64,000 nt of DNA, from assembly GCA_963823665.1 (NCBI GenBank), contig CAWGMQ010000006.1, forward strand, positions 1,664,001-1,728,000, in the 5' to 3' direction. Position 1 is the stretch's first letter; each line of letters opens with the position of its first letter. Below, piece by piece: positions 1 through 64,000 of the stretch. Under the pieces are notes generated by a model. That model worked only from the letters and a program-made list of their open reading frames with translations. It had not been told where the DNA came from and searched no databases. The position numbers and the translations under genes are program-made. Source of the DNA: an uncultured Planctomycetota bacterium (GTDB taxonomy: Bacteria > Planctomycetota > Planctomycetia > Isosphaerales > Isosphaeraceae).

Positions 1-1
1 C

Positions 2-706
2 GTAGCCGTTCTGGCCGGTTTCGCCGGCTGGAAATGGCTGGTCACGAGAAGCGAGGAGGACGGCCTGGCCTGGCCGCTCCGCCGTGTTCTGCGGTTCAAT
101 GAGCGCCTGGCGCAAGCGGCGTTCCGAACGTCCAGCAAATCACCTGAATTCCCCCGAAGCGCGGCCCAAGAGCCGCGCGTCAACGGCGAGATCGGCCTCG
201 ACCCGGCGGTCGCGGCGGCCGACTGGAGGCTGCGCGTCATCGGCCCACCGGGTGAAGGCGGTGCCCGGCTGTTCCGGCTCGACGAGATCAAAGCGCTGTC
301 TCGCGTGGAAATGACGACCGAGCTGAAGTGCATCGAGGGCTGGAGCACGGTCGTCCACTGGGCCGGCGCGCGATTGGCCGACCTCGCCGCACAGACGGGC
401 CTGGCGACTCGCAGCGGCCGCGGGCAGGATCCGGACGGCGTCCTCCGTTATGCCGCGGTCGAGTCACCCAACCGCGAGTATTACGTCGGGCTCGACATGG
501 CGAGCGCCCTCCACCCCCAGACCTTGCTGTGCTACGAGATGAACGGCGAGCCGTTGACTCCGGAGCACGGCGCGCCGCTCCGCCTGGTCATTCCGGTCAA
601 GTACGGCATCAAGAACCTCAAACAAATCGGGACCATTCGATTCACGGACGTGCGCCCCGCCGACTACTGGGCCGAGCGGGGCTATGACTGGTATGCGGGA
701 CACTGA
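2..706 (+). CDS. Molybdopterin-dependent oxidoreductase (MsrP/YedY, sulfite oxidase family), 5' end outside window
   Basis: Open frame from nt 2 continuous with ORF 305..706; CIEGWS Mo-ligand Cys, HGAPLRL, KYGIKNLK, YWAERGY motifs. Confidence 0.85.
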   Translation, partial: VAVLAGFAGWKWLVTRSEEDGLAWPLRRVLRFNERLAQAAFRTSSKSPEFPRSAAQEPRVNGEIGLDPAVAAADWRLRVIGPPGEGGARLFRLDEIKALSRVEMTTELKCIEGWSTVVHWAGARLADLAAQTGLATRSGRGQDPDGVLRYAAVESPNREYYVGLDMASALHPQTLLCYEMNGEPLTPEHGAPLRLVIPVKYGIKNLKQIGTIRFTDVRPADYWAERGYDWYAGH

Positions 707-785
707 AACTCAAGCGACGTTTATCCTAAGCGACCCTGCGTCGTCGTCAACTGGAGATATCTAGATCATTCAAAGAAAGGGGCTT

Positions 786-1916
786 ATGATGCACTCGATC
801 CGGATCGCACTGGCCCTGGGCCTCGGCACCGCGTTGTTGGGCATACCGACTCCTGGGTCGGTCGTCGCCCAGGAGCAGGAGGCTGGACACTGCCCTGGAA
901 GACTGGAGGCGCTCGACATCTCATACCGCCGCCAACTTCGCGCAATCGAGCGCAAGTGGATCGCCGATCTCGCCGGCCTCGCGGGAAAGTCGAGCGGTCC
1001 GGAGGCGAACGACGCCTACCGGCAACTGTTCACACTGGCAGTCGCGCGAGACCTTTGCATGGAGGCACAGCCGGCGGCCCAGAGCTGCTTGGCGTCGATC
1101 GCCTTGGGAGAAGCAGATCCGGCGGCCCAAAGCTGCTCGCCGTCGATCCCTAGGACACAGGATCTGCGCATCTTGGCCGCATCGGTCCAGGTCTTCGCCC
1201 GGGCCGAGCAGGGCGAGTACGAACAGTCGCTCGCCGAGCTCAAGGCGCTCTTCAAGAGGCCGGGTTGTGGGCCGCAGCGCGCCGCGAAGTCGAGCGGCGC
1301 GACAGCGTTTGTCGTGGGAGAGGCCTACTTCCAGCGCCTCATCCGCAGCAGCCGCTACGACGTCGCACGCAAGTTGTGTGAGCTGGCCTGCAAGGACGAC
1401 ACCCCGGCCGCCCTCAAGCACCACTTCAGGGCCCGGATGGATCGGCTCGACCTGCTGGAGGGGCACGCGCCGGCGTTCTCCGGCAACGACGTCGATGGCC
1501 GCCACCTGTTCCCGGCCGATCTCAAACGAAAAATCGCCCTGGTCCAGTTCTGGGAGTCACGGTGCCCTCACTGTGTCGCCGCGATCACCGCTCTGAGTGC
1601 TTTGGCCCAAAAGCACGAGCGCCGTGGCTTCGAGATCTCGGCCGTCGACCCCGATCCGCGGAATCTGGACATCAAGGTTGGCACAACGGCGCCGCCAAAA
1701 GCTCACCAGTTCGCGATCGGACACGGCGCGACCTGGCCATATCTATCCGGCGACCAGACGGCGGGCAACGTCTGCACGGCCTGTGGCGTGGAGGTGATCC
1801 CGGCGAACTACCTCTTCAGCCGCGCCGGCAGGATCTTCGCCATCGAGCATGGCGATGCCTTGGAACGGGAGATCGTCCAGGCCAGGAGCGGCTTATCCGG
1901 CGGCGATTCCAAGTAA
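786..1916 (+). CDS. Secreted TlpA/redoxin-family thiol-disulfide oxidoreductase
   Basis: Signal peptide; C-terminal thioredoxin fold LVQFWESRCPHC ... IPANYLF. Confidence 0.75.
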   Translation: MMHSIRIALALGLGTALLGIPTPGSVVAQEQEAGHCPGRLEALDISYRRQLRAIERKWIADLAGLAGKSSGPEANDAYRQLFTLAVARDLCMEAQPAAQSCLASIALGEADPAAQSCSPSIPRTQDLRILAASVQVFARAEQGEYEQSLAELKALFKRPGCGPQRAAKSSGATAFVVGEAYFQRLIRSSRYDVARKLCELACKDDTPAALKHHFRARMDRLDLLEGHAPAFSGNDVDGRHLFPADLKRKIALVQFWESRCPHCVAAITALSALAQKHERRGFEISAVDPDPRNLDIKVGTTAPPKAHQFAIGHGATWPYLSGDQTAGNVCTACGVEVIPANYLFSRAGRIFAIEHGDALEREIVQARSGLSGGDSK

Positions 1917-2057
1917 AGTAATCGAGTACGACGATCCAATGATGAGAGCAAAGTTACGTCAAGTGGTCTTCAACAATAACCGGCAGATCGTCTCGCACGA
2001 CGGCCAGGCCGATCGCTTCGGGGCGTCTCCGGTTCAAGGAGTCAGAGCCATGACATC
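1832..2057 (+). repeat. Diverged direct repeat, copy 1 (TlpA 3' end + intergenic region + RBS/ATG)
   Basis: Aligns by eye with 4902..5129; identical 32-mer TCTCCGGTTCAAGGAGTCAGAGCCATGACATC at 2026-2057 and 5098-5129. Confidence 0.85.
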
Positions 2058-2448
2058 GCGACCTTGGAGCATGATGGTTTCCGTTCTGGTCTTCGCCTTG
2101 GTGCTGGCCGCGGGCGATAGCGCCCGGGCGCAATGGGTCGTCTCAGGCGGCTCGAGTTATCCCCCGATCGGCCAGTTCGGCCTGGGCTACGGGACGGTCC
2201 AGGGAATCTCGCCTTTCGGCTACGGTTCATTCGGCGCAGGTGTTTACGACGGGTCGAGCCACTTCGTCGGATTCCCGCTCCCCGGTTATGGACGGGCCAT
2301 CGGGCGAACGCCGGTCACGACCACGTCGTTTGAGTCGGTCTCCGACGTCGTGACCTTGGTCCCCGGTTGGAACGGTTCGGGGGGGCACCGGATTCACCGC
2401 CGGCACCGAGCGGTAGCGAGCGTTCCCCGAGCGGCGATAGGTCGGTGA
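2050..2448 (+). CDS. Hypothetical secreted Gly-rich protein
   Basis: AAGGAG RBS, signal peptide ending ARA-Q, Gly/Tyr/Phe-rich. Confidence 0.6.
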   Translation: MTSRPWSMMVSVLVFALVLAAGDSARAQWVVSGGSSYPPIGQFGLGYGTVQGISPFGYGSFGAGVYDGSSHFVGFPLPGYGRAIGRTPVTTTSFESVSDVVTLVPGWNGSGGHRIHRRHRAVASVPRAAIGR

Positions 2449-2666
2449 TCGCGGTCGATCGAGGGTTCGAGGTCAGAGGTAAAACGCTGTCAGGATTTGG
2501 GGGCCGGCTGCGACAAATTCAATAAGCCCCAGCGGAACACCCCGGGGTTTGGCATGCTCGCGAGGCAGGGTTCCGCTCGACGGTCGCGTGCCTTGGCGGG
2601 CATCATCACGAATTTGTTTCGATCGGCTTCCATGTTTAATCTGTCGTGCCGAACTCGGAGCGAGCC

Positions 2667-4901
2667 ATGATCCCCCACGACTCTGACCGAGACAAGCAGC
2701 CCCTTCCCTCCTCAAACGGGCTGTGCGGTAACCACGACCCCCAGGAAACGGGCTCGTATCCTCCGGCGGCTGACCGCCCGCCTGCTGCGACCGCGCCTGG
2801 TGATCGGTTGACTAGCGAGCGCCTCGACTTCCTCGGCTCGCCTAAAGCCGACGGAGAGCTCGGCTGGCTGGCCCACTACCGCGTTCTCACGCTCCTGGGC
2901 GAAGGTGGCATGGGCCTCGTCTTCCTGGCCGAAGACAGTCTTCTCTCCCGACCCGTCGCCTTGAAAGTCATCAGGCCCGAAATCGCGGATACCCCGGGAA
3001 TCACCGAGCGGTTCACTCGCGAGGCCCGGGCGACCGCCGCGATCAAGCACGACCATATCGTCACCATCTATCAGGTCGGGCAGGAACGGGGCGTCCCGTT
3101 TCTCGCCATGGAGTACTTGAAGGGCATGTCGCTGGCCCAATGGCTGGACCGAGGCCACAAACCACCAGTGGAGGTCGTGCTGCGAATCGGTCGCGAGATC
3201 GCCGCGGGTCTCGCCGCCGCCCATCGCCACAGCCTGATCCACCGCGACATCAAGCCGGCCAACATCTGGCTCGAGGCACCGCTCGGCCGCGTCAAGATCC
3301 TCGACTTCGGCATGGCACGGTCGCAGCGCGAGGAAATCGAGATCACTCGGACCGGGGCGGTCATGGGCACGCCGGCCTACATGGCTCCAGAGCAAGCCCG
3401 CGCTGAACCGGCCGGCGCTGGCTCGGATCTGTTCAGTCTCGGCTGCGTCCTGTACCGCCTCTCTACCCTGCGCTTGCCCTTCGAGGGTGACTCGGTCATC
3501 GCGGTGCTGACATCGATCTGGACGGCAACCCCCCCTGCTCCGCGCGCTCTGAACGACACGATCCCGGCCAGTCTGAGTGATCTGATCATGCGGCTCTTGC
3601 ACAAGATGCCGGAGGCACGGCCGGTTTCGGCGGAAGTCGTGGTCAAGGAGCTAAGGAGTATCGAGCGTGAGCTGCTTGCTCAGCGACAAATCGCAGAACG
3701 GGGAGAAAACGAGCCCTTGACGGATCTTGTGAGGCAGATCATCCGGTCTCCGCGCGAGCTCGTCGACCAGACGAGCCCGACTCCGCCGGCGTCAACGCCT
3801 CACGCTCGCAGCCGCAAGCTCGGAGTTGCGGCCGTGCTGGCCGCGCTCACGGCCGCGGCGATCTTTAGCCTTGTGTTCGCCCGGACGCGCAGGAGCAGCC
3901 TCACGATCATCGCCACCGGGCCCGCCACAGCTCCGGACCGTGAGCCGGGCGCGCTTGCGCCGGTCATGAGACCGAAGACCGACGATCCGCGCCCGGCTCA
4001 ACCGGCTGCCGGGCCGGATCGCCTCGCGGCATCGGTTGATCGGGATGACGTCTTGGTGCCAAGTGCTCCAACGGGCCTCGAGGTACCGCGTTCCACCGCA
4101 GTGATCGAACCCGGTTTATCTCCCGCACCGAAGGCTTCCCAGCACGACGACGCTCCGGCGGATCACGTCTCCCCGAGCGACGGAAAAATGCGCGGCGAAC
4201 TGCCAACCGCGAGCATCGCCGAGAACGGGCGAGCACCACAGGGACGGGACCCGGCGGCGCGAGAGAAGCATCCTTGGGGTGATGCCGTCGACCCCGACGG
4301 CGATTGTCAGTTCGAGCTGGACCCACGTGAAGACAAGGTCAGGATCATCGTCCCTGGCAAGCCCCATATCCTGAGCGCCGAGATTGGTCGCGTGAACGGG
4401 CCGCGGCTCCTGCGCGATATCAAAGGCGATTTCGATTTGATCGTGCGGGTCGCGGGCACGGACAACCCAGCAGGGAAAGCGACGACGACGGTCTATCCCC
4501 CTTATCACGGGGCTGGGCTGCTCATCTGGCAGGACCAGGAGAACTACGTCCGACTCGAGATCGCCACCGACGTGCAGCACCGGAAGGCTCGCCCCTACGT
4601 CAACTTCGAGCATCGCAAAGACGGCACGCTCGCCGCTTCAAGCGGCATCGCGAACACGGACGCCTCGAACCACCTCCGGCTGAAGCGGCGCGGTGACGAG
4701 ATCTACGCGTCCTTTGGACCGGACGGCCTGCGCTGGACCTCATTTCCTCCGCTCTCCGTCAAACTCAACGACCGCCTGAAGGTTGGTGTCTCGGCCATCA
4801 ACAGCTCGACGAAGCTCCTGACCGCGGAATTCGAGGGCCTTGAGGCATTGGAAATACCCGGCGCCGGACGTGATCTCAAGACCGAAGGGGTGCGCCCATG
4901 A
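2667..4901 (+). CDS. Hanks-type Ser/Thr protein kinase with TM helix and C-terminal DUF1349-like (ConA-like) domain
   Basis: LGEGGMG, VALK, HRDIKPAN, DFG, GTPAYMAPE; TM GVAAVLAALTAAAIFSLVF; AGLLIWQD..YVRLE. Confidence 0.9.
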   Translation: MIPHDSDRDKQPLPSSNGLCGNHDPQETGSYPPAADRPPAATAPGDRLTSERLDFLGSPKADGELGWLAHYRVLTLLGEGGMGLVFLAEDSLLSRPVALKVIRPEIADTPGITERFTREARATAAIKHDHIVTIYQVGQERGVPFLAMEYLKGMSLAQWLDRGHKPPVEVVLRIGREIAAGLAAAHRHSLIHRDIKPANIWLEAPLGRVKILDFGMARSQREEIEITRTGAVMGTPAYMAPEQARAEPAGAGSDLFSLGCVLYRLSTLRLPFEGDSVIAVLTSIWTATPPAPRALNDTIPASLSDLIMRLLHKMPEARPVSAEVVVKELRSIERELLAQRQIAERGENEPLTDLVRQIIRSPRELVDQTSPTPPASTPHARSRKLGVAAVLAALTAAAIFSLVFARTRRSSLTIIATGPATAPDREPGALAPVMRPKTDDPRPAQPAAGPDRLAASVDRDDVLVPSAPTGLEVPRSTAVIEPGLSPAPKASQHDDAPADHVSPSDGKMRGELPTASIAENGRAPQGRDPAAREKHPWGDAVDPDGDCQFELDPREDKVRIIVPGKPHILSAEIGRVNGPRLLRDIKGDFDLIVRVAGTDNPAGKATTTVYPPYHGAGLLIWQDQENYVRLEIATDVQHRKARPYVNFEHRKDGTLAASSGIANTDASNHLRLKRRGDEIYASFGPDGLRWTSFPPLSVKLNDRLKVGVSAINSSTKLLTAEFEGLEALEIPGAGRDLKTEGVRP

Positions 4902-5129
4902 ATCTCTTTCAGCGATCGTGGAGCACGACGATGCCGTGGAACGCGCTATCGTCCGGGGCTCAGGCGGTCTGTCGGGCGGTGACTCCAAGTAATTGAGCAC
5001 GAAGATCGAATAATAATCGCAAAATTACGTCAACTGATCTTTAACAAGAACCGGTAGAAAGTCTCGCACGATGGCAAGGCTTATCGCTGCCGGATCATCT
5101 CCGGTTCAAGGAGTCAGAGCCATGACATC
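4902..5129 (+). repeat. Diverged direct repeat, copy 2 (remnant of TlpA C-terminus + intergenic region)
   Basis: Encodes VEHDDAVERAIVRGSGGLSGGDSK* versus IEHGDALEREIVQARSGLSGGDSK* in copy 1. Confidence 0.85.
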
Positions 5130-5228
5130 ACAACGATTGAATTCGTCGCCCCGAGTGAATGTCCTTGTGCATCGCGTTACCGCATCCTGTTTGATCAGTT
5201 TCCCCCTTTGATTCTGAAAGAGAGCTGA

Positions 5229-5741
5229 ATGATTAGTCGATTCCGTAATTTGACCGTCCTTGCCCTGGCGCTTTCGCTCAATACCGCCCGCGCCGCCTGG
5301 GCCGACGATGGGCCGCCGGTGAAGCCTTTCGAGGCGGATGGCATCGTCGCCGACGTCCTCGAGCTATTCCCGCACGCCATCAAGGACCACAAGAAAGTCG
5401 ATCGGGCTCGCGCGCAGTCGACGCTCAAAGAGGTTGCCGCCCGCGCTCTGGTCACCAAGGACGGCGTCTACGCGTTTCTCGAAACCCCCGAGAACAAGAA
5501 AGCCTTGAAAGGTGTGAAGCCAGGAACCGCCGTGAGCATCAAGGGACGACTGCTCGCTTCCGGCGCGCTCTTGCACATCGACGCGATCTCCAAGGCGAAA
5601 GACGACCCCGGCGTTGATCTGTCGCGGTACGAAGACGAAGAAGGGAAGGAAGTCACTGTGTTCGTCACCAAGAAAATTCGAGCCAGCCCGGCCGTGCGGC
5701 CGGGCGATGTCGAAAGGGAGTTTTGTCCATGCATGAACTGA
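5229..5741 (+). CDS. Hypothetical exported protein
   Basis: Signal peptide (AWA-D); overlaps start of next gene. Confidence 0.6.
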   Translation: MISRFRNLTVLALALSLNTARAAWADDGPPVKPFEADGIVADVLELFPHAIKDHKKVDRARAQSTLKEVAARALVTKDGVYAFLETPENKKALKGVKPGTAVSIKGRLLASGALLHIDAISKAKDDPGVDLSRYEDEEGKEVTVFVTKKIRASPAVRPGDVEREFCPCMN

Positions 5742-6589
5742 TCAAGCTCGTGGCACTGCTCTTACCGATCCTGGTCGCGCTCGGGCCAAATCAAGCCGCT
5801 TCGGCCGGCGAGCGCGACGAGCCCAAACGAATGGTCCTGGTCGAGCTCTACACCTCGCAGGGCTGCGACATGTGCCCGACAGCCGAGAAGATATTGGGCG
5901 CGCTGGCCGAGCGGGAAAGCAGGATCGTGCCGATTGCTTTTCATGTCGATTACTTCAATGATCCGTGGCAGGACGTCTTCTCCGACCCGCTCTACAGCAA
6001 GCGGCAGATGGTCTATAACCAGCTCTATACCAAGCCCAAGAACCAGGAGTACGGCCTCTATTACACGCCCATGTTGATGATCGACGGCAGGCAGTCAGTC
6101 AACGGCCGCGACCCGGCCTCCGCCCAGGCGGCGATCCAAGCGGCCCTGGCCAGAAAACCAGCCGTCGGGCTTGACGTCGCCCTGGACCTCGCCAGCGACG
6201 ACGGCTCTGGCACGACCACGATCAAGGTGACGAGCCGCTCGACCGCGGCCGAGAAATCGCCGCTCTTGGTCTGCGCCGTGCTTCGCGAGGATGGCGTCGT
6301 CACCAACATCCCGTCGGGGGAAAACGCCGGCAAGTCGCTCATCGCTCGCTTCCCGGCCCGGCAGACGAAGTACGAGTTCATCGAGCTCGACGGCAAGTCG
6401 CCCACGACAAAGCGTTTCTCGTTCAAGATCGAGCCGGCCTGGAACCGTCAAAACCTCAAGCTGGCCGTGTTCGTTCAAGACAAGCGCACGGGCGTGATCC
6501 ACCAGGCGACCGATCTCCTCTGGCGAACGACCCCGACCGCCGCGACTTCGCCGAGTAATGTGACTGAAAAGACGACCCCGGCACGTTGA
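5729..6589 (+). CDS. DUF1223 thioredoxin-fold protein
   Basis: VELYTSQGCDMCP, FHVDYF, YTP, SGENAG. Confidence 0.85.
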   Translation: MHELIKLVALLLPILVALGPNQAASAGERDEPKRMVLVELYTSQGCDMCPTAEKILGALAERESRIVPIAFHVDYFNDPWQDVFSDPLYSKRQMVYNQLYTKPKNQEYGLYYTPMLMIDGRQSVNGRDPASAQAAIQAALARKPAVGLDVALDLASDDGSGTTTIKVTSRSTAAEKSPLLVCAVLREDGVVTNIPSGENAGKSLIARFPARQTKYEFIELDGKSPTTKRFSFKIEPAWNRQNLKLAVFVQDKRTGVIHQATDLLWRTTPTAATSPSNVTEKTTPAR

Positions 6590-6600
6590 AAGGAGTTCTA

Positions 6601-7181
6601 ATGTTATCTTATATCGGATCCTGACACTGGCCGCGGCAGTCGCGATGCTTGCCGCCTCGACAGCTTTCTCGCAAGGCAAGGGGAAACCCGCGTCCGACGA
6701 GCAGTCCGGCATGAAGGTCGGCGAGAAGGCGCCGAAATTCACACTGAAAGACCAGGAGGGCAAGGAGCGCTCGTTGGATGATCTGCTCAAGAAGGGCAAG
6801 GTTGCCCTGGTGTTTTACCGCTCGGCCGACTGGTGACCGTACTGTCGCAAGCAGTTGGTTCAACTGCAAACCGATATCAAGTCGATTGAAGACGCCGAGA
6901 TCCAGCTCATCGGCATCAGCTATGATTCGCCCACCGTGCTCAAAAAGTTCTCCGACCGGTCGAAGATTACGTTTCCCCTGCTGTCCGACCCGGAGAGCAA
7001 GACGATCGACGCCTACAACATCCGCAACAAGGCTGCGAAAGGCAAGGCGGAGGGCGTGCCCAATCCGGGTACGTTCATTTTGGATCAAGAGGGCGTGATC
7101 CGCGCCAAGCTCTTCCTGGAGAACTTTCGCGATCGCCATTCGACCGAAGAACTCGTGAAGGCGGCGAAGGCCGTCAAGTGA
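6601..7181 (+). CDS. AhpC/TSA peroxiredoxin-like selenoprotein (W-U-P-Y-C)
   Basis: ORFs 6645..6836 and 6855..7181 are in one frame, joined by TGA 6834-6836 at the catalytic position FYRSADW-U-PYC; RBS-linked ATG 6601 is out of frame with 6645, so start is uncertain. Confidence 0.85.
6851..6867 (+). promoter_or_regulatory. Putative bacterial SECIS upper hairpin
   Basis: GCAGTTG-GTT-CAACTGC perfect 7-bp stem; loop G 22 nt after the UGA. Confidence 0.65.
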
Positions 7182-7210
7182 TTCCCCCACAGCTCATGAG
7201 GAGACAGACA

Positions 7211-8622
7211 ATGCGCACGTTGGCCTTCAGCCTTGCGGCTTGTGGCGTGATCCTTGGCTCGAGTTCGCCCGCCTCGGCCGCGACGTATGCGCCAAAGGTC
7301 GGCGAGAGGCACCCCGACTTTACTCTGCCCACGATCGACAATCGCCGGCCCACATCGCTTTCCAGCTTCCGTGGCAAGAAAGTGCTGCTGATCCAGTTCG
7401 CCTCCTGGTGAGTGGGCTGCCGGCGGCACGTGCCAGTCTGGCACGAAGCGACTCGCGAGGCGGTGGCGCAGGGGCGGCTGGTCGTGCTGGGCGTCACCCA
7501 GGAGCAACATGCCGACCGCTGCCGGCTGTTCGCCCAGTGGAGGCAGTTCGGCTGGCCGATCCTCCACGACCCGATCAATCTTCTCGAGGCGCCGGCGGTG
7601 CCGATCGTGGTGGCGATTGACGAGCACCGCATCGTGCGCGCCGTCCGCCCGCGCCCGAAACGTTCAAAGCCGAGTTCCTCGACAAGACGTTCGCGGACGA
7701 CGCACCGGCAGGAGCTGTTCCGTCCGCCGGTGCTCCCGATCCGGCCTCGCTGCGCCGCACGGCCGAGGCGAAACCCGACCCCGGCGCCTGGCGTGCCCTG
7801 GGCGACGCCTTGACAATCTGGAGCGCCGCGAACCGCCTCGACGAGGCGATCGACGCATACACGCGTGCCCTGGTGCTTGACCCCTCGGACAAAATTGCCC
7901 TGTTCAGGCTGGGTGTCGCCCACCGGATGCGCCACGAGTCGGCAGGACGAAAGCCCGGTGACTTCCAGGCCGCGATCGATGCGTGGGGCCGCGCTCTGGC
8001 ACTCGACCCGAATCAGTACATCTGGCGACGTCGAATCGAACAGTACGGCCCGCGCCTCACCAAGCCATACGCGTTCTACGACTGGGTCGTGCAGGCCAGG
8101 GCGGAAATCGTGCGCCGCGGCGAGACGCCCGTTTCCCTCACGGTCGAGCCATACGGCTCCGAGCTCGCAGGCCCCGTCCGCGACGTCCTGACTGACCCGA
8201 CCGCCCTGGTCGAGCCCGATCCCAAGGGTCAGATCGCGCGTGACGAGCAGCGGTTCATCGAGGCCGAGGTGGTTGTTGTGCCATCGCGCGTCCGCCCGGG
8301 CCAAGCCGCGCGGCTACACCTCACCTTCCGTCCCAGCGCCGCCCACGCCGCACACTGGAACAACGAATCCACCCCGTTGCGGATCTGGGTCACCGGGGCC
8401 GAAGGCTGGACGACGTCCACGCGAATGCTCGAGGCGCCCCAGCCAGACCGGCCCGAGTCTGTTGAGGTCCGCCGCCTCGACTTCGAGGTGAAGGCGCCCA
8501 CCACCGCCGAGGGAAAGACCCGCCTCGCGGCCTACGCCCTCTACAACGCATGCGAACAGGCGGGAGGACGTTGCCTCTTCCTCCGTCAGGACCTGTCGAT
8601 CGAGCTGGACGTTGCGAAATGA
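7211..8622 (+). CDS. Exported redoxin selenoprotein (W-U-V-G-C) fused to TPR and DsbD-N-like domain; one frameshift near 7656
   Basis: GAGGAG RBS; LIQFASW-TGA(7409-7411)-VGC; after a frame change reads ETFKAEFLDK..WRALGDAL into ORF 7810..8622 (TPR: AIDAYTRALVLDP; C-terminal YNACEQAGGRCLF). Confidence 0.75.
7430..7444 (+). promoter_or_regulatory. Putative bacterial SECIS upper hairpin
   Basis: GTGCCA-GTC-TGGCAC; loop G 25 nt after the UGA. Confidence 0.65.
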
Positions 8623-8692
8623 GGGAAGCCCTCCTCCGCCTGTCGGTACGGACAACATTCGCGTTCTGAAACCTCTGCTACGGTGCCCCACT

Positions 8693-9316
8693 ATGGAGAA
8701 TGCAATCCTACCCGGCCAGTCCCGCACCAACCTGGACCAAGCGGCCTTGTTGGCACGGATGCAGGCGGGTGACGACGACGCCTTTGAAGCGTGCGTTCGC
8801 GCCCACTGGGGTCAGTTTTTGCTAGTAGCCCGGCGCATTCTCGGGAATGAAGAGGACGCCAACGACGCGGTGCAGGACGCTTTTCTGTCCGCATTCCAAG
8901 GAATTGGCCAGTTCAAGGAGCAGGCGCAGCTTGCCACCTGGCTGCACCGCATTGTGGTCAATGCGGCACTGGGCCGATTGCGCAGGCGGCAATACCACGA
9001 GGAAAGGTCGATTGAGGACCTACTCCCTCACTTCGCCGCGGGCGAGCACCAGATCGATCCGCCGGTCCCCTGGCAGGGGACCTCCGAATCGATCGTAGAG
9101 CAGCAGGAGTTATGCGCGCTGGTGCGGCGCTGTATCAGTCGGCTTCCGGAAGATTACCGTATCGTTCTACTCTTGCGCGACATCGAAGGATTAGCAACGG
9201 AGGAGACGGCCCGTATACTGAGCACCAGCACGACGGTCGTCAAGACGCGCCTGCATCGCGCACGCCAGACTCTCCGCTCGCTGCTCGACCCGCACATGCG
9301 GCGAGGAAACCTATGA
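8693..9316 (+). CDS. ECF RNA polymerase sigma-70 factor
   Basis: DAVQDAFLSA, TWLHRIVVNAAL, LLRDIEG, VKTRLHRAR. Confidence 0.92.
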   Translation: MENAILPGQSRTNLDQAALLARMQAGDDDAFEACVRAHWGQFLLVARRILGNEEDANDAVQDAFLSAFQGIGQFKEQAQLATWLHRIVVNAALGRLRRRQYHEERSIEDLLPHFAAGEHQIDPPVPWQGTSESIVEQQELCALVRRCISRLPEDYRIVLLLRDIEGLATEETARILSTSTTVVKTRLHRARQTLRSLLDPHMRRGNL

Positions 9317-9561
9317 ACTGCCGCGAATTCACCGAGTTTCTCCACGAATACATGTGCGGCGATCTGCCCGCCGACCAGCAAGCGGAGTTCGAGAAGCACC
9401 TAGCGGAGTGTCCCTGGTGCGTGGCGTATCTCGACAGTTATCGCAAGACTATTGTCCTGGTGAAGGCCGCGTTTGCCGGCTCCGAGCGAGCCTCGCAACC
9501 GGCCGACGCTCCCGAGGAGCTCATTCAGGCAATTCTCAACGCCCGGTCGCGCAGGCGGTGA
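9313..9561 (+). CDS. Zinc-binding anti-sigma factor (zf-HC2)
   Basis: MNCREF...HLAECPWC; ATGA overlap with the sigma gene. Confidence 0.88.
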   Translation: MNCREFTEFLHEYMCGDLPADQQAEFEKHLAECPWCVAYLDSYRKTIVLVKAAFAGSERASQPADAPEELIQAILNARSRRR

Positions 9562-9615
9562 CCTCCCCACAACCAGCGGCACATGTCAATCTCTCGCGCC
9601 TTTCGCTTTTTTCTC

Positions 9616-9644
9616 TGTAACCTCCCGTCTCGGCCGGCATCCAA
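9616..9644 (+). promoter_or_regulatory. Putative ECF promoter, motif A (TGTAACC-N15-CATCCAA)
   Basis: Second copy TGTAACC-N16-CATCTAA at 15131-15160; both followed by (G/C)AGAAT. Confidence 0.55.
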
Positions 9645-9716
9645 GAGAATGTGCCCCCGTCCGCCCGCGTGGGTGGGCAGGGGCGGCATCTCCCCGTGAC
9701 TTCTCAAGGAGAACCG

Positions 9717-10160
9717 ATGCAAGTACCAGAGCTGAACCGTCGCGATTTCACCAAGCTGGCCGCGGCCGCCTTGAGCGGAATGGTGGCCGGCGCGAGCCTC
9801 GTCCGAGCGGACGACGAGCCCAAGAAGAAAGATCCCAACAAGCCGCTGCTCCTCCAGGAGCCGCACATCTGTCGCGGCTTGAACCCCACCTGCAAAGGCG
9901 AGGTGGCGGGGAAGAAAAACGAATGCGCGGGCCAGGCCCACGCTGCCACGGTGAAGGACCACTCGTGTAAGGGGCACAACGACTGTGCAGGAGAGGGCGG
10001 CTGCGGCGAGAAGCCGGGCGAGAACAAGTGTAAGGGCATGGGCGACTGTGCCATCCCCCTCAAGGACGACGCCTGGAAGAAGGCGCGGAAGAACTTCGAG
10101 GCGGCGATGACCAAGGCTAACAAGACTTTCGGCGACGCGCCCAAGAAAGAGAAAGAATAA
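9717..10160 (+). CDS. Tat-exported Cys-rich MNIO RiPP precursor 1 (CxGxNxCxGxGxC repeats, bufferin BufA2-like)
   Basis: LNRRDF twin-Arg signal; 8 Cys; directly upstream of DUF692 gene; AAGGAG RBS. Confidence 0.75.
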
Positions 10161-10258
10161 GGCAAGCGTCACCGGCTTCGGACGATGGCCTTTCTCCGGT
10201 ACCCAGTGGACGCCCCGCCGTTCGCCGGGGCGTTCTCCGTCACCCTCACTGTGTCGAG

Positions 10259-11218
10259 ATGACCATGACACCGTCGCGCCTTGGACACCCCGACCTCGGT
10301 CTCGGCCTCGGTTTGCGGACCGTCCACTTCCCTTACATCCTTGAGCACTACCCGCCAGTAGACTGGTTCGAGATCATCTCCGAGAATTTCATGGACTCGG
10401 GCGGCCGACCGCGCTATGTCCTGGAGCAGATCGCCGAGCGCTACGCCGTGGTCATGCACGGCGTGTCGCTGTCGATCGGCAGCACCGATCCGCTTAACTT
10501 CGAGTACCTGACGAAGCTCAAACGCCTGGCGGACGCAGTGCAGCCGCGCTGGGTCTCCGATCACCTGTGCTGGACGGGCGTGGCCGGGCTGAATGCCCAC
10601 GATCTGCTGCCGATCCCGCTGAACGAACAGACGCTCGAGCACGTCGTCGCTCGTATCCGCGTCGTGCAGGACTTTCTGGCACGGCCGCTCGTGATTGAGA
10701 ACCCCAGCACTTACGTAACCTTTGCCGACTCGACCATGAGCGAATGGGAGTTTATCAGCCGCATGGCCGAGGAAACTGACTGCGGCCTGCTGCTGGACGT
10801 GAACAACGTCTATGTCTCGAGCGTCAACCACGACTTCGACCCCGCCGTTTACATCCGCTCGGTGCCGCACCGGCGGGTCGTGCAGTTCCACCTGGCGGGC
10901 CACACGAACTGCCAGACGCACTTGATCGACACTCATGATGGCCCCGTGATCGATCCTGTTTGGGAGTTGTACCGCCTCGCCCATCGCCTGACGGGCGGCG
11001 CCTCGACGCTCTTGGAATGGGACGCCAAGATTCCTCCGTTCCCGGTCGTCCACGCCGAGGTGAAGAAGGCCCGCGGTTACATGAGTGAGGCACTGGCGCC
11101 GCTGGCCGGCGTGGGCCGGCCGGTCGTGGCGTCGGCGTCGGCCGGCGTCTCGAACCCGGTGTCGTTCCTCGTCCCGGAGGTGAGCGGCGCCGACTCCGGG
11201 CCTGTGCGATCGTACTGA
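10259..11218 (+). CDS. DUF692 multinuclear non-heme iron oxidative enzyme (MNIO, BufB/HvfB-like)
   Basis: [51 protein letters not shown]. Confidence 0.95.
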
Positions 11219-11257
11219 GGCCCTTCTAGCGGCCTCACCTGACGGAGGACAAAAGAC

Positions 11258-11848
11258 ATGGCGGCGCTCGTCGCGAAGCTGGAAAAGTGGTATCTGACTG
11301 AGATCTGGGTGCTGGACCACGTCAAGCACGTCTTCCTGCTGATCCTGCGCCTGTATTTCGACTGGGGATTCATGTCCGCCGGCCTGGGGAAACTGCTCAA
11401 CGTCGAGACCCACACCGGATTCTTCCGTGATTCGGGCATCCCCTTGCCGATGCTCAACGTCTATCTGGCGGGGACCACCGAGACCGTTTGCGGCTTCCTG
11501 CTCTTGATCGGGGCGGCCTCCCGTATCATCACGATCCCATTATTGGGCACGATGTTCGTCGCCTACCTGACCGCCCACACCGAGCAGCTCTACGCGTTAT
11601 GGGGCAACACTCCGCTCTTCTTCAAGGCGCCTCCATTCCCATATCTGTACACCTGTTTATTAATACTTTTCTCCGGGCCCGGCTTCTTCTCTGTCGACGC
11701 CATCATCCACCGGCTCCTGGAAAAGCGAAACCCACGATCCCAATCTGCCGGCCCCCCCAACGGCGTCGACGGCAGCCGAGCATCCTCGGCCGCGCCGGTC
11801 TCGATGGGCCAGCACCCATCCACCTCTGCTTCACGAGGAAAACCATGA
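11258..11848 (+). CDS. DoxX family membrane protein
   Basis: LRLYFDWGFMSAGLGKL, TETVCGFLLLIG, GPGFFSVD. Confidence 0.88.
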   Translation: MAALVAKLEKWYLTEIWVLDHVKHVFLLILRLYFDWGFMSAGLGKLLNVETHTGFFRDSGIPLPMLNVYLAGTTETVCGFLLLIGAASRIITIPLLGTMFVAYLTAHTEQLYALWGNTPLFFKAPPFPYLYTCLLILFSGPGFFSVDAIIHRLLEKRNPRSQSAGPPNGVDGSRASSAAPVSMGQHPSTSASRGKP

Positions 11849-12327
11849 ACGACAACACTCTCGATCGGCGCGACCTGTGCCGGCTGGCACTCGCCGCCTT
11901 GGGCGGGTTGACCGCTGGTGCCTTGGTAGGCTGTGGAGGTGGCAAGACCGAGACGGCGTCGGCACCAGGCAGGGCGGAAAAGGGCCATAAGGACACGGCG
12001 GCCGACGCGACGCCCCCGCTGCTCCAGGACCCGCACGTCTGCCGGGGCATCAACACCTGCAAGAACAAAGGCAAGAAGGGAACGACCAACGACTGCGCCG
12101 GCCAGGCGCACTGCGCAACCGTGGCCGCCCACGACTGCAACGGCATGAACGACTGCGAGGGGCATGGCGGCTGCGGCCAACACCCGGGCGAAAACGAGTG
12201 CAAGGGCAAGGGCGGTTGCGAAGTCCCCTTGAGCGACAAGACCTGGCCCAAGGCACGCAAGCAATTCGAGGTGCTGATGACCAAGGCCGGAAAAACGGTC
12301 TGGGATCCGCCTCCGAAGAAAGGCTGA
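11845..12327 (+). CDS. Tat lipoprotein Cys-rich MNIO precursor 2 (paralog of 9717..10160)
   Basis: LDRRDL signal, lipobox LVGC; LLQDPHVCRG..CAGQAHC..PGENECKGKGGC..WPKARK aligns with precursor 1. Confidence 0.75.
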   Translation: MNDNTLDRRDLCRLALAALGGLTAGALVGCGGGKTETASAPGRAEKGHKDTAADATPPLLQDPHVCRGINTCKNKGKKGTTNDCAGQAHCATVAAHDCNGMNDCEGHGGCGQHPGENECKGKGGCEVPLSDKTWPKARKQFEVLMTKAGKTVWDPPPKKG

Positions 12328-12455
12328 GTTGCCGCCGCCTGTCCGGGAACGTAGTACGGCTCAATTCCCATTGGTTCCTGCAAGTCGGGTCAACCATGCC
12401 AGGGGATCGGCATGGGTTTGATGATCGACCTCGTGATCCCAACGGAGAATGATCG

Positions 12456-13832
12456 ATGTGGCACATCACCTGGAAACGTCGCCCCTCCCGCCGCGCCGCT
12501 GAGAGACGCCGCGTTCGCCTCTGCCTGGAGTGTCTGGAGGGGCGAGCGGTCCCGTCCGCACTGCACGCAGGCCCCTTTGCCAAGGGGCCAGGCGGTACCA
12601 CCAGGACTACCGTTTACACCGAAAGCAACAACCCGGCCGCGGGCCAGAATGCGGTGCTGGCCTTCCGTCAGAACGCCGACCGCACCCTCACGGAGATCGG
12701 CTCGTTCAACACCAAAGGCACCGGGCAGAACAACTTCCCGACTATCGTCCCTGGCCTCCCTCTCGGTGGGCTCAACCTCGGCGCCGACGATACTAGTTCA
12801 GAAGTAGTGGCCACAGGCGACGGCCGCTTCCTCTTCGCGGTCAATCAGGGCAGCGATTCCGTGAGCTCGTTGCGCATCAAGCCCAATGGCGGGCTGGCTT
12901 TGATCGGCGCGTTCGCTTCCGACGGGGTGCAGCCGGACAGCCTCGCCATCGCCGGCGATACGCTGTACGTATCCAATCGCGGCGATTCGACCACGGCTAG
13001 CCCCGCCGGCACGGTCGTGCCCAACATCACCGGCTTTCGCATCGGCGGCAACGGCGAGCTCAGGGCGATCCGCGGTACGACGGTGACGTTTCCCACGGGC
13101 ACCTCGCCCTCGCAAAACCTGATCACGCCCAATGGCAAACTTCTCTTCTCCGACGTCTTCGGAGTACCGGGCGGCACGGCTGCCGGGGACAACACCTTGG
13201 CCCCCTACCAGATCGAGCGCAACGGCGCCTTGCGGCTCGCCCCCGGCGGCAACGTCGGCACGCCGGCCGGTTCGAGCGCGCTGCTGCTGGGCGCCGCCTT
13301 CAACCCGGATCAGCCCATCATCTACGTCGGCATCCCCGGGCTTAACGAGGTGGCCGTCTTCACCTACGCCAGATCCGGCCAGCTCACCTACGTCGGCGCC
13401 GCGACTACCCCGCTGGGAGGTGGCGCGACCTGCTGGGACAGCACCAATGGTCGCTATCTCTACGTCACCGACACCGTCACGGATTCGGTCAGCGTCTTCT
13501 CGTTGGCCAACCCGCTGCAACCGGTGCAGATCCAGCAGTTCTCGCTGGCCGGCCCGGAAGCTCCGCCTGGTTCGCCGCCCGGCACGATCGAGAGCGACAC
13601 CTTCCAGGTCGCTCTGTCGCCGAACGGACAGACTCTGTACGTCGTCAACCATGATTTTGGCAGCGCGACCCTCGGTTTCGCGGATGGCAACCAGCTTCAC
13701 GTCCTGTCGGTGGCCGCCAACGGCATGCTAAGCGAGCCGAATGCGCCAGTCCTCTTGGACTCGGCTGGCGCCGTCCCCGGCGATGCCCTCGCGCAGGGCA
13801 TCGCGGTGGTCGTTGGCAGAGGTCCCGCGTGA
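12456..13832 (+). CDS. Lactonase-family beta-propeller with planctomycete LEPR-like N-terminus
   Basis: LECLEGRAVPS; blades FLFAVNQGSDSVS, LYVSNRG, LYVVN. Confidence 0.75.
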   Translation: MWHITWKRRPSRRAAERRRVRLCLECLEGRAVPSALHAGPFAKGPGGTTRTTVYTESNNPAAGQNAVLAFRQNADRTLTEIGSFNTKGTGQNNFPTIVPGLPLGGLNLGADDTSSEVVATGDGRFLFAVNQGSDSVSSLRIKPNGGLALIGAFASDGVQPDSLAIAGDTLYVSNRGDSTTASPAGTVVPNITGFRIGGNGELRAIRGTTVTFPTGTSPSQNLITPNGKLLFSDVFGVPGGTAAGDNTLAPYQIERNGALRLAPGGNVGTPAGSSALLLGAAFNPDQPIIYVGIPGLNEVAVFTYARSGQLTYVGAATTPLGGGATCWDSTNGRYLYVTDTVTDSVSVFSLANPLQPVQIQQFSLAGPEAPPGSPPGTIESDTFQVALSPNGQTLYVVNHDFGSATLGFADGNQLHVLSVAANGMLSEPNAPVLLDSAGAVPGDALAQGIAVVVGRGPA

Positions 13833-13978
13833 GGCGAGTGGGTCCCGCGTCGTGGCAGAACGGTTCTCTTTCTAGCCCGCAAGCGCAGGCAAGGGATCAT
13901 CCGGTCCTCGCTTTCGCTGCGGGCAGGTAGTGTTTTTTCCGCTGGTTCGTAGTCTCAAGAGCGAGCACTGGAGCAATC

Positions 13979-14875
13979 ATGACCAACGCGAACAATTCCT
14001 GGCGCGATCTCGGACAGATAGAGCGCTGGATGCAGGCCGCCATCATGCATCCGGTGGGCGTCGAGGAAGGCATCGCCTCCGCAGAGGCTCGGCGCCACAT
14101 CGACATCGGGCCCGACGAGGCGGAAACCGTCGTGACTCGCTCACGGGCGCTGACGGCCATGGATCGCCTGGCGATTTACGCCTACGCCTACTACGCCCGG
14201 CTGCTGGAGTGCATGCGCGAGGAGTTCCCCGTCTTGAAGCATGCCCTCGGAGAGGAGGTCTTCGATGCTTTTGCTGTCGGCTATTTGCAACATTACCCAT
14301 CGCGGAGTTACACCCTGTTCCAGCTCGCCGCGAACTTCCCCCAATACCTCGCTGAGACCCGCCCCGACGCGGACGGGGCCGACGGCTTGCCGGCGGACTG
14401 GCCGGACTTCGTCATTGACCTCGCCCGACTCGAGTTGACCTTCAATGAAGTCTTCGACGGGCCGGGGGTGGAGGGGGAGCGCCTCCTGGAGGCCGACCCG
14501 CTGCTGGCCATCACCCCTGAACGCCTGCTGGAATCGCGCCTCGTGGGTGTGCCGTGTTTGCGGCTGCTCGTCCTACGCTCCCCGGTCCATCGGTACTTCA
14601 CCGCGGTGCGCCGCCACGAGGACCCGGGCCCGCCCGAACCCGCCAAAACCTTTCTGGCGGTCACGCGCCGGCACTTCGTAGTGTGCCACTACGAACTCTC
14701 TCGCCCCGCCTACCAGCTCTTGCACGCTCTGCTCGAAGGTGCATCGGTGGGCCAGGCAATCAGCGGGGCGTTAAAGGAGGCCGGATCGGACCTCGAGCTC
14801 TTGCCGCCTCACCTTTGGACGTGGTTCCATGATTGGGCTGCCGAAGGATTCTTCCGGGCGGTGGAACTGGGATGA
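13979..14875 (+). CDS. DUF2063 family MNIO partner protein (BufC/HvfC-like)
   Basis: RLAIYAYAYYARL, FPVL..LGEEVF, YP.SYTL, DLARLE. Confidence 0.85.
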   Translation: MTNANNSWRDLGQIERWMQAAIMHPVGVEEGIASAEARRHIDIGPDEAETVVTRSRALTAMDRLAIYAYAYYARLLECMREEFPVLKHALGEEVFDAFAVGYLQHYPSRSYTLFQLAANFPQYLAETRPDADGADGLPADWPDFVIDLARLELTFNEVFDGPGVEGERLLEADPLLAITPERLLESRLVGVPCLRLLVLRSPVHRYFTAVRRHEDPGPPEPAKTFLAVTRRHFVVCHYELSRPAYQLLHALLEGASVGQAISGALKEAGSDLELLPPHLWTWFHDWAAEGFFRAVELG

Positions 14876-14915
14876 GGCGACGATCATGTCGTTTCCGTTT
14901 CAATGAGAGGTAGCC

Positions 14916-15122
14916 ATGACGCGAATCGCTTTGGTTCAGTTGCGGGTCAGCGCGGACAAGACGGGCGAACGTCGAGCGGGGCGTGCGGGCGCTTTAGACC
15001 GCCGCGGCGAACGGAGCAGAGCTCGTCTGCTTCCCCGAGCTGGCCTTCGAGCCGTTCTACCCGCAGCGCCGCGCAGAGCGCGGGTTCGAACAGCTTGCGG
15101 AGCCGGTGCACAGCCCCGCTAA
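14916..15122 (+). pseudogene. N-terminal fragment of a carbon-nitrogen hydrolase (nitrilase family)
   Basis: MTRIALVQ start, then with frameshifts GAELVCFPELAFEPFYPQ...LAEPV; truncated. Confidence 0.6.
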
Positions 15123-15130
15123 GCCGGGGG

Positions 15131-15160
15131 TGTAACCAAGTAAGTGCCAATCTCATCTAA
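15131..15160 (+). promoter_or_regulatory. Putative ECF promoter, motif A
   Basis: TGTAACC-N16-CATCTAA upstream of DUF1223-msrA. Confidence 0.55.
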
Positions 15161-15309
15161 CAGAATAGGGATCAACGCCAAGGCTTCCGCAGCAGTGGCA
15201 GCTCGCGTGGTCCCGGTGCTCAACGACTACCCGTGAGACTTCTATGGGCCCAAGTCCTTGATGCCTCTCGGGTTCGTTGTCTTGGTCAAGCTCTCGTAAG
15301 GATAAGACA

Positions 15310-16134
15310 ATGATGAGATGGGTCCTGCTCATCGCCATCGGGACTGCCGCGCTCGTGGGCGTGCCGCTATTCAAGAGGAGCGCGCTTTGCGGTCAAAGTG
15401 CGGACGAGAAGAAAGTACAACCAAAGAGCGACGCTGAAACAGCGACACCTTTTGCGCTGGTCGAGCTGTTCACGTCGGAGGGCTGTTCCAGTTGTCCGCC
15501 GGCCGACCTTCTGCTGGGAGAGATCGTGAAGGATGCGCTGACACGCCGGCGGCGCGTCTATTGCCTCTCCTTTCACGTCGATTACTGGAACGGGCTCGGC
15601 TGGCGCGATCCGTACAGCGACTCCGCCTTTTCGCGCCGGCAACAGGAATATGCCAGCGTGTTCAATTCGGATCATGTCTACACGCCTCAGATGGTTGTGA
15701 ACGGCAGCGCAGAATTTGTCGGCTCGGATCGCGCCCGCGCGCGTGATCGCATCGACGACGCCTTGAAGCAGCCGGTCCGCGCGAGCGTGAAACTCAGCGA
15801 AGTCGAGCAGAAAGACCCGAACTCCGTGCTACTCGGCTTCGAGGTCTCGCAGGCCCCGCCGGGCAGCGTCTTGAACGTCGCCTTGGTCGAGCGCGGACTT
15901 GTCAGCAGAGTCACGCGCGGCGAGAACGGCGGCCAAACGCTCCGCCATGAAAATGTCGTGCGTGCTTTCCAGACCACTCGTCTCGGTGAAGCCGGGAAGG
16001 GTACGGTGAAACTCAAGCTGCCGGCCAAGCTGGTTCTCAAGAACTCTTCGGCTGTCGCATACGTTCAGAAGATTGATGTTGGGACCGTGCTTGGCGCAAC
16101 GGCCATCGATCTCCAGCCGTCTATCAACCGCTAG
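15310..16134 (+). CDS. DUF1223 thioredoxin-fold protein
   Basis: VELFTSEGCSSCPPAD, FHVDYW, YTPQ, RGENGG. Confidence 0.9.
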   Translation: MMRWVLLIAIGTAALVGVPLFKRSALCGQSADEKKVQPKSDAETATPFALVELFTSEGCSSCPPADLLLGEIVKDALTRRRRVYCLSFHVDYWNGLGWRDPYSDSAFSRRQQEYASVFNSDHVYTPQMVVNGSAEFVGSDRARARDRIDDALKQPVRASVKLSEVEQKDPNSVLLGFEVSQAPPGSVLNVALVERGLVSRVTRGENGGQTLRHENVVRAFQTTRLGEAGKGTVKLKLPAKLVLKNSSAVAYVQKIDVGTVLGATAIDLQPSINR

Positions 16135-16173
16135 CCGCAGGGGATTTTCCTAACCTTTTCCTCGGGGTGCGTC

Positions 16174-16884
16174 ATGCGAACCAGATTTCAGTCACTCGCC
16201 GTTTCGGGTTTCCTGGTCGCTACGATTGTTGTCGGTTTGGCCGCGCGCTGGGGCGTCCTGGCGAAGAATCCCGATTTCACCAGACTCTCGAGGTCGCCGG
16301 CGGCTCCGTTGCCGACCGCGCCGCCGGCGTCCGGCTTGGAGCAGGCGACCTTTGGGGCCGGCTGTTTCTGGTCAACCCAGGTCGAGTTTCAGCAATTGAT
16401 CGGGGTGCATTCCACGGTTTGCGGGTACAGCGGCGGCGCCGTTGAGAATCCCACTTACGAACAGGTCTGCACCGGCACAACCGGACACGCCGAGGTCGTC
16501 CAGGTCACTTTCGACCCGAAGGTGATCTCCTACTCGGACTTGCTGGAAGTCTTCTGGCACACGCACGACCCGACCACCCTGAACCGCCAAGGCCACGACG
16601 TCGGGACGAATTACCGTTCGGTCATTTTCTACCACACTCTGAAGCAGCGGGAGGCGGCCGAGCTTTCCAAGCGGAAACTTGAGGCGTCGGCGGCATTCGG
16701 GGCGCCGATCGTCACGGCGATCGTACCGTTCTCGGCCTTCTATCCAGCGGAAGACTATCACCAGAACTACTACATGGATCATCCCGGTCAGCCGTACTGC
16801 GCCGCGGTCATCCGGCCGAAACTCGAGACGTTCGCGAAGACATTCGCGGACAAACTCAAGCCAGGTGCGGCAAAATCCCGCTGA
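16174..16884 (+). CDS. msrA: Peptide-methionine (S)-S-oxide reductase, exported
   Basis: GCFW, GYSGG, TGHAEVV, HDPT, AEDYHQNYY, PYC. Confidence 0.93.
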   Translation: MRTRFQSLAVSGFLVATIVVGLAARWGVLAKNPDFTRLSRSPAAPLPTAPPASGLEQATFGAGCFWSTQVEFQQLIGVHSTVCGYSGGAVENPTYEQVCTGTTGHAEVVQVTFDPKVISYSDLLEVFWHTHDPTTLNRQGHDVGTNYRSVIFYHTLKQREAAELSKRKLEASAAFGAPIVTAIVPFSAFYPAEDYHQNYYMDHPGQPYCAAVIRPKLETFAKTFADKLKPGAAKSR

Positions 16885-17199
16885 GCGAAAAGCCCCGGCC
16901 GAAGGCCCGCATGCGCTCCGAGGACTGGACGTCCTGAGTGTCGGGGCGGACGGTCGGTTGATCGAGGTGCCCTCATCGCCTAGAATTCCTCCCGTGCGCT
17001 CCATGACCCGACCGCGGGGCGTGCGGGCCCTTTGCGCGGATGAGAGCTGCCCAGGGGCGGCTCGGGCGCGTCTCGCGACACTCGCGAGGCGGGTCGATCG
17101 CGCACCGCCGAACCGGGGCCGGCCGTTCGAGGCATTCGCCCCAGGCCGAGTCGCGGGTTTGGTGGACGTGGGTGGAAACGAAAACCTTGAGAACACCTG

Positions 17200-17922
17200 A
17201 TGAGCGGAATTCGACCGATGGCACATTACTCTTTTGTCCCTTACAACATGGAATTATTGTCGGAACAAGAGATGATTGCTCGAGGACAGGATCTTTTTCG
17301 AGAGATGTCCAGCCGCCGCAGCGTTCGACATTTCTCGTCGAAGCCGGTACCACGGGAGTGCATTGAACTGGCGATCCGAATTGCGGCGACGGCACCCTCG
17401 GGGGCCCATCGCCAGCCTTGGCGCTTCGTCGCGGTGAGCGACGACGACATCAAGCGCAAGATCCGCGAGGCGGCTGAGACAGAAGAGCGCATATCTTACG
17501 AGGGTGGCCGAATGCCGGCGGAATGGTTGCAGGCGCTGGCTCCGCTGGGCACCAATTGGCACAAGCCGTTCCTTGACACCGTTCCGTGGATCGTGGTGGT
17601 GTTCGAGGAAATTTACCAGGTTGGTCCTGAGCGCCAGCGTCTCAAGAGCTACTATGCCAAGGAGAGCGTGGGCATTGCCTGCGGGCTGTTCATCGTCGCT
17701 CTGCATCGGATGGGCCTGGCAACTCTCACGCACACACCCAGCCCCATGGCGTTCCTCTCAAAGATCCTTGGTCGACCGGCGAACGAACGGCCGTTCATCC
17801 TTTTCCCGGTAGGCTATCCCGCGGATGATGCCACCGTGCCAGACCTCACGCGGAAATCGCTCGACGAGGTGGCAGTTTGGGCGCTGGGAAAATCGCGACC
17901 AGCGCGGTCAACTCACGACTGA
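17200..17922 (+). CDS. Nitroreductase family protein (iodotyrosine deiodinase-like)
   Basis: RRSVRHF, APSGAHRQPW, ESVGIACG, LTHTPSPM. Confidence 0.88.
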   Translation: MSGIRPMAHYSFVPYNMELLSEQEMIARGQDLFREMSSRRSVRHFSSKPVPRECIELAIRIAATAPSGAHRQPWRFVAVSDDDIKRKIREAAETEERISYEGGRMPAEWLQALAPLGTNWHKPFLDTVPWIVVVFEEIYQVGPERQRLKSYYAKESVGIACGLFIVALHRMGLATLTHTPSPMAFLSKILGRPANERPFILFPVGYPADDATVPDLTRKSLDEVAVWALGKSRPARSTHD

Positions 17923-18158
17923 GGCTGCTCGAGCCCTTCGAGGGCTTTGAGGAGCAGCGAATACTCCTCGAGGCACTCGCCGCAAATCTGCAAGTGGTGC
18001 CGGACGAGGTCATGCGCTTCTTGGACCGGCAGCCCCGTGAGGGCCCGCTCGGCGAAAACGCCCATTTCCCCCAGGCACTCGTCGCAGGTCAGCTCTTGAT
18101 CCCGCGTGTTGCTGACGGCTTGCAGAAGCGCGCGGACTTGATCGTCTGATAGGTTCAT
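17913..18158 (-). CDS. Zinc-finger anti-sigma factor
   Basis: TCDEC ... HLQICGEC; downstream of an ECF sigma. Confidence 0.75.
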   Translation of the reverse strand: MNLSDDQVRALLQAVSNTRDQELTCDECLGEMGVFAERALTGLPVQEAHDLVRHHLQICGECLEEYSLLLKALEGLEQPQS

Positions 18159-18174
18159 GGCAATAGCCTCTTTT

Positions 18175-18785
18175 TCAATCCTTCCACGCTTCAAGCCAGC
18201 TTTCCGCATCAAATCCTGCGGCTTCGAGCCCTGCTCGGAGTTTGCGGCGGGCGTCGTGCGTTAGTTTGTATACAGCATTGCGGTTGCTGCCGAGCTGCCG
18301 GGCGATCTCGTCCTGGGGCATCCCGTTCAGTTCGGCGGTCAGGGCAAGCCATTGCTTGCCGGTGAGCTGCTCGGCGATGACCCGATGCATCGCGGCCAGC
18401 AACTCCGAGCGGAGCGACGCACGCTCCGGCCCCGGGGACCGGTCGGTCACGTCAATGGCCGGGGCGCCGCTTTCCTCCTTGAATCGGTCCAGCGACACGC
18501 CGTGCCACAACTGCTTCCGCATCGCGGTCAGCGCCTCGCGCACGGCGATGGCCATGGCCCAACTGAGGAATCGACTGCGCCCGCGAACGTGTCCAGGCGC
18601 TCAAGCACTTTCAGAAGCGCCTCTTGTACGGCGTCCTCGAAGAGTGCATCGCGCCCACCCGCCCGCCCCGCCAGCGCGGCCCGCAGGCCGCGCAACAGAA
18701 AGACGCGCAGATCGACCAGCACCGCCTCGCGCCGCGCACCGAGCTGCCTCAGCTCCTCAATCCAGACCTCATTCGCGCGATCCAT
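18175..18785 (-). CDS. ECF sigma factor, frameshift near 18580
   Basis: EDAVQEALLKVL..LDTF then WAMAIAVREAL, NAVYKLTHDARRKL across ORFs 18528..18872 and 18175..18555. Confidence 0.82.
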
Positions 18786-19089
18786 TTGGGGTGTCCGTTG
18801 GCCAGGTCGAGCCGCTTGCCAACCGCAAGCGATCCGTAGCACCGCCGGGAGATCGAGCAACGTGGCGTCCACATCCTAGTTGGTCAACAGGTCGAGACGG
18901 ACGTCGACGACAAGCTCGGCCCGCTGGCTCAGAGTATAGCTGGCCCGCTTTAACCGGACCAGCCGTCCGTCGCTCATGCCAAGCCAAAAAGTCATTCTCC
19001 TGTCGCGTTGCCGGTCCGGTGCTAGAAGCATCTGCTTCCAGGCGCAAAGTCCAGCCAGCGGCGTTCAAAAGACCTCGTGCGCACCCCCG

Positions 19090-19413
19090 TCAGCGAAGGT
19101 GCGGACCGAGCGCCCCCAGGAGGCGACTTTTCGGCACGACTCCCGAGAACTGTTGCAGGACTTCACCCCCGAGGATGACGGCGAAGCTGGGGATCGATGT
19201 GACGCCGTACCGAACGGCCGTGGCGCTCGCCTCGTCAACGTTCACCTTGATGACGCGGGCGCGCTCTCCAAGCTCCGCGGAAACCTCATCGACGATTCGG
19301 GACATTAAGCGGCACGGGCCGCACCACGGGGCCCAGAAGTCAACGAGGATCGGAACGTCCGACTGAAGAACTTCCGCGCCAAACGTGCGATCATTGAGAT
19401 TCAGGGTAGACAT
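19090..19413 (-). CDS. trxA: Thioredoxin
   Basis: LVDFWAPWCGPC, SIP. Confidence 0.92.
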   Translation of the reverse strand: MSTLNLNDRTFGAEVLQSDVPILVDFWAPWCGPCRLMSRIVDEVSAELGERARVIKVNVDEASATAVRYGVTSIPSFAVILGGEVLQQFSGVVPKSRLLGALGPHLR

Positions 19414-19643
19414 AGTTATATTCTTTCAAGTTGGGGTCGAGAATCAGTCACAGGAAATCGTCTTGCCGAGAGCAGCGCCCACCCTCAGTCGTTGGAGCCG
19501 ATCTGATGGTGCGCCTCTCGGCCTCTGTCCGGCCTGGGATCCTTCACCAAGCCGTAAGTCTGCCGCCCCTCGTGCTCTTCAGGAAGGTACGTTCGTTATC
19601 GGGGCCGCCGTTCATCGTTTGTACTAGCGTTCGGCCTCGATAC

Positions 19644-19753
19644 CTTGAGGACGACGCTGGCCTCCGATCTCTTACCCCAAAGGAGCAAGATTTGGACGGA
19701 TGCGTTTTCTGAGTCGTTGGAGGTAAGAACCGCTACGGCCACAACGTCTCAAG
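19644..19753. promoter_or_regulatory. Divergent pair of putative ECF promoters, motif B (GGTAAGA-N16-CGTC)
   Basis: Plus 19722-19748 and minus 19676-19650, same spacing; both followed by (C)TCAAG. Confidence 0.55.
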
Positions 19754-19862
19754 AGTAGGCGCCGTCCGTGGCTGTGAGCTTCGGCTGATCATTCTCCGTC
19801 GGGCAGCTCGCACGGGGCTGGGAATACTTGCTTCAGAAGGTACATCACGAAAGGAAAAGACC

Positions 19863-20780
19863 ATGAGTCGTGTGTTGCTCGCTCGCTCCCAGGTACTGAC
19901 CGGGTCACTCCTCGCCCTGGCCCTCCTCGCCACCGGGAGCCTGCAATCGGTCAAGGCGGATCAGATGAATGAGCAGCACCGGATCGGCCTCGGGGGCTAC
20001 TGTCCGGTCTGCATTCTCGACGCCAACAAGTGGGCGAAGGGGTCGCCTGAGCACCAGGCGACTTACGACGGTGTGACGTACTACTTTCCGGAGGAGGCCA
20101 TCAAGGAGAAGTTCGTGGCTAACCCCGCGAGGTATGTGCCCGCCTTGGGCGGCGACTGCATCGTCTGCTACGCCAAGCTCGGGAAACGCGTCCCTGGCAA
20201 TATCAAGCACTCCGCGCGCTACGGCGACAGGCTGTTCCTGTTCCCTGGAGCGGAGCAGCAGCAGGCCTTTCTCAGCAATCCGGTAGAGTTCGCCAACGCT
20301 GACCTCGCGCTGAAGGGCGACTGCTCGGTCTGTCTGGTCCACTCCAACAAGCGTGTCGCCGGCAAGCCCGAGTTCGCGGAGATCAAGGACGGATTCCGCT
20401 ATCTGTTCGTGTCCGCCCGCGAGCAGGCCGCGTTTCGCAAGGACCCGGCCCTCTATGTCGCCCCGGCTTCTAAGCCGGCTGCGATGGAGTCACAGACCAG
20501 CCATCGGCCCACAGCCAACGGCTCCCTGACGGTCATGGGGAGGACGACGTGCGCGGGCTGCGAGCACGGTGTCGCGCCGATCCAGAACCCTGAGGAGCTC
20601 GGGCTGGCCGTCAACACCGACGACGGCAGAGTGGTGATCGTTGAGCAGGCGCACAGGCTCTACCGCGATGCCTACGAGCACCGCTATGACGGACAACGCG
20701 TACGCGTGAGCGGCCGCGTCATCAAGCAGCAGGGACGCTACTCCTGGATTGAGCCGACCGAGCTGATGGTCCAGAGGTGA
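19863..20780 (+). CDS. Exported YHS-repeat protein with CxxC motifs
   Basis: Three units GGYCPVC / GGDCIVC / KGDCSVC each followed by (Y/L)xF...F..NP/DP; C-terminal TCAGC. Confidence 0.7.
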   Translation: MSRVLLARSQVLTGSLLALALLATGSLQSVKADQMNEQHRIGLGGYCPVCILDANKWAKGSPEHQATYDGVTYYFPEEAIKEKFVANPARYVPALGGDCIVCYAKLGKRVPGNIKHSARYGDRLFLFPGAEQQQAFLSNPVEFANADLALKGDCSVCLVHSNKRVAGKPEFAEIKDGFRYLFVSAREQAAFRKDPALYVAPASKPAAMESQTSHRPTANGSLTVMGRTTCAGCEHGVAPIQNPEELGLAVNTDDGRVVIVEQAHRLYRDAYEHRYDGQRVRVSGRVIKQQGRYSWIEPTELMVQR

Positions 20781-20998
20781 GTCCGACCCAAACGCGGCGG
20801 GCGGACCGGCCCCTTCGCCGGTCGCTCGTCCGCGGGGCGACCCAGACAGATCGACCCGGTCCATCCGTGCTAGAGGTTCGTCCGCGGCACGGGGAGATCT
20901 GCCCGGTGGGTCCGCTTTACAAGCGTGACCTACCAGGCGAGATACGTCTGATCAAGATACCGATGATTTTGACGACGCAAAACAAAGGTTGTCCCGCC

Positions 20999-23008
20999 AT
21001 GAAATCTCCCCTTCGACTCCTGACTCTTGCCTTCGCGCTCAGTTTCCTCGACTCGCCGCTCCGGCCCGTTCAGGCCGCCGACAATCCTGCGGTCGTGCGG
21101 ATATCCTCGACGTTGACACGCGTATCGGATACAGTCGGCCAGCTATCCGTGACGGCCGATATCGAGAGCGGATTCCACATCTACGCCCAGTCCCAGCCGC
21201 GGCCGTTCCTGGCGACGAGGATCACCGTGGCCGAGTCGAGGGTGGTGCGCGTCACCGGAGTATTCACTCCGTCGCGGCCGCCGAAAATCATTCGGCACCC
21301 AACTCTGGGGGTAGAGCTCCACGAGTACGAGGGCCAGGTCACCTGGACCACCCCCGTCGAGTTCTCGCGGGCCCCGACTGCCGAAGTCGTCGTGCAGGGA
21401 ACGGTCTTCGCTCAGGCCTGCCAGGAGGATCGCTGCCTGGCCCCGAAGATGTACGAGTTTATGGCCCCACTCCGCACCGATTCCGCACCGTCTCACGGCG
21501 GCTCGGCCCAAGGTGTCGCAGTCGGCGAAGCTGACGCGTCGGAGCCCATCGGCGCCCCTCTCGCTCACGCCGGTGCGAGGAAAGAAGCACGCCCGCCAGC
21601 CGATGGGGGACCTTCCAGCGGGAGCTTCTCGCTCGATCAGATCGAAATCGCCGCGGCCGCATCCGGTCGTGATTCCGTCTGGGCGATCTTGCCCCTCGCG
21701 TTCGTCGCGGGTTTCCTGCTCAACCTAATGCCGTGCGTGCTGCCGGTGGTCGGCCTGAAACTCCTTTCGTTTGTGCAGCAGTCGAACGACAGTCGACGGC
21801 GAGTCTTGTTGCTCAATGTCGCCTACTCGGCGGGATTGATGTCGGTGATGCTCGTGCTGGCCACGTTCGCCGTCTTCGCCGGCTTGGGATGCGGCGAGCA
21901 GTTCAGCAGTACCGCGTTCAGCGTGACGCTCGCGGCCATCGTCTTCGCTTTCGGATTGAGCTTTCTCGGTATCTGGGAGATCCCGGCGCCCGGCTTCGAG
22001 GGGACGGCCGGCGGCGAAGGCTACGGCGGCGCGTTCAGCAAGGGCGTGTTGAGCACGCTCCTGGCGACTCCGTGCAGCGGTCCCTTCCTGGGCTCAGCCT
22101 TGGCTTGGGCGATCGTTCAGCCCACGTACGTCACTTACGCCGTTTTCGCCTCGGTCGCGCTAGGTATGGCCAGCCCCTATCTGCTGGTCGGCCTGTTCCC
22201 CCGGCTCGTGCGGTTTCTGCCGCGGCCGGGTAACTGGATGGTCGCGTTCAAACAAATGATGGGCTTCGTGCTCCTGGCGACCGTCGTTTACCTGCTGAGC
22301 TTCATTCCTGCTCCGAGCGTTGTCCCCACTGTGCTCTTGCTGCTCGGCGTCGGCTTCGGATGCTGGTGGGTGGGCCGAGGTCTGTTGCTGGAGTCGCGCG
22401 GGCTACGACTGCGAGCATGGTTCGTCGCCGCGGCAAGCGTCGCGGCAACTGGCTGGCTGTCCTTCGGCTGGCTGGAAGGCGTGATGGCCGGCCGGTTCGA
22501 AAGCGCTGTCGAACGAAGGCTCGGTGCCGCCGCCGATCCTTCCGCGGAGCAGCTGGTGTTCTCCCGTCTCGGTCTCGACCGCATCGCCTGGGAGCCGTTC
22601 TCGAAACACAGGCTGGAGCAGCTCGTCAACGGAGGCAACACTGTGTTCGTCGATTTCACGGCCGACTGGTGCTTGACCTGCAAGACGAACGAAGCGACTG
22701 CCATCGAACGACCTGAGGTCGCCCGGCTGATTCGCGAGAACGGTATCGTCTTGCTCAGGGCAGACAGGATGAAACCGGCTCCCGAGGTCGATGAAACCCT
22801 GCGTCGTCTGGGCAACAAGGCTGCGTCGATACCGTTCTATGCCATCTTCCCCGGCGGTTCCTCCCACACGCCGATCCTGTCGGACGGGCTGCTGACCGGC
22901 CCGGAGCCGATCGTGAATGCTCTTCGTCAGGCGGGTCCGTCACGCCCCATGTTGGCCTCGAACTTGAAAATTGCACCGGCCTCGGGAAACGACGCAGGAG
23001 GATTCTAA
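20999..23008 (+). CDS. dsbD: DsbD/ScsB-family protein-disulfide reductase
   Basis: N-domain [24 protein letters not shown]; thioredoxin domain FTADWCLTC. Confidence 0.85.
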
Positions 23009-23571
23009 TGGCTAGCCGAGTGAAATCGCAGCAGGTCCTCTTGGTACTTGCACTGGCTATTGCGCTGCCCCTGATCGCAAGAGCGAGAATCAGGCGCGCG
23101 ACTGCTCCAGAGTTCAAGGAGAAAGCTACCATGTCGCAAGCATCAGAACAGGATGGGACCCCGCTTCCCGGGACCGACGCTGAGTGGAAGCAGCGTCTCA
23201 CGCCCGAGCAGTACACGATCCTACGGCGCAAGGGTACAGAGACGGCTTTCACCGGCAAGTACTGGCACACCAAGGCGAAGGGAGTGTACCGCTGCGCCGG
23301 CTGCGGCCAGCCGCTTTTCTCCTCGGACGCCAAATTCGACTCGGGCACGGGATGGCCCAGTTTCTGGACAGCGTATGCCCCCAATACCGTAGCGACCGGA
23401 TCGGACGATAGCCTCTGGATGCACCGCACCGAGGTGCTCTGCAACCGCTGCGGCGGTCACCTCGGCCACGTGTTTTCCGATGGACCGCAACCGACCGGCC
23501 TGCGTTACTGCATCAACTCAGCGGCGCTGAAATTGGACGAGCCCGAATCGCCCCAGAAAGCGAACAAATGA
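23008..23571 (+). CDS. msrB: Peptide-methionine (R)-S-oxide reductase
   Basis: [27 protein letters not shown]. Confidence 0.95.
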
Positions 23572-23608
23572 GGAGACTGCGATCTCTGGGGCCTGCCAAC
23601 GTAAGCTA

Positions 23609-23848
23609 GCCGAACACTTCAGGAAGAGGCTTGACGCATCCGGGGCTTTTGGCGCCCCGATCGTGACCGACATTTTGGCCTTTCGCGTCTTCTTCGCCGC
23701 CGAGAACCTCCACCAGGACTAATACGAACTCAACGCACGGCAGCCGTACTGCCAGTTCGTTATCCGGCCGAAGGTGTAGAAACTCAACAAGGTCTTCGGC
23801 GACCAGCTCAAGGACCGGGCGCAACAGCCGGTCAGGAGAGCGACGCGG
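23609..23848 (+). pseudogene. msrA: C-terminal msrA remnant
   Basis: KRLDASGAFGAPIVT..AENLHQD*YELNARQPYCQFVIRPKV*KL; stops at 23720 and 23777; matches end of 16174..16884. Confidence 0.8.
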
Positions 23849-23932
23849 GTAACCGTCCGGTGAAGTGCATCTTTATCCGGGCGGGGGTTGGTGTCAGGAT
23901 AAGCCGGTGCCCTCACGCACCGGAGTCCACGC

Positions 23933-24328
23933 ATGTCCCGCGCTATTCCCAAATGCGATTGGTCAGCCATACTGGCTGACTTCCACCGCTCTGGTTTGAC
24001 CCAAACTGAGTTTTGTCGCCGCCGTCATATCTCCGTCAGCTCCTTCCGCAGTTGGCTATACGGTCTCCGTGGCGGATTTCCTACCGCCGGCCCCTCGGAA
24101 AGCCGTCGCCCGGCGCCGGTCTCTGCCCCGGCGAGCTCCGCGCTCCCCGCCTTCCTTCCTGTGCTTGTCCGTCCCCAATCGAGGGTTTCTACGGCCGACC
24201 CCCACGTCTCCCATCCACCCGCCTCGCTCGAGCTCGTCGTGAGTGAACGACACTTCGTCCGCATTCCACCCGGCTTTGATCCGGCGACCCTTCATCAACT
24301 CCTCGACGTCCTGGAAGATCGGCCGTGA
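23933..24328 (+). CDS. tnpA: IS66 accessory protein TnpA
   Basis: SGLTQTEFCRR..S.FRSW HTH-like; PAFLPV. Confidence 0.85.
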   Translation: MSRAIPKCDWSAILADFHRSGLTQTEFCRRRHISVSSFRSWLYGLRGGFPTAGPSESRRPAPVSAPASSALPAFLPVLVRPQSRVSTADPHVSHPPASLELVVSERHFVRIPPGFDPATLHQLLDVLEDRP

Positions 24329-24705
24329 TCAACTTCCCACCCACAGTCCGCATTTTCTTGGCCGTTGGGCCAGCGGATCTCCGGAAGGGATTCGACGGCC
24401 TCGCTGCCCTCACCTCTTCGACCATCGGCTTGGATCCCCTCTGCGGCCATCTCTTCGTCTTTCGCAATCGGCGGGGCGATCGCCTCAAGATCCTCTACTG
24501 GGACCGCGATGGCTACGCGCTCTGGTACAAGCGGCTCGAGCGAGGCGTCTTCCGCTTCCCTCAACCCACGGCGAACCGCATCGAAGTCTCGCCGGCCGAG
24601 ATGGCTGCCATCCTCGCCGGCATCGATTTACGCACCGCGGGCCGCCAGCGACGCTACACTTTGCCGGCGCCCATCCCCATCTCGCAGGCAGATGCACTCG
24701 TATAA
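24325..24705 (+). CDS. tnpB: IS66 accessory protein TnpB
   Basis: DLRKGFDGL, LFVFRNRR, KILYWD, KRLERG. Confidence 0.93.
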   Translation: MINFPPTVRIFLAVGPADLRKGFDGLAALTSSTIGLDPLCGHLFVFRNRRGDRLKILYWDRDGYALWYKRLERGVFRFPQPTANRIEVSPAEMAAILAGIDLRTAGRQRRYTLPAPIPISQADALV

Positions 24706-24755
24706 TCTTCTGAGAATCTCTCGTCACATTGACGGCGGTCGACCGTAATAACGGT

Positions 24756-26317
24756 ATGACGACGGCGGCCGATTCACTCCCCACCGATCTGGAAACCGCC
24801 CATCAGCTCATCCGCGAGCTCTTGGAGACGCTGCGCCAGCAGACCGTCCTGAACGAGCACCTCCAGCATCAGCTCGAAAAGCTCCTGCGGCGGATCTACG
24901 GCCCCAGGACCGAAAAGCTCGACCCCAACCAACTCCTCCTTTTCGCCCGCGAGATCTTGGAAGCAACCGGAGTCGACCCCGCTGCGGCCCCACCGGCTGC
25001 CGACGCGAAGACAACCGAGTCGGTTGGCCAAGCGGAACCAACCAAGAAGAACGGGCACGGTCGTAAGCCGCTGCCCAGGAGCCTCGAGCGCCGGCGCAAG
25101 GTCCACGACGTTCTCCCCGAACTACTCCCGTGCCCCGACTGCGGCGTCATCCGCACCGGCATTGGCGAGGAGGTTCGCGAGCAGCTTGAATTTGTTCAGG
25201 CCAGCTTGATTGTGGTCGAGCATGTGCGGCCCAAGTACGCGTGCAAGGCATGCCAGGCCAACGTGATCATTGCCGAACGACTTCCTGAGCCGATCGAGAA
25301 AGGTTTGCCTGGCCCAGGGCTCATGGCCCAGGTGATCGTCAGCAAGTACGCCGACCATTTGCCGCTTTATCGGCAGGAAGGAATCTTCCGCCGTCACGGC
25401 GTGGAGCTGTCTCGTCAGACGATGTGCGATTGGATGGCGGTCTCTGCCGAATTGTTGGAACCGATCGTCGCGGAGATGCACTGCGAGATCCTCAAATCGC
25501 GGGTCATTCAGACTGACGACACGCCAGTACCCGTTCTGGACCGGAGTTTGGGGAAGACGCGGACAGGCCGGCTCTGGGACTACCTGGGGGATCGCGATCA
25601 TCCCCACGTGGTGTACGACTACACGCCGGATCGCAGCGGCGAGGGACCGCAGCGGATGCTCGATGGTTATGAAGGCTACCTTCAAGCCGACGCGTATTCG
25701 GCCTACGACGCGATCTACGCCGGGAAGAAGATCATCGAAGTGGGGTGCTGGTGCATGCGCGGCGGAAGTTCCACGAGTCCAAGTCGAGCGACGCGGTAAG
25801 GGCGCACGTGGCGATGGCCATGATTCAGCAGTTGTACAAGGTGGAGAAGGACACCAAGGATCAGGACGACGCGGCGCGCGGGGCATTGCGCCAGGAGCGT
25901 TCGAAGCCGATCTTGAATGAGATCCACGCTTGGTTGTTACAGGAAAAGAGTCGCGTATTGCCCAAGAGTCCGATCGGCGAAGCGATCGGGTATGCCTTGA
26001 ATCACTGGCAGGCGCTCGAGAGATTCACCGAGGCGGGTTGGCTGTCGATCGACAATAACGCCAGCGAGCGCGGGATGAAGCCGGTGGCACTCGGTCGAAA
26101 GAATTGGTTATTCGCCGGGAGTGACGCCGGCGGCAAGACGGCGGCGACGCTGATGAGCTTGTGCATGACGTGCAAGAACGTGGGGGTGGATGCGTTTGCC
26201 TATCTGCGTGACGTGCTGGAGCGGATCAGCACGCACCCCGCGCGGCGAATCAGAGAGTTGCTGCCGGATCAGTGGAAGAAAGAACGGGTGGCAGCGGAGA
26301 CGAAGCCGGTGGAGTGA
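24756..26317 (+). CDS. tnpC: IS66 transposase TnpC, frameshift near 25750
   Basis: CPDCG zinc ribbon, DHLPLYRQ, DDTP, ADAY, GCW/HARRKF split, IDNNASER, GRKNWLF. Confidence 0.92.
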
Positions 26318-26543
26318 CCGCGCTGGTCACGAGCAGAGAGCTTGCGCGCGTGCTGGTGCGGCCGGCGGTCGAGCGGGCCTGGATGCCCTCGGTGATCGGC
26401 CCCGAGCTCCCAGGCGCGCGAAGCAAGTCGCGCGCCGGCCGCGCGCATTTAGCCGCGTGTACTCCACCGGACGGTTACCGACGCGGTGAGTGGCGAACGA
26501 GCTGACGGCCTCAATGGCACCCGAATCGGAGGTTAAGACCGCC

Positions 26544-27076
26544 ATGTTGACCACTCACCGACACGATCGGCGGGTCCGCCGGCAGACTCGGTTTTTCCTG
26601 GAATCGCTCGATGATCGGCTCGTCTTATCGGTCGGCGCCTTGAGCGCCCGGCCGAGGCCGTGGTGCACCATCCCGCGGCCGACCACAGTCTACTCCAGCA
26701 AAACGACCACCAAACCCGCCGGCGAGGGGTCATCGGGTACGGATCGCCTGCCACGCTGCCGCTCAACGTGGCCGCGGGACTCAGGTTGCTCTTCCGGGAG
26801 TACAAGGAACAGAGCGGCGGCAGTCGCTTCGCGCCAAGCCCGACCACCGGCAGACCGCTCCAGATCATCGACACGAGAGTCGCCGTGCTCATCAAGGTGG
26901 CGTTCCCACCCGCCCTGGATTCATACGTCCCCCGCCTCCGGGCGCTTGGGCTGGATGTCATCCGCACCATCCCGGACTACGGCCTGGTCGAAGGCACGCT
27001 GCGGATCGCCAAGCTGCCGGCCGCAGCGCAGCTCGCGGCGAAAGTGTGGCCGGCTCCCCCGTCGAGCTTGAGATAG
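26544..27076 (+). CDS. Small planctomycete LEPR-type secreted protein, frameshift near 26645
   Basis: GGAGG RBS; RR..FFLESLDDRLVLS, continues in ORF 26660..27076. Confidence 0.5.
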
Positions 27077-27121
27077 CTCCATCGAGACGCGCATCGATCG
27101 GACTTCTCCGGCGTGTCGCGG

Positions 27122-27433
27122 TTAATGTCTTCTAAGTTCGCATTTGATTCGCTCGCGGGCCTCGTCGGACAGTCGCGGCTCAGGCAAGGACTCCGCGCGA
27201 TCGACCAGCCTTGCCAGCCGTCGAAATTCGCTTTGCATGAACCTGAGTTGTTGGGAATAGCGGCGGCATGCCGAGCAATAGATCAAATGCGATCTCAAGA
27301 CGACCGCTTCCAGCAAGCTCAGGTCCCGGTCGAGCGATTCCGAGGCCAAGCGAGTCATTCCTTTGCAAGGCATGTTGAGAAGGCGCCAGGCGGTCTGGAA
27401 AAAGGTCATGGACGGAAATACCTTTCTAGTCAT
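27122..27433 (-). CDS. Zinc-binding anti-sigma factor (zf-HC2)
   Basis: CKGMTRLASESLD...HLIYCSAC; ATGA overlap with sigma gene. Confidence 0.85.
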   Translation of the reverse strand: MTRKVFPSMTFFQTAWRLLNMPCKGMTRLASESLDRDLSLLEAVVLRSHLIYCSACRRYSQQLRFMQSEFRRLARLVDRAESLPEPRLSDEARERIKCELRRH

Positions 27434-28020
27434 GATAAGGTCGACTTCTTCGTCCGTTCTCCGTACCACCGGGATTCGAGACATTGCCGCAAGAGAAATC
27501 GCGCGCGGTGGATGCGCTTCCAGAAACTGGCGGGTGATATGTTCAGAATTGACTGAACCTCATTTGCCTTCAAGCCGTCCACTTCGCGTAGCGTGAAGGC
27601 GTCAGCGAGGCTCGGCGGCAGCCTGGAAAGGCAACCGGCGATGACATCCCAAAACTCCACGGTCTCTAACTGCAAGCTCGGGTCACTACTCCATTCCGCT
27701 GGCCCGACCAGCCACTCACCACGTTGGTCAAACGCCAGTTCGCTCTCGCTCTTGGCCCGCTCACCTCTTCCGGACATCGGTTGCCGACTCGCCTTGCGGA
27801 TGTGGTCGAGAATTTTGTGCCGCAAAATCCCTACCAACCATGTCCACTCACTGGATCGCCCTGCAAATGTACCCCGAGCTCGGAGGGCATCCACGAACGT
27901 TTCCTGAACGATGTCGGCCGCCAGGTCTGGTGACCGAAGCCGCAATAACGCATAGCGATACAGGCCGTCACCATGGCGATCCACCCATAGCTCGGGTTCC
28001 GTCATAACGTCAATACTCAT
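27430..28020 (-). CDS. ECF sigma factor
   Basis: LYRYALLRL, DIVQETF, WLVGILRHKILD, FTLREVDG, IHRAR..LRQCLE. Confidence 0.92.
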   Translation of the reverse strand: MSIDVMTEPELWVDRHGDGLYRYALLRLRSPDLAADIVQETFVDALRARGTFAGRSSEWTWLVGILRHKILDHIRKASRQPMSGRGERAKSESELAFDQRGEWLVGPAEWSSDPSLQLETVEFWDVIAGCLSRLPPSLADAFTLREVDGLKANEVQSILNISPASFWKRIHRARFLLRQCLESRWYGERTKKSTLS

Positions 28021-28068
28021 GAACGGTTGTCCCAGTTCGGCTTTCTCCTGATGGCGCGCACACAATGG

Positions 28069-28098
28069 TGAGTCGCTCGACAAGTGAATTTCCTGCCA
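28069..28098 (-). promoter_or_regulatory. Putative autoregulatory ECF promoter, motif C (TGGCAGGA-N15-CGACTCA)
   Basis: Related TGTCAGGA-N14-CGA(C/T)TCA sites at 30898-30870 (-), 30968-30996 (+), 31492-31520 (+). Confidence 0.6.
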
Positions 28099-28330
28099 AA
28101 GAATCTGTGTTTGCTCGCGACGCTGTGCTCGACCGGCACACGGAACATGTTGATCATCAAAACGGAAAACCCCGGTACGGTCATTGCGGTACGTTACGCC
28201 AAGCAGCAAGACTTGGTGGGGTTTCTCCGACGAAATGCGCGGAGCGGCGGTTTCATACGGCGGAGTCCCACGGGTGAACCACACAACACCGATACGAAGC
28301 CCGGACACGCCGGGCAACTCAGTCACCCAT

Positions 28331-29377
28331 TCAGCAGGTGCCGACGAGCGGGCGGAATCCCGGACCGAAAAGGCGATCGTTCGAGCGGGTTGTCGGTGGA
28401 TTGAATGGAGAGCCGCAGGCGGGACAGGTCGCGACGAACGCGCTGTAGGAATCGTCGGTCGTAATGCCCCAAGTATCGATTACTGACAGGTTCAAGAGCC
28501 GGTTCCGTGCAGCGCGGCGCGCCTTGCGTCGTGCGATGACCCGGTCGAGATCGCGAGCATTATCAGCGATATCGGCAGGGGCCTTTCCTGGGTTCCAGGG
28601 CAATTCTTCGGCCTGGAAGACCTGGCCGTTGACGCGATCCTGCGCGAAGACGACCACTCGAAAACTCGCCGCGTCCGCGCCGCCAGGGAGTTCGATGAGG
28701 AACGAAACGGCCCGAGTTCGGGTTCGATCGAGTTTGAGAAACCTTTGGTCGAGCCGGCGGACGATGTGATGTTCGACGAGCATCAGTCCCGCGTTCTCGC
28801 CGCGAAGAACCCTGGTCTTGACTGGGTCTTCGGTCAGTGCCATCCCGATCAAGAGCGCGCGTCCGGCCACCTCGGGAGATCGGGCCGCGACTTTCACCAA
28901 CGCGGTCTTTCGATTCCCCATGCCGCCCAACTTGAGGTCGAGGGCGACCTCCGCCGTCATTTTGAGGGCCTGTTCGATGGCGGCCACGGCCATCGCACGG
29001 TCCGACCCGAAGAGGGGCTGGCGGCCGTCGACCATCAATAGCGGGGTGATCCGCAGGTCGTCGCGGCGCTGCACCCCGTTGTAGTCGCATTGGCGGCGGG
29101 TGTACGAAGCGTCCGAATAGGGGTCGGGCCAGGGTTGATTGAAATAGTCGACATGGAGGTTGAGTGGCACGATCCGGTCGCGGTCAACGCCCGGCTCGGT
29201 AAGCTTGCCGAGGAGGTCCGAAGCGGGTGCGCAGGAACTGCACCCCTGCGAGGTAAAGAGCTCCACGAGCACTCTCTTCGGCTGGTTCACCGGATATTCC
29301 CCTGCGGCCGCCGCGACAGGACGGAGGACCGTCAGCGTAAAGAAAACGGCGATCGCCTTCAGCGCACGGTTCTTCAT
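28331..29377 (-). CDS. DUF1223 thioredoxin-fold protein (third paralog)
   Basis: VELFTSQGCSSC, HVDYF, RGENAG. Confidence 0.85.
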   Translation of the reverse strand: MKNRALKAIAVFFTLTVLRPVAAAAGEYPVNQPKRVLVELFTSQGCSSCAPASDLLGKLTEPGVDRDRIVPLNLHVDYFNQPWPDPYSDASYTRRQCDYNGVQRRDDLRITPLLMVDGRQPLFGSDRAMAVAAIEQALKMTAEVALDLKLGGMGNRKTALVKVAARSPEVAGRALLIGMALTEDPVKTRVLRGENAGLMLVEHHIVRRLDQRFLKLDRTRTRAVSFLIELPGGADAASFRVVVFAQDRVNGQVFQAEELPWNPGKAPADIADNARDLDRVIARRKARRAARNRLLNLSVIDTWGITTDDSYSAFVATCPACGSPFNPPTTRSNDRLFGPGFRPLVGTC

Positions 29378-29653
29378 GAGTGTCGCCTCGATTGAGTCGT
29401 GCGCCCGGAATCGGCAAGCCCGAAACGCCGTCGGGGGCTTGTCTGGCGAAATCGTCTGAGGACTTACCGCCGGGGGTGGCAAAACCGGACAGGCCCTGTT
29501 TGCGGCCGACCGCGCGAAAATGAATCGATGGGGAAATACCGCGAAATCATGGATGAACACCGTTGTGAACTCTTGACCGCGCTTCTTCGCCACGCCGGTC
29601 CCGTGGACATTCGCGAGTTTGTCCCGGCGACCGGTCGCGGCGAATGGCAAATG

Positions 29654-30754
29654 TTACTGTACGACCAGGCCGGCCGCGCTCTTCGGCATGACTCCGACCG
29701 GGCTCAGGAACAGCTCGTCCAGGCTTCCTCCCTTGCCGATCGTGAATGCGGCGATCTGGCCGTTGCCCCCGACGTTCACGTAAAGAACGTCATTCCCGAG
29801 GATGGCGTTGTCGGTCGGGCCGGTCCCAGCGGGAAGAATGCCAGCCAGCCCGCCGCCGCCGACGGGGTTCAGCAAGGTCAGCGTCCCCGTGGCGGCATCG
29901 AACCCCAATGCGGTGATGGTCGCCGGCGCGGTGTTCACGGTGTAGATGTACTTCTGGTTGGCGGTGATAGCGCACCAGCAGGGCGCGAGCTGGGTGCCGG
30001 TGACGAGAGTGTTCGTGATCGGCTGGGCGGTTCCATTCGGGAGGATCTGGTAGGAAGAAACCGCGCCGGGAGGCTCCGCATTATTCCCGAAGGTCGTCAC
30101 GAGGAACCCGTTGCTGCTGAAGAGGAATCCGAAGGTGTCGGTGAGGGGTGTCGGGGTGAACGTCGGGGCAGCCGCCCGGCCGTCAGCGCGAACCTTGAAG
30201 ACGTCGATATTATTGCCGTTCCTCTCGGTCACGACGAGCCAATTGCCGTTCGGGGAAAAGCTGACCTGGGCGGGGAGCACCGACGCCCCGCTGAGCGTCT
30301 GCGTGGACTTCGCCAACGCCGTGAGTTTGCCCTTGGCGCCGACCGTGAACCCGGTAATCATGTCGACCGCGCCGTGGGCTCCCCCGGCGTTCAGCACGTA
30401 GAGGAGGTCGCCCGAGACGGCGACGCTGTTCGGAAACGTGCCCCCGGAGGAGATGATCTGGATCAGATCCGGCTCTTTCTTGCTCAAGTCAAAGACGGAA
30501 ATGCTGCCGTCGCCGGCGTTGACCAGGTAGAGGGTGTCGCCGCCGGCGTCCACCGCGATCGACCCCTGGCTGCCGAGCCCGGTGCCCGCGCCAAGACCGC
30601 CCGTGTTATAGAAGAGGGGGAATTCGAGCAGGCCTTTATTGTCGCGTGCGAATACCGCGAGCTGGTTCCCGTCAGCCGCGTTGGTCATCATGTAAACCGC
30701 CCCATCGCCGGCGCGAGCCGTTCCCCAGGACATCGTAAGCAGCACCGCCAACAC
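29654..30754 (-). CDS. Exported lactonase-family beta-propeller (start uncertain)
   Basis: AVYMMTNAADGN, LGSQGS, LYVLNAG, APCW, YTVN; paralog of 12456..13832. Confidence 0.8.
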   Translation of the reverse strand: MLAVLLTMSWGTARAGDGAVYMMTNAADGNQLAVFARDNKGLLEFPLFYNTGGLGAGTGLGSQGSIAVDAGGDTLYLVNAGDGSISVFDLSKKEPDLIQIISSGGTFPNSVAVSGDLLYVLNAGGAHGAVDMITGFTVGAKGKLTALAKSTQTLSGASVLPAQVSFSPNGNWLVVTERNGNNIDVFKVRADGRAAAPTFTPTPLTDTFGFLFSSNGFLVTTFGNNAEPPGAVSSYQILPNGTAQPITNTLVTGTQLAPCWCAITANQKYIYTVNTAPATITALGFDAATGTLTLLNPVGGGGLAGILPAGTGPTDNAILGNDVLYVNVGGNGQIAAFTIGKGGSLDELFLSPVGVMPKSAAGLVVQ

Positions 30755-31042
30755 CGCCAGTTTCGGCGCGGCGCCATAAGGTTGTCGTCTTCAAGACAGC
30801 TTCTCCTTTTGTAGTAGTTTCGTCAAATCACGGACTGAGACCGGCTTCGATATTTCGGCCTCGCAAGAGTGAGTCGCCGTAGCGAGCGAATCCTGACACA
30901 AAAATCAATCGGAGCTGCGATCGCTACGCGGCAAAGTTTGTGATCCGGTCGGACGTAACAAATTGGCTGTCAGGAAATATGTGGTGGATCGATTCATACT
31001 TATGAAGTAGCAACGCCTCGAGCCCGAAACGGATTGGGCCAG

Positions 31043-31453
31043 ATGAGCGTCGGCGTGGTGAACGATCCGGACACGCAAATCGTGCTGGGAGCCGGCAAAA
31101 CTATCGGCGTATCGGCCAACGGCGCGAGCTCTCCTGAAAGGTCGGTCCTGTTGCTGAGCCGTTTGAAGGCATTTTGGCGCCTGCTCAATCTCCCCTGCCA
31201 GGGGATGTGCCGGCTGGCGTCGGATTCGCTCGACTATGACCTCGGACGCCTGGGGCGCTTTGCGCTGCGGTCGCATCTGCTCTGCTGCACGAGTTGCCGC
31301 CGCTTCGAGCGCCAGATCAGGTTCCTTCGGTTCGCCATGCGGCGGTTCCCAGGGCAAGTTGAGGACGGAAAGCTCATTCCCGGTACCTATATGCCAGACG
31401 AAGTGCGTGAGCGGATCAGCCGCGCCCTCACGCGTGAAGATTTGCACCACTGA
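31043..31453 (+). CDS. Orphan zf-HC2 anti-sigma-like protein
   Basis: WRLLNLPCQGMCRLASDSLD..LRSHLLCCTSCRR, similar to 27122..27433; no adjacent sigma. Confidence 0.7.
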   Translation: MSVGVVNDPDTQIVLGAGKTIGVSANGASSPERSVLLLSRLKAFWRLLNLPCQGMCRLASDSLDYDLGRLGRFALRSHLLCCTSCRRFERQIRFLRFAMRRFPGQVEDGKLIPGTYMPDEVRERISRALTREDLHH

Positions 31454-31831
31454 TCTTTTGTACGCGCTCGCCGAGGAATTTTAGCAGTTGCTGTCAGGAA
31501 TCGGACTGCCGACCGACTCAACTGTGCAGCCTTAATTCGTCATCAAGCGTTTCGGCGGCTTCGCCCCGGGATGGTTCGGGTCAACGGCCGTACCGTCCCG
31601 CTCGCCATTTCACCGGCGGGTGCATGATCCGTTTTATCCCGGGCGGTGCGGCCGTCTTCTCTTTCCCAAGATGGAGCCTGCAAGCGCGATTGATCGTACG
31701 AAGTTCGCACCGAAATAGGAGTCGGAGTGGCGTTTTCTCCCATCGCGAATTCGAATGCAGGTTGCGGTCGAGGCAGTCAGTCCACATCGGACGCAATAGG
31801 CAACGGGGTCCAACCCAAGGAGGAACATCCC

Positions 31832-32044
31832 ATGCTCGTTCTCAGTCGCAAGTTTGGCGAACGGATTCTGATACCGCAATTTGAGTTGACGTTCTCCGTG
31901 GTCGGGATCGACGGCAACACGGTGAAGCTCGGGATTACCGCGCCGACGAATGTCAGTGTTTACCGTGAGGAGCTATGGCGCAAGGTCCGTATGCAGCAGG
32001 GCGCGCGCCTGGCTCTTGGTGGCACGGACCCCATATCGACGTGA
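31832..32044 (+). CDS. csrA: Carbon storage regulator CsrA-family protein
   Basis: MLVLSRKFGERILI..VKLGITAP..VYREE. Confidence 0.9.
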   Translation: MLVLSRKFGERILIPQFELTFSVVGIDGNTVKLGITAPTNVSVYREELWRKVRMQQGARLALGGTDPIST

Positions 32045-32102
32045 CTTTATGATGGGTCGCCACTAGTTTTCGACGCAGTTTCACCCTTGTTTGGAGCATG
32101 CA

Positions 32103-32747
32103 ATGAGTGGCCTCGGAAGATTGATGTTCAGGATGACCTCCCTCGCGCTCGCCCTGGGACTTGTGACCTCCCGGCCTGCGAAGGCCTATTCGGAGGTCTC
32201 TTATTCAACGAGCGGCACGTTTGATGTAAATTCGACGACCGGCTCGCTGATCGAGCTCACTAAGGGCAAGTTCACCATCGAATTGTTTTATACTGGGACC
32301 ACCCAGACGAATCTGGCGGTCCCCGACTCGACGGCCCCGTTCGGCACTTTCACCATCGACGTTGTGGAAAACGGAAAGGCCAACCTCAGCACGAGCGGTA
32401 CTTTTGACTTGACGCTCAGCCAAACTGACCCAACGATCAGCAACGAAACATTCACTACCGATATCTCCGGGTCCGTCAAGCTTGGAACGTCGAACGATGT
32501 GACAATTACGTTTAATTCGCCGCCCAACCCAATTACCTTCGGAGCGATTACTTATACGCTACCAGGCTCAATCACGCTGGCCTCCCCTCCCGCCAACACG
32601 GCTTTTGCGTTCTCCACCACGGATCTGACAGCGAACATCAGCAGCGTGCCCGAACCGTCGTCTCTGCTTCTTCTCGCAAGCGCTGGGGCCGCAATGGGAC
32701 TGGTCTATGCTGGCTGGCGTTGCCGAAGGAAGAGGGCACTTATTTGA
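32103..32747 (+). CDS. PEP-CTERM sorting domain protein
   Basis: Signal peptide, Ser/Thr-rich, VPEPSSLLLL-TM-RRKR. Confidence 0.88.
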   Translation: MSGLGRLMFRMTSLALALGLVTSRPAKAYSEVSYSTSGTFDVNSTTGSLIELTKGKFTIELFYTGTTQTNLAVPDSTAPFGTFTIDVVENGKANLSTSGTFDLTLSQTDPTISNETFTTDISGSVKLGTSNDVTITFNSPPNPITFGAITYTLPGSITLASPPANTAFAFSTTDLTANISSVPEPSSLLLLASAGAAMGLVYAGWRCRRKRALI

Positions 32748-32749
32748 CT

Positions 32750-33264
32750 CTCCGCAGGAATATCAGCCCGAGGAACGGGTGGTAGGCGGGACTGAGGTGG
32801 ATACGCCCGTGACCAGTCGTGGGCAAACCCCCGAAACCTGTCTCGGCTATGAGCGCGGCGATCACTACACCAGCCCGGAGCCGGAAGCGCATGATGTAGC
32901 ACGATCCTACAGCCTGCCTGAATTCCTGCCTTCCGATCATTGGGCGCTCAAGGGAAAATGGAAAGTCGAAGGCCAACGCATCGTCGCGCAAGAAGCCGAT
33001 GCGAGCTTGCAACTTAATTTTAGTTCCGGTAAGGACTTTCTCGTGCTGGGCACAGAGGGTAATCAGCCGGTGAAGGCCATCATCACGCTCAATGGCGATC
33101 CGTTAAGGGAGGCAGCTAGCAAAGATGCACTTGGCGGTTCGCTCACCGTCAAACAGCATACGCTCTATGAATTAATCACTCAGAAATCACCCACCAACGG
33201 CATGCTCGAAATCACCGCCACCGCGCCGGGGCTGGAAGCCTACGCCTGTACATTTGGCAGTTAA
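32750..33264 (+). pseudogene. C-terminal domain fragment of a DipZ-like cytochrome c biogenesis/redoxin protein
   Basis: TPETCLGYER, WALKGKW, LVLG, LYELI, GLEAYACTFG; no N-terminal domains or clear start. Confidence 0.6.
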
Positions 33265-33288
33265 CAACCATCATTTAAGGAGAAGATT

Positions 33289-33600
33289 ATGACCAAAGAT
33301 GTGAAACTCGGAATCCTGGCAACGTTGAAAGCCAAACCCGGAAAGGAAGACGATGTTGCACGGTTTTTGACGAGCGCCCTCTCGCTGGCCAATCAGGAAG
33401 CAGGCACTACGGTCTGGTTCGCCATGCGATTAGATGTGAGCACTTTTACTATATTCGATGCGTTTGCCGACGAAGCCGGACGTGAAGCCCATCTTTCTGG
33501 GCCGATTGCAGCGGCATTGATGGCAAAATGGCAGGATTTGCTGGCAGAAGCGCCAAGCATAAGAAAGGCTGATGTCCTCGCTGCAAAACTTGTCGGTTAG
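33289..33600 (+). CDS. Antibiotic biosynthesis monooxygenase (ABM)/putative quinol monooxygenase
   Basis: LKAKPGKE, IFDAFADEAGREAHLSG; AAGGAG RBS. Confidence 0.85.
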   Translation: MTKDVKLGILATLKAKPGKEDDVARFLTSALSLANQEAGTTVWFAMRLDVSTFTIFDAFADEAGREAHLSGPIAAALMAKWQDLLAEAPSIRKADVLAAKLVG

Positions 33601-33783
33601 CGGTTTTGTGACGGAGGATTGTTGGGTTGTCTGTTGCCATTAGCGCGAAAATAATTCCCGCGCCCTGGTGCGCCAATTGGAAAGCCGCTGGTCACGGGCT
33701 CTTGGTGCGATAACGCGGTACAATCGCCTCGATGCTTGCATTTGTAGCGGATTGCGACAATTCGCTCAAAAAAGGCGCCGGGC

Positions 33784-33799
33784 TGGCATGGCCTGTGCA
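33784..33799 (+). promoter_or_regulatory. Putative sigma54 -24/-12 promoter
   Basis: TGGCATG-GCCT-GTGCA (GG-N10-GC) upstream of the Csp gene. Confidence 0.5.
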
Positions 33800-33879
33800 T
33801 CTCCTGACCACGGGCTTGTTGTCGGACTTTCACGGGCGCGCTTTCGGATTTCCACCCTTTTGTGCAGTAGGAGGACATC

Positions 33880-34332
33880 ATGATTCGTCGAGAACTGTTC
33901 GGAGCCTTGAGCGTTACAGCCGCCGGGTTGATGGGAGCGATCGGCCGGGTCGCCCAGGCCGGTGACCAGGACCACCACCAGGACGAAGTTCACGAAGGAT
34001 GCCTCAAGAACTGCCAGGCCTGCAAGCGGGAGTGCGACGAGGCGTTCCACTTCTGCGCTTTCGAATTGGCGGAAGGCAAGAAGGAGTATGCCAGGGCCCT
34101 CCACCTGGTCGCCGATTGCGCCGCGTTCTGCGACCTTTCCGCGACGCTCATCGCCCGCCAGAGCCCGCTCATGGTTCACGCTTGCGCGGCCTGCGCAAAG
34201 GCTTGTCAGGACTGTGGGGCCGAATGCGACAAATTCACGGACGCGGCGCTGAAGGAATGCGCCAAAGCCTGCCACGACTGCGAGGCGTCTTGCCGATCAA
34301 TGATCAAGTCGTCGGGCGACCATCATTCTTGA
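33880..34332 (+). CDS. Tat-exported four-helix-bundle copper storage protein (Csp/DUF326)
   Basis: IRRELF signal; repeated CxxxCxxC helices. Confidence 0.88.
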   Translation: MIRRELFGALSVTAAGLMGAIGRVAQAGDQDHHQDEVHEGCLKNCQACKRECDEAFHFCAFELAEGKKEYARALHLVADCAAFCDLSATLIARQSPLMVHACAACAKACQDCGAECDKFTDAALKECAKACHDCEASCRSMIKSSGDHHS

Positions 34333-34355
34333 GACTCAGCGCGGAGGTGGAGACC

Positions 34356-35668
34356 TCAAACCGACGCTTCAATCGCCGGCCGCACTTTGCACCACGCGGC
34401 CTCGATATCGTCCCGATCCAGTTGGCCCAAGATCCTCGTCGCGGCCGCCTCCCTAACCGCGTCCGCCTGAGCCGTGAGCGCCTGCGCGCGGCATCCGTGG
34501 GCATCCGCGGTGTGATTCGCCGGATGGCATCAAGGATCCGGATCAGCACAGCCGGGTTATCCGCGGCGGCTTGGCGTATCTGATCGAACGCCGTCTTGAC
34601 CACTCGCTCGAGCCGAAGCGGAGGCACTCGCACCCGCAGCTTGCCGCGGCCGTCGTACCAGCATCCGTCGCTCAGGGACACATCCGCAACGCAGAGCAGC
34701 GCGTCCGCCACCCAATCGACGCACCCCACACCCGTGAACGTATCGTTGACCGCCGGCGAAAGCGCGCGGATCGCGATCTCGACGATCTGCGCAATGCCGA
34801 ATTCGCAGTCCTGCGCGAGAACGCGGTGTCTTCCGATGCGCACATGTCGCCCGACCAAGCCGTCGAGGTCGGCAAGTCGGTGGGGCGGCCAGACACACGC
34901 GAGTGGCTCGCCACTCAGCACAAACTGCCCCGGTCTATACAGGACGTGAATGACGGTCTCCGTCCGAAGGGCCGCGGCCACCAGGGCCGCGCGGTCGATC
35001 TCCTGAACGTAACCGCTGTGCTTGCACGTGACGGTCTGCCCTTGGCCGATCTGCTGCGCGACGACCTCCGAACGAACGCGCTCGCCGCTTCCCTGGTGAG
35101 GCCCGCGCGCGTGCGCCTGGATCACGGTGGGCCGCATGTCGTCGACGATGCGCGCGATCATGTCCGGATTCTGGAGGGAAGCGGCGATGCGATGGCTGTA
35201 ATAGATCAGGAACCCAAAACTTGCGATCACCAGGAACCAGCTCGTGATGAGAGAAACCTCGGGAATAAAGGTCGAGTGCGAGTCCTGATGGGTCACCAGA
35301 AACACCAGACACAGATAGATGAAAGTGGCCATGAACAGGCCGATGGTGGCCTGCGTGACCCAATCCTGGAGGAATCGATAGAGGAGGCGCGGACCGAATA
35401 GCGTGGCGACCATCGAAAGCACGAGGAGCGCGACGGAGAAGATCAGCGCCAGGACCGTGCTCACGCAACTGAGCATTGCGCTCAGGATGGCGCGCGCGTC
35501 GTCAATGCCACCCATGGTGAACCATTCGGGAAGATGAATGGCACCACGAGCATCCAGGACATCCGGAATCATGGTGAGCCCGAACAAGACGAGGCTCGCC
35601 AGCGAGAATTTCAAAGGGATCCGCCAGAGATTCACGTCTGAGGAGCGACCGACGGGAGCAGAGCGCAC
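34356..35668 (-). CDS. DUF2254 family membrane protein, probable frameshift near 34480
   Basis: ARAILS, FGPRLL, SGYVQ, AIRALSPAVND; AAGGAG RBS before GTG 35668. Confidence 0.8.
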
Positions 35669-35682
35669 CAGGGCGTCTCCTT

Positions 35683-35868
35683 CTATTTGTGGCCGCCGCT
35701 GCGGTGCCGGCACGTGATGAAGCCGTGGTTGTTCCGCCCGCCAGTCTTTTTCAGCGGGGCAGTCAGTCTCTTCTCGGGCTTCTTGTTCTTGTCGGTCAAC
35801 TCGGAAAAATCGCTCACGGACGCGAACCGTCGCCCGGCGCTCGTCGGTTTGTAAAATCGGATGCCCAT
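35683..35868 (-). CDS. rplB: Stand-alone N-terminal 61 aa of 50S ribosomal protein L2 (truncated copy)
   Basis: [34 protein letters not shown] then TAG; no L2 similarity after the stop; no S10-operon neighbours. Confidence 0.85.
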
Positions 35869-35982
35869 CGCGCCGTCTCACTTTCTCGTCTGCCCGGGAC
35901 TCAGCATGACGGACCGGTCCCGGTCGTGATCCAATTCGAACTTGCACGGAGAATCGCGGAGTCCGTATGAACGAATTGCTCG

Positions 35983-36066
35983 CTACCAGCCGCCACCGCT
36001 GGTGAGGAACAGTCGGAGAAAGAGGTCGTGCTCAGAATGAGAGTTGTTGATTTTGAATCTGAGCAT
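35983..36066 (-). CDS. 27-aa peptide MLRFKINNSHSEHDLFLRLFLTSGGGW
   Basis: GAGGT RBS; paralog of 36295..36378 with synonymous differences. Confidence 0.7.
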   Translation of the reverse strand: MLRFKINNSHSEHDLFLRLFLTSGGGW

Positions 36067-36110
36067 GGATACCTCGACGGATGAGGTTCTGACCCTCGAC
36101 CATCCCACGA

Positions 36111-36252
36111 ATTCTATGAATCGCCCTGGCAAGCCGTCAACGAAAATCGCCCTTCGAAGAAATGGCCAGCAGCCTCGAGCCGCGGCTGCCGCCAAATGCG
36201 CGCCGGCCGCCGGCGATTTTCGTTGACATCGCGCGAAGCCGATCGATAAGAT
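36111..36252. promoter_or_regulatory. Mirror-image divergent sigma70 promoters sharing a 16-bp element
   Basis: Minus TTGACG-N18-TAGAAT (36140-36111); plus TTGACA-N18-TAAGAT (36223-36252); perfect IR GTCAACGAAAATCGCC 36136-36151 / 36212-36227. Confidence 0.75.
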
Positions 36253-36294
36253 TCTGCGGAGTCAGTGTTAATCAGACTCGCATCTGAGGATTCG

Positions 36295-36378
36295 ATGCTC
36301 CGACAAACATTCAGCCACATCCGCTCTGAGCACGACCTCTTCATCCGCCTCTTCCTCACCGGCGGCGGCGGCTGGTAA
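36295..36378 (+). CDS. 27-aa peptide MLRQTFSHIRSEHDLFIRLFLTGGGGW
   Basis: GAGGA RBS; paralog of 35983..36066. Confidence 0.7.
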   Translation: MLRQTFSHIRSEHDLFIRLFLTGGGGW

Positions 36379-36653
36379 GTATCGGGCTCCGCGCCCTTTC
36401 GCGTCTTCGCCCCACTCCCTTGCCGGCGCGCGCGACTCGATGCGCCGCAAACACCCGGTCTGCGCGCGCACCGTCGTGACCAATCGCCTCATCAGGCACT
36501 TCGCAAGCATGCAAAACGCGTCGGGGCGATCGTGCGAGTTGCAGCGATTTTCGGGCAAATCGCACGGGTTTGTCCCCGGTGAGCCCGCCTTGACTTTCGA
36601 GTAAATCCGTAAAGTATCCCCGCGCAATCACATCCGAGTTATCACAATACGTT

Positions 36654-36669
36654 TGGCACAACGAATGCA
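36654..36669 (+). promoter_or_regulatory. Putative sigma54 promoter
   Basis: TGGCACA-ACGA-ATGCA (GG-N10-GC) about 45 nt upstream of 36715. Confidence 0.6.
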
Positions 36670-36714
36670 TGATTCGACCTCGGGTGCGAAGGATTCCCAG
36701 AAAGGATATCAACC

Positions 36715-37179
36715 ATGCTCAGACGATTTTCTCTTGTTGTTGTGACCGCCGCATGCTTGCCCGCCGCAAGCGGGTGCGGCAATTCCGCCGGCCTTGTTCC
36801 GGTCTCGGGAAAGGTGTCGTACAAGGGCGATCCGGCCGCGGGTGCGGTCGTTTACTTCCAGCGCGCCGATAGCCATCCCTCCTCGCACGAGCTTGTGCCG
36901 TTCGGGGTCGTGCAGAAAGACGGGGGCTTTTCGCTCTCTTCTGAGGGGCTCGGATCGGGCGCGCCGCCCGGAAGCTACAACGTCTTGATCGAGTGGAGAG
37001 ATGGAACAGAAAACGGTGTGGTCCCCGTCAAGGGCAAACCAAACCTCGTAAAACGCACTCGCATCCACGCCGGCCCGGACAGGCTGGGTGGGCGATATTT
37101 CAACGTCAGCAAGCCGCTGCTCACGGCCGAGGTCAAACCCGGGTCGAACCCACTTCTGGCGTTCGAGCTCAAGGACTGA
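36715..37179 (+). CDS. Planctomycete lipoprotein (carboxypeptidase regulatory-like domain), DUF1559 companion
   Basis: Lipobox ASGC; PVSGKVSYKG.P..GA.V.F; GAPPGSY.V. Confidence 0.8.
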   Translation: MLRRFSLVVVTAACLPAASGCGNSAGLVPVSGKVSYKGDPAAGAVVYFQRADSHPSSHELVPFGVVQKDGGFSLSSEGLGSGAPPGSYNVLIEWRDGTENGVVPVKGKPNLVKRTRIHAGPDRLGGRYFNVSKPLLTAEVKPGSNPLLAFELKD

Positions 37180-37268
37180 CCGGAGCAACAACTGAATACT
37201 GTGGCGCCGTGTGGGCGCCAAAGCTCAAGCGAAGCGAAGAATTGCATCTTTGAATTGGAGAAACGCCA

Positions 37269-38417
37269 ATGAATGGACTGCGTCGTTCGATTAAACCCCG
37301 TGGGTTCACTTTGATCGAGCTCCTGGTCGTGATCTCGATCATCGCCGTGCTGATCGCTCTCTTGCTGCCGGCTGTACAAGCGGCGCGTGAGTCTGCGCGG
37401 CGATCGCAGTGCATCAACAACTTGAAGCAGATCGGGTTGGCCACGCTCAACTTCGAAACCACTTACGGCGCGTTGCCTTCGGACAGCCCCAGACTTGCGG
37501 TCCCTGACCCGAACGCCGATGCCCAGGCCGCGATTCCCACAATCACATGCTCGTACCTGACCCAGATTCTGCCTTTCATGGATCAGTCGGTGATCTACAA
37601 TCAGATCAACCTGCTTCAGGCCGCCTCCGATACCGCCAACATCCCGCCGTGCACGGGCCCCGGGGCTCTGCACTCGGGCAATAACTCGGCGTACTCGCAG
37701 GCGATCAGCGTGTTCCTGTGTCCGTCGTCGCCAGGGCCGGCGACGATCAATTACTACAACGCGTTCTGGGGCCCGTATGGCGACGGCGGCGGCGACACCT
37801 GCACGCCTGGATCGCCGGCTCCAATCGGCGGAGTGACAAACCTCAATCCGCCCCCCACGCAGATCTGGGGGAGAACTGACTACTTCCCGATCCCGGGGCT
37901 CCACAACACGGCCCTTCTGGCCGCGGGAATGAGTGCCACTTACATCGCCGCGGTGGGCGAAGGCAAAGACTCGGGCACGCTGACCAATCCCCTGATCACC
38001 GGCAAGATCCGCATGGCTTCGATCACCGACGGCAGCTCGAACACCATGATGGTTTCCGAATGCGGCTCGAAGCCGATCGGTTACAACGGATTCCGCCAGA
38101 TTTATCTGTCGGAAGTCAACGGCCTGCCCGTCGACGGCGTGATCGAGCCCGTCTCGAGCGCTGGCGGCGCCTGGGCCGACAATTTCACCTACTCGAGCCT
38201 GGCCGGTGCGCAGGGGCGCTTGACCGGAGTTCGAGGCGGCACGTGCATGGTGAACTGCACCAGCAACAACGAGATCTACGCGTTCCATCCCGGCGGTGCG
38301 AACGGCTTGTTTGTCGATGGGTCTGTCCATTTTCTCAAGGACACCTCGTCGGTTCCCTTCATCGCCGCGCTCGTGACCCGCGCCGGCGGCGAGATGATCA
38401 GCAGCGACCAGTATTGA
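37269..38417 (+). CDS. DUF1559 prepilin-type N-terminal cleavage/methylation protein
   Basis: [48 protein letters not shown]. Confidence 0.95.
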
Positions 38418-38522
38418 TCTGATCCGGTCGCAGCGAATCCGTGACGCTTGAGCGCCTTTGCGGCGAGCGCCGACGCGAGTCGGCCCGCCGCAAGGGCGTG
38501 CTTCCCCTATCGCTAACGACAG

Positions 38523-40592
38523 ATGAGACAAAACTCCAGCACCTCCGCGCTCTTCATCGTGTTCTGCACGATCGTCGTCGGCCCCGGTTGCAGCCGGCAA
38601 GACATCGAGCCCTCGCCGCCGGTTCAGCCGGTGAGCGCCGAACGAGTTGAGCTCGATTTTCTGCTCGCAAACGAATCCGTTCGCGCCAAGACCCACAAGA
38701 CGCAATCACGCCCCGCGCCCGATTTCGCCCGGGACGTTGCGCCGCTTTTGGAGAAATACTGCGTGAGCTGCCACGATGCGGCCGGAGCTGAGGGTGGCGT
38801 CATCCTCGAAAACATCTCAACCCGACCGCACGAAAAGCTCACGCCGCTCTTGAAACGCGTGGTAGAGAATCTGCGATCCGAAAGCATGCCGCCCGAGGGA
38901 GAGCCGCGTCCCGACGCGATGGAGCTCGAGATCATCTGCTCCTGGATCGACGGCGCGACCACGAAGCTCGATCACGGTCCCGGCCATCACGCGCCGCGGC
39001 GTCTCAATCGGGCTCAATACAACAACACGATCCGCGACCTGATCGGCCTCGACCTGCGACCGGCCGACGAGTTTCCCTCGGACGACGTCGGATACGGATT
39101 TGACAACATCGGCGACGTGCTATCGACCTCCCCGATCCTGATCGAGATGTATCTCGCCGCCGCCGAAAAGGTGATCGATGTGGCGTTTCAGTCGCCCGAG
39201 CCGCGAGCGAGGATCCTGAATCCCTCCGCCGATTTCATGCCGCTCGCCTTCCGGCGATACACCCCGCCCGTGCGAGCGCCGCGCGATTACAAGGTGCTCC
39301 GGACCGCTCCGGTAACTGCCGATCCCGAGATCCAGCGCCAGCAGCACATCTACAACATCCTGCGGGCGTTCGCCGATCGAGCTTATCGGCGGCCGGCCAC
39401 GCACGACGAGCTCACCCGTCTGCTCGGCATCGTGATCTCGGCCGAAAAGGACGGCGAGACGCAGGATCGCGCCCTCCGGCTCGCACTCGAGGCGGTGCTG
39501 TCCTCACCTCATTTTCTCTTCATCGGCGCGGGTGTGGCGCAGGATGCCGCCCCCGCTGAGCGCGCTTCGCCGCAACACGACTTTGATCTCGCCGTTCGTC
39601 TTTCCTATTTCCTGTGGAGCAGCATGCCCGACGACGAGCTTCTTCGCCTGGCGAGCCAGGGAGCCCTGCGCCGCCCAGGTGCGCTGGAAGCTCAGGTGAA
39701 GCGGATGCTCGGCGATCGCCGGTCTCGAGCCTTGGCCGAGCAGTTTGCCGGCCAGTGGCTGCAAATTCGAAAGCTCGCGACGTTCGAGCCGGACCGAAAG
39801 CTCTTCCCCGAGTTCGACTCGTCACTGAAGGACGCAATGCTCGAGGAAGCGACGCTCTTCTTCGAGTCGATCGTACAAGAAGATAGGACCGTGCTCGATT
39901 TTCTGGAGGCGGATTACACCTTCGTGAGCGGCCGTCTGGCTCGGCACTACGGGATCGCCGGCGTCGAGGGCGAGGCATTTCGCCGCGTCTCGCTCAAAGG
40001 TACGGCTCGCGGCGGCGTGATCACGATGGCGAGCGTACTTGCGGCGACCTCGAGCGCCACGCGGACCTCACCGGTCAAACGCGGCCGTTGGATTCTCGAC
40101 AACATTCTGGGAGCACCTCCCTCGCCGCCGCCGGCCGGCGTGGAAGCGCTCAAGGAAACCCGTGGCCCCGCGGGGACGCTCCGACAGCAACTGGAGCAGC
40201 ACCGGAGCAATCCCGACTGCGCCTCCTGTCATCGGCGGATGGATCCCCTGGGGTTCGCGCTCGAGAACTTTGATTCGCTCGGAAGTTGGCGGGAAAAAGA
40301 GTCGGGCCAGAGCATCGATGCGGAGGGCCGTTTGCCCGGGGGCCGGGCGTTCCGCGGGCCGTCGGGTCTCCGAACGGCCCTGTCGCTTCGCCGTGATGCA
40401 TTCGCCCGCTGCCTGGCCGAGAAGATGCTCACATTCGCGCTGGGCCGCGGAGTCGAGGCGGCGGAAAGCCCCGCGGTGGAGCAGATCGTGCATCGCCTGA
40501 AGCGCAATAACTATCGGTTTTCCGCGCTGGTCCTGGGCATCGTCGAAAGCGAGCCATTCTCGAACGGGTCAAGCCAGGCCGAGGGGCCATGA
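38523..40592 (+). CDS. DUF1592/DUF1588 (PSD, planctomycete cytochrome c) protein
   Basis: CVSCH, MPP, RRLNRAQYNNT, RLSYFLWSSMPD, TSPVKRG, CASCH. Confidence 0.9.
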   Translation: MRQNSSTSALFIVFCTIVVGPGCSRQDIEPSPPVQPVSAERVELDFLLANESVRAKTHKTQSRPAPDFARDVAPLLEKYCVSCHDAAGAEGGVILENISTRPHEKLTPLLKRVVENLRSESMPPEGEPRPDAMELEIICSWIDGATTKLDHGPGHHAPRRLNRAQYNNTIRDLIGLDLRPADEFPSDDVGYGFDNIGDVLSTSPILIEMYLAAAEKVIDVAFQSPEPRARILNPSADFMPLAFRRYTPPVRAPRDYKVLRTAPVTADPEIQRQQHIYNILRAFADRAYRRPATHDELTRLLGIVISAEKDGETQDRALRLALEAVLSSPHFLFIGAGVAQDAAPAERASPQHDFDLAVRLSYFLWSSMPDDELLRLASQGALRRPGALEAQVKRMLGDRRSRALAEQFAGQWLQIRKLATFEPDRKLFPEFDSSLKDAMLEEATLFFESIVQEDRTVLDFLEADYTFVSGRLARHYGIAGVEGEAFRRVSLKGTARGGVITMASVLAATSSATRTSPVKRGRWILDNILGAPPSPPPAGVEALKETRGPAGTLRQQLEQHRSNPDCASCHRRMDPLGFALENFDSLGSWREKESGQSIDAEGRLPGGRAFRGPSGLRTALSLRRDAFARCLAEKMLTFALGRGVEAAESPAVEQIVHRLKRNNYRFSALVLGIVESEPFSNGSSQAEGP

Positions 40593-40593
40593 T

Positions 40594-41940
40594 ATGAATA
40601 AACACCGTAGAATCTCACGACGAACCATCCTGCGGGGCATCGGCGCGTCGCTGGCCTTGCCGCTCCTCGAAGTGATGGAAGACCGTAGCGCCCGCGCGAG
40701 CTCCGCTCACGGCGGCAAGCCGCCCGTGCGGATGGCATTCCTGTACGTTCCCAATGGAGTGCACATGCCGGCGTGGACGCCGCGCGCGGAAGGCAAGGAC
40801 TTCGATCTGCCGCCGATCCTGGAACCGCTCTCCGCCGTCAAGAATGAAATCCTTGTCCTGAGTGGGCTCACCTTGAATCCGGCTCGCGCGCTCGGTGACG
40901 GCGGCGGCGACCACGCTCGGGCCATGGCCAGCTTCTTGACGGGCTGTCACCCACGGAAGACCGGCGGCGCCGATCTGTGCGCGGGGGTCTCGGTCGATCA
41001 GGTCGCTGCGCAGCGACTGGGCCACCTGACCCGGTTTCCGTCGCTCGAGATCGGCTGTGAGGGAGGGCAGAACGGCGGCGAGTGCGACCACGGCTATAGC
41101 TGTGCGTACCAGTCGAACCTGGCGTGGCGCAGCGAACGGGCGCCGCTTGCAAAGCAGGTCAATCCCCGGTTGTTGTTCGACCGGCTCTTTGGTGCTCCGG
41201 CCGAAAACGAGAGCGCGCAAGCCCGTGCCCGGACCGCTCGGCGGCAGAAGAGCGTTCTCGACTTCGTCCTGGAAGAGACCCGGCGCCTCACGCAGGATCT
41301 CGGCGTTGCAGACCGCCGCAAGCTGGATGAGTACCTGACCAGCGTTCGCGAGGTCGAGCGGCGGATCTCGATTGCCTCGCCCGTGTTCGACCATGGTGGA
41401 TCGGCTCATCAGCGGCCGCTCGGAATTCCTGCCGACATCGAAGAACACTTACGCGTGATGAGTGATCTCCTGGTACTGGCGTTTCAGGCCGATCTCACGC
41501 GAATCGCGACGTTCGTCTTCGCCAACGACGGCAGCAACCGGAGCTACCCCGCGATCGACGTTCGCGACGGCCATCACGACCTGTCGCACCACGGCGGCGA
41601 CGCCGCCAAGGAAACGAAAATCCTTGCGATCAACCGGTTCCATGTCGCCCAGCTCGCGTATCTCTTCGGCAAGCTGAAGTCGACTCGGGAGGGAGATGGT
41701 TCACTGCTCGATCACTCGATGATCGTCTACGGCAGCGGCATCAGTGACGGCAACTCGCACCGCCACGACAACTTGCCGATTCTGCTCTCGGGCCGTGCCG
41801 CAGGCACGATCAAGACGGGCCGGCACATTCGCTGCGCGGCGGAGACGCCACTCTGCAATCTCTATGTATCGATGCTCAATCGCATCGGAGTCGATGCAAC
41901 GGCGTTCGGCGACAGCACCGGCGATCTGGGTGCTCTGTAG
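40594..41940 (+). CDS. DUF1552 family protein (Tat signal)
   Basis: ISRRTILRG..LPLLE, YVPNG, SVDQ, HHDLSHH. Confidence 0.9.
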   Translation: MNKHRRISRRTILRGIGASLALPLLEVMEDRSARASSAHGGKPPVRMAFLYVPNGVHMPAWTPRAEGKDFDLPPILEPLSAVKNEILVLSGLTLNPARALGDGGGDHARAMASFLTGCHPRKTGGADLCAGVSVDQVAAQRLGHLTRFPSLEIGCEGGQNGGECDHGYSCAYQSNLAWRSERAPLAKQVNPRLLFDRLFGAPAENESAQARARTARRQKSVLDFVLEETRRLTQDLGVADRRKLDEYLTSVREVERRISIASPVFDHGGSAHQRPLGIPADIEEHLRVMSDLLVLAFQADLTRIATFVFANDGSNRSYPAIDVRDGHHDLSHHGGDAAKETKILAINRFHVAQLAYLFGKLKSTREGDGSLLDHSMIVYGSGISDGNSHRHDNLPILLSGRAAGTIKTGRHIRCAAETPLCNLYVSMLNRIGVDATAFGDSTGDLGAL

Positions 41941-41995
41941 GGATAAATTCCGGCGCCGTGAATGGACTGGCACGATCGGGCAACCGAATCGGGTC

Positions 41996-42161
41996 GCACA
42001 GGCCTCGCCAGTGCTCTGGTGTAGCAGGCACACTCCGTGTGCCGCCCGCTGAAAGTTTTCGATGGATGGCACAGGCCTCGCCAGTGCTCTGGTGTAGCAG
42101 GCACACTCCGTGTGCCGCCCGCTGAAAGTTCTCGATGGATGGGACTGGCCTCGCCAGTGCT
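41996..42161. repeat. 73-bp tandem repeat (about 2.3 copies) carrying GTAG-type REP-like hairpins
   Basis: Units start at 41996, 42069, 42142; GTAGCA-GGCACAC-TCC-GTGTGCC; between convergent genes. Confidence 0.8.
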
Positions 42162-42170
42162 GCATGCCGC

Positions 42171-43302
42171 TCACACATCCGCGATCAGAATATCCAGCCC
42201 TTCAGCCTGGCGCTCGAGCCGGTTCAAGATCGAGCCATTCAACTGCTTGTACCACGGCTGACGGCTCTTGCCGACCACGATGATCTTGATCGCGTATTCG
42301 TGGGCAAACGCCAGCATGGTGCTCGCGACGTCCGGCCCGCGGAACGTCATGGGGATTCCGCCGAGCTGCTGCGCCAGCTCGAGATTCTTGCGAGAGCAGC
42401 CGCTGCGTGGCCGCGTCGATGCGCGTCAGGTCTTCAAGCGGCGTCTGAATGTACACGGCATACCACGGCACATTCAGCCGGTCGGCGATCCGCGCAGTCT
42501 TTCGCAAGAGCGCGGGCGCATTCGGGCTGCGGCTCGAAATGCCAACCATGACGCGGTCCGTCGCCGAGAGCGGAAACTGGTCGGCCTCGGCCCGCCGCGT
42601 CCGGCGGTCGATCAAGTGGGCAATCTCCGTCAGCGTGATCTCGCGTAGCCGCGTCAGATTCGAAGGCGTGAAGAAATTCTCGAGCGCCGCATTGATCCGG
42701 TCGGGTGGATAAACCTTGCCGGTGTTGAGCCGTTCGATCAAGTCTTCGACGGAGATGTCCACGTTGACGATCTGGTCGGCCTCGGCAAGCACGCGGTCCG
42801 GAATGCGCTCCTTCACCCGCACGTTGGTCACGCGCTCGATCTCGTCGTACAGACTTTCGAGATGCTGAACGTTCACAGTTGTGATCACATGAATGCCCGC
42901 ATGAAGCAGGTCTTCGACGTCCTGAAATCGCTTGGGATGGCGCGAGCCGGGTGCGTTGGTGTGGGCCAGCTCGTCGACCAGGCACACCGTCGGCCGCCGG
43001 ACGATGATCGCGTCGACATCCATTTCGCGGAGGGTCACGCCGCGATACTCGACCACGCGTGGAGGAATGATCTCGAGGTCACCGATCTGTTCCGCCGTCT
43101 CGCGGCGCCCGTGCGTCTCGACCAGGCCGATCACCGCGTCGACGCCCTGCGACTTGAGACGATGGCCTTCCCGGAGCATCGCATAGGTCTTGCCCGTGCC
43201 GGCCGCCGAGCCCAGGTAAACCTTGAGCCGTCCCCGCGTCTGCCGGCGGATCAAGCTCAGGAACTGCTCGGGAGTCGGTCGATGAGTCTCCGTGGAGGGC
43301 AT
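42171..43302 (-). CDS. kdpD: KdpD N-terminal sensor + USP domain protein (no kinase domain), frameshift near 42390
   Basis: GRLKVYLGSAAGTGKTYAML, LVDELAHTN, NVQHLESL; ends ..GLDILIADV*. Confidence 0.88.
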
Positions 43303-43359
43303 GGAATTGGACCTCGGCTCCTTCGTCAATCATGAAAGAATATGGATCGGAAAACGCCC

Positions 43360-43911
43360 CTACTTGTCCAGCTCCAGGTTGAGCAGCAGCACGTTCACTC
43401 GAGCGGGGGCGCCGATGATCGTGCCCGATCGGTTCGTCATCTTCTCGATCAGCGTTCGCACAACCTCGATCGAGAGCCCGCGCGCCTTCGCAACGCGAGG
43501 CGCCTGGAAAAAAGCCGTCTCCAGACTGATGTCCGGATCGAGACCCGAGCCCGACGCCGTGACCAGGTCCAAGGGCGCCGGCTGACTGACGGTTGCCTCG
43601 AGAGCCTGAACCCTGGCCACGACCGCCGTGCGCAGATCCGCGTTGTTGGTGCCAAGGTTCGACCCTCCGGCCGCGTCTGCCTTGTAGTCGACCGCAGACG
43701 GCCGCGGCCGGAAGTACCGCGCCGAGACGAACCGCTGCGCGATCAGCTCTGACCCGATCACCGTTCGCCCGTCCGGCGCGTAAATCAGGCTTCCATCCGC
43801 CTGCGAGGGAAACAATAGCTGCGCCACCCCCCAGACCGCCGCCGGGTAGACGATCGCACAGAGAAGAAAGGTAAGGATGCAGGCTTTGAGTGCTTTCATG
43901 TAAATTGTCAT
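43360..43911 (-). CDS. kdpC: K+-transporting ATPase subunit C
   Basis: QADGSL, GSELIAQ, RPSA, TASGSGLDPDIS, VNVLLLN. Confidence 0.95.
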   Translation of the reverse strand: MTIYMKALKACILTFLLCAIVYPAAVWGVAQLLFPSQADGSLIYAPDGRTVIGSELIAQRFVSARYFRPRPSAVDYKADAAGGSNLGTNNADLRTAVVARVQALEATVSQPAPLDLVTASGSGLDPDISLETAFFQAPRVAKARGLSIEVVRTLIEKMTNRSGTIIGAPARVNVLLLNLELDK

Positions 43912-43935
43912 CTGTTAGTTGTCAGGTGTTAGTTG

Positions 43936-46070
43936 TCATTTGATGACCATTGTCAGGATCGGGTCGATCATCAGGTCGATCAGCTTGATTCCGATGAAGG
44001 GCGCGATGACTCCGCCCAGGCCGTAGAAGAGCATGTTCCGGCGCAAGAGGCGCTGGCGCCGACCGGGCGGTACGTCACTCCCTTGAGCGCGATCGGGATG
44101 AGTAGCGGGATGATGATCGCGTTGAATATCACGGCAGAGAGGATCGCCGACTGCGGGCCGCCCTCGGTCGCGAGGCCCATCAAGTCGATTGCCCGCAGGA
44201 ACGCGAGCGATTCGAAGCCGACGAACATCGCCGGAATCACGGCGAAGTACTTGGCGAGGTCGTTGGCGATGGAAAAGGTCGTGAGCGCTCCGCGGGTCAT
44301 GAGCAGTTGCTTGCCGATCTCGACGACTTCGATGAGCTTGGTCGGGTCGCTGTCCAGGTCGACCATGTTGCCGGCTTCCTTGGCAGCCTGAGTGCCCGAG
44401 TTCATGGCCACGCCGATATCGGCCTGAGCCAGCGCAGGGGCGTCGTTGGTGCCGTCGCCCATCATGGCGACGAGCTTGCCGCCGGTCTGCTCCTTGCGGA
44501 TATAGGCAAGCTTCGCCTCGGGCGTGGCCTGGGCGATGAAGTCGTCGACGCCCGCCTCGTCGGCGATCGCCTTGGCGGTCAGCGGGTTATCGCCCGTCAC
44601 CATCACCACGCGCAGCCCCATCTGCCTGAGCCGGGCGAACCGTTCGCGAATGCCCTGCTTCAAGATGTCTTCCAGCTTGATCAGCCCGACGATCTTCTCG
44701 TCGCTCACCACGGCGAGCGGCGTTGCGCCCTTCGAGGCGATGGCGTCGACCGTCTCCTGGTAGCCGTCGGGAATGGTTCCGCGCATCTCCTCCACGGCCC
44801 GCGCGATCGTGTTCGGCGCCCCCTTGCGGATCCGGCATCCGCCGGGAATATCGATGCCGCTCATCCGGGTCTGGGCCGTGAACTCGACGAACCGGCTGCC
44901 GTCGGGAGCTTCCAGCTCCAGGGTGAACTCACGTCGCGCCAGCTCGACAATGCTCTTGCCTTCCGGCGTGGTGTCGGCCAGCGAGGCCATCGCGGCCAGC
45001 CGCGCCAGCTCCCGCTCGTTCGTGCCCTGTAGCGGCACGAACGCAGTCGCGCGGCGATTGCCAAGCGTGATCGTGCCGGTCTTGTCGAGCAGCAGCGTGT
45101 CCACATCGCCGGCAACCTCGACGGCCTTGCCGCTCTTGGCGATCAGGTTTGCCGCCAGCGCTCGATCCATCCCCGCGATCCCGATCGCCGCGAGCAAAGC
45201 ACCAATGGTCGTGGGGATCAAACACACCAGAAGTGCGATGAGCGTGGGGATGTCCAGGCTGATCGCAAAGTACCGGGCCATGGGATACAGCGTGGCGGTG
45301 ACGATCAGGAAGATGATCGAGAATGCAGCAAGGATGATCGTCAGCGCGATTTCATTCGGCGTCTTCTGCCGCGACGCCCCTTCAACCAGGGCGATCATCC
45401 GGTCCAGGAAGCTTTCGCCGGCCCCGGCGGTCACCTCCACAACAATGCGATCGGAGAGCACCCGCGTTCCGCCCGTCACGCCCGACCGGTCGCCGCCGGC
45501 CTCGCGAATCACCGGCGCGCTCTCGCCGGTAATCGCCGACTCATCGACCGAGGCCACGCCGATGACGATGTCGCCGTCAGCCGGAATGATCTGACCGGCC
45601 TCGACCACGACGCGGTCGCCCGGCTTCAGCTCCGTCGACGAAACCTCGATCGTCTCGCCCGAGCTATCCAGCCGAAACGCCAGCGTGTCCTGACGAGTCG
45701 CCCGCAGGCTCTGTGCCTGCGCTTTACCCCGAGCCTCGGCGAGTGCCTCCGCGAAATTGGCGAAGAGCACCGTGAGCAGCAGCAAGAACGCCAGCGCCGC
45801 CTGATAAAGGATCAGCCCCGTGCCGGCCCCCGACACGATCGACTCGATTGTCACAAGCGTGGTCAAGATCCACCCGGCCTCGACCAGGAACATCACCGGG
45901 TTTCTTGCCATGTTCCGAGGGTCGAGCATCACGAACGATCGGATCGTCGCCATCTTCACCAGTGCCGGCTCGAACAGCCGCAGCCGGCGGGTATGACGGC
46001 GATTCAGCTTGAGTGCCTGAGAATCGATCGGAGGCGGCGCGGGAAGCTGAGTCGGAGTGAGAAGCGACAT
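43936..46070 (-). CDS. kdpB: K+-transporting ATPase subunit B, frameshift near 44050
   Basis: [24 protein letters not shown]. Confidence 0.95.
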
Positions 46071-46150
46071 TGGCAGTGAGTTTCCTGGCGGACAAGATCG
46101 AGATCGAATTCCGATGATAACGTCGATCGCGCCGCAGTGCGGCACACGGA

Positions 46151-46179
46151 GCATTCCGACGCAGAGCGTCGGAACGAGG
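46151..46179 (-). repeat. REP-like palindrome
   Basis: Minus strand CCTCGTTCCGACGC-TCT-GCGTCGGAATGC; family copy at 57475-57503. Confidence 0.65.
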
Positions 46180-46187
46180 AAAAAACA

Positions 46188-47930
46188 TCACGGCGGTGCG
46201 GACGTTGCCGAAAGATGGTCGGCGATCGGGCCCAGGACCACCGCGGGCATGAACGAGAGCGCACCAACCAGGAGCACGGTTCCCAGCAGCATTGCGGCAA
46301 AGGTGAGGTCGTTCGTCATCAGTGTTCCCGTCGTCGTCGGAGTGCGTTTCTTCTCGGCCAGGAAACCCGCGATGGCCAGGGGCAGCACCAGCGCGGGAAA
46401 TCTGCCCAGCAGCAGGACGACGCCCGTGGCGATGTTCCAGGCGGGGTTGTTGTCGGATAGACCTTCAAATCCCGACCCGTTGTTCGCCGCGGCCGAGGTG
46501 AACTCGTAGAGCACCTCGCTGAATCCATGCGGGCCGGGGTTGGCCACCGTCTTCTGGCCCCAGTCGGTCGCCGCGAAGAGCGCCGTGCCGCAGGTGATCA
46601 GGATCGGGTGGATCAACACGACGATCATCGCCAGCTTCACCTCCCGGGCCTCGATCTTCTTGCCCAGGTACTCCGGAGTTCGCCCGACCATGAGCCCGGC
46701 CAGAAACACGGCAACGATCACATACATGAGCATGTTCAGGAAACCCGCTCCGATGCCGCTGAAGTCGACGTTGAGCATCATGAGCGACATCGGCACCAGC
46801 CCCCCCAGGGGCTGGAAGCTGTCGTGCATCGCGTTCACCGAGCCGTTCGACGTGGCGGTCGTGATGGCTGACCACGTGGCCGATGGCACTGGCCCGATCC
46901 GCACCTCCTTTCCCTCGAGATTACCAACTCCGCGCACGGGCAGGCCGGCCGTGGCTGCGCTCGGCTGCAGCTCGGCCCCGATTGCGATCGCCGCCCCGGC
47001 CAGCAAGAGCGCCAGCATCACACCAAAAATGACGATCGCTTGCGCCTTGTCCTTGATCAAGATACCGAACATCACGATTGCGGCCATCGGGATGATGATG
47101 ATCGAGACCACCTCGAACAGGTTGCTCCAGGGGCTCGGGTTCTCGAACGGATGAGTCGAGTTCGGCCCGAAGAAGCCGCCGCCGTTGGTGCCAAGCTGCT
47201 TGATCGCCACTGCGGACGCGACCGGCCCCACGGCGATCGATTGCGTGCCCCGCTCGACCGTGCTCGCTTTGACCGCACCTCCGAAGGTCATCGGCACACC
47301 GGTCGCAACCAGGGCGATCGCCAGGATCGCTGAAAGGGGCAAGAGCACGAGCGTGATCCCCCGGATCGTGTCCAGGTAGAAATCCCCGAGAACCCGCTCG
47401 CCGCGCAGGCCACGAATCACCGCCAGCATCACGGCCAACCCACAGGCCGGCGTGACGATTTGCAGCCACACGATCGCGCCAAGCTGGCTGAAATACGAGA
47501 GATGCTGCTCGCCCGAGTAATGCTGGAGGTTGGTGTTGGTGACAAACGAGCAGACTGTGTTGAAGATGACGGCGGTGTCGGCCCCGGCGTGTTCGACCCC
47601 CGCCGCGTCCTTGTACCCAAGCGCGGTGAGCGCGCCCTTGTGGTCCGGGTTGAGCAGCGGAAGATAGCTCTGCAAGAGCAGGATGCCGAACGAGATCGCG
47701 AAGAGCGCCATGTTGAAAGCCAGCAGCGCGAGCGCGTACTGCTTCCAGCCCATCTTGATCGGCTCGCGATGACCGATCAGTCGCAAGAGCGCGAGCGGAA
47801 TCGCGTCGACCCCCTTGCCGACACGCGCCGGCTCGGGATCGAGAGCCCTCGCCATCCACCAGCCCAAGGGCAGCGAGCCTGCAATCGGTAGCCCGATCGC
47901 CCAGAAGGGATGCACAAGCCCGAAATCCAA
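46188..47930 (-). CDS. kdpA: K+-transporting ATPase subunit A
   Basis: FVTNTNLQHY, LGTNGGG, SNGSVNAMHDS, NNGSGF. Confidence 0.96.
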   Translation of the reverse strand: MDFGLVHPFWAIGLPIAGSLPLGWWMARALDPEPARVGKGVDAIPLALLRLIGHREPIKMGWKQYALALLAFNMALFAISFGILLLQSYLPLLNPDHKGALTALGYKDAAGVEHAGADTAVIFNTVCSFVTNTNLQHYSGEQHLSYFSQLGAIVWLQIVTPACGLAVMLAVIRGLRGERVLGDFYLDTIRGITLVLLPLSAILAIALVATGVPMTFGGAVKASTVERGTQSIAVGPVASAVAIKQLGTNGGGFFGPNSTHPFENPSPWSNLFEVVSIIIIPMAAIVMFGILIKDKAQAIVIFGVMLALLLAGAAIAIGAELQPSAATAGLPVRGVGNLEGKEVRIGPVPSATWSAITTATSNGSVNAMHDSFQPLGGLVPMSLMMLNVDFSGIGAGFLNMLMYVIVAVFLAGLMVGRTPEYLGKKIEAREVKLAMIVVLIHPILITCGTALFAATDWGQKTVANPGPHGFSEVLYEFTSAAANNGSGFEGLSDNNPAWNIATGVVLLLGRFPALVLPLAIAGFLAEKKRTPTTTGTLMTNDLTFAAMLLGTVLLVGALSFMPAVVLGPIADHLSATSAPP

Positions 47931-47951
47931 TGGAGAGTCTCCAACAGGGCG

Positions 47952-48032
47952 TTAGAACTTCTCGGGGAAGATCATGACGTACGCCAGGTAAACGAGTGCC
48001 GCCACGGCGAGCATGCCCGTCAGATACAACAT
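47952..48032 (-). CDS. kdpF: K+-transporting ATPase subunit F
   Basis: MLYLTGMLAVAALVYLAYVMIFPEKF with AAGGA RBS. Confidence 0.88.
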   Translation of the reverse strand: MLYLTGMLAVAALVYLAYVMIFPEKF

Positions 48033-48047
48033 GTCAGGTCCTTCGGT

Positions 48048-48146
48048 TCAAAGCCGGTCACATCCGGCGGTCATCGCGAAAAAGAGGCCGAAGATCGCCA
48101 GGCCAAGTGCCAGGGTTGCCGTCGCCATCATGAGAAAACGCCTCAT
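48048..48146 (-). CDS. Small hydrophobic kdp-associated peptide (KdpZ/KdpG-like)
   Basis: MRRFLMMATATLALGLAIFGLFFAMTAGCDRL directly upstream of kdpF. Confidence 0.6.
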   Translation of the reverse strand: MRRFLMMATATLALGLAIFGLFFAMTAGCDRL

Positions 48147-48799
48147 CTTCTTCCCGTGTTGCCACCAGGAAACCAATCGCGCAGGATCCGGTACGCGCCC
48201 CGTGACTCTTCGTCCTTGAGTTTCCGAAGGCGCTTGAGCAGCTCTTCGGCCTCGGTTGACTCGGGGTCGCCGGCGAGGATCTCGAGCAGGATGGTCTCCG
48301 CCTCGTCGAACTGGCACCGATTGATCGCTCGCTTGGCCCGCGCCAGGTCGAAAGCCACTTGCTTCGAGCGGTCGGGAGCTTTGGGGCTCAATTCGAGCGG
48401 GCGTGGCCCATGCGCGGAGGCTGCGTGGCGTGCAATCACCTCGGCCACGACGCGCCGCAGCGCCTCGGGCGTGATGGGCTTGGTGAGAAAATCGATCGCG
48501 CCCAGCTTCATCGCGGTGACCGCCTCGGGGATGCTGCCGTGAGCGGTCAAGATGACAACCGGGACGGTGTTTCCCACCTCTCGCAATCGCGAAAGCACCT
48601 CCATGCCGTCGACCTTGGGCATCTGCAAGTCGAGCAAGACCAGGTCGAAGCTCGGGCCGGAGGAGCTCAAGGTCTCGATCGCTTTCGCGCCGTCCTCGGC
48701 ATCGACGACTTCGTATCCGACCGACGAGAGGGCCGTTCCCAGCACGAGGCGCACGTTGGGTTCGTCGTCCACGATCAGGACGCGGTTTTTTGGGTCCAT
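48143..48799 (-). CDS. Response regulator (receiver + TPR-like tail, no DNA-binding domain seen)
   Basis: VLIVDDE, LLDLQMP, LTAHG, FLTKP. Confidence 0.88.
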   Translation of the reverse strand: MDPKNRVLIVDDEPNVRLVLGTALSSVGYEVVDAEDGAKAIETLSSSGPSFDLVLLDLQMPKVDGMEVLSRLREVGNTVPVVILTAHGSIPEAVTAMKLGAIDFLTKPITPEALRRVVAEVIARHAASAHGPRPLELSPKAPDRSKQVAFDLARAKRAINRCQFDEAETILLEILAGDPESTEAEELLKRLRKLKDEESRGAYRILRDWFPGGNTGRR

Positions 48800-50665
48800 G
48801 GTTTTTTCATTTCAAGAGAAGTTGTCTCGTTCGAGAAGCGGATCGCCGGCAAGGTGAACGTGAACGTGGTTCCCTTGCCGGGCTGACTGCTGACTTCGAT
48901 CTCGCCGCCATGGGCCGCGATGATTTCGCGAACGATCGCCAGTCCCAGGCCCGCCCCGCCGGTGTGCCTGGTCGATGGCACGCGATAGAATTTCTCGAAG
49001 ATGCGAGCGACGTGTTCGGCGGGGATGCCTTCGCCGCTGTCGCGCACCACGAACCGCGCTCTCTCGCCTTGGGCGAACGCGCCCACGCTCACCGAGCCGC
49101 CCCGCGGCGTGTGCTGGATGGCATTCATGATCAAGTTGTCGAACACGTGCTCGATTCGCTCGCGATCGACCATCACCGGGAGCGCCTCGCGGTGCAGCTC
49201 GGCAGAGACGGTGAGCCCCCCGGCCTGCGCCAGCGGCTGAAACCTCTTGACCGCTTCGTCGACAAGCAGTGCCGCGTCGACGGCCGCCAGCTCGAGCTGC
49301 ACTCGGCCCTGCTCGATCCGGGTCAAGTCCAGCAGATCGTTGATCATCGTGAGGATGCGATCGGAGTCCTGTCGCGCCGCCAGCAGCAATTCGATCTGCT
49401 TGGCATTGAGCGGGCCGACCAGCTCCTCGAGCAGGAGGTGAATCGCCATCTGCACGCTGGTGAGCGGGGTCTTGAGCTCGTGGCTGACGGTGGCGACCAT
49501 GTCACTCTTGAGCCGGTCCAGCAAATGGAACTTGGTCACGTCGACCATGGCGACGGCTGCGCCGAGGAGCTCATCGGTCTCGGTGCGGATTGCCAGCACC
49601 CGGGGCAGGAAGTACCGCTCCTGGCCCTTGTCGGAAAACGAGATCGCCTGCTCGAGCGACAACGGCAAGTAGTCTCCGCGGCCGGCCAGCACGTCGCCGA
49701 TCGGTGTCTTGAGCGGTTGCGGTGGATGCCACGGAACCGGCGATTCAGTCACCGGGCTCACGCCCAGAATGCGCCGAGCCGCTCGATTGGCTTGTTCGAT
49801 CGAGCCGGTCGGGTCGACGCACGACGACCGGATCCGGAAACGAATCAATCGTCGCCTGAGCGGTCTTCTGGGCCCGCAGCAGCCGCGCCGTACCGGCCTG
49901 GCGATACTCTCGCAACGTGCGAGCCATCTCGTTGAACGCATTCGCCAGCTCGCCAAGCTCGTCCCGCGATGCCGCCGGCACGATCTGGTCGAGCTCGCCC
50001 CGCGCCAGCGCCTTGGCGCCGTCGGTCACCATGTGGATCGGCCGCAGGATCGACCGCGAGAGTCGCACCGCGACGCCCAGGGTCAAGACCACCGCGGCGA
50101 TCAGCGCGCCGATCATGAGGCGGATCGAAGTCGCCGCATTGTTGCGGGCTCGGCGATCCATGGCCGACATGTTTTCCTGGTTGAGCACCAGGATTCGATC
50201 GGCGTCTTGCTTGATCTTCTCGAACGTCGGCAGCAGCACGCCGAAGTACAACTCCGCTCGTTGCTGGGGCGGCTGCTGCAGGCATCGCGAAGAACCGCTC
50301 GCCGTGCTCGAGGTACTGCTTGAAGAGTCCATCCACCGATTGCGCAAGCTCGCCTTCACCCGGCACCGTGATGTTCGCCTGCTCGACTTTCGAGATGCTC
50401 GAGAAACCGCGGACGATTGGCGTCGAACTGTTCGCGGCCGTGCCGCTCGCGGCCGCCGACCGCGAACAGCAACCCGGAGTCCATGCGCTCAATCGTTTCC
50501 TTCATGCCTTCCGCCGCCAGGATGCTGGTGTAGTTCTCGCGCAAGATCACGTCGATGTTTCCACCAAGGCTGGTAGAACATGATGATCGCCCAGAGGCCC
50601 AGCACCACCAGGATCGCCAGGGTCGGCAGCAGTCCGAGCAAGAGCTTCGTCTGGAGCGTCTTCAC
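48775..50665 (-). CDS. HAMP/PAS sensor histidine kinase (KinB-like), several frameshifts
   Basis: ILRENY, HAMP DELGELA.AFNEM, SHELKTPL, NLIMNA, GAGLGL across ORFs 50356.., 49745.., 48775.. Confidence 0.85.
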
Positions 50666-50688
50666 CGTGGAATTCCAGCCAGCCCAGC

Positions 50689-50704
50689 AGCGAGTTCCAT
50701 GCCG
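50689..50704 (-). promoter_or_regulatory. Putative sigma54 promoter for the kinase-RR-kdp operon
   Basis: Minus strand CGGCATG-GAAC-TCGCT (GG-N10-GC). Confidence 0.5.
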
Positions 50705-50795
50705 CACGCCGCGCCCGGGTCCTCGCATTCGCTCAGAGTATACGAAATCAAGGCCATGGTGCGCTCCCGTGTCTTTCCCGTCCGTCTCGGAGTAT

Positions 50796-50837
50796 TGCAA
50801 ATTGCACGAACCAGGGGAGATGTTCGTGCAAAATGCA
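50796..50837. promoter_or_regulatory. Putative enhancer (bEBP binding sites)
   Basis: TGCAAATTGCA (50796) and TGCAAAATGCA (50827), 31 bp apart, overlapping IR TTGCACGAAC-N10-GTTCGTGCAA. Confidence 0.5.
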
Positions 50838-50839
50838 TG

Positions 50840-52190
50840 TCAAAGCCCCAGTTGCTTGCGTTTGCGATAGAGGGTGCTCGGGTCGATCCCGAGGATGCGT
50901 GCCGCATCGTCCAGTGTGGGTGCCTGTCTGAGGATGAGCCGGATGTGCTCGGTCTCGAGCTGATCGAGGCGCACTCGCGCGCCGACCTCGACGGCGCAGG
51001 CTTCCTCGGTCGAGGTGCCCTGCCCGCCCGCGGCGACACGGCTCGGTAGATCACCCAGTCCGAGGGTCGGCCCCGCGGCGAAGATGACCGCGCGCTCGAT
51101 CGCATTCCTCAGCTCGCGAAGGTTGCCGGGCCATGAGTATTCGACCAGCGCGCGCCGTGCCTCCTCCGAGAACCCCTCAATCTTCTTGCCGAGTTGATTG
51201 GCGAAGAACGCCAGCATGTGTTCCGCGAGCTGCATGCGGTCGGATCGTGCGCGCAGCGGTGGCAGCGCGAGCTCGACGACGTTCAGCCGGAAGAGCAGGT
51301 CTTCGCGGAATTGACCGGCGGATACAGCGTCTTCGAGGTTGCGGTTCGACGCCGCGATCAACCGAACGTCCGCAGTCCGGGTGCGAGTTTCGCCCACGCG
51401 CTCGTAGCGGCGCTCCTGCAGGAATCGCAGCAGTTTGGGCTGGAGCAAAAGGGGAAGGTCGCCGATCTCGTCGAGGAAAAGAGAGCCTCCCTCGGCGGCT
51501 TCGACCTTGCCCTCGGTGTCGGTGACGGCCCCGGTGAATGATCCGCGGGCATGGCCAAATAGCTCGCTTTCGAGCAACTCGGCGTTCAAACTTGGGCAGC
51601 TCACAGTGACAAAAGGTCCCGAGGCACGAGCGGCTCCACGCGTGAATCGCTCGAGCGAGCACGCCCTTGCCCGTGCCGCTCTCCCCGCGGATCAGCACGA
51701 CCGCGTCGGTGGCGGCAACCTTGTGGCCCTGTTCGAATACCAGATCGAGCGCGCGGTCGTTGCGCGCGAACGACGCCTCCGGCACCTCGCTCACAAGCTG
51801 CTGCTTGAGCCCCGCAAGCTGGTTCTCCAGCGAGCGCACTCGCTCGAGACGCTCCAGTACGGCGCGAACCTGCGCGGGCGTAAACGGCTTGGGCAAGTAA
51901 TCAAACGCGCCCCGGCGCATGGCGTCCACGGCGTTTTCGATGCTGGCGAATGCCGTCACGATGACGACCGCCAGCCGCGAATACCGCGAAGCCAGAGTCT
52001 CGAGCAGGTTGAATCCGGATTCTTCTCCGAGCTTCAGGTCGACAAGCGCCAGGTCGAAATGCGCACGCTCGAATTGTCGCAGGGCCTCCGGAATGCCGGT
52101 CGCTTCCTCCACCTTATGTTTGGCCGCTTCGAGGGCGATCCGCAGAGTCTTTCGGATGTTGGCTTCGTCGTCGACGATCAAGATTCGCAT
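50840..52190 (-). CDS. Sigma54-dependent NtrC/AlgB-family response regulator, frameshift near 51630
   Basis: Receiver; [34 protein letters not shown]; Fis HTH. Confidence 0.92.
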
Positions 52191-52399
52191 GTGTGGTTCG
52201 CAACGAGGCTGATGGATCGCGCCCTTCCGTTCATTCTTGTCAATCGAGCGTCTGAATCAAAAGAGGTAACCGGGCCGGTGTGTCTCGAGGCCGGGCCTCG
52301 CCCCGGCGCGGACGAAGCACGCCGGCAAACGGCGCGTTCAGCCGTGCGTTGCGCGCATCCCGGCCATCCTAGCAAACGCCGGGCCATTCCGGATTCCGT

Positions 52400-55300
52400 T
52401 CACCAATCGAGCCCCATCTCCCCCAGGCTGCGGCGGAGCTGGTCCAGGTCCCAGACAATCGTGGGAAGCTGATAAGCCGTGGCGGCCAGCAGCCCACCGT
52501 CGCCACTGAAACGCAGGCAGCGAATCTGGCCCGTGCCGCTGCGCAGCCGCACGATCCGGTCGAACGTCGAGCCGTCCCACAAGATGATCGTCCCCTGGTC
52601 GGACCCCGATGCGAGCCAGCGTCCATCGGGGTGAAACGCCACGGCATAGATCGGCGAGTTTTGCCCTATCAGTGATCGGTGTGGCGCAGCGGGGAGCGTG
52701 CCCAGACGGTCAAGGTCCCAGAGCGCGATCGAGCCGTCCTGGGCCGCGGCCGCCAGCCAGCGGCCGTCGGCGCGCACGGCCAGGTCGCGCACCTGTACGC
52801 CGAGCGCATGCAGCAAACCCAGCGGTTGGCCAGTTTCATAGTCCCAGAGGCGAACCTTTCCATCGAGCGAGCCGGATGCCAGCCAGCGCTTGCCCGGCAA
52901 AAATGCAAGGCCCGTCACCTGCGCCTCATGACCTTCAATGTGACGAAGCTGCCGCCTTGTTTCAGGATCCCATATCCTGATGTCGCCGCCATGCGAGTGT
53001 TCCGCGCCGGTGGCCAGAAGCTTCGAGTCGGCGGTCCACGCGGCGCTCCAAGCCTGGCCGCCGTGGCCGGAGAGGACACGCGGGCTGGTGATCGTCCGCG
53101 CGTCAGTCAGCAGGACGGTGCCGTCGTTCGCGCACGCCGCGACCCAGCGCCCGTTCGGACTGGCGGCGATGCCCCGACGAATCCTGTTCTTGACCCTGGC
53201 ACGGCTTCCACAGACGAATTCAGTGACACCGGCTCGGCGCGTGAACCATTGCCACTCGACCCGCCCGCGGTGCTTCGTGCCAGGTCGATCGCGGCGATTG
53301 GGTATCGATTCACCCACCCTGCCCACATGTGAGCCACCAGAAAACTCGACCCATCGGGGCTGAACCGGCCGGCGCGGGTGCCGTGCGGTACGACGGCCAC
53401 GATCGTGCCGGAGCGAAGGTCACACACGGCCGTGCCCTTCGCGCAATCGGTGACGGCGTATCGCCCTTTCGGGTCGATCGTCACGTAATAACATCCGAGG
53501 CCCTCGAGTGTGAAGATCACGGAATCCTTTCCCGACTCGACGTCCCAGACCCTGAGGGTCCCGTCCCCCGCGACAGAGGCGAGGCGCCGCCCGTCAGGAA
53601 GAAACGAAAGTGCCATCACGTGGGCGGAATGCCCGCGGAGAAGCTGCCGGCGCCGCCCCGATCGTGGATCCAAGACGGCAATCGCACCGTCCTCGGCTGA
53701 GAGGGCCAGGCAGTTTTTTCCCCAGGCAACGGCAACGGGCGAGGGCCCGCTCTCGAAGAGCCGCCTGGGTGAACTGGCGCCCGACGCCAGGTCCCAGATC
53801 GCCGCCCCGCGCTCGCCTCCCAGCAGGAGCTCCTTGCCGTCCGCACTCCAAGCAACGGACTTCACCTCGCCCAGTTCCGGCGCGAGCGTTCGAACCGCGG
53901 TTCGCTGCTTCCAGTCCCAGATCTTGACCGTGCCGTCGCGAGACCCGGAGGCCAGCAACTTGCCGTCTGGGCCCAGCGCCAAATCATCGACCCGGTCGCC
54001 GTGCTGCATCGAGCGCTGCCTCGCGCCGCGCCGCGATGTCCCTGATCCGGATCACCCCGTCGTGGCGGCTGAACGCGAGCCCAGCTCCGTTATCAATCAC
54101 TTCTATCGCATTCACGGCGGCTTCAACGCGCAAGCGAGGAGCCGCCCGCATTCCGTTCGAAAAATCGGTCATCGTTGTACCAGACACCAGCCGCCGCGAA
54201 TCACCGACGAATGCAATGCTGTGGCTTCTTTCGGCAATGAAAGCTCGCTCTGTCGGTTCTGCCAACTGCCACACCCGAACCCGTCCATCCCGATGACCGA
54301 CGGCGATGCGTTCTTCGTCCCGGGAGAGGTCCAGCGCCATTGCCGGTCCAAACTCGCCCGAGGCGGTGGCAAGGCTCTTGTAGCCGTTGCCGTTCCCGAG
54401 GTTCGCTCGCTCCCAGAGCCGGACACTCCCGTCGCCTGACGCGGTGAACAGTCGCGACTTCGCATCCACACGCAGCCTGGTAACGGCCTCGGATGCCAGG
54501 TGGCTGTGCCCCCAAACCTTGTGCGCCCGCTCCTGGGTCCACTCAATTCCATAACCTTCCACTGCCCCAAACACGATGCTCGCGCTGAAATCGTCAACGG
54601 GCTCCGGACAGAACGCCAACCCTCGCGGCGTGAACGTACCGGTCAGGGCAACGCGGCGAAGAAGACCACCCGTCGCCACATCCCAGAGACGGACCTGGGT
54701 GTCCGCCGACGCCGAGGCAAAGTGCTTCCCGGAAAACGAAAACGCGAGGTCGCTCACCCGGCCGCCATGTCCGGTCAGAATTCGGCCCTTCTCCGCGGCG
54801 CGCGCCACGGGATCTGCTGCCGCCGCATCGAACGGGACCATGCGAAGGAAGCCCTTATCGCCCCCCGCGGCGAGCCAGGCACCGTCTGGCGAGAAGAGCA
54901 CCGAATGGATCGGCTCTTGATCCTTCACGGCAAAGAGCGGAGGGCCCCCCACCGCGCTGCCACCGATTTTCCAGACCCGGACCGAGCCGTCGGCCGTGGA
55001 GGCAGCCAGCCAGGCCCCGCCGGGATGAAAGGCAACCCCAGTGACATCCTTTTCGGAGCCCTTGAGGACCAGGCGGGGAGTGTCTTCACCAATCGACCAG
55101 ACGCGAATCGTTCCGTCGCGCGACCCGGAAGCCACCGATTGCCCGTCGGGGCTGAACGCTGTACCCAGGACCGCGCCCGTATGGCCGGTCCAGGTCTTTT
55201 CCAGGCGAAAGCACGGAACGTCTGCGCCGAAACTTTCAATGGCCAGCTCCCGCTGCTCCGTGCGGTCCTGAGCAGGACCGGCGAGTTGCGTCGCCTGGCG

Positions 55301-56686
55301 CAGCTTCTCAATCGCCGTGAATCGCCACGAGGTCTCGCGCGTCTGGATCAACCCGCGCGCCTCGCCCAAGAGCGCCCGCACCAGCGTCGCTTCCGCGCGA
55401 TCGCGCTCAGTGCGGAACCGGTCCCGCTCATGCACGACTCGCCAGAAGCCGAGCGACGACACGGCGACGATCACCAGGACCGCGGCGGCGATCGTCGAGG
55501 CCAGGACCGGTTGGCGGCGGCACCAAAGCGCCAGGCGCGTTGCCGAGCCGACCCGGCGGGCGACGACCGGCTTCCCCGCGAGGTAATTGTGGAGGTCTTC
55601 CTCCAGCGCCAGTGCCGACCCGTAGCGCTTCTGCGGCCGCTTGTCCAGACACTTGAGGCACACCGTCTCCAGATCGCGCGGCAGCCGCGGGCGGAGCCGC
55701 GACGGTGCAATCGGCTCCTGGGTGCGCAGCAGGAGCATCGTGTCGAGCGGGCTGGCCGACTGAAACGGCGGTCTGCCGACGAGGAGCGCGTAGAGGATCG
55801 CCCCCAGGCCATAGACGTCGGTGGCCGGACCGATGGCCCCGGTCCGACCATCCGCCTGCTCCGGCGACATGTACGACGGCGTGCCGAGGATCTCGCCTGA
55901 CTGCGTCGCAGCGGTCGCTTCCGCCCCGAGAACATTCATACGCGCAAGGCCGAAGTCGGTCACCTTCGGGATGAAATTCATCCCGTCGCTTCCGGGCGCG
56001 GCTTTGATGTCACCAGGCAGCGGCTCGAGGATGATGTTGCCGGGCTTCAAGTCGCGATGCAGCACCCCGCGCACATGCGCATGCGCGATCGCGCCGGCCA
56101 GTGCGGCCACGATGCGCGCGGCCAGCCGCGGCGGTACAGGCTCTTCGCGCGCCTTGAGCCATTCGGAAAGCGTCATCCCCGGGCAATAGGCCGACGCGAT
56201 GAAGCTGATCGACCCTTCCTCACCCGCGTCGAAAACCGGCACAAGGTTGGGATGATCGAGCACGGCGGCGGCGCGAGCTTCACGCTCGAACCTCGCGCGC
56301 ATCTCGGCCGTGACCATCACCTCCGGTCGTGGCAGCTTGAGCGCGACCTGGCGGCGCAGCCGCGGGTCGTATGCCAGAAAGACCACTCCATAGGCGCCGC
56401 GCCCCAGCTCACTGCGGACCTCGAAGCGGCCAAATCGGGTGATGCCCTCGCCCTGCGGGATGGATGGAGCCGCTGCCGGTGGCGGACCTTCGCCGGGCAA
56501 CGTCCACACCGCTCGGACGAATTCGCACCAGGCCCCATCCTCCTCCAGCTTCCCACGCAAAGCCGGCGGCAGGCTCTCCGAGTCCTGCTCGAGCTTGGTC
56601 GGCAACCGCGCGGCGACGGCGTCATCGTGGTCGGCAAGCCAGGCGATGTACTCGTCTTCCGGAATCAGACCCGCTTCGCCGGTCAT
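52400..56686 (-). CDS. Ser/Thr kinase with WD40 repeats, frameshifts near 54010 and 53270
   Basis: LGRGAYG, HRDLKPGN, DFGLA, GTPSYMSPEQ; many GH..WD/WS repeats. Confidence 0.9.
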
Positions 56687-57297
56687 TGAGAGCTTGCCCA
56701 CTCATCGCGCAAGCTGTCCATCGCCCGCGCCCAGACCTTCCGTGCCGCCTCCGGCGATCGCCCCATCGCCCGCCCGATCTGTTCGAAGGAGAGGTTTGCC
56801 TCGTACCGCAGCCTGACAACCTGGCGATAGTCCTCCGGCAGCTTTTCGAGCGCCGCTTTGAGCGTCTGCGAGTGCTCGCGCGCGACGATCTTGGCGCTGG
56901 GACTGGCCGTCGACGCGGCTACGTCATAATACGGCCCGCCGTTGGCGCTGGTGATCCCGAGCCCGACCTCCCGCGCGACGCACCGCTTGTCCGTTTCGCG
57001 ATAGAACCTGCTGAAGGCCTGGACGTTGTGCATCAGTATCCGGAGCAGCCAGAAGCGAAACTCGCCGCGCGATCCGCCGTGAAACCGCCCGAAGTCACGC
57101 TGGGCCTCGAGAAACGTCTCCTGCACCAGGTCCGATGCCCCGGCCTTGGCGCACAGGTCCGCCCCCAGCTCCTTCTCCGCCACAAGCAGCAGATAACGGC
57201 GGCAAGTCTCCAGCGCGTGCCCAAGCGCCTCGGGCGAGCCGCCGCGAGCTTCACTCAATAACCGGTCGTGCTCGCCAACCTCGCCGGACACGGACAT
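56683..57297 (-). CDS. Planctomycete kinase-associated ECF sigma factor
   Basis: ASDLVQETFLEA, WLLRIL.HN, LPEDYRQVV.LR; ATGA overlap with kinase gene. Confidence 0.9.
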   Translation of the reverse strand: MSVSGEVGEHDRLLSEARGGSPEALGHALETCRRYLLLVAEKELGADLCAKAGASDLVQETFLEAQRDFGRFHGGSRGEFRFWLLRILMHNVQAFSRFYRETDKRCVAREVGLGITSANGGPYYDVAASTASPSAKIVAREHSQTLKAALEKLPEDYRQVVRLRYEANLSFEQIGRAMGRSPEAARKVWARAMDSLRDEWASSQ

Positions 57298-57474
57298 CGA
57301 CCCGCCCCCAGACCCAGAGGCTTTCGTCAGGAAAGACACTCCACCGAGTCGGAGTATAGCCGGGACGCGCCAGCGGATTCAAGCGATTGCTTGGATGGTC
57401 ACACGGGCATGATGCTCAAAGGCCACGCTTGATCGATACGACCTCCTCCCCGAGCGGGCCAAAGAAACCAACGC

Positions 57475-57503
57475 CCTCGTTCCCACGCTCCGCGTGGGAA
57501 CGG
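57475..57503 (+). repeat. REP-like palindrome
   Basis: CCTCGTTCCCACGC-TCC-GCGTGGGAACG. Confidence 0.65.
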
Positions 57504-57872
57504 CCCGCCTGCCGCTCTGCGGCGAGCTCAACGTCAACCGGCGAGATTCCTCCTGGATCAGCCTCCACTCGCGCACGGTCCCGCCGGGTGCGCATACAGA
57601 ATCCTGTCCTACATCCATAGGCTCCAAAAGACGCTCAAACCGGACGCGACCGGAAAATTTTCTGCGAGCGCGTCCGGTTTCCAGATTCTCGGAGCCTATT
57701 AAGAGCCAGGCGATGCGCAGCTCGCGCGCGGCGCCCACAGTCGTAGGGGATTCCTCGTCTTTCACTTGCAAAGGGCGAGCTTGTTCGAGCACGCACTTAG
57801 AGCAGAACCCGACCGAGTAGTCTCAAACTCCGCCCGTCGAATTTCGATGTCGATTCTCAAGGAGCCGCACCG

Positions 57873-60800
57873 ATGTCGCACAGCCTCTCCTGTAAGCTCA
57901 CCGGTCTGTTTGCCGCCACGAAACGAGCACATCACCCCCATCGATCACGTGGCATCGCGCGCACACTGGAATTGCTCGAGCCCCGCACGCTGCTTTCCAG
58001 CCTGTGGTACGTCAACTCGGCGGCCAGCGGCACGCCCGACGGAATGACACCCGACACCGGCTTCCTCACAATCCAGGCAGCGATCGACGTTGCATCTGCG
58101 GGCGACACAATCCTCGTGGAAACAGGCAACGGTTACAACGAATCCGATACGGTCGGTATGGCGGGCCTCATGATCGAAGCCGACTCCGGCCAAAACCCGG
58201 TGCTGGACGGCACCACTCACAGCGCCCAGTCCGCACCCGGCTTCACGGTGACCGCCGGCGCGACCGGCGTGTCGATCGAAGGACTGACGATCCAGAACTT
58301 CTCTAACAGCTCCGCGATCGTCGTCGCAAGCGGCGCTTCACTCACCCTGGACGGCAACACGATACAAGACAACACCAACAGCAGCGGCGCCGGCGGCGGC
58401 ATCGAAAACGATGGCACGCTGACAATCACCGGCGGCACGATTGCGAATAACTTTGCCGGGGGCTGGGGCGGCGGCATCGAAAATGAGGGCGGCGCCACGC
58501 TCACGATGACCGGCGGCACAATCTCCGGCAACGAGTGCGGGCCTGGCGGCGGCGGTATCGAGAACTGGGGCACGCTCTCGATCTCCGGTGGCACGCTCGA
58601 AAACAACTCCGCGTACCACGGTGGCGGGATCAGGAACGACGGCACGGCGACGATCTCGGGCGACGTGACGATCTCGGGCAACAACGGCTACTACTTCGGC
58701 GGCATCGACAATGAGGGCACGTTGACGATGACCGGTGGCACAGTGGATGATAACACGGCCCAGTTTAGGGGCGGTGGCATCGGCAATTTCGGCACTCTCA
58801 ACATCACTGGCGGCTCAATCGAAGATAACACCACGATCCACGCTTCGGGCGGGGGCATCAGCAATGGTGGTGTGCTCACGATCTCCGGAGGCACAATCTC
58901 GGACAACACCGGTGGCGGTGTCCTGAACCTGGCCACGCTGACGATCACCGGCGGCACGATCGACGATAACTCGGGCGGCGGCATCGAGAACCTGGGGGGC
59001 ACCGCGACGATCTCGGCGCGACGATCTCGGGCAACAATGCCGGCAATGGTGGCGGCATCTGGAACTTCGGCACGCTGACGATTTCCGGTGGGACGATCGA
59101 AAATAACTCCGCGTACCACGGTGGCGCGATCGGGAACGTCGGCACGGCGACGATCTCGGGCGACGTGGTGATCTCGGGCAACAACGGCTACTACTTCGGC
59201 GGCATCGACAATGAGGGCACGCTGACGATGACCGGCGGCACAGTGGATGATAACACGGCCCAGCGTAGGGGCGGTGGCATAGGCAATGCCGGCACTCTCA
59301 ATATCTACGGCGGCACAATCGAAGACAACACCACGATCCACGCTTCGGGCGCGGGCATCAGCAATGGTGGTGTGCTCACGATCTCCGGAGGCACAATCTC
59401 GGGCAACACCGGTGGCGGTGTCCTGAACCTGGCCACGCTGACGATCACCGGCGGCACGATCGACGATAACTCGGGCGGCGGCATCGAGAACCTGGGGGGC
59501 ACCGCGACGATCTCGGGCGACACGATCTCGGGCAACAATGCCGGCAATGGTGGCGGCATCTGGAACTCCGGCACGCTGACGATTTCCGGCGGAACGATCG
59601 AGAATAACTCCGCGTACCATGGCGGCGGGATCGGAAACGTCGGCACGGTGACGATCTCGGGCGACGTGACGATCTCGGGCAACAACGGCTACTACTTCGG
59701 CGGCATCGACAATGAGGGCACGCTGACGATGACCGGCGGCACAGTGGAGGATAACACGGCCCAGCGTAGGGGCGGTGGCATAGGCAATGCCGGCACGCTC
59801 AACATCTCTGGCGGCTCAATCGAAAACAACACTGCGACAAACGCCTCCGGCGGCGGCATCGTCAGCTTTGGCGTGCTCATGATCTCCGGCGGCACGATCT
59901 CGGGAAACAACGGCCGCGGCGGAGGCGGCATCGACAACTTCAACACGCTGACAATCACCGGCGGCACGATTGCCAATAACTTTGCCGAGGGCTATGGCGG
60001 CGGCATCGCAAATGAAGGCGGCGCCACGCTCACGATGACCGGCGGCACAATCTCGGGCAACGGGTGCTGGTTTGGCGGCGGTGGTATCGAGAACTGGGGC
60101 ACGCTCTCGGTCTCGGGCGGCGCACTCGAAAATAACTCCGGTTACCTCGGTGGCGAGATCGGGAACGACGGCACGGCAACGATCTCGGGCGAGGTGACGA
60201 TCTCGGGCAACAGCGCTGGCTACGGCGGCGGTGTCGCAAACTCGGGCGGCACGTTGACGATCTCAGGCGGCACATTCGACGACAACACAGCCCAGCATAG
60301 GGGCGGTGGCGTCTTCATCAATTCCGGCACGGTCACGATCTCGGGCGGCGTGATCGAGAACAACACGACCGGGAACGGGGGAGGCGCTGGCGTTGCGAAT
60401 GGTGGCGCTCTGACGATTTCGGGCGGTGAGATCTCGGGCAACACCGCCGGCGGTGGCGGCGCAGTCTTGAATCTTTCCACGCTCACGGTCACCGGCGGCA
60501 CGATCGACGATAATTCCGGCGGCGGCATGATAAACTACGGCACCGCGACCATCTCAGGCGAGACGATCTCGGGCAACAATGCCGCCTATGGTGGCGGCAT
60601 CTGGAACTTCGGCACGCTGACGATTTCCGGCGGTACGATCGAAAACAACACCGCCAACCAGGGCGCCGGCATCCGCAACGATAACACGCTGACGATCACC
60701 GACGGCACGATCGAGAATAACATCGCCGGGGTTACTTCAGGAGGCATCTTCAATAACAGCGGCTCGGTGACCATCGAAGGCGGCACGATCTCCGGCAACA

Positions 60801-63800
60801 CCGCCCCCTACCAAAGCGGCGGCATCGGAAACTCTGGCACGCTCACGATCTCCGGCGGCACAATCGAAGACAACTCGTCATCGGACTTCGCCGGCGGCCT
60901 CGGGAACTTCGGCACGGCGGCAATCTCCGCCGGCACGTTTTCGGGCAACACCGCTGCCTATCAAGGCGGCGCCATTTACAACGGCGGCTCTCTGAGTGTC
61001 ACCGGCGGCACGATCTCCGGCAACACGGCCAGCTACGATGGCGGCGGCATCGCAAACTCTTTCACGCTTGTGATCACCGGCGGCTCGATCCAGAATAACT
61101 CCGCCCGACGCTCCGGCGGCGGCGTCATGAACTTCCGCACCGCGACGATCAGCGGAGATACGATTTCGGGCAACAACGCCACCAATGGCGGCGGAATCAA
61201 CAACGTCGGCACGCTCACGATCTCGAGCGCCACGATCGAAGACAACTCGGCCGATGTCGGCGGCGCTGTATGCAACTCGCGCGGGTCTCTGTCCGTTGGC
61301 CACTCCACCTTCGACGCGAACAAAGCCACCGGATTTGGCGGTGGGATCTTCAACCAGTACGGGCACCTCTCCTTGACCGATTGCGATTTCACTGACAACA
61401 CGGCCGGAACCACCGGCGGCGCCGTATCCAGCGTTCTGGCGCGGGTTCGATCTCCGGCTGCTCATTCACCGGCAATTCTGCCGGGGCGATTGGCGGAGGA
61501 GGTATCTCGGTCTACGGCGGAGCCTTGACGATCTCCAACAGCATGTTCACCGGCAACACCGCGCAAAACTCAGGCGGAGCGCTCCTCAACTGGGATAACG
61601 GGTCGGTGAACATGACGAACTGCACCATCACCGACAATTCGGCCGGCGCAGGCGGCGGCATCGCCAACTGGCAGGGCACCGTCACGATCAGCGGCACGAC
61701 GATTTCGGACAATTCTGCCAGCGGCGGGGGCGGTATCTACAACCAAGCCACCCTCACCGACAATGGCGGCACGCTCAGCAGCAACTCGGCCCCAGCGGGT
61801 GCAGCGATCTTCACGCAGGGCGGATCGCTCACGCTGAACGCTGGGACAATCCAGGCTCCGCCGACCTTTACCGGTAGCAACATCGAGATTCAGGGCGGGG
61901 CCAGCGTCATCATGTCCGGTGTGACCGTCGACAGCGCAGCCACCTCGACCGCCATCGAGGTGAACGCCAGCTCCCTCACGGCAACCGGCATTGGCATCAC
62001 CGGCTACCTGATCGGCATCTCGGTCGTGAACAACGGCAGCGCCACGATCACCGACAGCACACTCTCAAGCGACGCCACCGGTATCCTGGTTGGCTCCGGC
62101 GCGAGCGACACCTGCACCGTGACGGCAACGAACGACAGCTTTGCCAGTGACACCACGGGCGTGCAGAACAACCAAACGGGCGGGCCGTTGAATGCCACCC
62201 TCGACTGGTGGGGAAGCGTCACCGGCCCGGCCAATGCGACCAACCCCGGCGGAACCGGCGCAGCGGCCGCCGGCAACGTCAGCTTCAGCCCCTGGCTCGG
62301 CGACGCTAGCATCGTCGCCCCCGATTACCTTGTCTTCCTTTCCACGACCGGCAATCAGTACGCGGTGACTCCGAACAGCGGCAACAGCAGCTTGCAAGTG
62401 ACCTTGGGCGGCAGTCCGGTTGGGTCCATATCCGGCGGCGACACACTTGGATTCACCGGCAGCGGCGGGACCGTGACGATCAACGGCGAGACCGGCGCCA
62501 GTAGCTTGGATGTCTTCAACATCAACGACACCTCGGTAAAGTTTGCTGCCGCCGACGGCCTCTCGGGCTCAACGATCAGCTTCGTCGGCACCGCCATCAC
62601 CCGCAACGTCGATGCCCAGGGGACCACAAACACGTTCAATATCCTGGGCGCCGGCGCCAGCGGACCCTCCGGAAGCCTGGTGGGCGACGTGGGCACGAAC
62701 GCCTTCGTCTTCAGCGGATCGTCGAAGCTGATCGGCAGCATCCAGGGCGCCGGGTCGAGCACGCTCGACTTCTCGGCGTACGGAAGCGGCGTGACCGTGA
62801 AGCTCGCGAATGGCACGGCCACAGGCGTGAGCGGCACCGTCGCGGGAATCACCGCCGTGATTGGCAGTGCCTTCAACGACACCCTGAAGGCGGGCACGGT
62901 CCCCGGAGTCGCGCTCACGGGTGGGCTTGGCATCAACACATTAAGCGGTACCGGCGCCGGCGACAGCGTGGTGGAATCGATTTCGTCGAATTACACGTTG
63001 GTCAATGGCAGCTTGACCGGCACGGGCTCGGCCAGCTTCACCGACAACCTGACCGGGATCAAGGTCGCCACGCTTTCAGGGGCCAGCGCGACGGGCAACA
63101 CCTTCACGGTCAGCGGCTGGACCGGCAGCGGGTCGCTCACCGCGCCAGCAGGAACCGGCACGGTCGCGGCCAGCAAGAGCAACAACTTCACGCTGAGCAA
63201 CACATCCTTGTCTTCCGGTGACGGCATGTCGCTGACTTTGAGCGGAATCGTGACCGCCAATCTGACAATCGCAGCCACCGGGCACACCTTCACCGAGACC
63301 GGCTGGATTGGAAACGGCTCACTCACCGGCACGTCGTCGACCGTAGCGGCGTCGAACCCGTCCGGCTTCACGATCACCCCGACGTCGCTCACCTCCGGCC
63401 CCATGTCGCTCTCCTTGGCTGGCATCACCACGGCCAACCTCACCGATTCGAGCGGCGGCGGCAACACGTTCGTCATCAACGGATGGACGGGCTCCGGCAA
63501 GCTCAGCGGCACCGGCGAGACGGTCGCCGAGAGCGTTTCGACCGCCGTTACACTCGCCGACAACTCATTGGCGGTCACGGGCATCCCCGCGCTCACGATG
63601 AGCGGTTTCACCGCAGCGAATCTCACCGATACCGCCGGTGGTAACGTCTTCACAGTGAGCGGATGGAAGGGGAGCGGCTCGCTCGACGATACCGGTTCCA
63701 CGCCGGACACCGTGGCTGCAAGCAAGGCCGCCAGCTATACGCTCGCCAGCAACGCGCTCACGTCGACGGACGGTATGACGCTCGGCTTGACCGGATTCGC

Positions 63801-64000
63801 CACCGCCAACCTCACCACGACCGGCGGGGGTCAGACTTTCACCGAGACCGGCTGGACCGGAAGCGGGTCGCTTACAGCGACGTCCGGCACCGTCGCAGCC
63901 TCGAACCCGTCCGGCTTTACGCTTACGCCGACCTCGCTCACAGCCGGTCCAATGGCGCTCTCCCTGAGCGGAATCAACACGGCGAATCTCACGGACTCAA
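57873..64000 (+). CDS. Giant secreted beta-helix adhesin-like protein (GGGI.N repeats), frameshifts near 59017 and 61435, runs off window
   Basis: LELLEPRTLLS signal; TIQAAID; dozens of GGGIxNxGTLTISGGTI units; later Gly/Thr/Ser-rich repeats. Confidence 0.85.
58575..59830 (+). repeat. About 501-bp intragenic tandem repeat (about 2.4 copies)
   Basis: Anchor AACTCC-GCGTAC, with GCGTAC starting at 58611, 59111 and 59612. Confidence 0.85.

Follow-up and report, generated by a model that had tools for sequence, protein, structure and literature searches.

What do two 27-codon open reading frames (ORFs), set head to head in a planctomycete genome, contribute to the genes around them? Both lie in the stretch of DNA analyzed in the present study (the window), 64,000 nucleotides from an uncultured member of the Isosphaeraceae (GenBank assembly GCA_963823665.1, contig CAWGMQ010000006.1, positions 1,664,001 to 1,728,000). 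A sequence-only reading of the window had proposed a new small protein, a leader or ribosome-arrest peptide, or a RiPP precursor. The leader/ribosome-arrest option was the best fit among these candidates. Judging from the sequence comparisons below, we consider it probable (roughly 0.63) that each ORF is a translated leader peptide (an upstream ORF, uORF), likely controlling the genes that follow it in cis. A translation-based genetic switch is the most likely function because the tiny gene is conserved and is stationed ahead of other genes. The elements of the locus are as follows (window coordinates).

35983 to 36066, minus strand: uORF of 27 codons, the 'S' form of subtype A, ending in SEHDLFLRLFLTSGGGW-TAG
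36072 to 36075, minus strand: Shine-Dalgarno sequence GAGG, with the ATG 5 nt further on
36111 to 36151, minus strand: promoter of the minus uORF, GGCGATTTTCGTTGAC, 18-nt spacer, TAGAAT (10 of 12 positions)
36212 to 36252, plus strand: promoter of the plus uORF, GGCGATTTTCGTTGAC (with the -35 hexamer inside it), 18-nt spacer, TAAGAT (10 of 12 positions)
36286 to 36289, plus strand: Shine-Dalgarno sequence GAGG, with the ATG 5 nt further on
36295 to 36378, plus strand: uORF of 27 codons, the 'G' form of subtype A, ending in SEHDLFIRLFLTGGGGW-TAA

The minus frame (36066 to 35983) translates as MLRFKINNSHSEHDLFLRLFLTSGGGW and the plus frame (36295 to 36378) as MLRQTFSHIRSEHDLFIRLFLTGGGGW, each followed by a stop codon. 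Both frames and their GAGG sites were where the sequence-only reading had placed them, and a GAGG-type site also precedes the uORF in most subtype-A copies. The divergent TTGAC-N18-TA..AT promoters that it had described were also found, one per uORF (TTGACA-18-TAAGAT at 36223-36252 on the plus strand and TTGACG-18-TAGAAT at 36140-36111 on the minus strand). They are the only two sigma70-like promoters in 35500-36900, where shuffled sequences predict 0.3. The same 16-bp element, GGCGATTTTCGTTGAC, stands at the head of each promoter as the perfect inverted repeat reported earlier (36212-36227, plus; 36151-36136, minus), and it is kept in subtype-A copies from other genera. A promoter-like site lies just upstream in both window copies and in the subtype-A copies inspected; among copies from outside the window's family, TAGAAT or TACAAT ends 7 nt before the ATG in 4 of 19. 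Elsewhere in the genome, only three sites resemble the 15-nt element GCGATTTTCRTTGAC, each with one mismatch; a promoter regulon built on it was rejected, all three sites apparently lying inside long ORFs.

The peptide is not confined to this locus. Its family gave 48 matches in 34 of the 121 genomes of the window's taxonomic family, covering 20 of 53 genera, and a contig scan limited to a single genome of each species yielded 60 loci, part of them in other planctomycete orders. One of these 60, with a subtype-B uORF, precedes the CPA2 antiporter gene of the culturable Singulisphaera acidiphila. No third copy was found at the DNA or peptide level in the 16.46-Mb genome that contains the window. 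The sequence-only reading had made its case depend on homologues with a conserved frame elsewhere; such homologues occur in many genomes, and this objection therefore falls away. It had also recognized no family, and the databases agreed: Pfam and NCBIfam returned no family (E up to 10) and no known arrest motif or arrest-peptide family, and Rfam returned no match over the uORFs or window positions 35000-37500 (E up to 10). When the 42-residue stop-to-stop frame was compared with 5.8 billion proteins, 10 extended versions were found to be annotated, all unnamed. A literature search, including the strings NGGGW and GGGGW, found no account of the peptide. These comparisons suggest that it most likely represents a conserved planctomycete family so far undescribed.

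Selection acts on the amino acids. In the last 17 codons, the window pair differ at 4 of 12.5 synonymous sites and 2 of 38.5 non-synonymous sites, in line with the synonymous divergence and few substitutions remarked on previously. Across relatives, pN/pS over these codons is 0.09 in subtype A, to which the window copies belong (23 sequences), and 0.22 in subtype B (18 sequences), values to be read with the caution that the copies share descent, so that counts and p-values overstate independence. The purifying selection that had been proposed was borne out and is strong over these residues. The first 10 codons vary freely, and the conserved C-terminal core reads E-x-x-L-[FY]-[LI]-[RK]-L-F-[LI]-T-x-G-G-G-W. 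Five positions (L, F, G, G and W) never vary among the 61 unique cores, and a run of three to four Gly codons plus Trp closes every copy. Length is nearly fixed: of 65 copies, 47 have 27 codons and 11 have 26. Among the same copies, TGA (32), TAG (21) and TAA (12) all serve as stop codons, and the stop comes directly after Trp in all but two of 67 apparently intact copies; two loci, L139 and L158, have extra codons beyond Trp. Two copies without an identified downstream gene are altered, L037 by F>C and W>R changes and L098 by loss of the stop.

These patterns bear on the view that the conserved element is non-coding (a structured RNA, or a DNA palindrome recognized by a regulator) and that the ORFs arise only incidentally. 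The module in the window is an imperfect palindrome (67% identity over 394 nt), the start-codon region can pair with the Ser-Glu-His codons over at least 7 bp in 18 of 25 subtype-A copies, and all but one of the 61 unique cores encode Phe-7 with TTC, which hints at an additional RNA-level constraint. However, variable columns fall at codon positions 1, 2 and 3 in 9, 8 and 16 of 17 cases, respectively, the cores switch between Leu and between Arg codon families (e.g., CTC/TTG and CGC/AGG), and pN/pS is low in both subtypes. Frame, start, length and stop are maintained across four orders, whereas the palindrome is confined to the window's genome. Besides the lack of an Rfam match, the fold stability of the whole leaders was not above that of shuffled sequences (z -0.18 for plus and -1.46 for minus). 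We regard a non-coding origin as highly improbable.

The locus had further been described as a mirror-image module. The mirrored sequence is real (the arms, 35984-36075 and 36286-36377, are 76% complementary), but its reading as a single unit was not supported, each copy being nearer to copies of other genera. The plus copy is closest to locus L029 of another genus (78% from the promoter to +80), which has the same kind of operon downstream. The minus copy is closest to L069 (73%) and L030 (70%), which lie in other genera ahead of DUF2254 genes, while the two mirror partners share 62% with each other. The head-to-head layout was found in no other genome among the 121 of the window's family. 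At the orthologous locus of a genome of the same genus (G001), neither uORF copy is present; a promoter equal to that of the minus uORF there drives a full-length ribosomal protein L2 paralogue directly, without a uORF, and the plus-side operon is retained with its promoter, though without both uORFs. Judging from these comparisons, the mirror layout reflects the head-to-head placement of two paralogous cassettes of old origin and is not a functional palindrome. A motif, CGG(A/G)CTCCGCG, had been reported after both stops; it is present there in the window, but copies in other genomes lack it at that place. An element similar to it was observed approximately 65-70 nt downstream in one class of copies.

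The following features lie downstream of the two uORFs in the window.

34304 to 35668, minus strand: DUF2254 membrane protein gene (PF10011, E 9.5e-93), candidate target of the minus uORF
35683 to 35868, minus strand: N-terminal fragment of a ribosomal protein L2 paralogue, 61 codons (TIGR01171 positions 1-58 of 275, E 8e-15)
36531 to 36566, plus strand: palindrome GTGCGAGTTGCA-N12-GCAAATCGCACG, candidate enhancer-binding-protein site, a conserved block in 13 loci
36654 to 36669, plus strand: sigma54-like -24/-12 site TGGCACAACGAATGCA, with the lipoprotein gene 46 nt further on
36715 to 41940, plus strand: downstream operon of the plus uORF, comprising the four genes below
36715 to 37179, plus strand: lipoprotein gene, first in the operon
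37269 to 38417, plus strand: DUF1559/N-methyl gene, second
38523 to 40592, plus strand: DUF1587/1592/1595/1588/1585 gene, third
40594 to 41940, plus strand: DUF1552 gene, fourth

On the minus side, the L2 fragment, the equivalent of which is full-length in G001, sits between the uORF and the DUF2254 gene. We read the start of the latter as GTG at 35668, 14 nt past the stop of the L2 fragment and preceded by AAGGAG, a choice based on likeness to L036, L069 and L030 and on reading of the sequence. On the plus side, the operon may be independent of the uORF transcript because the palindrome and the sigma54-like promoter intervene. The window contains two matches to sigma54-like sites against 0.33 expected; the GG-N10-GC of this site is conserved in 12 of 13 loci, and rpoN is present. 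A search of titles and abstracts found no functional study of DUF2254, and nothing was found on DUF6653, which recurs among relatives.

In the set from the window's family, a co-oriented ORF follows 45 of 46 copies according to ORF calls, one of these being a transposase gene. The classes that recur across genera are lipoprotein-DUF1559-PSD (13), small membrane protein (8) and DUF2254 (4); transporters comprise Na_H_Exchanger (10), CBS-NhaA (3), CBS-MgtE (1) and RND (1), and DUF6653 was found twice. Among the 20 loci assessed in other orders, the neighbors included exchangers (5 Na_Ca_ex, 2 Na_H_Exchanger, 1 NhaA and 1 Na_H_antiport_3), 6 sucrose-phosphate-synthase-like GT4 genes, 2 of which are followed by a sucrose-phosphate-phosphatase-like gene, and 1 GpgS-like/HAD fusion. 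In the sister subtypes, the genes that follow the uORF encode exchangers of the Na+/H+ and Na+/Ca2+ types and enzymes for sucrose- or glucosylglycerate-type synthesis. The next gene after the uORF encodes the small membrane protein (105-118 residues) in 8 loci of the family set and approximately 6 more in other orders, and a protein atlas placed this protein only in clusters of hypothetical proteins. In an Rfam search of 10 relatives' loci, the nhaA-I riboswitch matched once, beside a locus from another order and 1.7 kb from its uORF.

These neighbors argue against two other explanations. If the leader sensed charged tRNA-Gly or tRNA-Trp, as in amino-acid attenuation of the trpL/hisL type, the closing Gly and Trp codons of every copy would be accounted for. 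However, genes for Gly or Trp biosynthesis, transport or tRNA charging were found downstream of no copy in the family set or other orders, the other 12 conserved residues would be left without explanation, and only 5 of 46 uORFs have a canonical terminator-like site after them. We rejected this reading because matching neighbor genes are absent, and consider it very unlikely. The same absence led us to reject the proposed RiPP precursor or pheromone, a peptide that would be modified and exported. The shortness and conservation of the peptide and its C-terminal Trp would suit such a role, and a B12-binding radical-SAM gene lies 2.4 kb downstream at L072; however, this is the only radical-SAM gene near the 46 family-set copies, none was found at the 20 loci of other orders, and in neither set of loci do the copies have a conserved modifying enzyme, protease or exporter beside them. 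With ion transporters and osmolyte enzymes as the neighbors, we think a RiPP extremely unlikely.

A protein that acts in trans deserves more weight. Such a protein, encoded by the first gene of an operon, might bind the small membrane protein, the transporters or a regulator. Its amino-acid sequence would be under selection, as found, and the 105-118-residue membrane protein could be a dedicated partner; moreover, the operon of the plus class owns a sigma54-like promoter, and G001 has kept the neighboring genes without any copy of the uORF. However, a protein working in trans would not need the up to three diverged copies per genome, each ahead of a different gene class. Within its 27 residues, the peptide lacks a hydrophobic stretch that could cross a membrane as a helix. 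Its N-terminal third varies, its C-terminus is invariant right up to the stop and its length is fixed, a combination better suited to a chain resident in the ribosomal tunnel. We therefore judge a trans-acting protein to be rather unlikely.

We favor the cis-acting leader peptide, which may operate as follows. Each uORF would lie at the 5' end of its own transcript. Its C-terminal 17 residues, with the stop adjoining them, are the part that selection preserves, and these residues would lie in the ribosomal exit tunnel once the ribosome arrives at the stop. Under some condition, the nascent peptide may slow or block termination, and the stalled ribosome would alter the fate of the RNA behind it. 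The route that we favor is that the stalled ribosome would mask a C-rich, G-poor tract straddling the stop, on which Rho would otherwise load; alternatively, stalling may alter the local RNA folding. The tracts in the window are as follows.

36379 to 36440, plus strand: C-rich, G-poor tract directly 3' of the stop, a possible Rho loading site
35903 to 35982, minus strand: tract after the stop of the minus uORF, weakly C-rich (C=24 and G=21 in 80 nt)

In the plus copy, +1 to +80 after the stop contains 36 C and 22 G. C exceeds G in +1 to +40 in 44 of 45 copies from the window's family versus 122 of 271 ordinary gene stops, and after the stop in 14 of 19 copies outside this family, where the bias is weaker; the tract is also short, which tells against the Rho route. 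The genome encodes Rho, and no canonical terminator-like site was found between either window uORF and the regulatory region of the next gene. The Gly/Trp codons paired with the C-rich tract no better than with a shuffled tract (mean z -0.08; 11.0 vs 11.8 paired bases), giving no sign of a specific hairpin. In an RNAalifold analysis of eight leaders of the small-membrane-protein class, GCGGCUGGU paired with a downstream ACCGGCUGC element. However, folds of single sequences instead made ACCGGCUGC a strong local hairpin ahead of the ribosome site, and forcing the stop region open in the eight leaders left Shine-Dalgarno accessibility unchanged. The attenuator-switch model is thus unsupported by the folds because ACCGGCUGC folds locally and opening the stop region changes nothing; a kinetic version of it could still apply.

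Known leaders offer parallels for these steps. Like arrest peptides that work at termination (TnaC, SpeFL and PepNL type), the planctomycete ORF is a co-oriented 5' uORF with amino-acid selection at a C-terminus abutting the stop. Translation of MgtL, the leader of mgtA in Salmonella and E. coli, reports an ionic condition through Rho-dependent termination ahead of a cation transporter gene; it depends on proline and works together with a Mg2+-sensing RNA. The planctomycete peptide likewise precedes cation transporter genes, whereas MgtL is shorter and has no sequence likeness to it. In TnaC, a C-rich tract by the stop (the rut region) is shielded from Rho by the stalled ribosome, and by analogy the tract beside the planctomycete stop could also be masked. 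Both peptides have conserved residues spread through the C-terminal part and a proposed action at the stop codon. According to the account in PMC8429421, TnaC is the leader of the E. coli tna operon, a short uORF at the 5' end of its transcript with 24 residues, compared with 27 here. The two have no sequence likeness: TnaC ends in Pro rather than Gly-Gly-Gly-Trp and precedes tryptophanase rather than ion transporter or osmolyte genes, and the planctomycete uORFs use all three stops. In PepNL and other termination-arrest peptides, as described in PMC11890864, the nascent chain blocks the release factor at the stop, which affects the downstream gene, and an external inducer is not strictly required. 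The same source describes PepNL as a 14-residue peptide that forms a mini-hairpin and is linked to UGA read-through by Trp-tRNA, whereas the planctomycete peptide is twice as long and has a variable stop codon.

Among possible signals, ionic or salt stress is the foremost candidate because the targets of the sister subtypes are Na+ exchangers and genes for the synthesis of sugar osmolytes. The Na+ riboswitch (DUF1646 motif; PMC9337991) and the Li+ riboswitch (nhaA-I; PMC9646797) are described in these reports as structured ion-binding RNAs with similar targets, namely, kefB/napA-like Na+/H+ antiporters, cation transporters and osmotic-stress genes. In planctomycetes, in contrast, the conserved entity is a coding frame without a match to an Rfam model. 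We tentatively entertain the possibility, for which the odds are against us, that the peptide, with the core E-x-x-L-[FY]-L-[RK]-L-F-I-T-N-G-G-G-W, is a ribosome-based sensor of the ionic state. Depending on cytoplasmic Na+/K+ or ionic strength, the nascent chain would either stall at the stop or be released, which would switch on Na+ exporters, Na+/Ca2+ exchangers and sucrose or glucosylglycerate synthesis across Planctomycetia. In Isosphaeraceae, the subtype found in the window would then have come to serve additional genes, one of them for an alternative ribosomal protein L2.

To our knowledge, almost no gene-regulation mechanisms have been described in Planctomycetota. The present study identified an 84-nt ORF that gene callers overlooked, and the candidate leader is small and easily tested. 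A Gly-Gly-Gly-Trp-stop ending would be a new sequence class on the short list of nascent peptides that act on the ribosome. If the trans-acting reading is true, the finding would instead be a new small protein tied to ion transporters. The account in PMC9337991 gives only one protein (NhaR) and one riboswitch class as validated sodium-responsive regulators. A leader that marks Na+/H+ and Na+/Ca2+ exchangers and osmolyte genes is a candidate third route of the sodium response, and the peptide, if it senses ions, would be the counterpart of the Na+ riboswitch.

The window contains two divergent 27-codon upstream ORFs (uORFs), each with its own promoter:

36295-36378, plus strand: plus-copy uORF
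36066-35983, minus strand: minus-copy uORF

Both translations given by the sequence-only reading were exactly reproduced. GAGG is located 5 nt ahead of the ATG in both ORFs, and each is preceded by a sigma70-like promoter matching at 10 of 12 positions. No other sigma70-like site is present in 35500-36900 (shuffles gave 0.3), and the 16-bp string GGCGATTTTCGTTGAC is part of both promoters, forming a perfect inverted repeat. The observation holds and is far beyond what chance would give.

The two cassettes jointly form a 394-nt imperfect palindrome with 67% identity. However, this "mirror-image module" does not look like a palindromic device. The window copies are 62% identical to each other, whereas the plus copy is 78% identical, from the promoter to +80, to L029, a copy from another genus that precedes the same operon, and the identity of the minus copy to copies ahead of DUF2254 genes is 73% (L069) and 70% (L030). 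DNA- and peptide-level searches of the 16.46-Mb genome did not detect a third copy. Another genome, G014, has two tandem copies 2.4 kb apart, and the head-to-head arrangement was absent from all other genomes with copies. Because the window copies are nearer to other-genus copies than to each other and this layout occurs in no other genome, we conclude that the palindrome represents two old paralogous promoter-leader cassettes that ended up back to back.

A peptide-profile search of the Isosphaeraceae yielded 48 matches, with 34 of 121 genomes and 20 of 53 genera represented (10 of the 47 genomes at least 90% complete had a match). They comprise 45 apparently intact copies, one cut by a contig end, and two degenerate copies, L037 (Phe to Cys and Trp to Arg) and L098 (without a stop after Trp). 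One additional copy (G295) was found among 400 sampled other genomes of the phylum. When a pattern scan was run on one genome per species, 60 loci were confirmed; among the 26 examined, 4 repeat known loci and 22 are new, with record titles of Pirellulales, Planctomycetaceae/Planctomicrobium, a Gemmataceae MAG, and unclassified Planctomycetota. The remaining loci are titled Isosphaeraceae, Singulisphaera, Paludisphaera, and Tundrisphaera. Because the copies share common descent, the counts do not represent independent events. Planctomycete-type peptides were also present in records titled Alphaproteobacteria and Deltaproteobacteria (L117 and L159; a Na_Ca_ex gene follows the ORF in L159), the bins of which are probably mislabelled. 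As the sequence-only reading stated, the peptide has no recognised family: Pfam and NCBIfam contain none, Rfam has nothing at the uORF site, and a set of 5.8 billion predicted proteins includes only 10 annotated versions, each extended at the N terminus and either unnamed or called "hypothetical". We conclude that these 27-codon leader ORFs constitute a new, unannotated family that is widely conserved in Planctomycetia.

The purifying selection proposed for the peptide was borne out. Both window copies belong to subtype A, the consensus of which is SEHDLFIRLFLT[GS]GGGW; that of subtype B is [ST][EQ][HN][EA]L[YF]L[RK]LFITNGGGW. In the last 17 codons, 9, 8, and 16 of 17 columns are variable at codon positions 1, 2, and 3, respectively, and pN/pS is 0.09 across the 23 unique sequences of subtype A and 0.22 across the 18 of subtype B; codons 1-10 diverge freely. 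Leu and Arg are preserved across codon-family switches (e.g., CTC/TTG and CGC/AGG), and, counting back from the terminal Trp, L-8, F-7, G-2, G-1, and W0 are invariant in 61/61 unique cores. Of 65 copies, 47 have 27 codons and 11 have 26, with all three stop codons in use. The stop directly follows Trp in 65 of 67 apparently intact copies (exceptions, L139 and L158).

The Phe-7 codon (window 36352-36354, plus; 36009-36007, minus) is TTC in 60/61 unique cores. In lower-GC orders, it is TTC in 19/19, whereas Phe at -11 is TTT in 5/9, which hints at a constraint on RNA or decoding beyond the amino acid. Furthermore, in 18 of 25 subtype A copies, base pairing of at least 7 bp is possible between the start-codon region UGCUCAGA and the Ser-Glu-His codons UCUGAGCA, with some two-sided changes (TCC with GG); this pairing spans 8 bp in the window minus copy (36064-36027) and 5 bp in the plus copy.

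We estimate a probability of roughly 60% that the uORF is a leader of the regulatory or arrest type, acting in cis; a small protein acting in trans is a serious rival, albeit an unlikely one. The cis-acting leader is the best reading because the ORF comes first in the transcription unit, right behind a promoter-like site, and because a single genome can carry up to three diverged copies, each ahead of a different gene class. Four of the 19 non-family copies have TAGAAT or TACAAT ending 7 nt ahead of the ATG, suggesting leaderless mRNAs. This reading is also favored because conservation lies in the C-terminal 17 residues up to the stop and overall length is fixed. TnaC and SpeFL are nascent chains that act inside the exit tunnel at termination, and the pattern observed here is theirs and that of PepNL. 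According to excerpts of PMC11890864, the PepNL nascent chain acts at termination from inside the exit tunnel.

Two further reasons for the cis-acting leader are the rarity of canonical terminators, which are located behind 5 of 46 uORFs, and the C-rich sequence around the stop in a genome that encodes Rho. Positions +1 to +40 are C-rich and G-poor in 44/45 family copies (means of 17.1 C and 9.5 G) vs 122/271 ordinary gene stops at the same loci, and the 3' half of the uORF is C-rich in 45/45. In the tna operon, a ribosome held at the stop masks the Rho-loading tract; by analogy, a ribosome held at the uORF stop could mask the C-rich tract from Rho. However, the tract is weaker outside the family (14/19 copies; 2 ties) and weak behind the window minus copy, and fold models of the leaders show no switch. 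A pairing proposed by RNAalifold was outcompeted by a local hairpin.

The plus-class operon also limits the cis-acting reading. Two features lie between the uORF and the lipoprotein gene:

36531-36566, plus strand: palindrome TGCGAnTTGCA-N10-12-GCAAnnCGCA, from the 13-locus alignment
36654-36669, plus strand: sigma54-type site, conserved GG-N10-GC

The palindrome is common to 13/13 plus-class loci, and the sigma54-type promoter with a strong ribosome site is present in 12/13. Since this conserved promoter lies behind the uORF, the lipoprotein operon would have its own promoter, which speaks against a cis-acting leader. The genome contains rpoN, and the arrangement suggests that the lipoprotein-DUF1559-PSD-DUF1552 operon (PSD, DUF1587/1592/1595/1588/1585 gene) of many genera is under an enhancer-binding protein. 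In the same-genus genome G001, 657 nt with both uORFs are replaced by 172 nt, and the operon, palindrome, and sigma54 site are retained at 87% identity; this apparent loss also speaks against the cis-acting reading.

Three other features were noted nearby:

33784-33799, plus strand: TGGCAY-N6-TGCW sigma54-like match, the only other one in the window, ahead of the next gene
33880-34332, plus strand: Csp1-family (copper-storage-like) Cys-rich four-helix-bundle gene (TIGR04401, E 1.7e-9, below the cut-off)
31727-32044, plus strand: CsrA-family gene (PF02599, E 5.8e-17), 4 kb from the module

Behind the minus uORF, 61 codons remain from the N-terminal part of a ribosomal protein L2 paralogue (window 35683-35868, minus); the stop of this remnant is 14 nt ahead of the DUF2254 start. 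At the same place, G001 has a full-length L2 paralogue without a uORF, directly under the same GGCGATTTTCATTGAC-N18-ATAGAAT promoter (L109). Full-length paralogues also occur in uORF-led operons of two other genera (L032:6325-7242 and L072:2731-3657). Canonical rplB is encoded elsewhere in the window's genome (G000:C3:1492765-1493590, minus) as two adjacent pieces in separate open frames (model positions 1-138 and 138-274), which may reflect a frameshift or assembly error.

ORF calls place a co-oriented ORF behind 45 of 46 family-set copies, and gene classes recur across genera.

Genes downstream of the uORF in the family set (45 intact Isosphaeraceae copies and G295)
Lipoprotein-DUF1559-PSD operon: 13 copies, including the window plus copy
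Na_H_Exchanger, CPA2-like: 10
SMP (105-118-aa membrane protein of no known family), then a response-regulator/TPR gene, L2 paralogue, or Na+/H+ antiporter: 8
DUF2254: 4, including the window minus copy
CBS-NhaA: 3
DUF6653, then Na_Ca_ex or glycosyltransferase: 2 (L099 read by eye, with an in-frame stop)
Unknown protein of ~135 aa: 2
CBS-MgtE: 1
HlyD and AcrB pump: 1
Transposase: 1
No gene identified: 1 (L035)

SMP has a conserved GEPAT motif and is the gene most often found first behind the uORF, across several orders (L032:5202-5534, L072:4553-4885, L154:702-1040, L158:2568-2951, L160:646-999, and others). Pfam and NCBIfam contain no family for it, and its protein atlas matches are "hypothetical" clusters alone. 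The uORF stop and SMP start are 113-132 nt apart at 8/8 family-set loci.

Downstream genes were assessable at 20 of the 22 new loci in other orders.

Genes downstream of the uORF in other orders
Sucrose-phosphate-synthase-like GT4: 6 loci, two with a sucrose-phosphate-phosphatase-like gene next (all matches under curated cut-offs; names family-level only)
Na_Ca_ex: 5, two behind an SMP gene
SMP or SMP-like with other or no further identified genes: 4
Na_H_Exchanger: 2, one behind an SMP gene
NhaA: 1
Na_H_antiport_3: 1
Glucosyl-3-phosphoglycerate-synthase (GpgS)-like/HAD fusion: 1

Mannosylglucosylglycerate is made via GpgS. Excerpts of PMC3694870 and PMC3736172 list sucrose and mannosylglucosylglycerate as osmolytes of the planctomycete Rhodopirellula baltica. 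At L147, from a Pirellulales MAG, an nhaA-I (Li+) riboswitch (4250-4298, plus; 49.2 bits vs a gathering score of 37) is located directly behind the uORF-led GpgS-like/HAD gene, ahead of the next gene. Because the targets of the sister subtypes are Na+ exchangers and sucrose/GpgS-like osmolyte genes, we conclude that, judged by gene content, these subtypes mark a set typical of sodium and osmotic stress. This set resembles the list for Na+ riboswitches in the excerpted text of PMC9337991. In the window, kdpD (N-terminal domain), kdpC, kdpB, and kdpA (42202-47930, minus), a K+-uptake system, are convergent to the uORF-led operon and next to this possible ion-stress leader. The sodium and osmotic link comes from the sister subtypes and would be an extrapolation for the window's own subtype, the targets of which are a DUF2254 gene and the lipoprotein operon; for the family, an ionic or salt signal is plausible.
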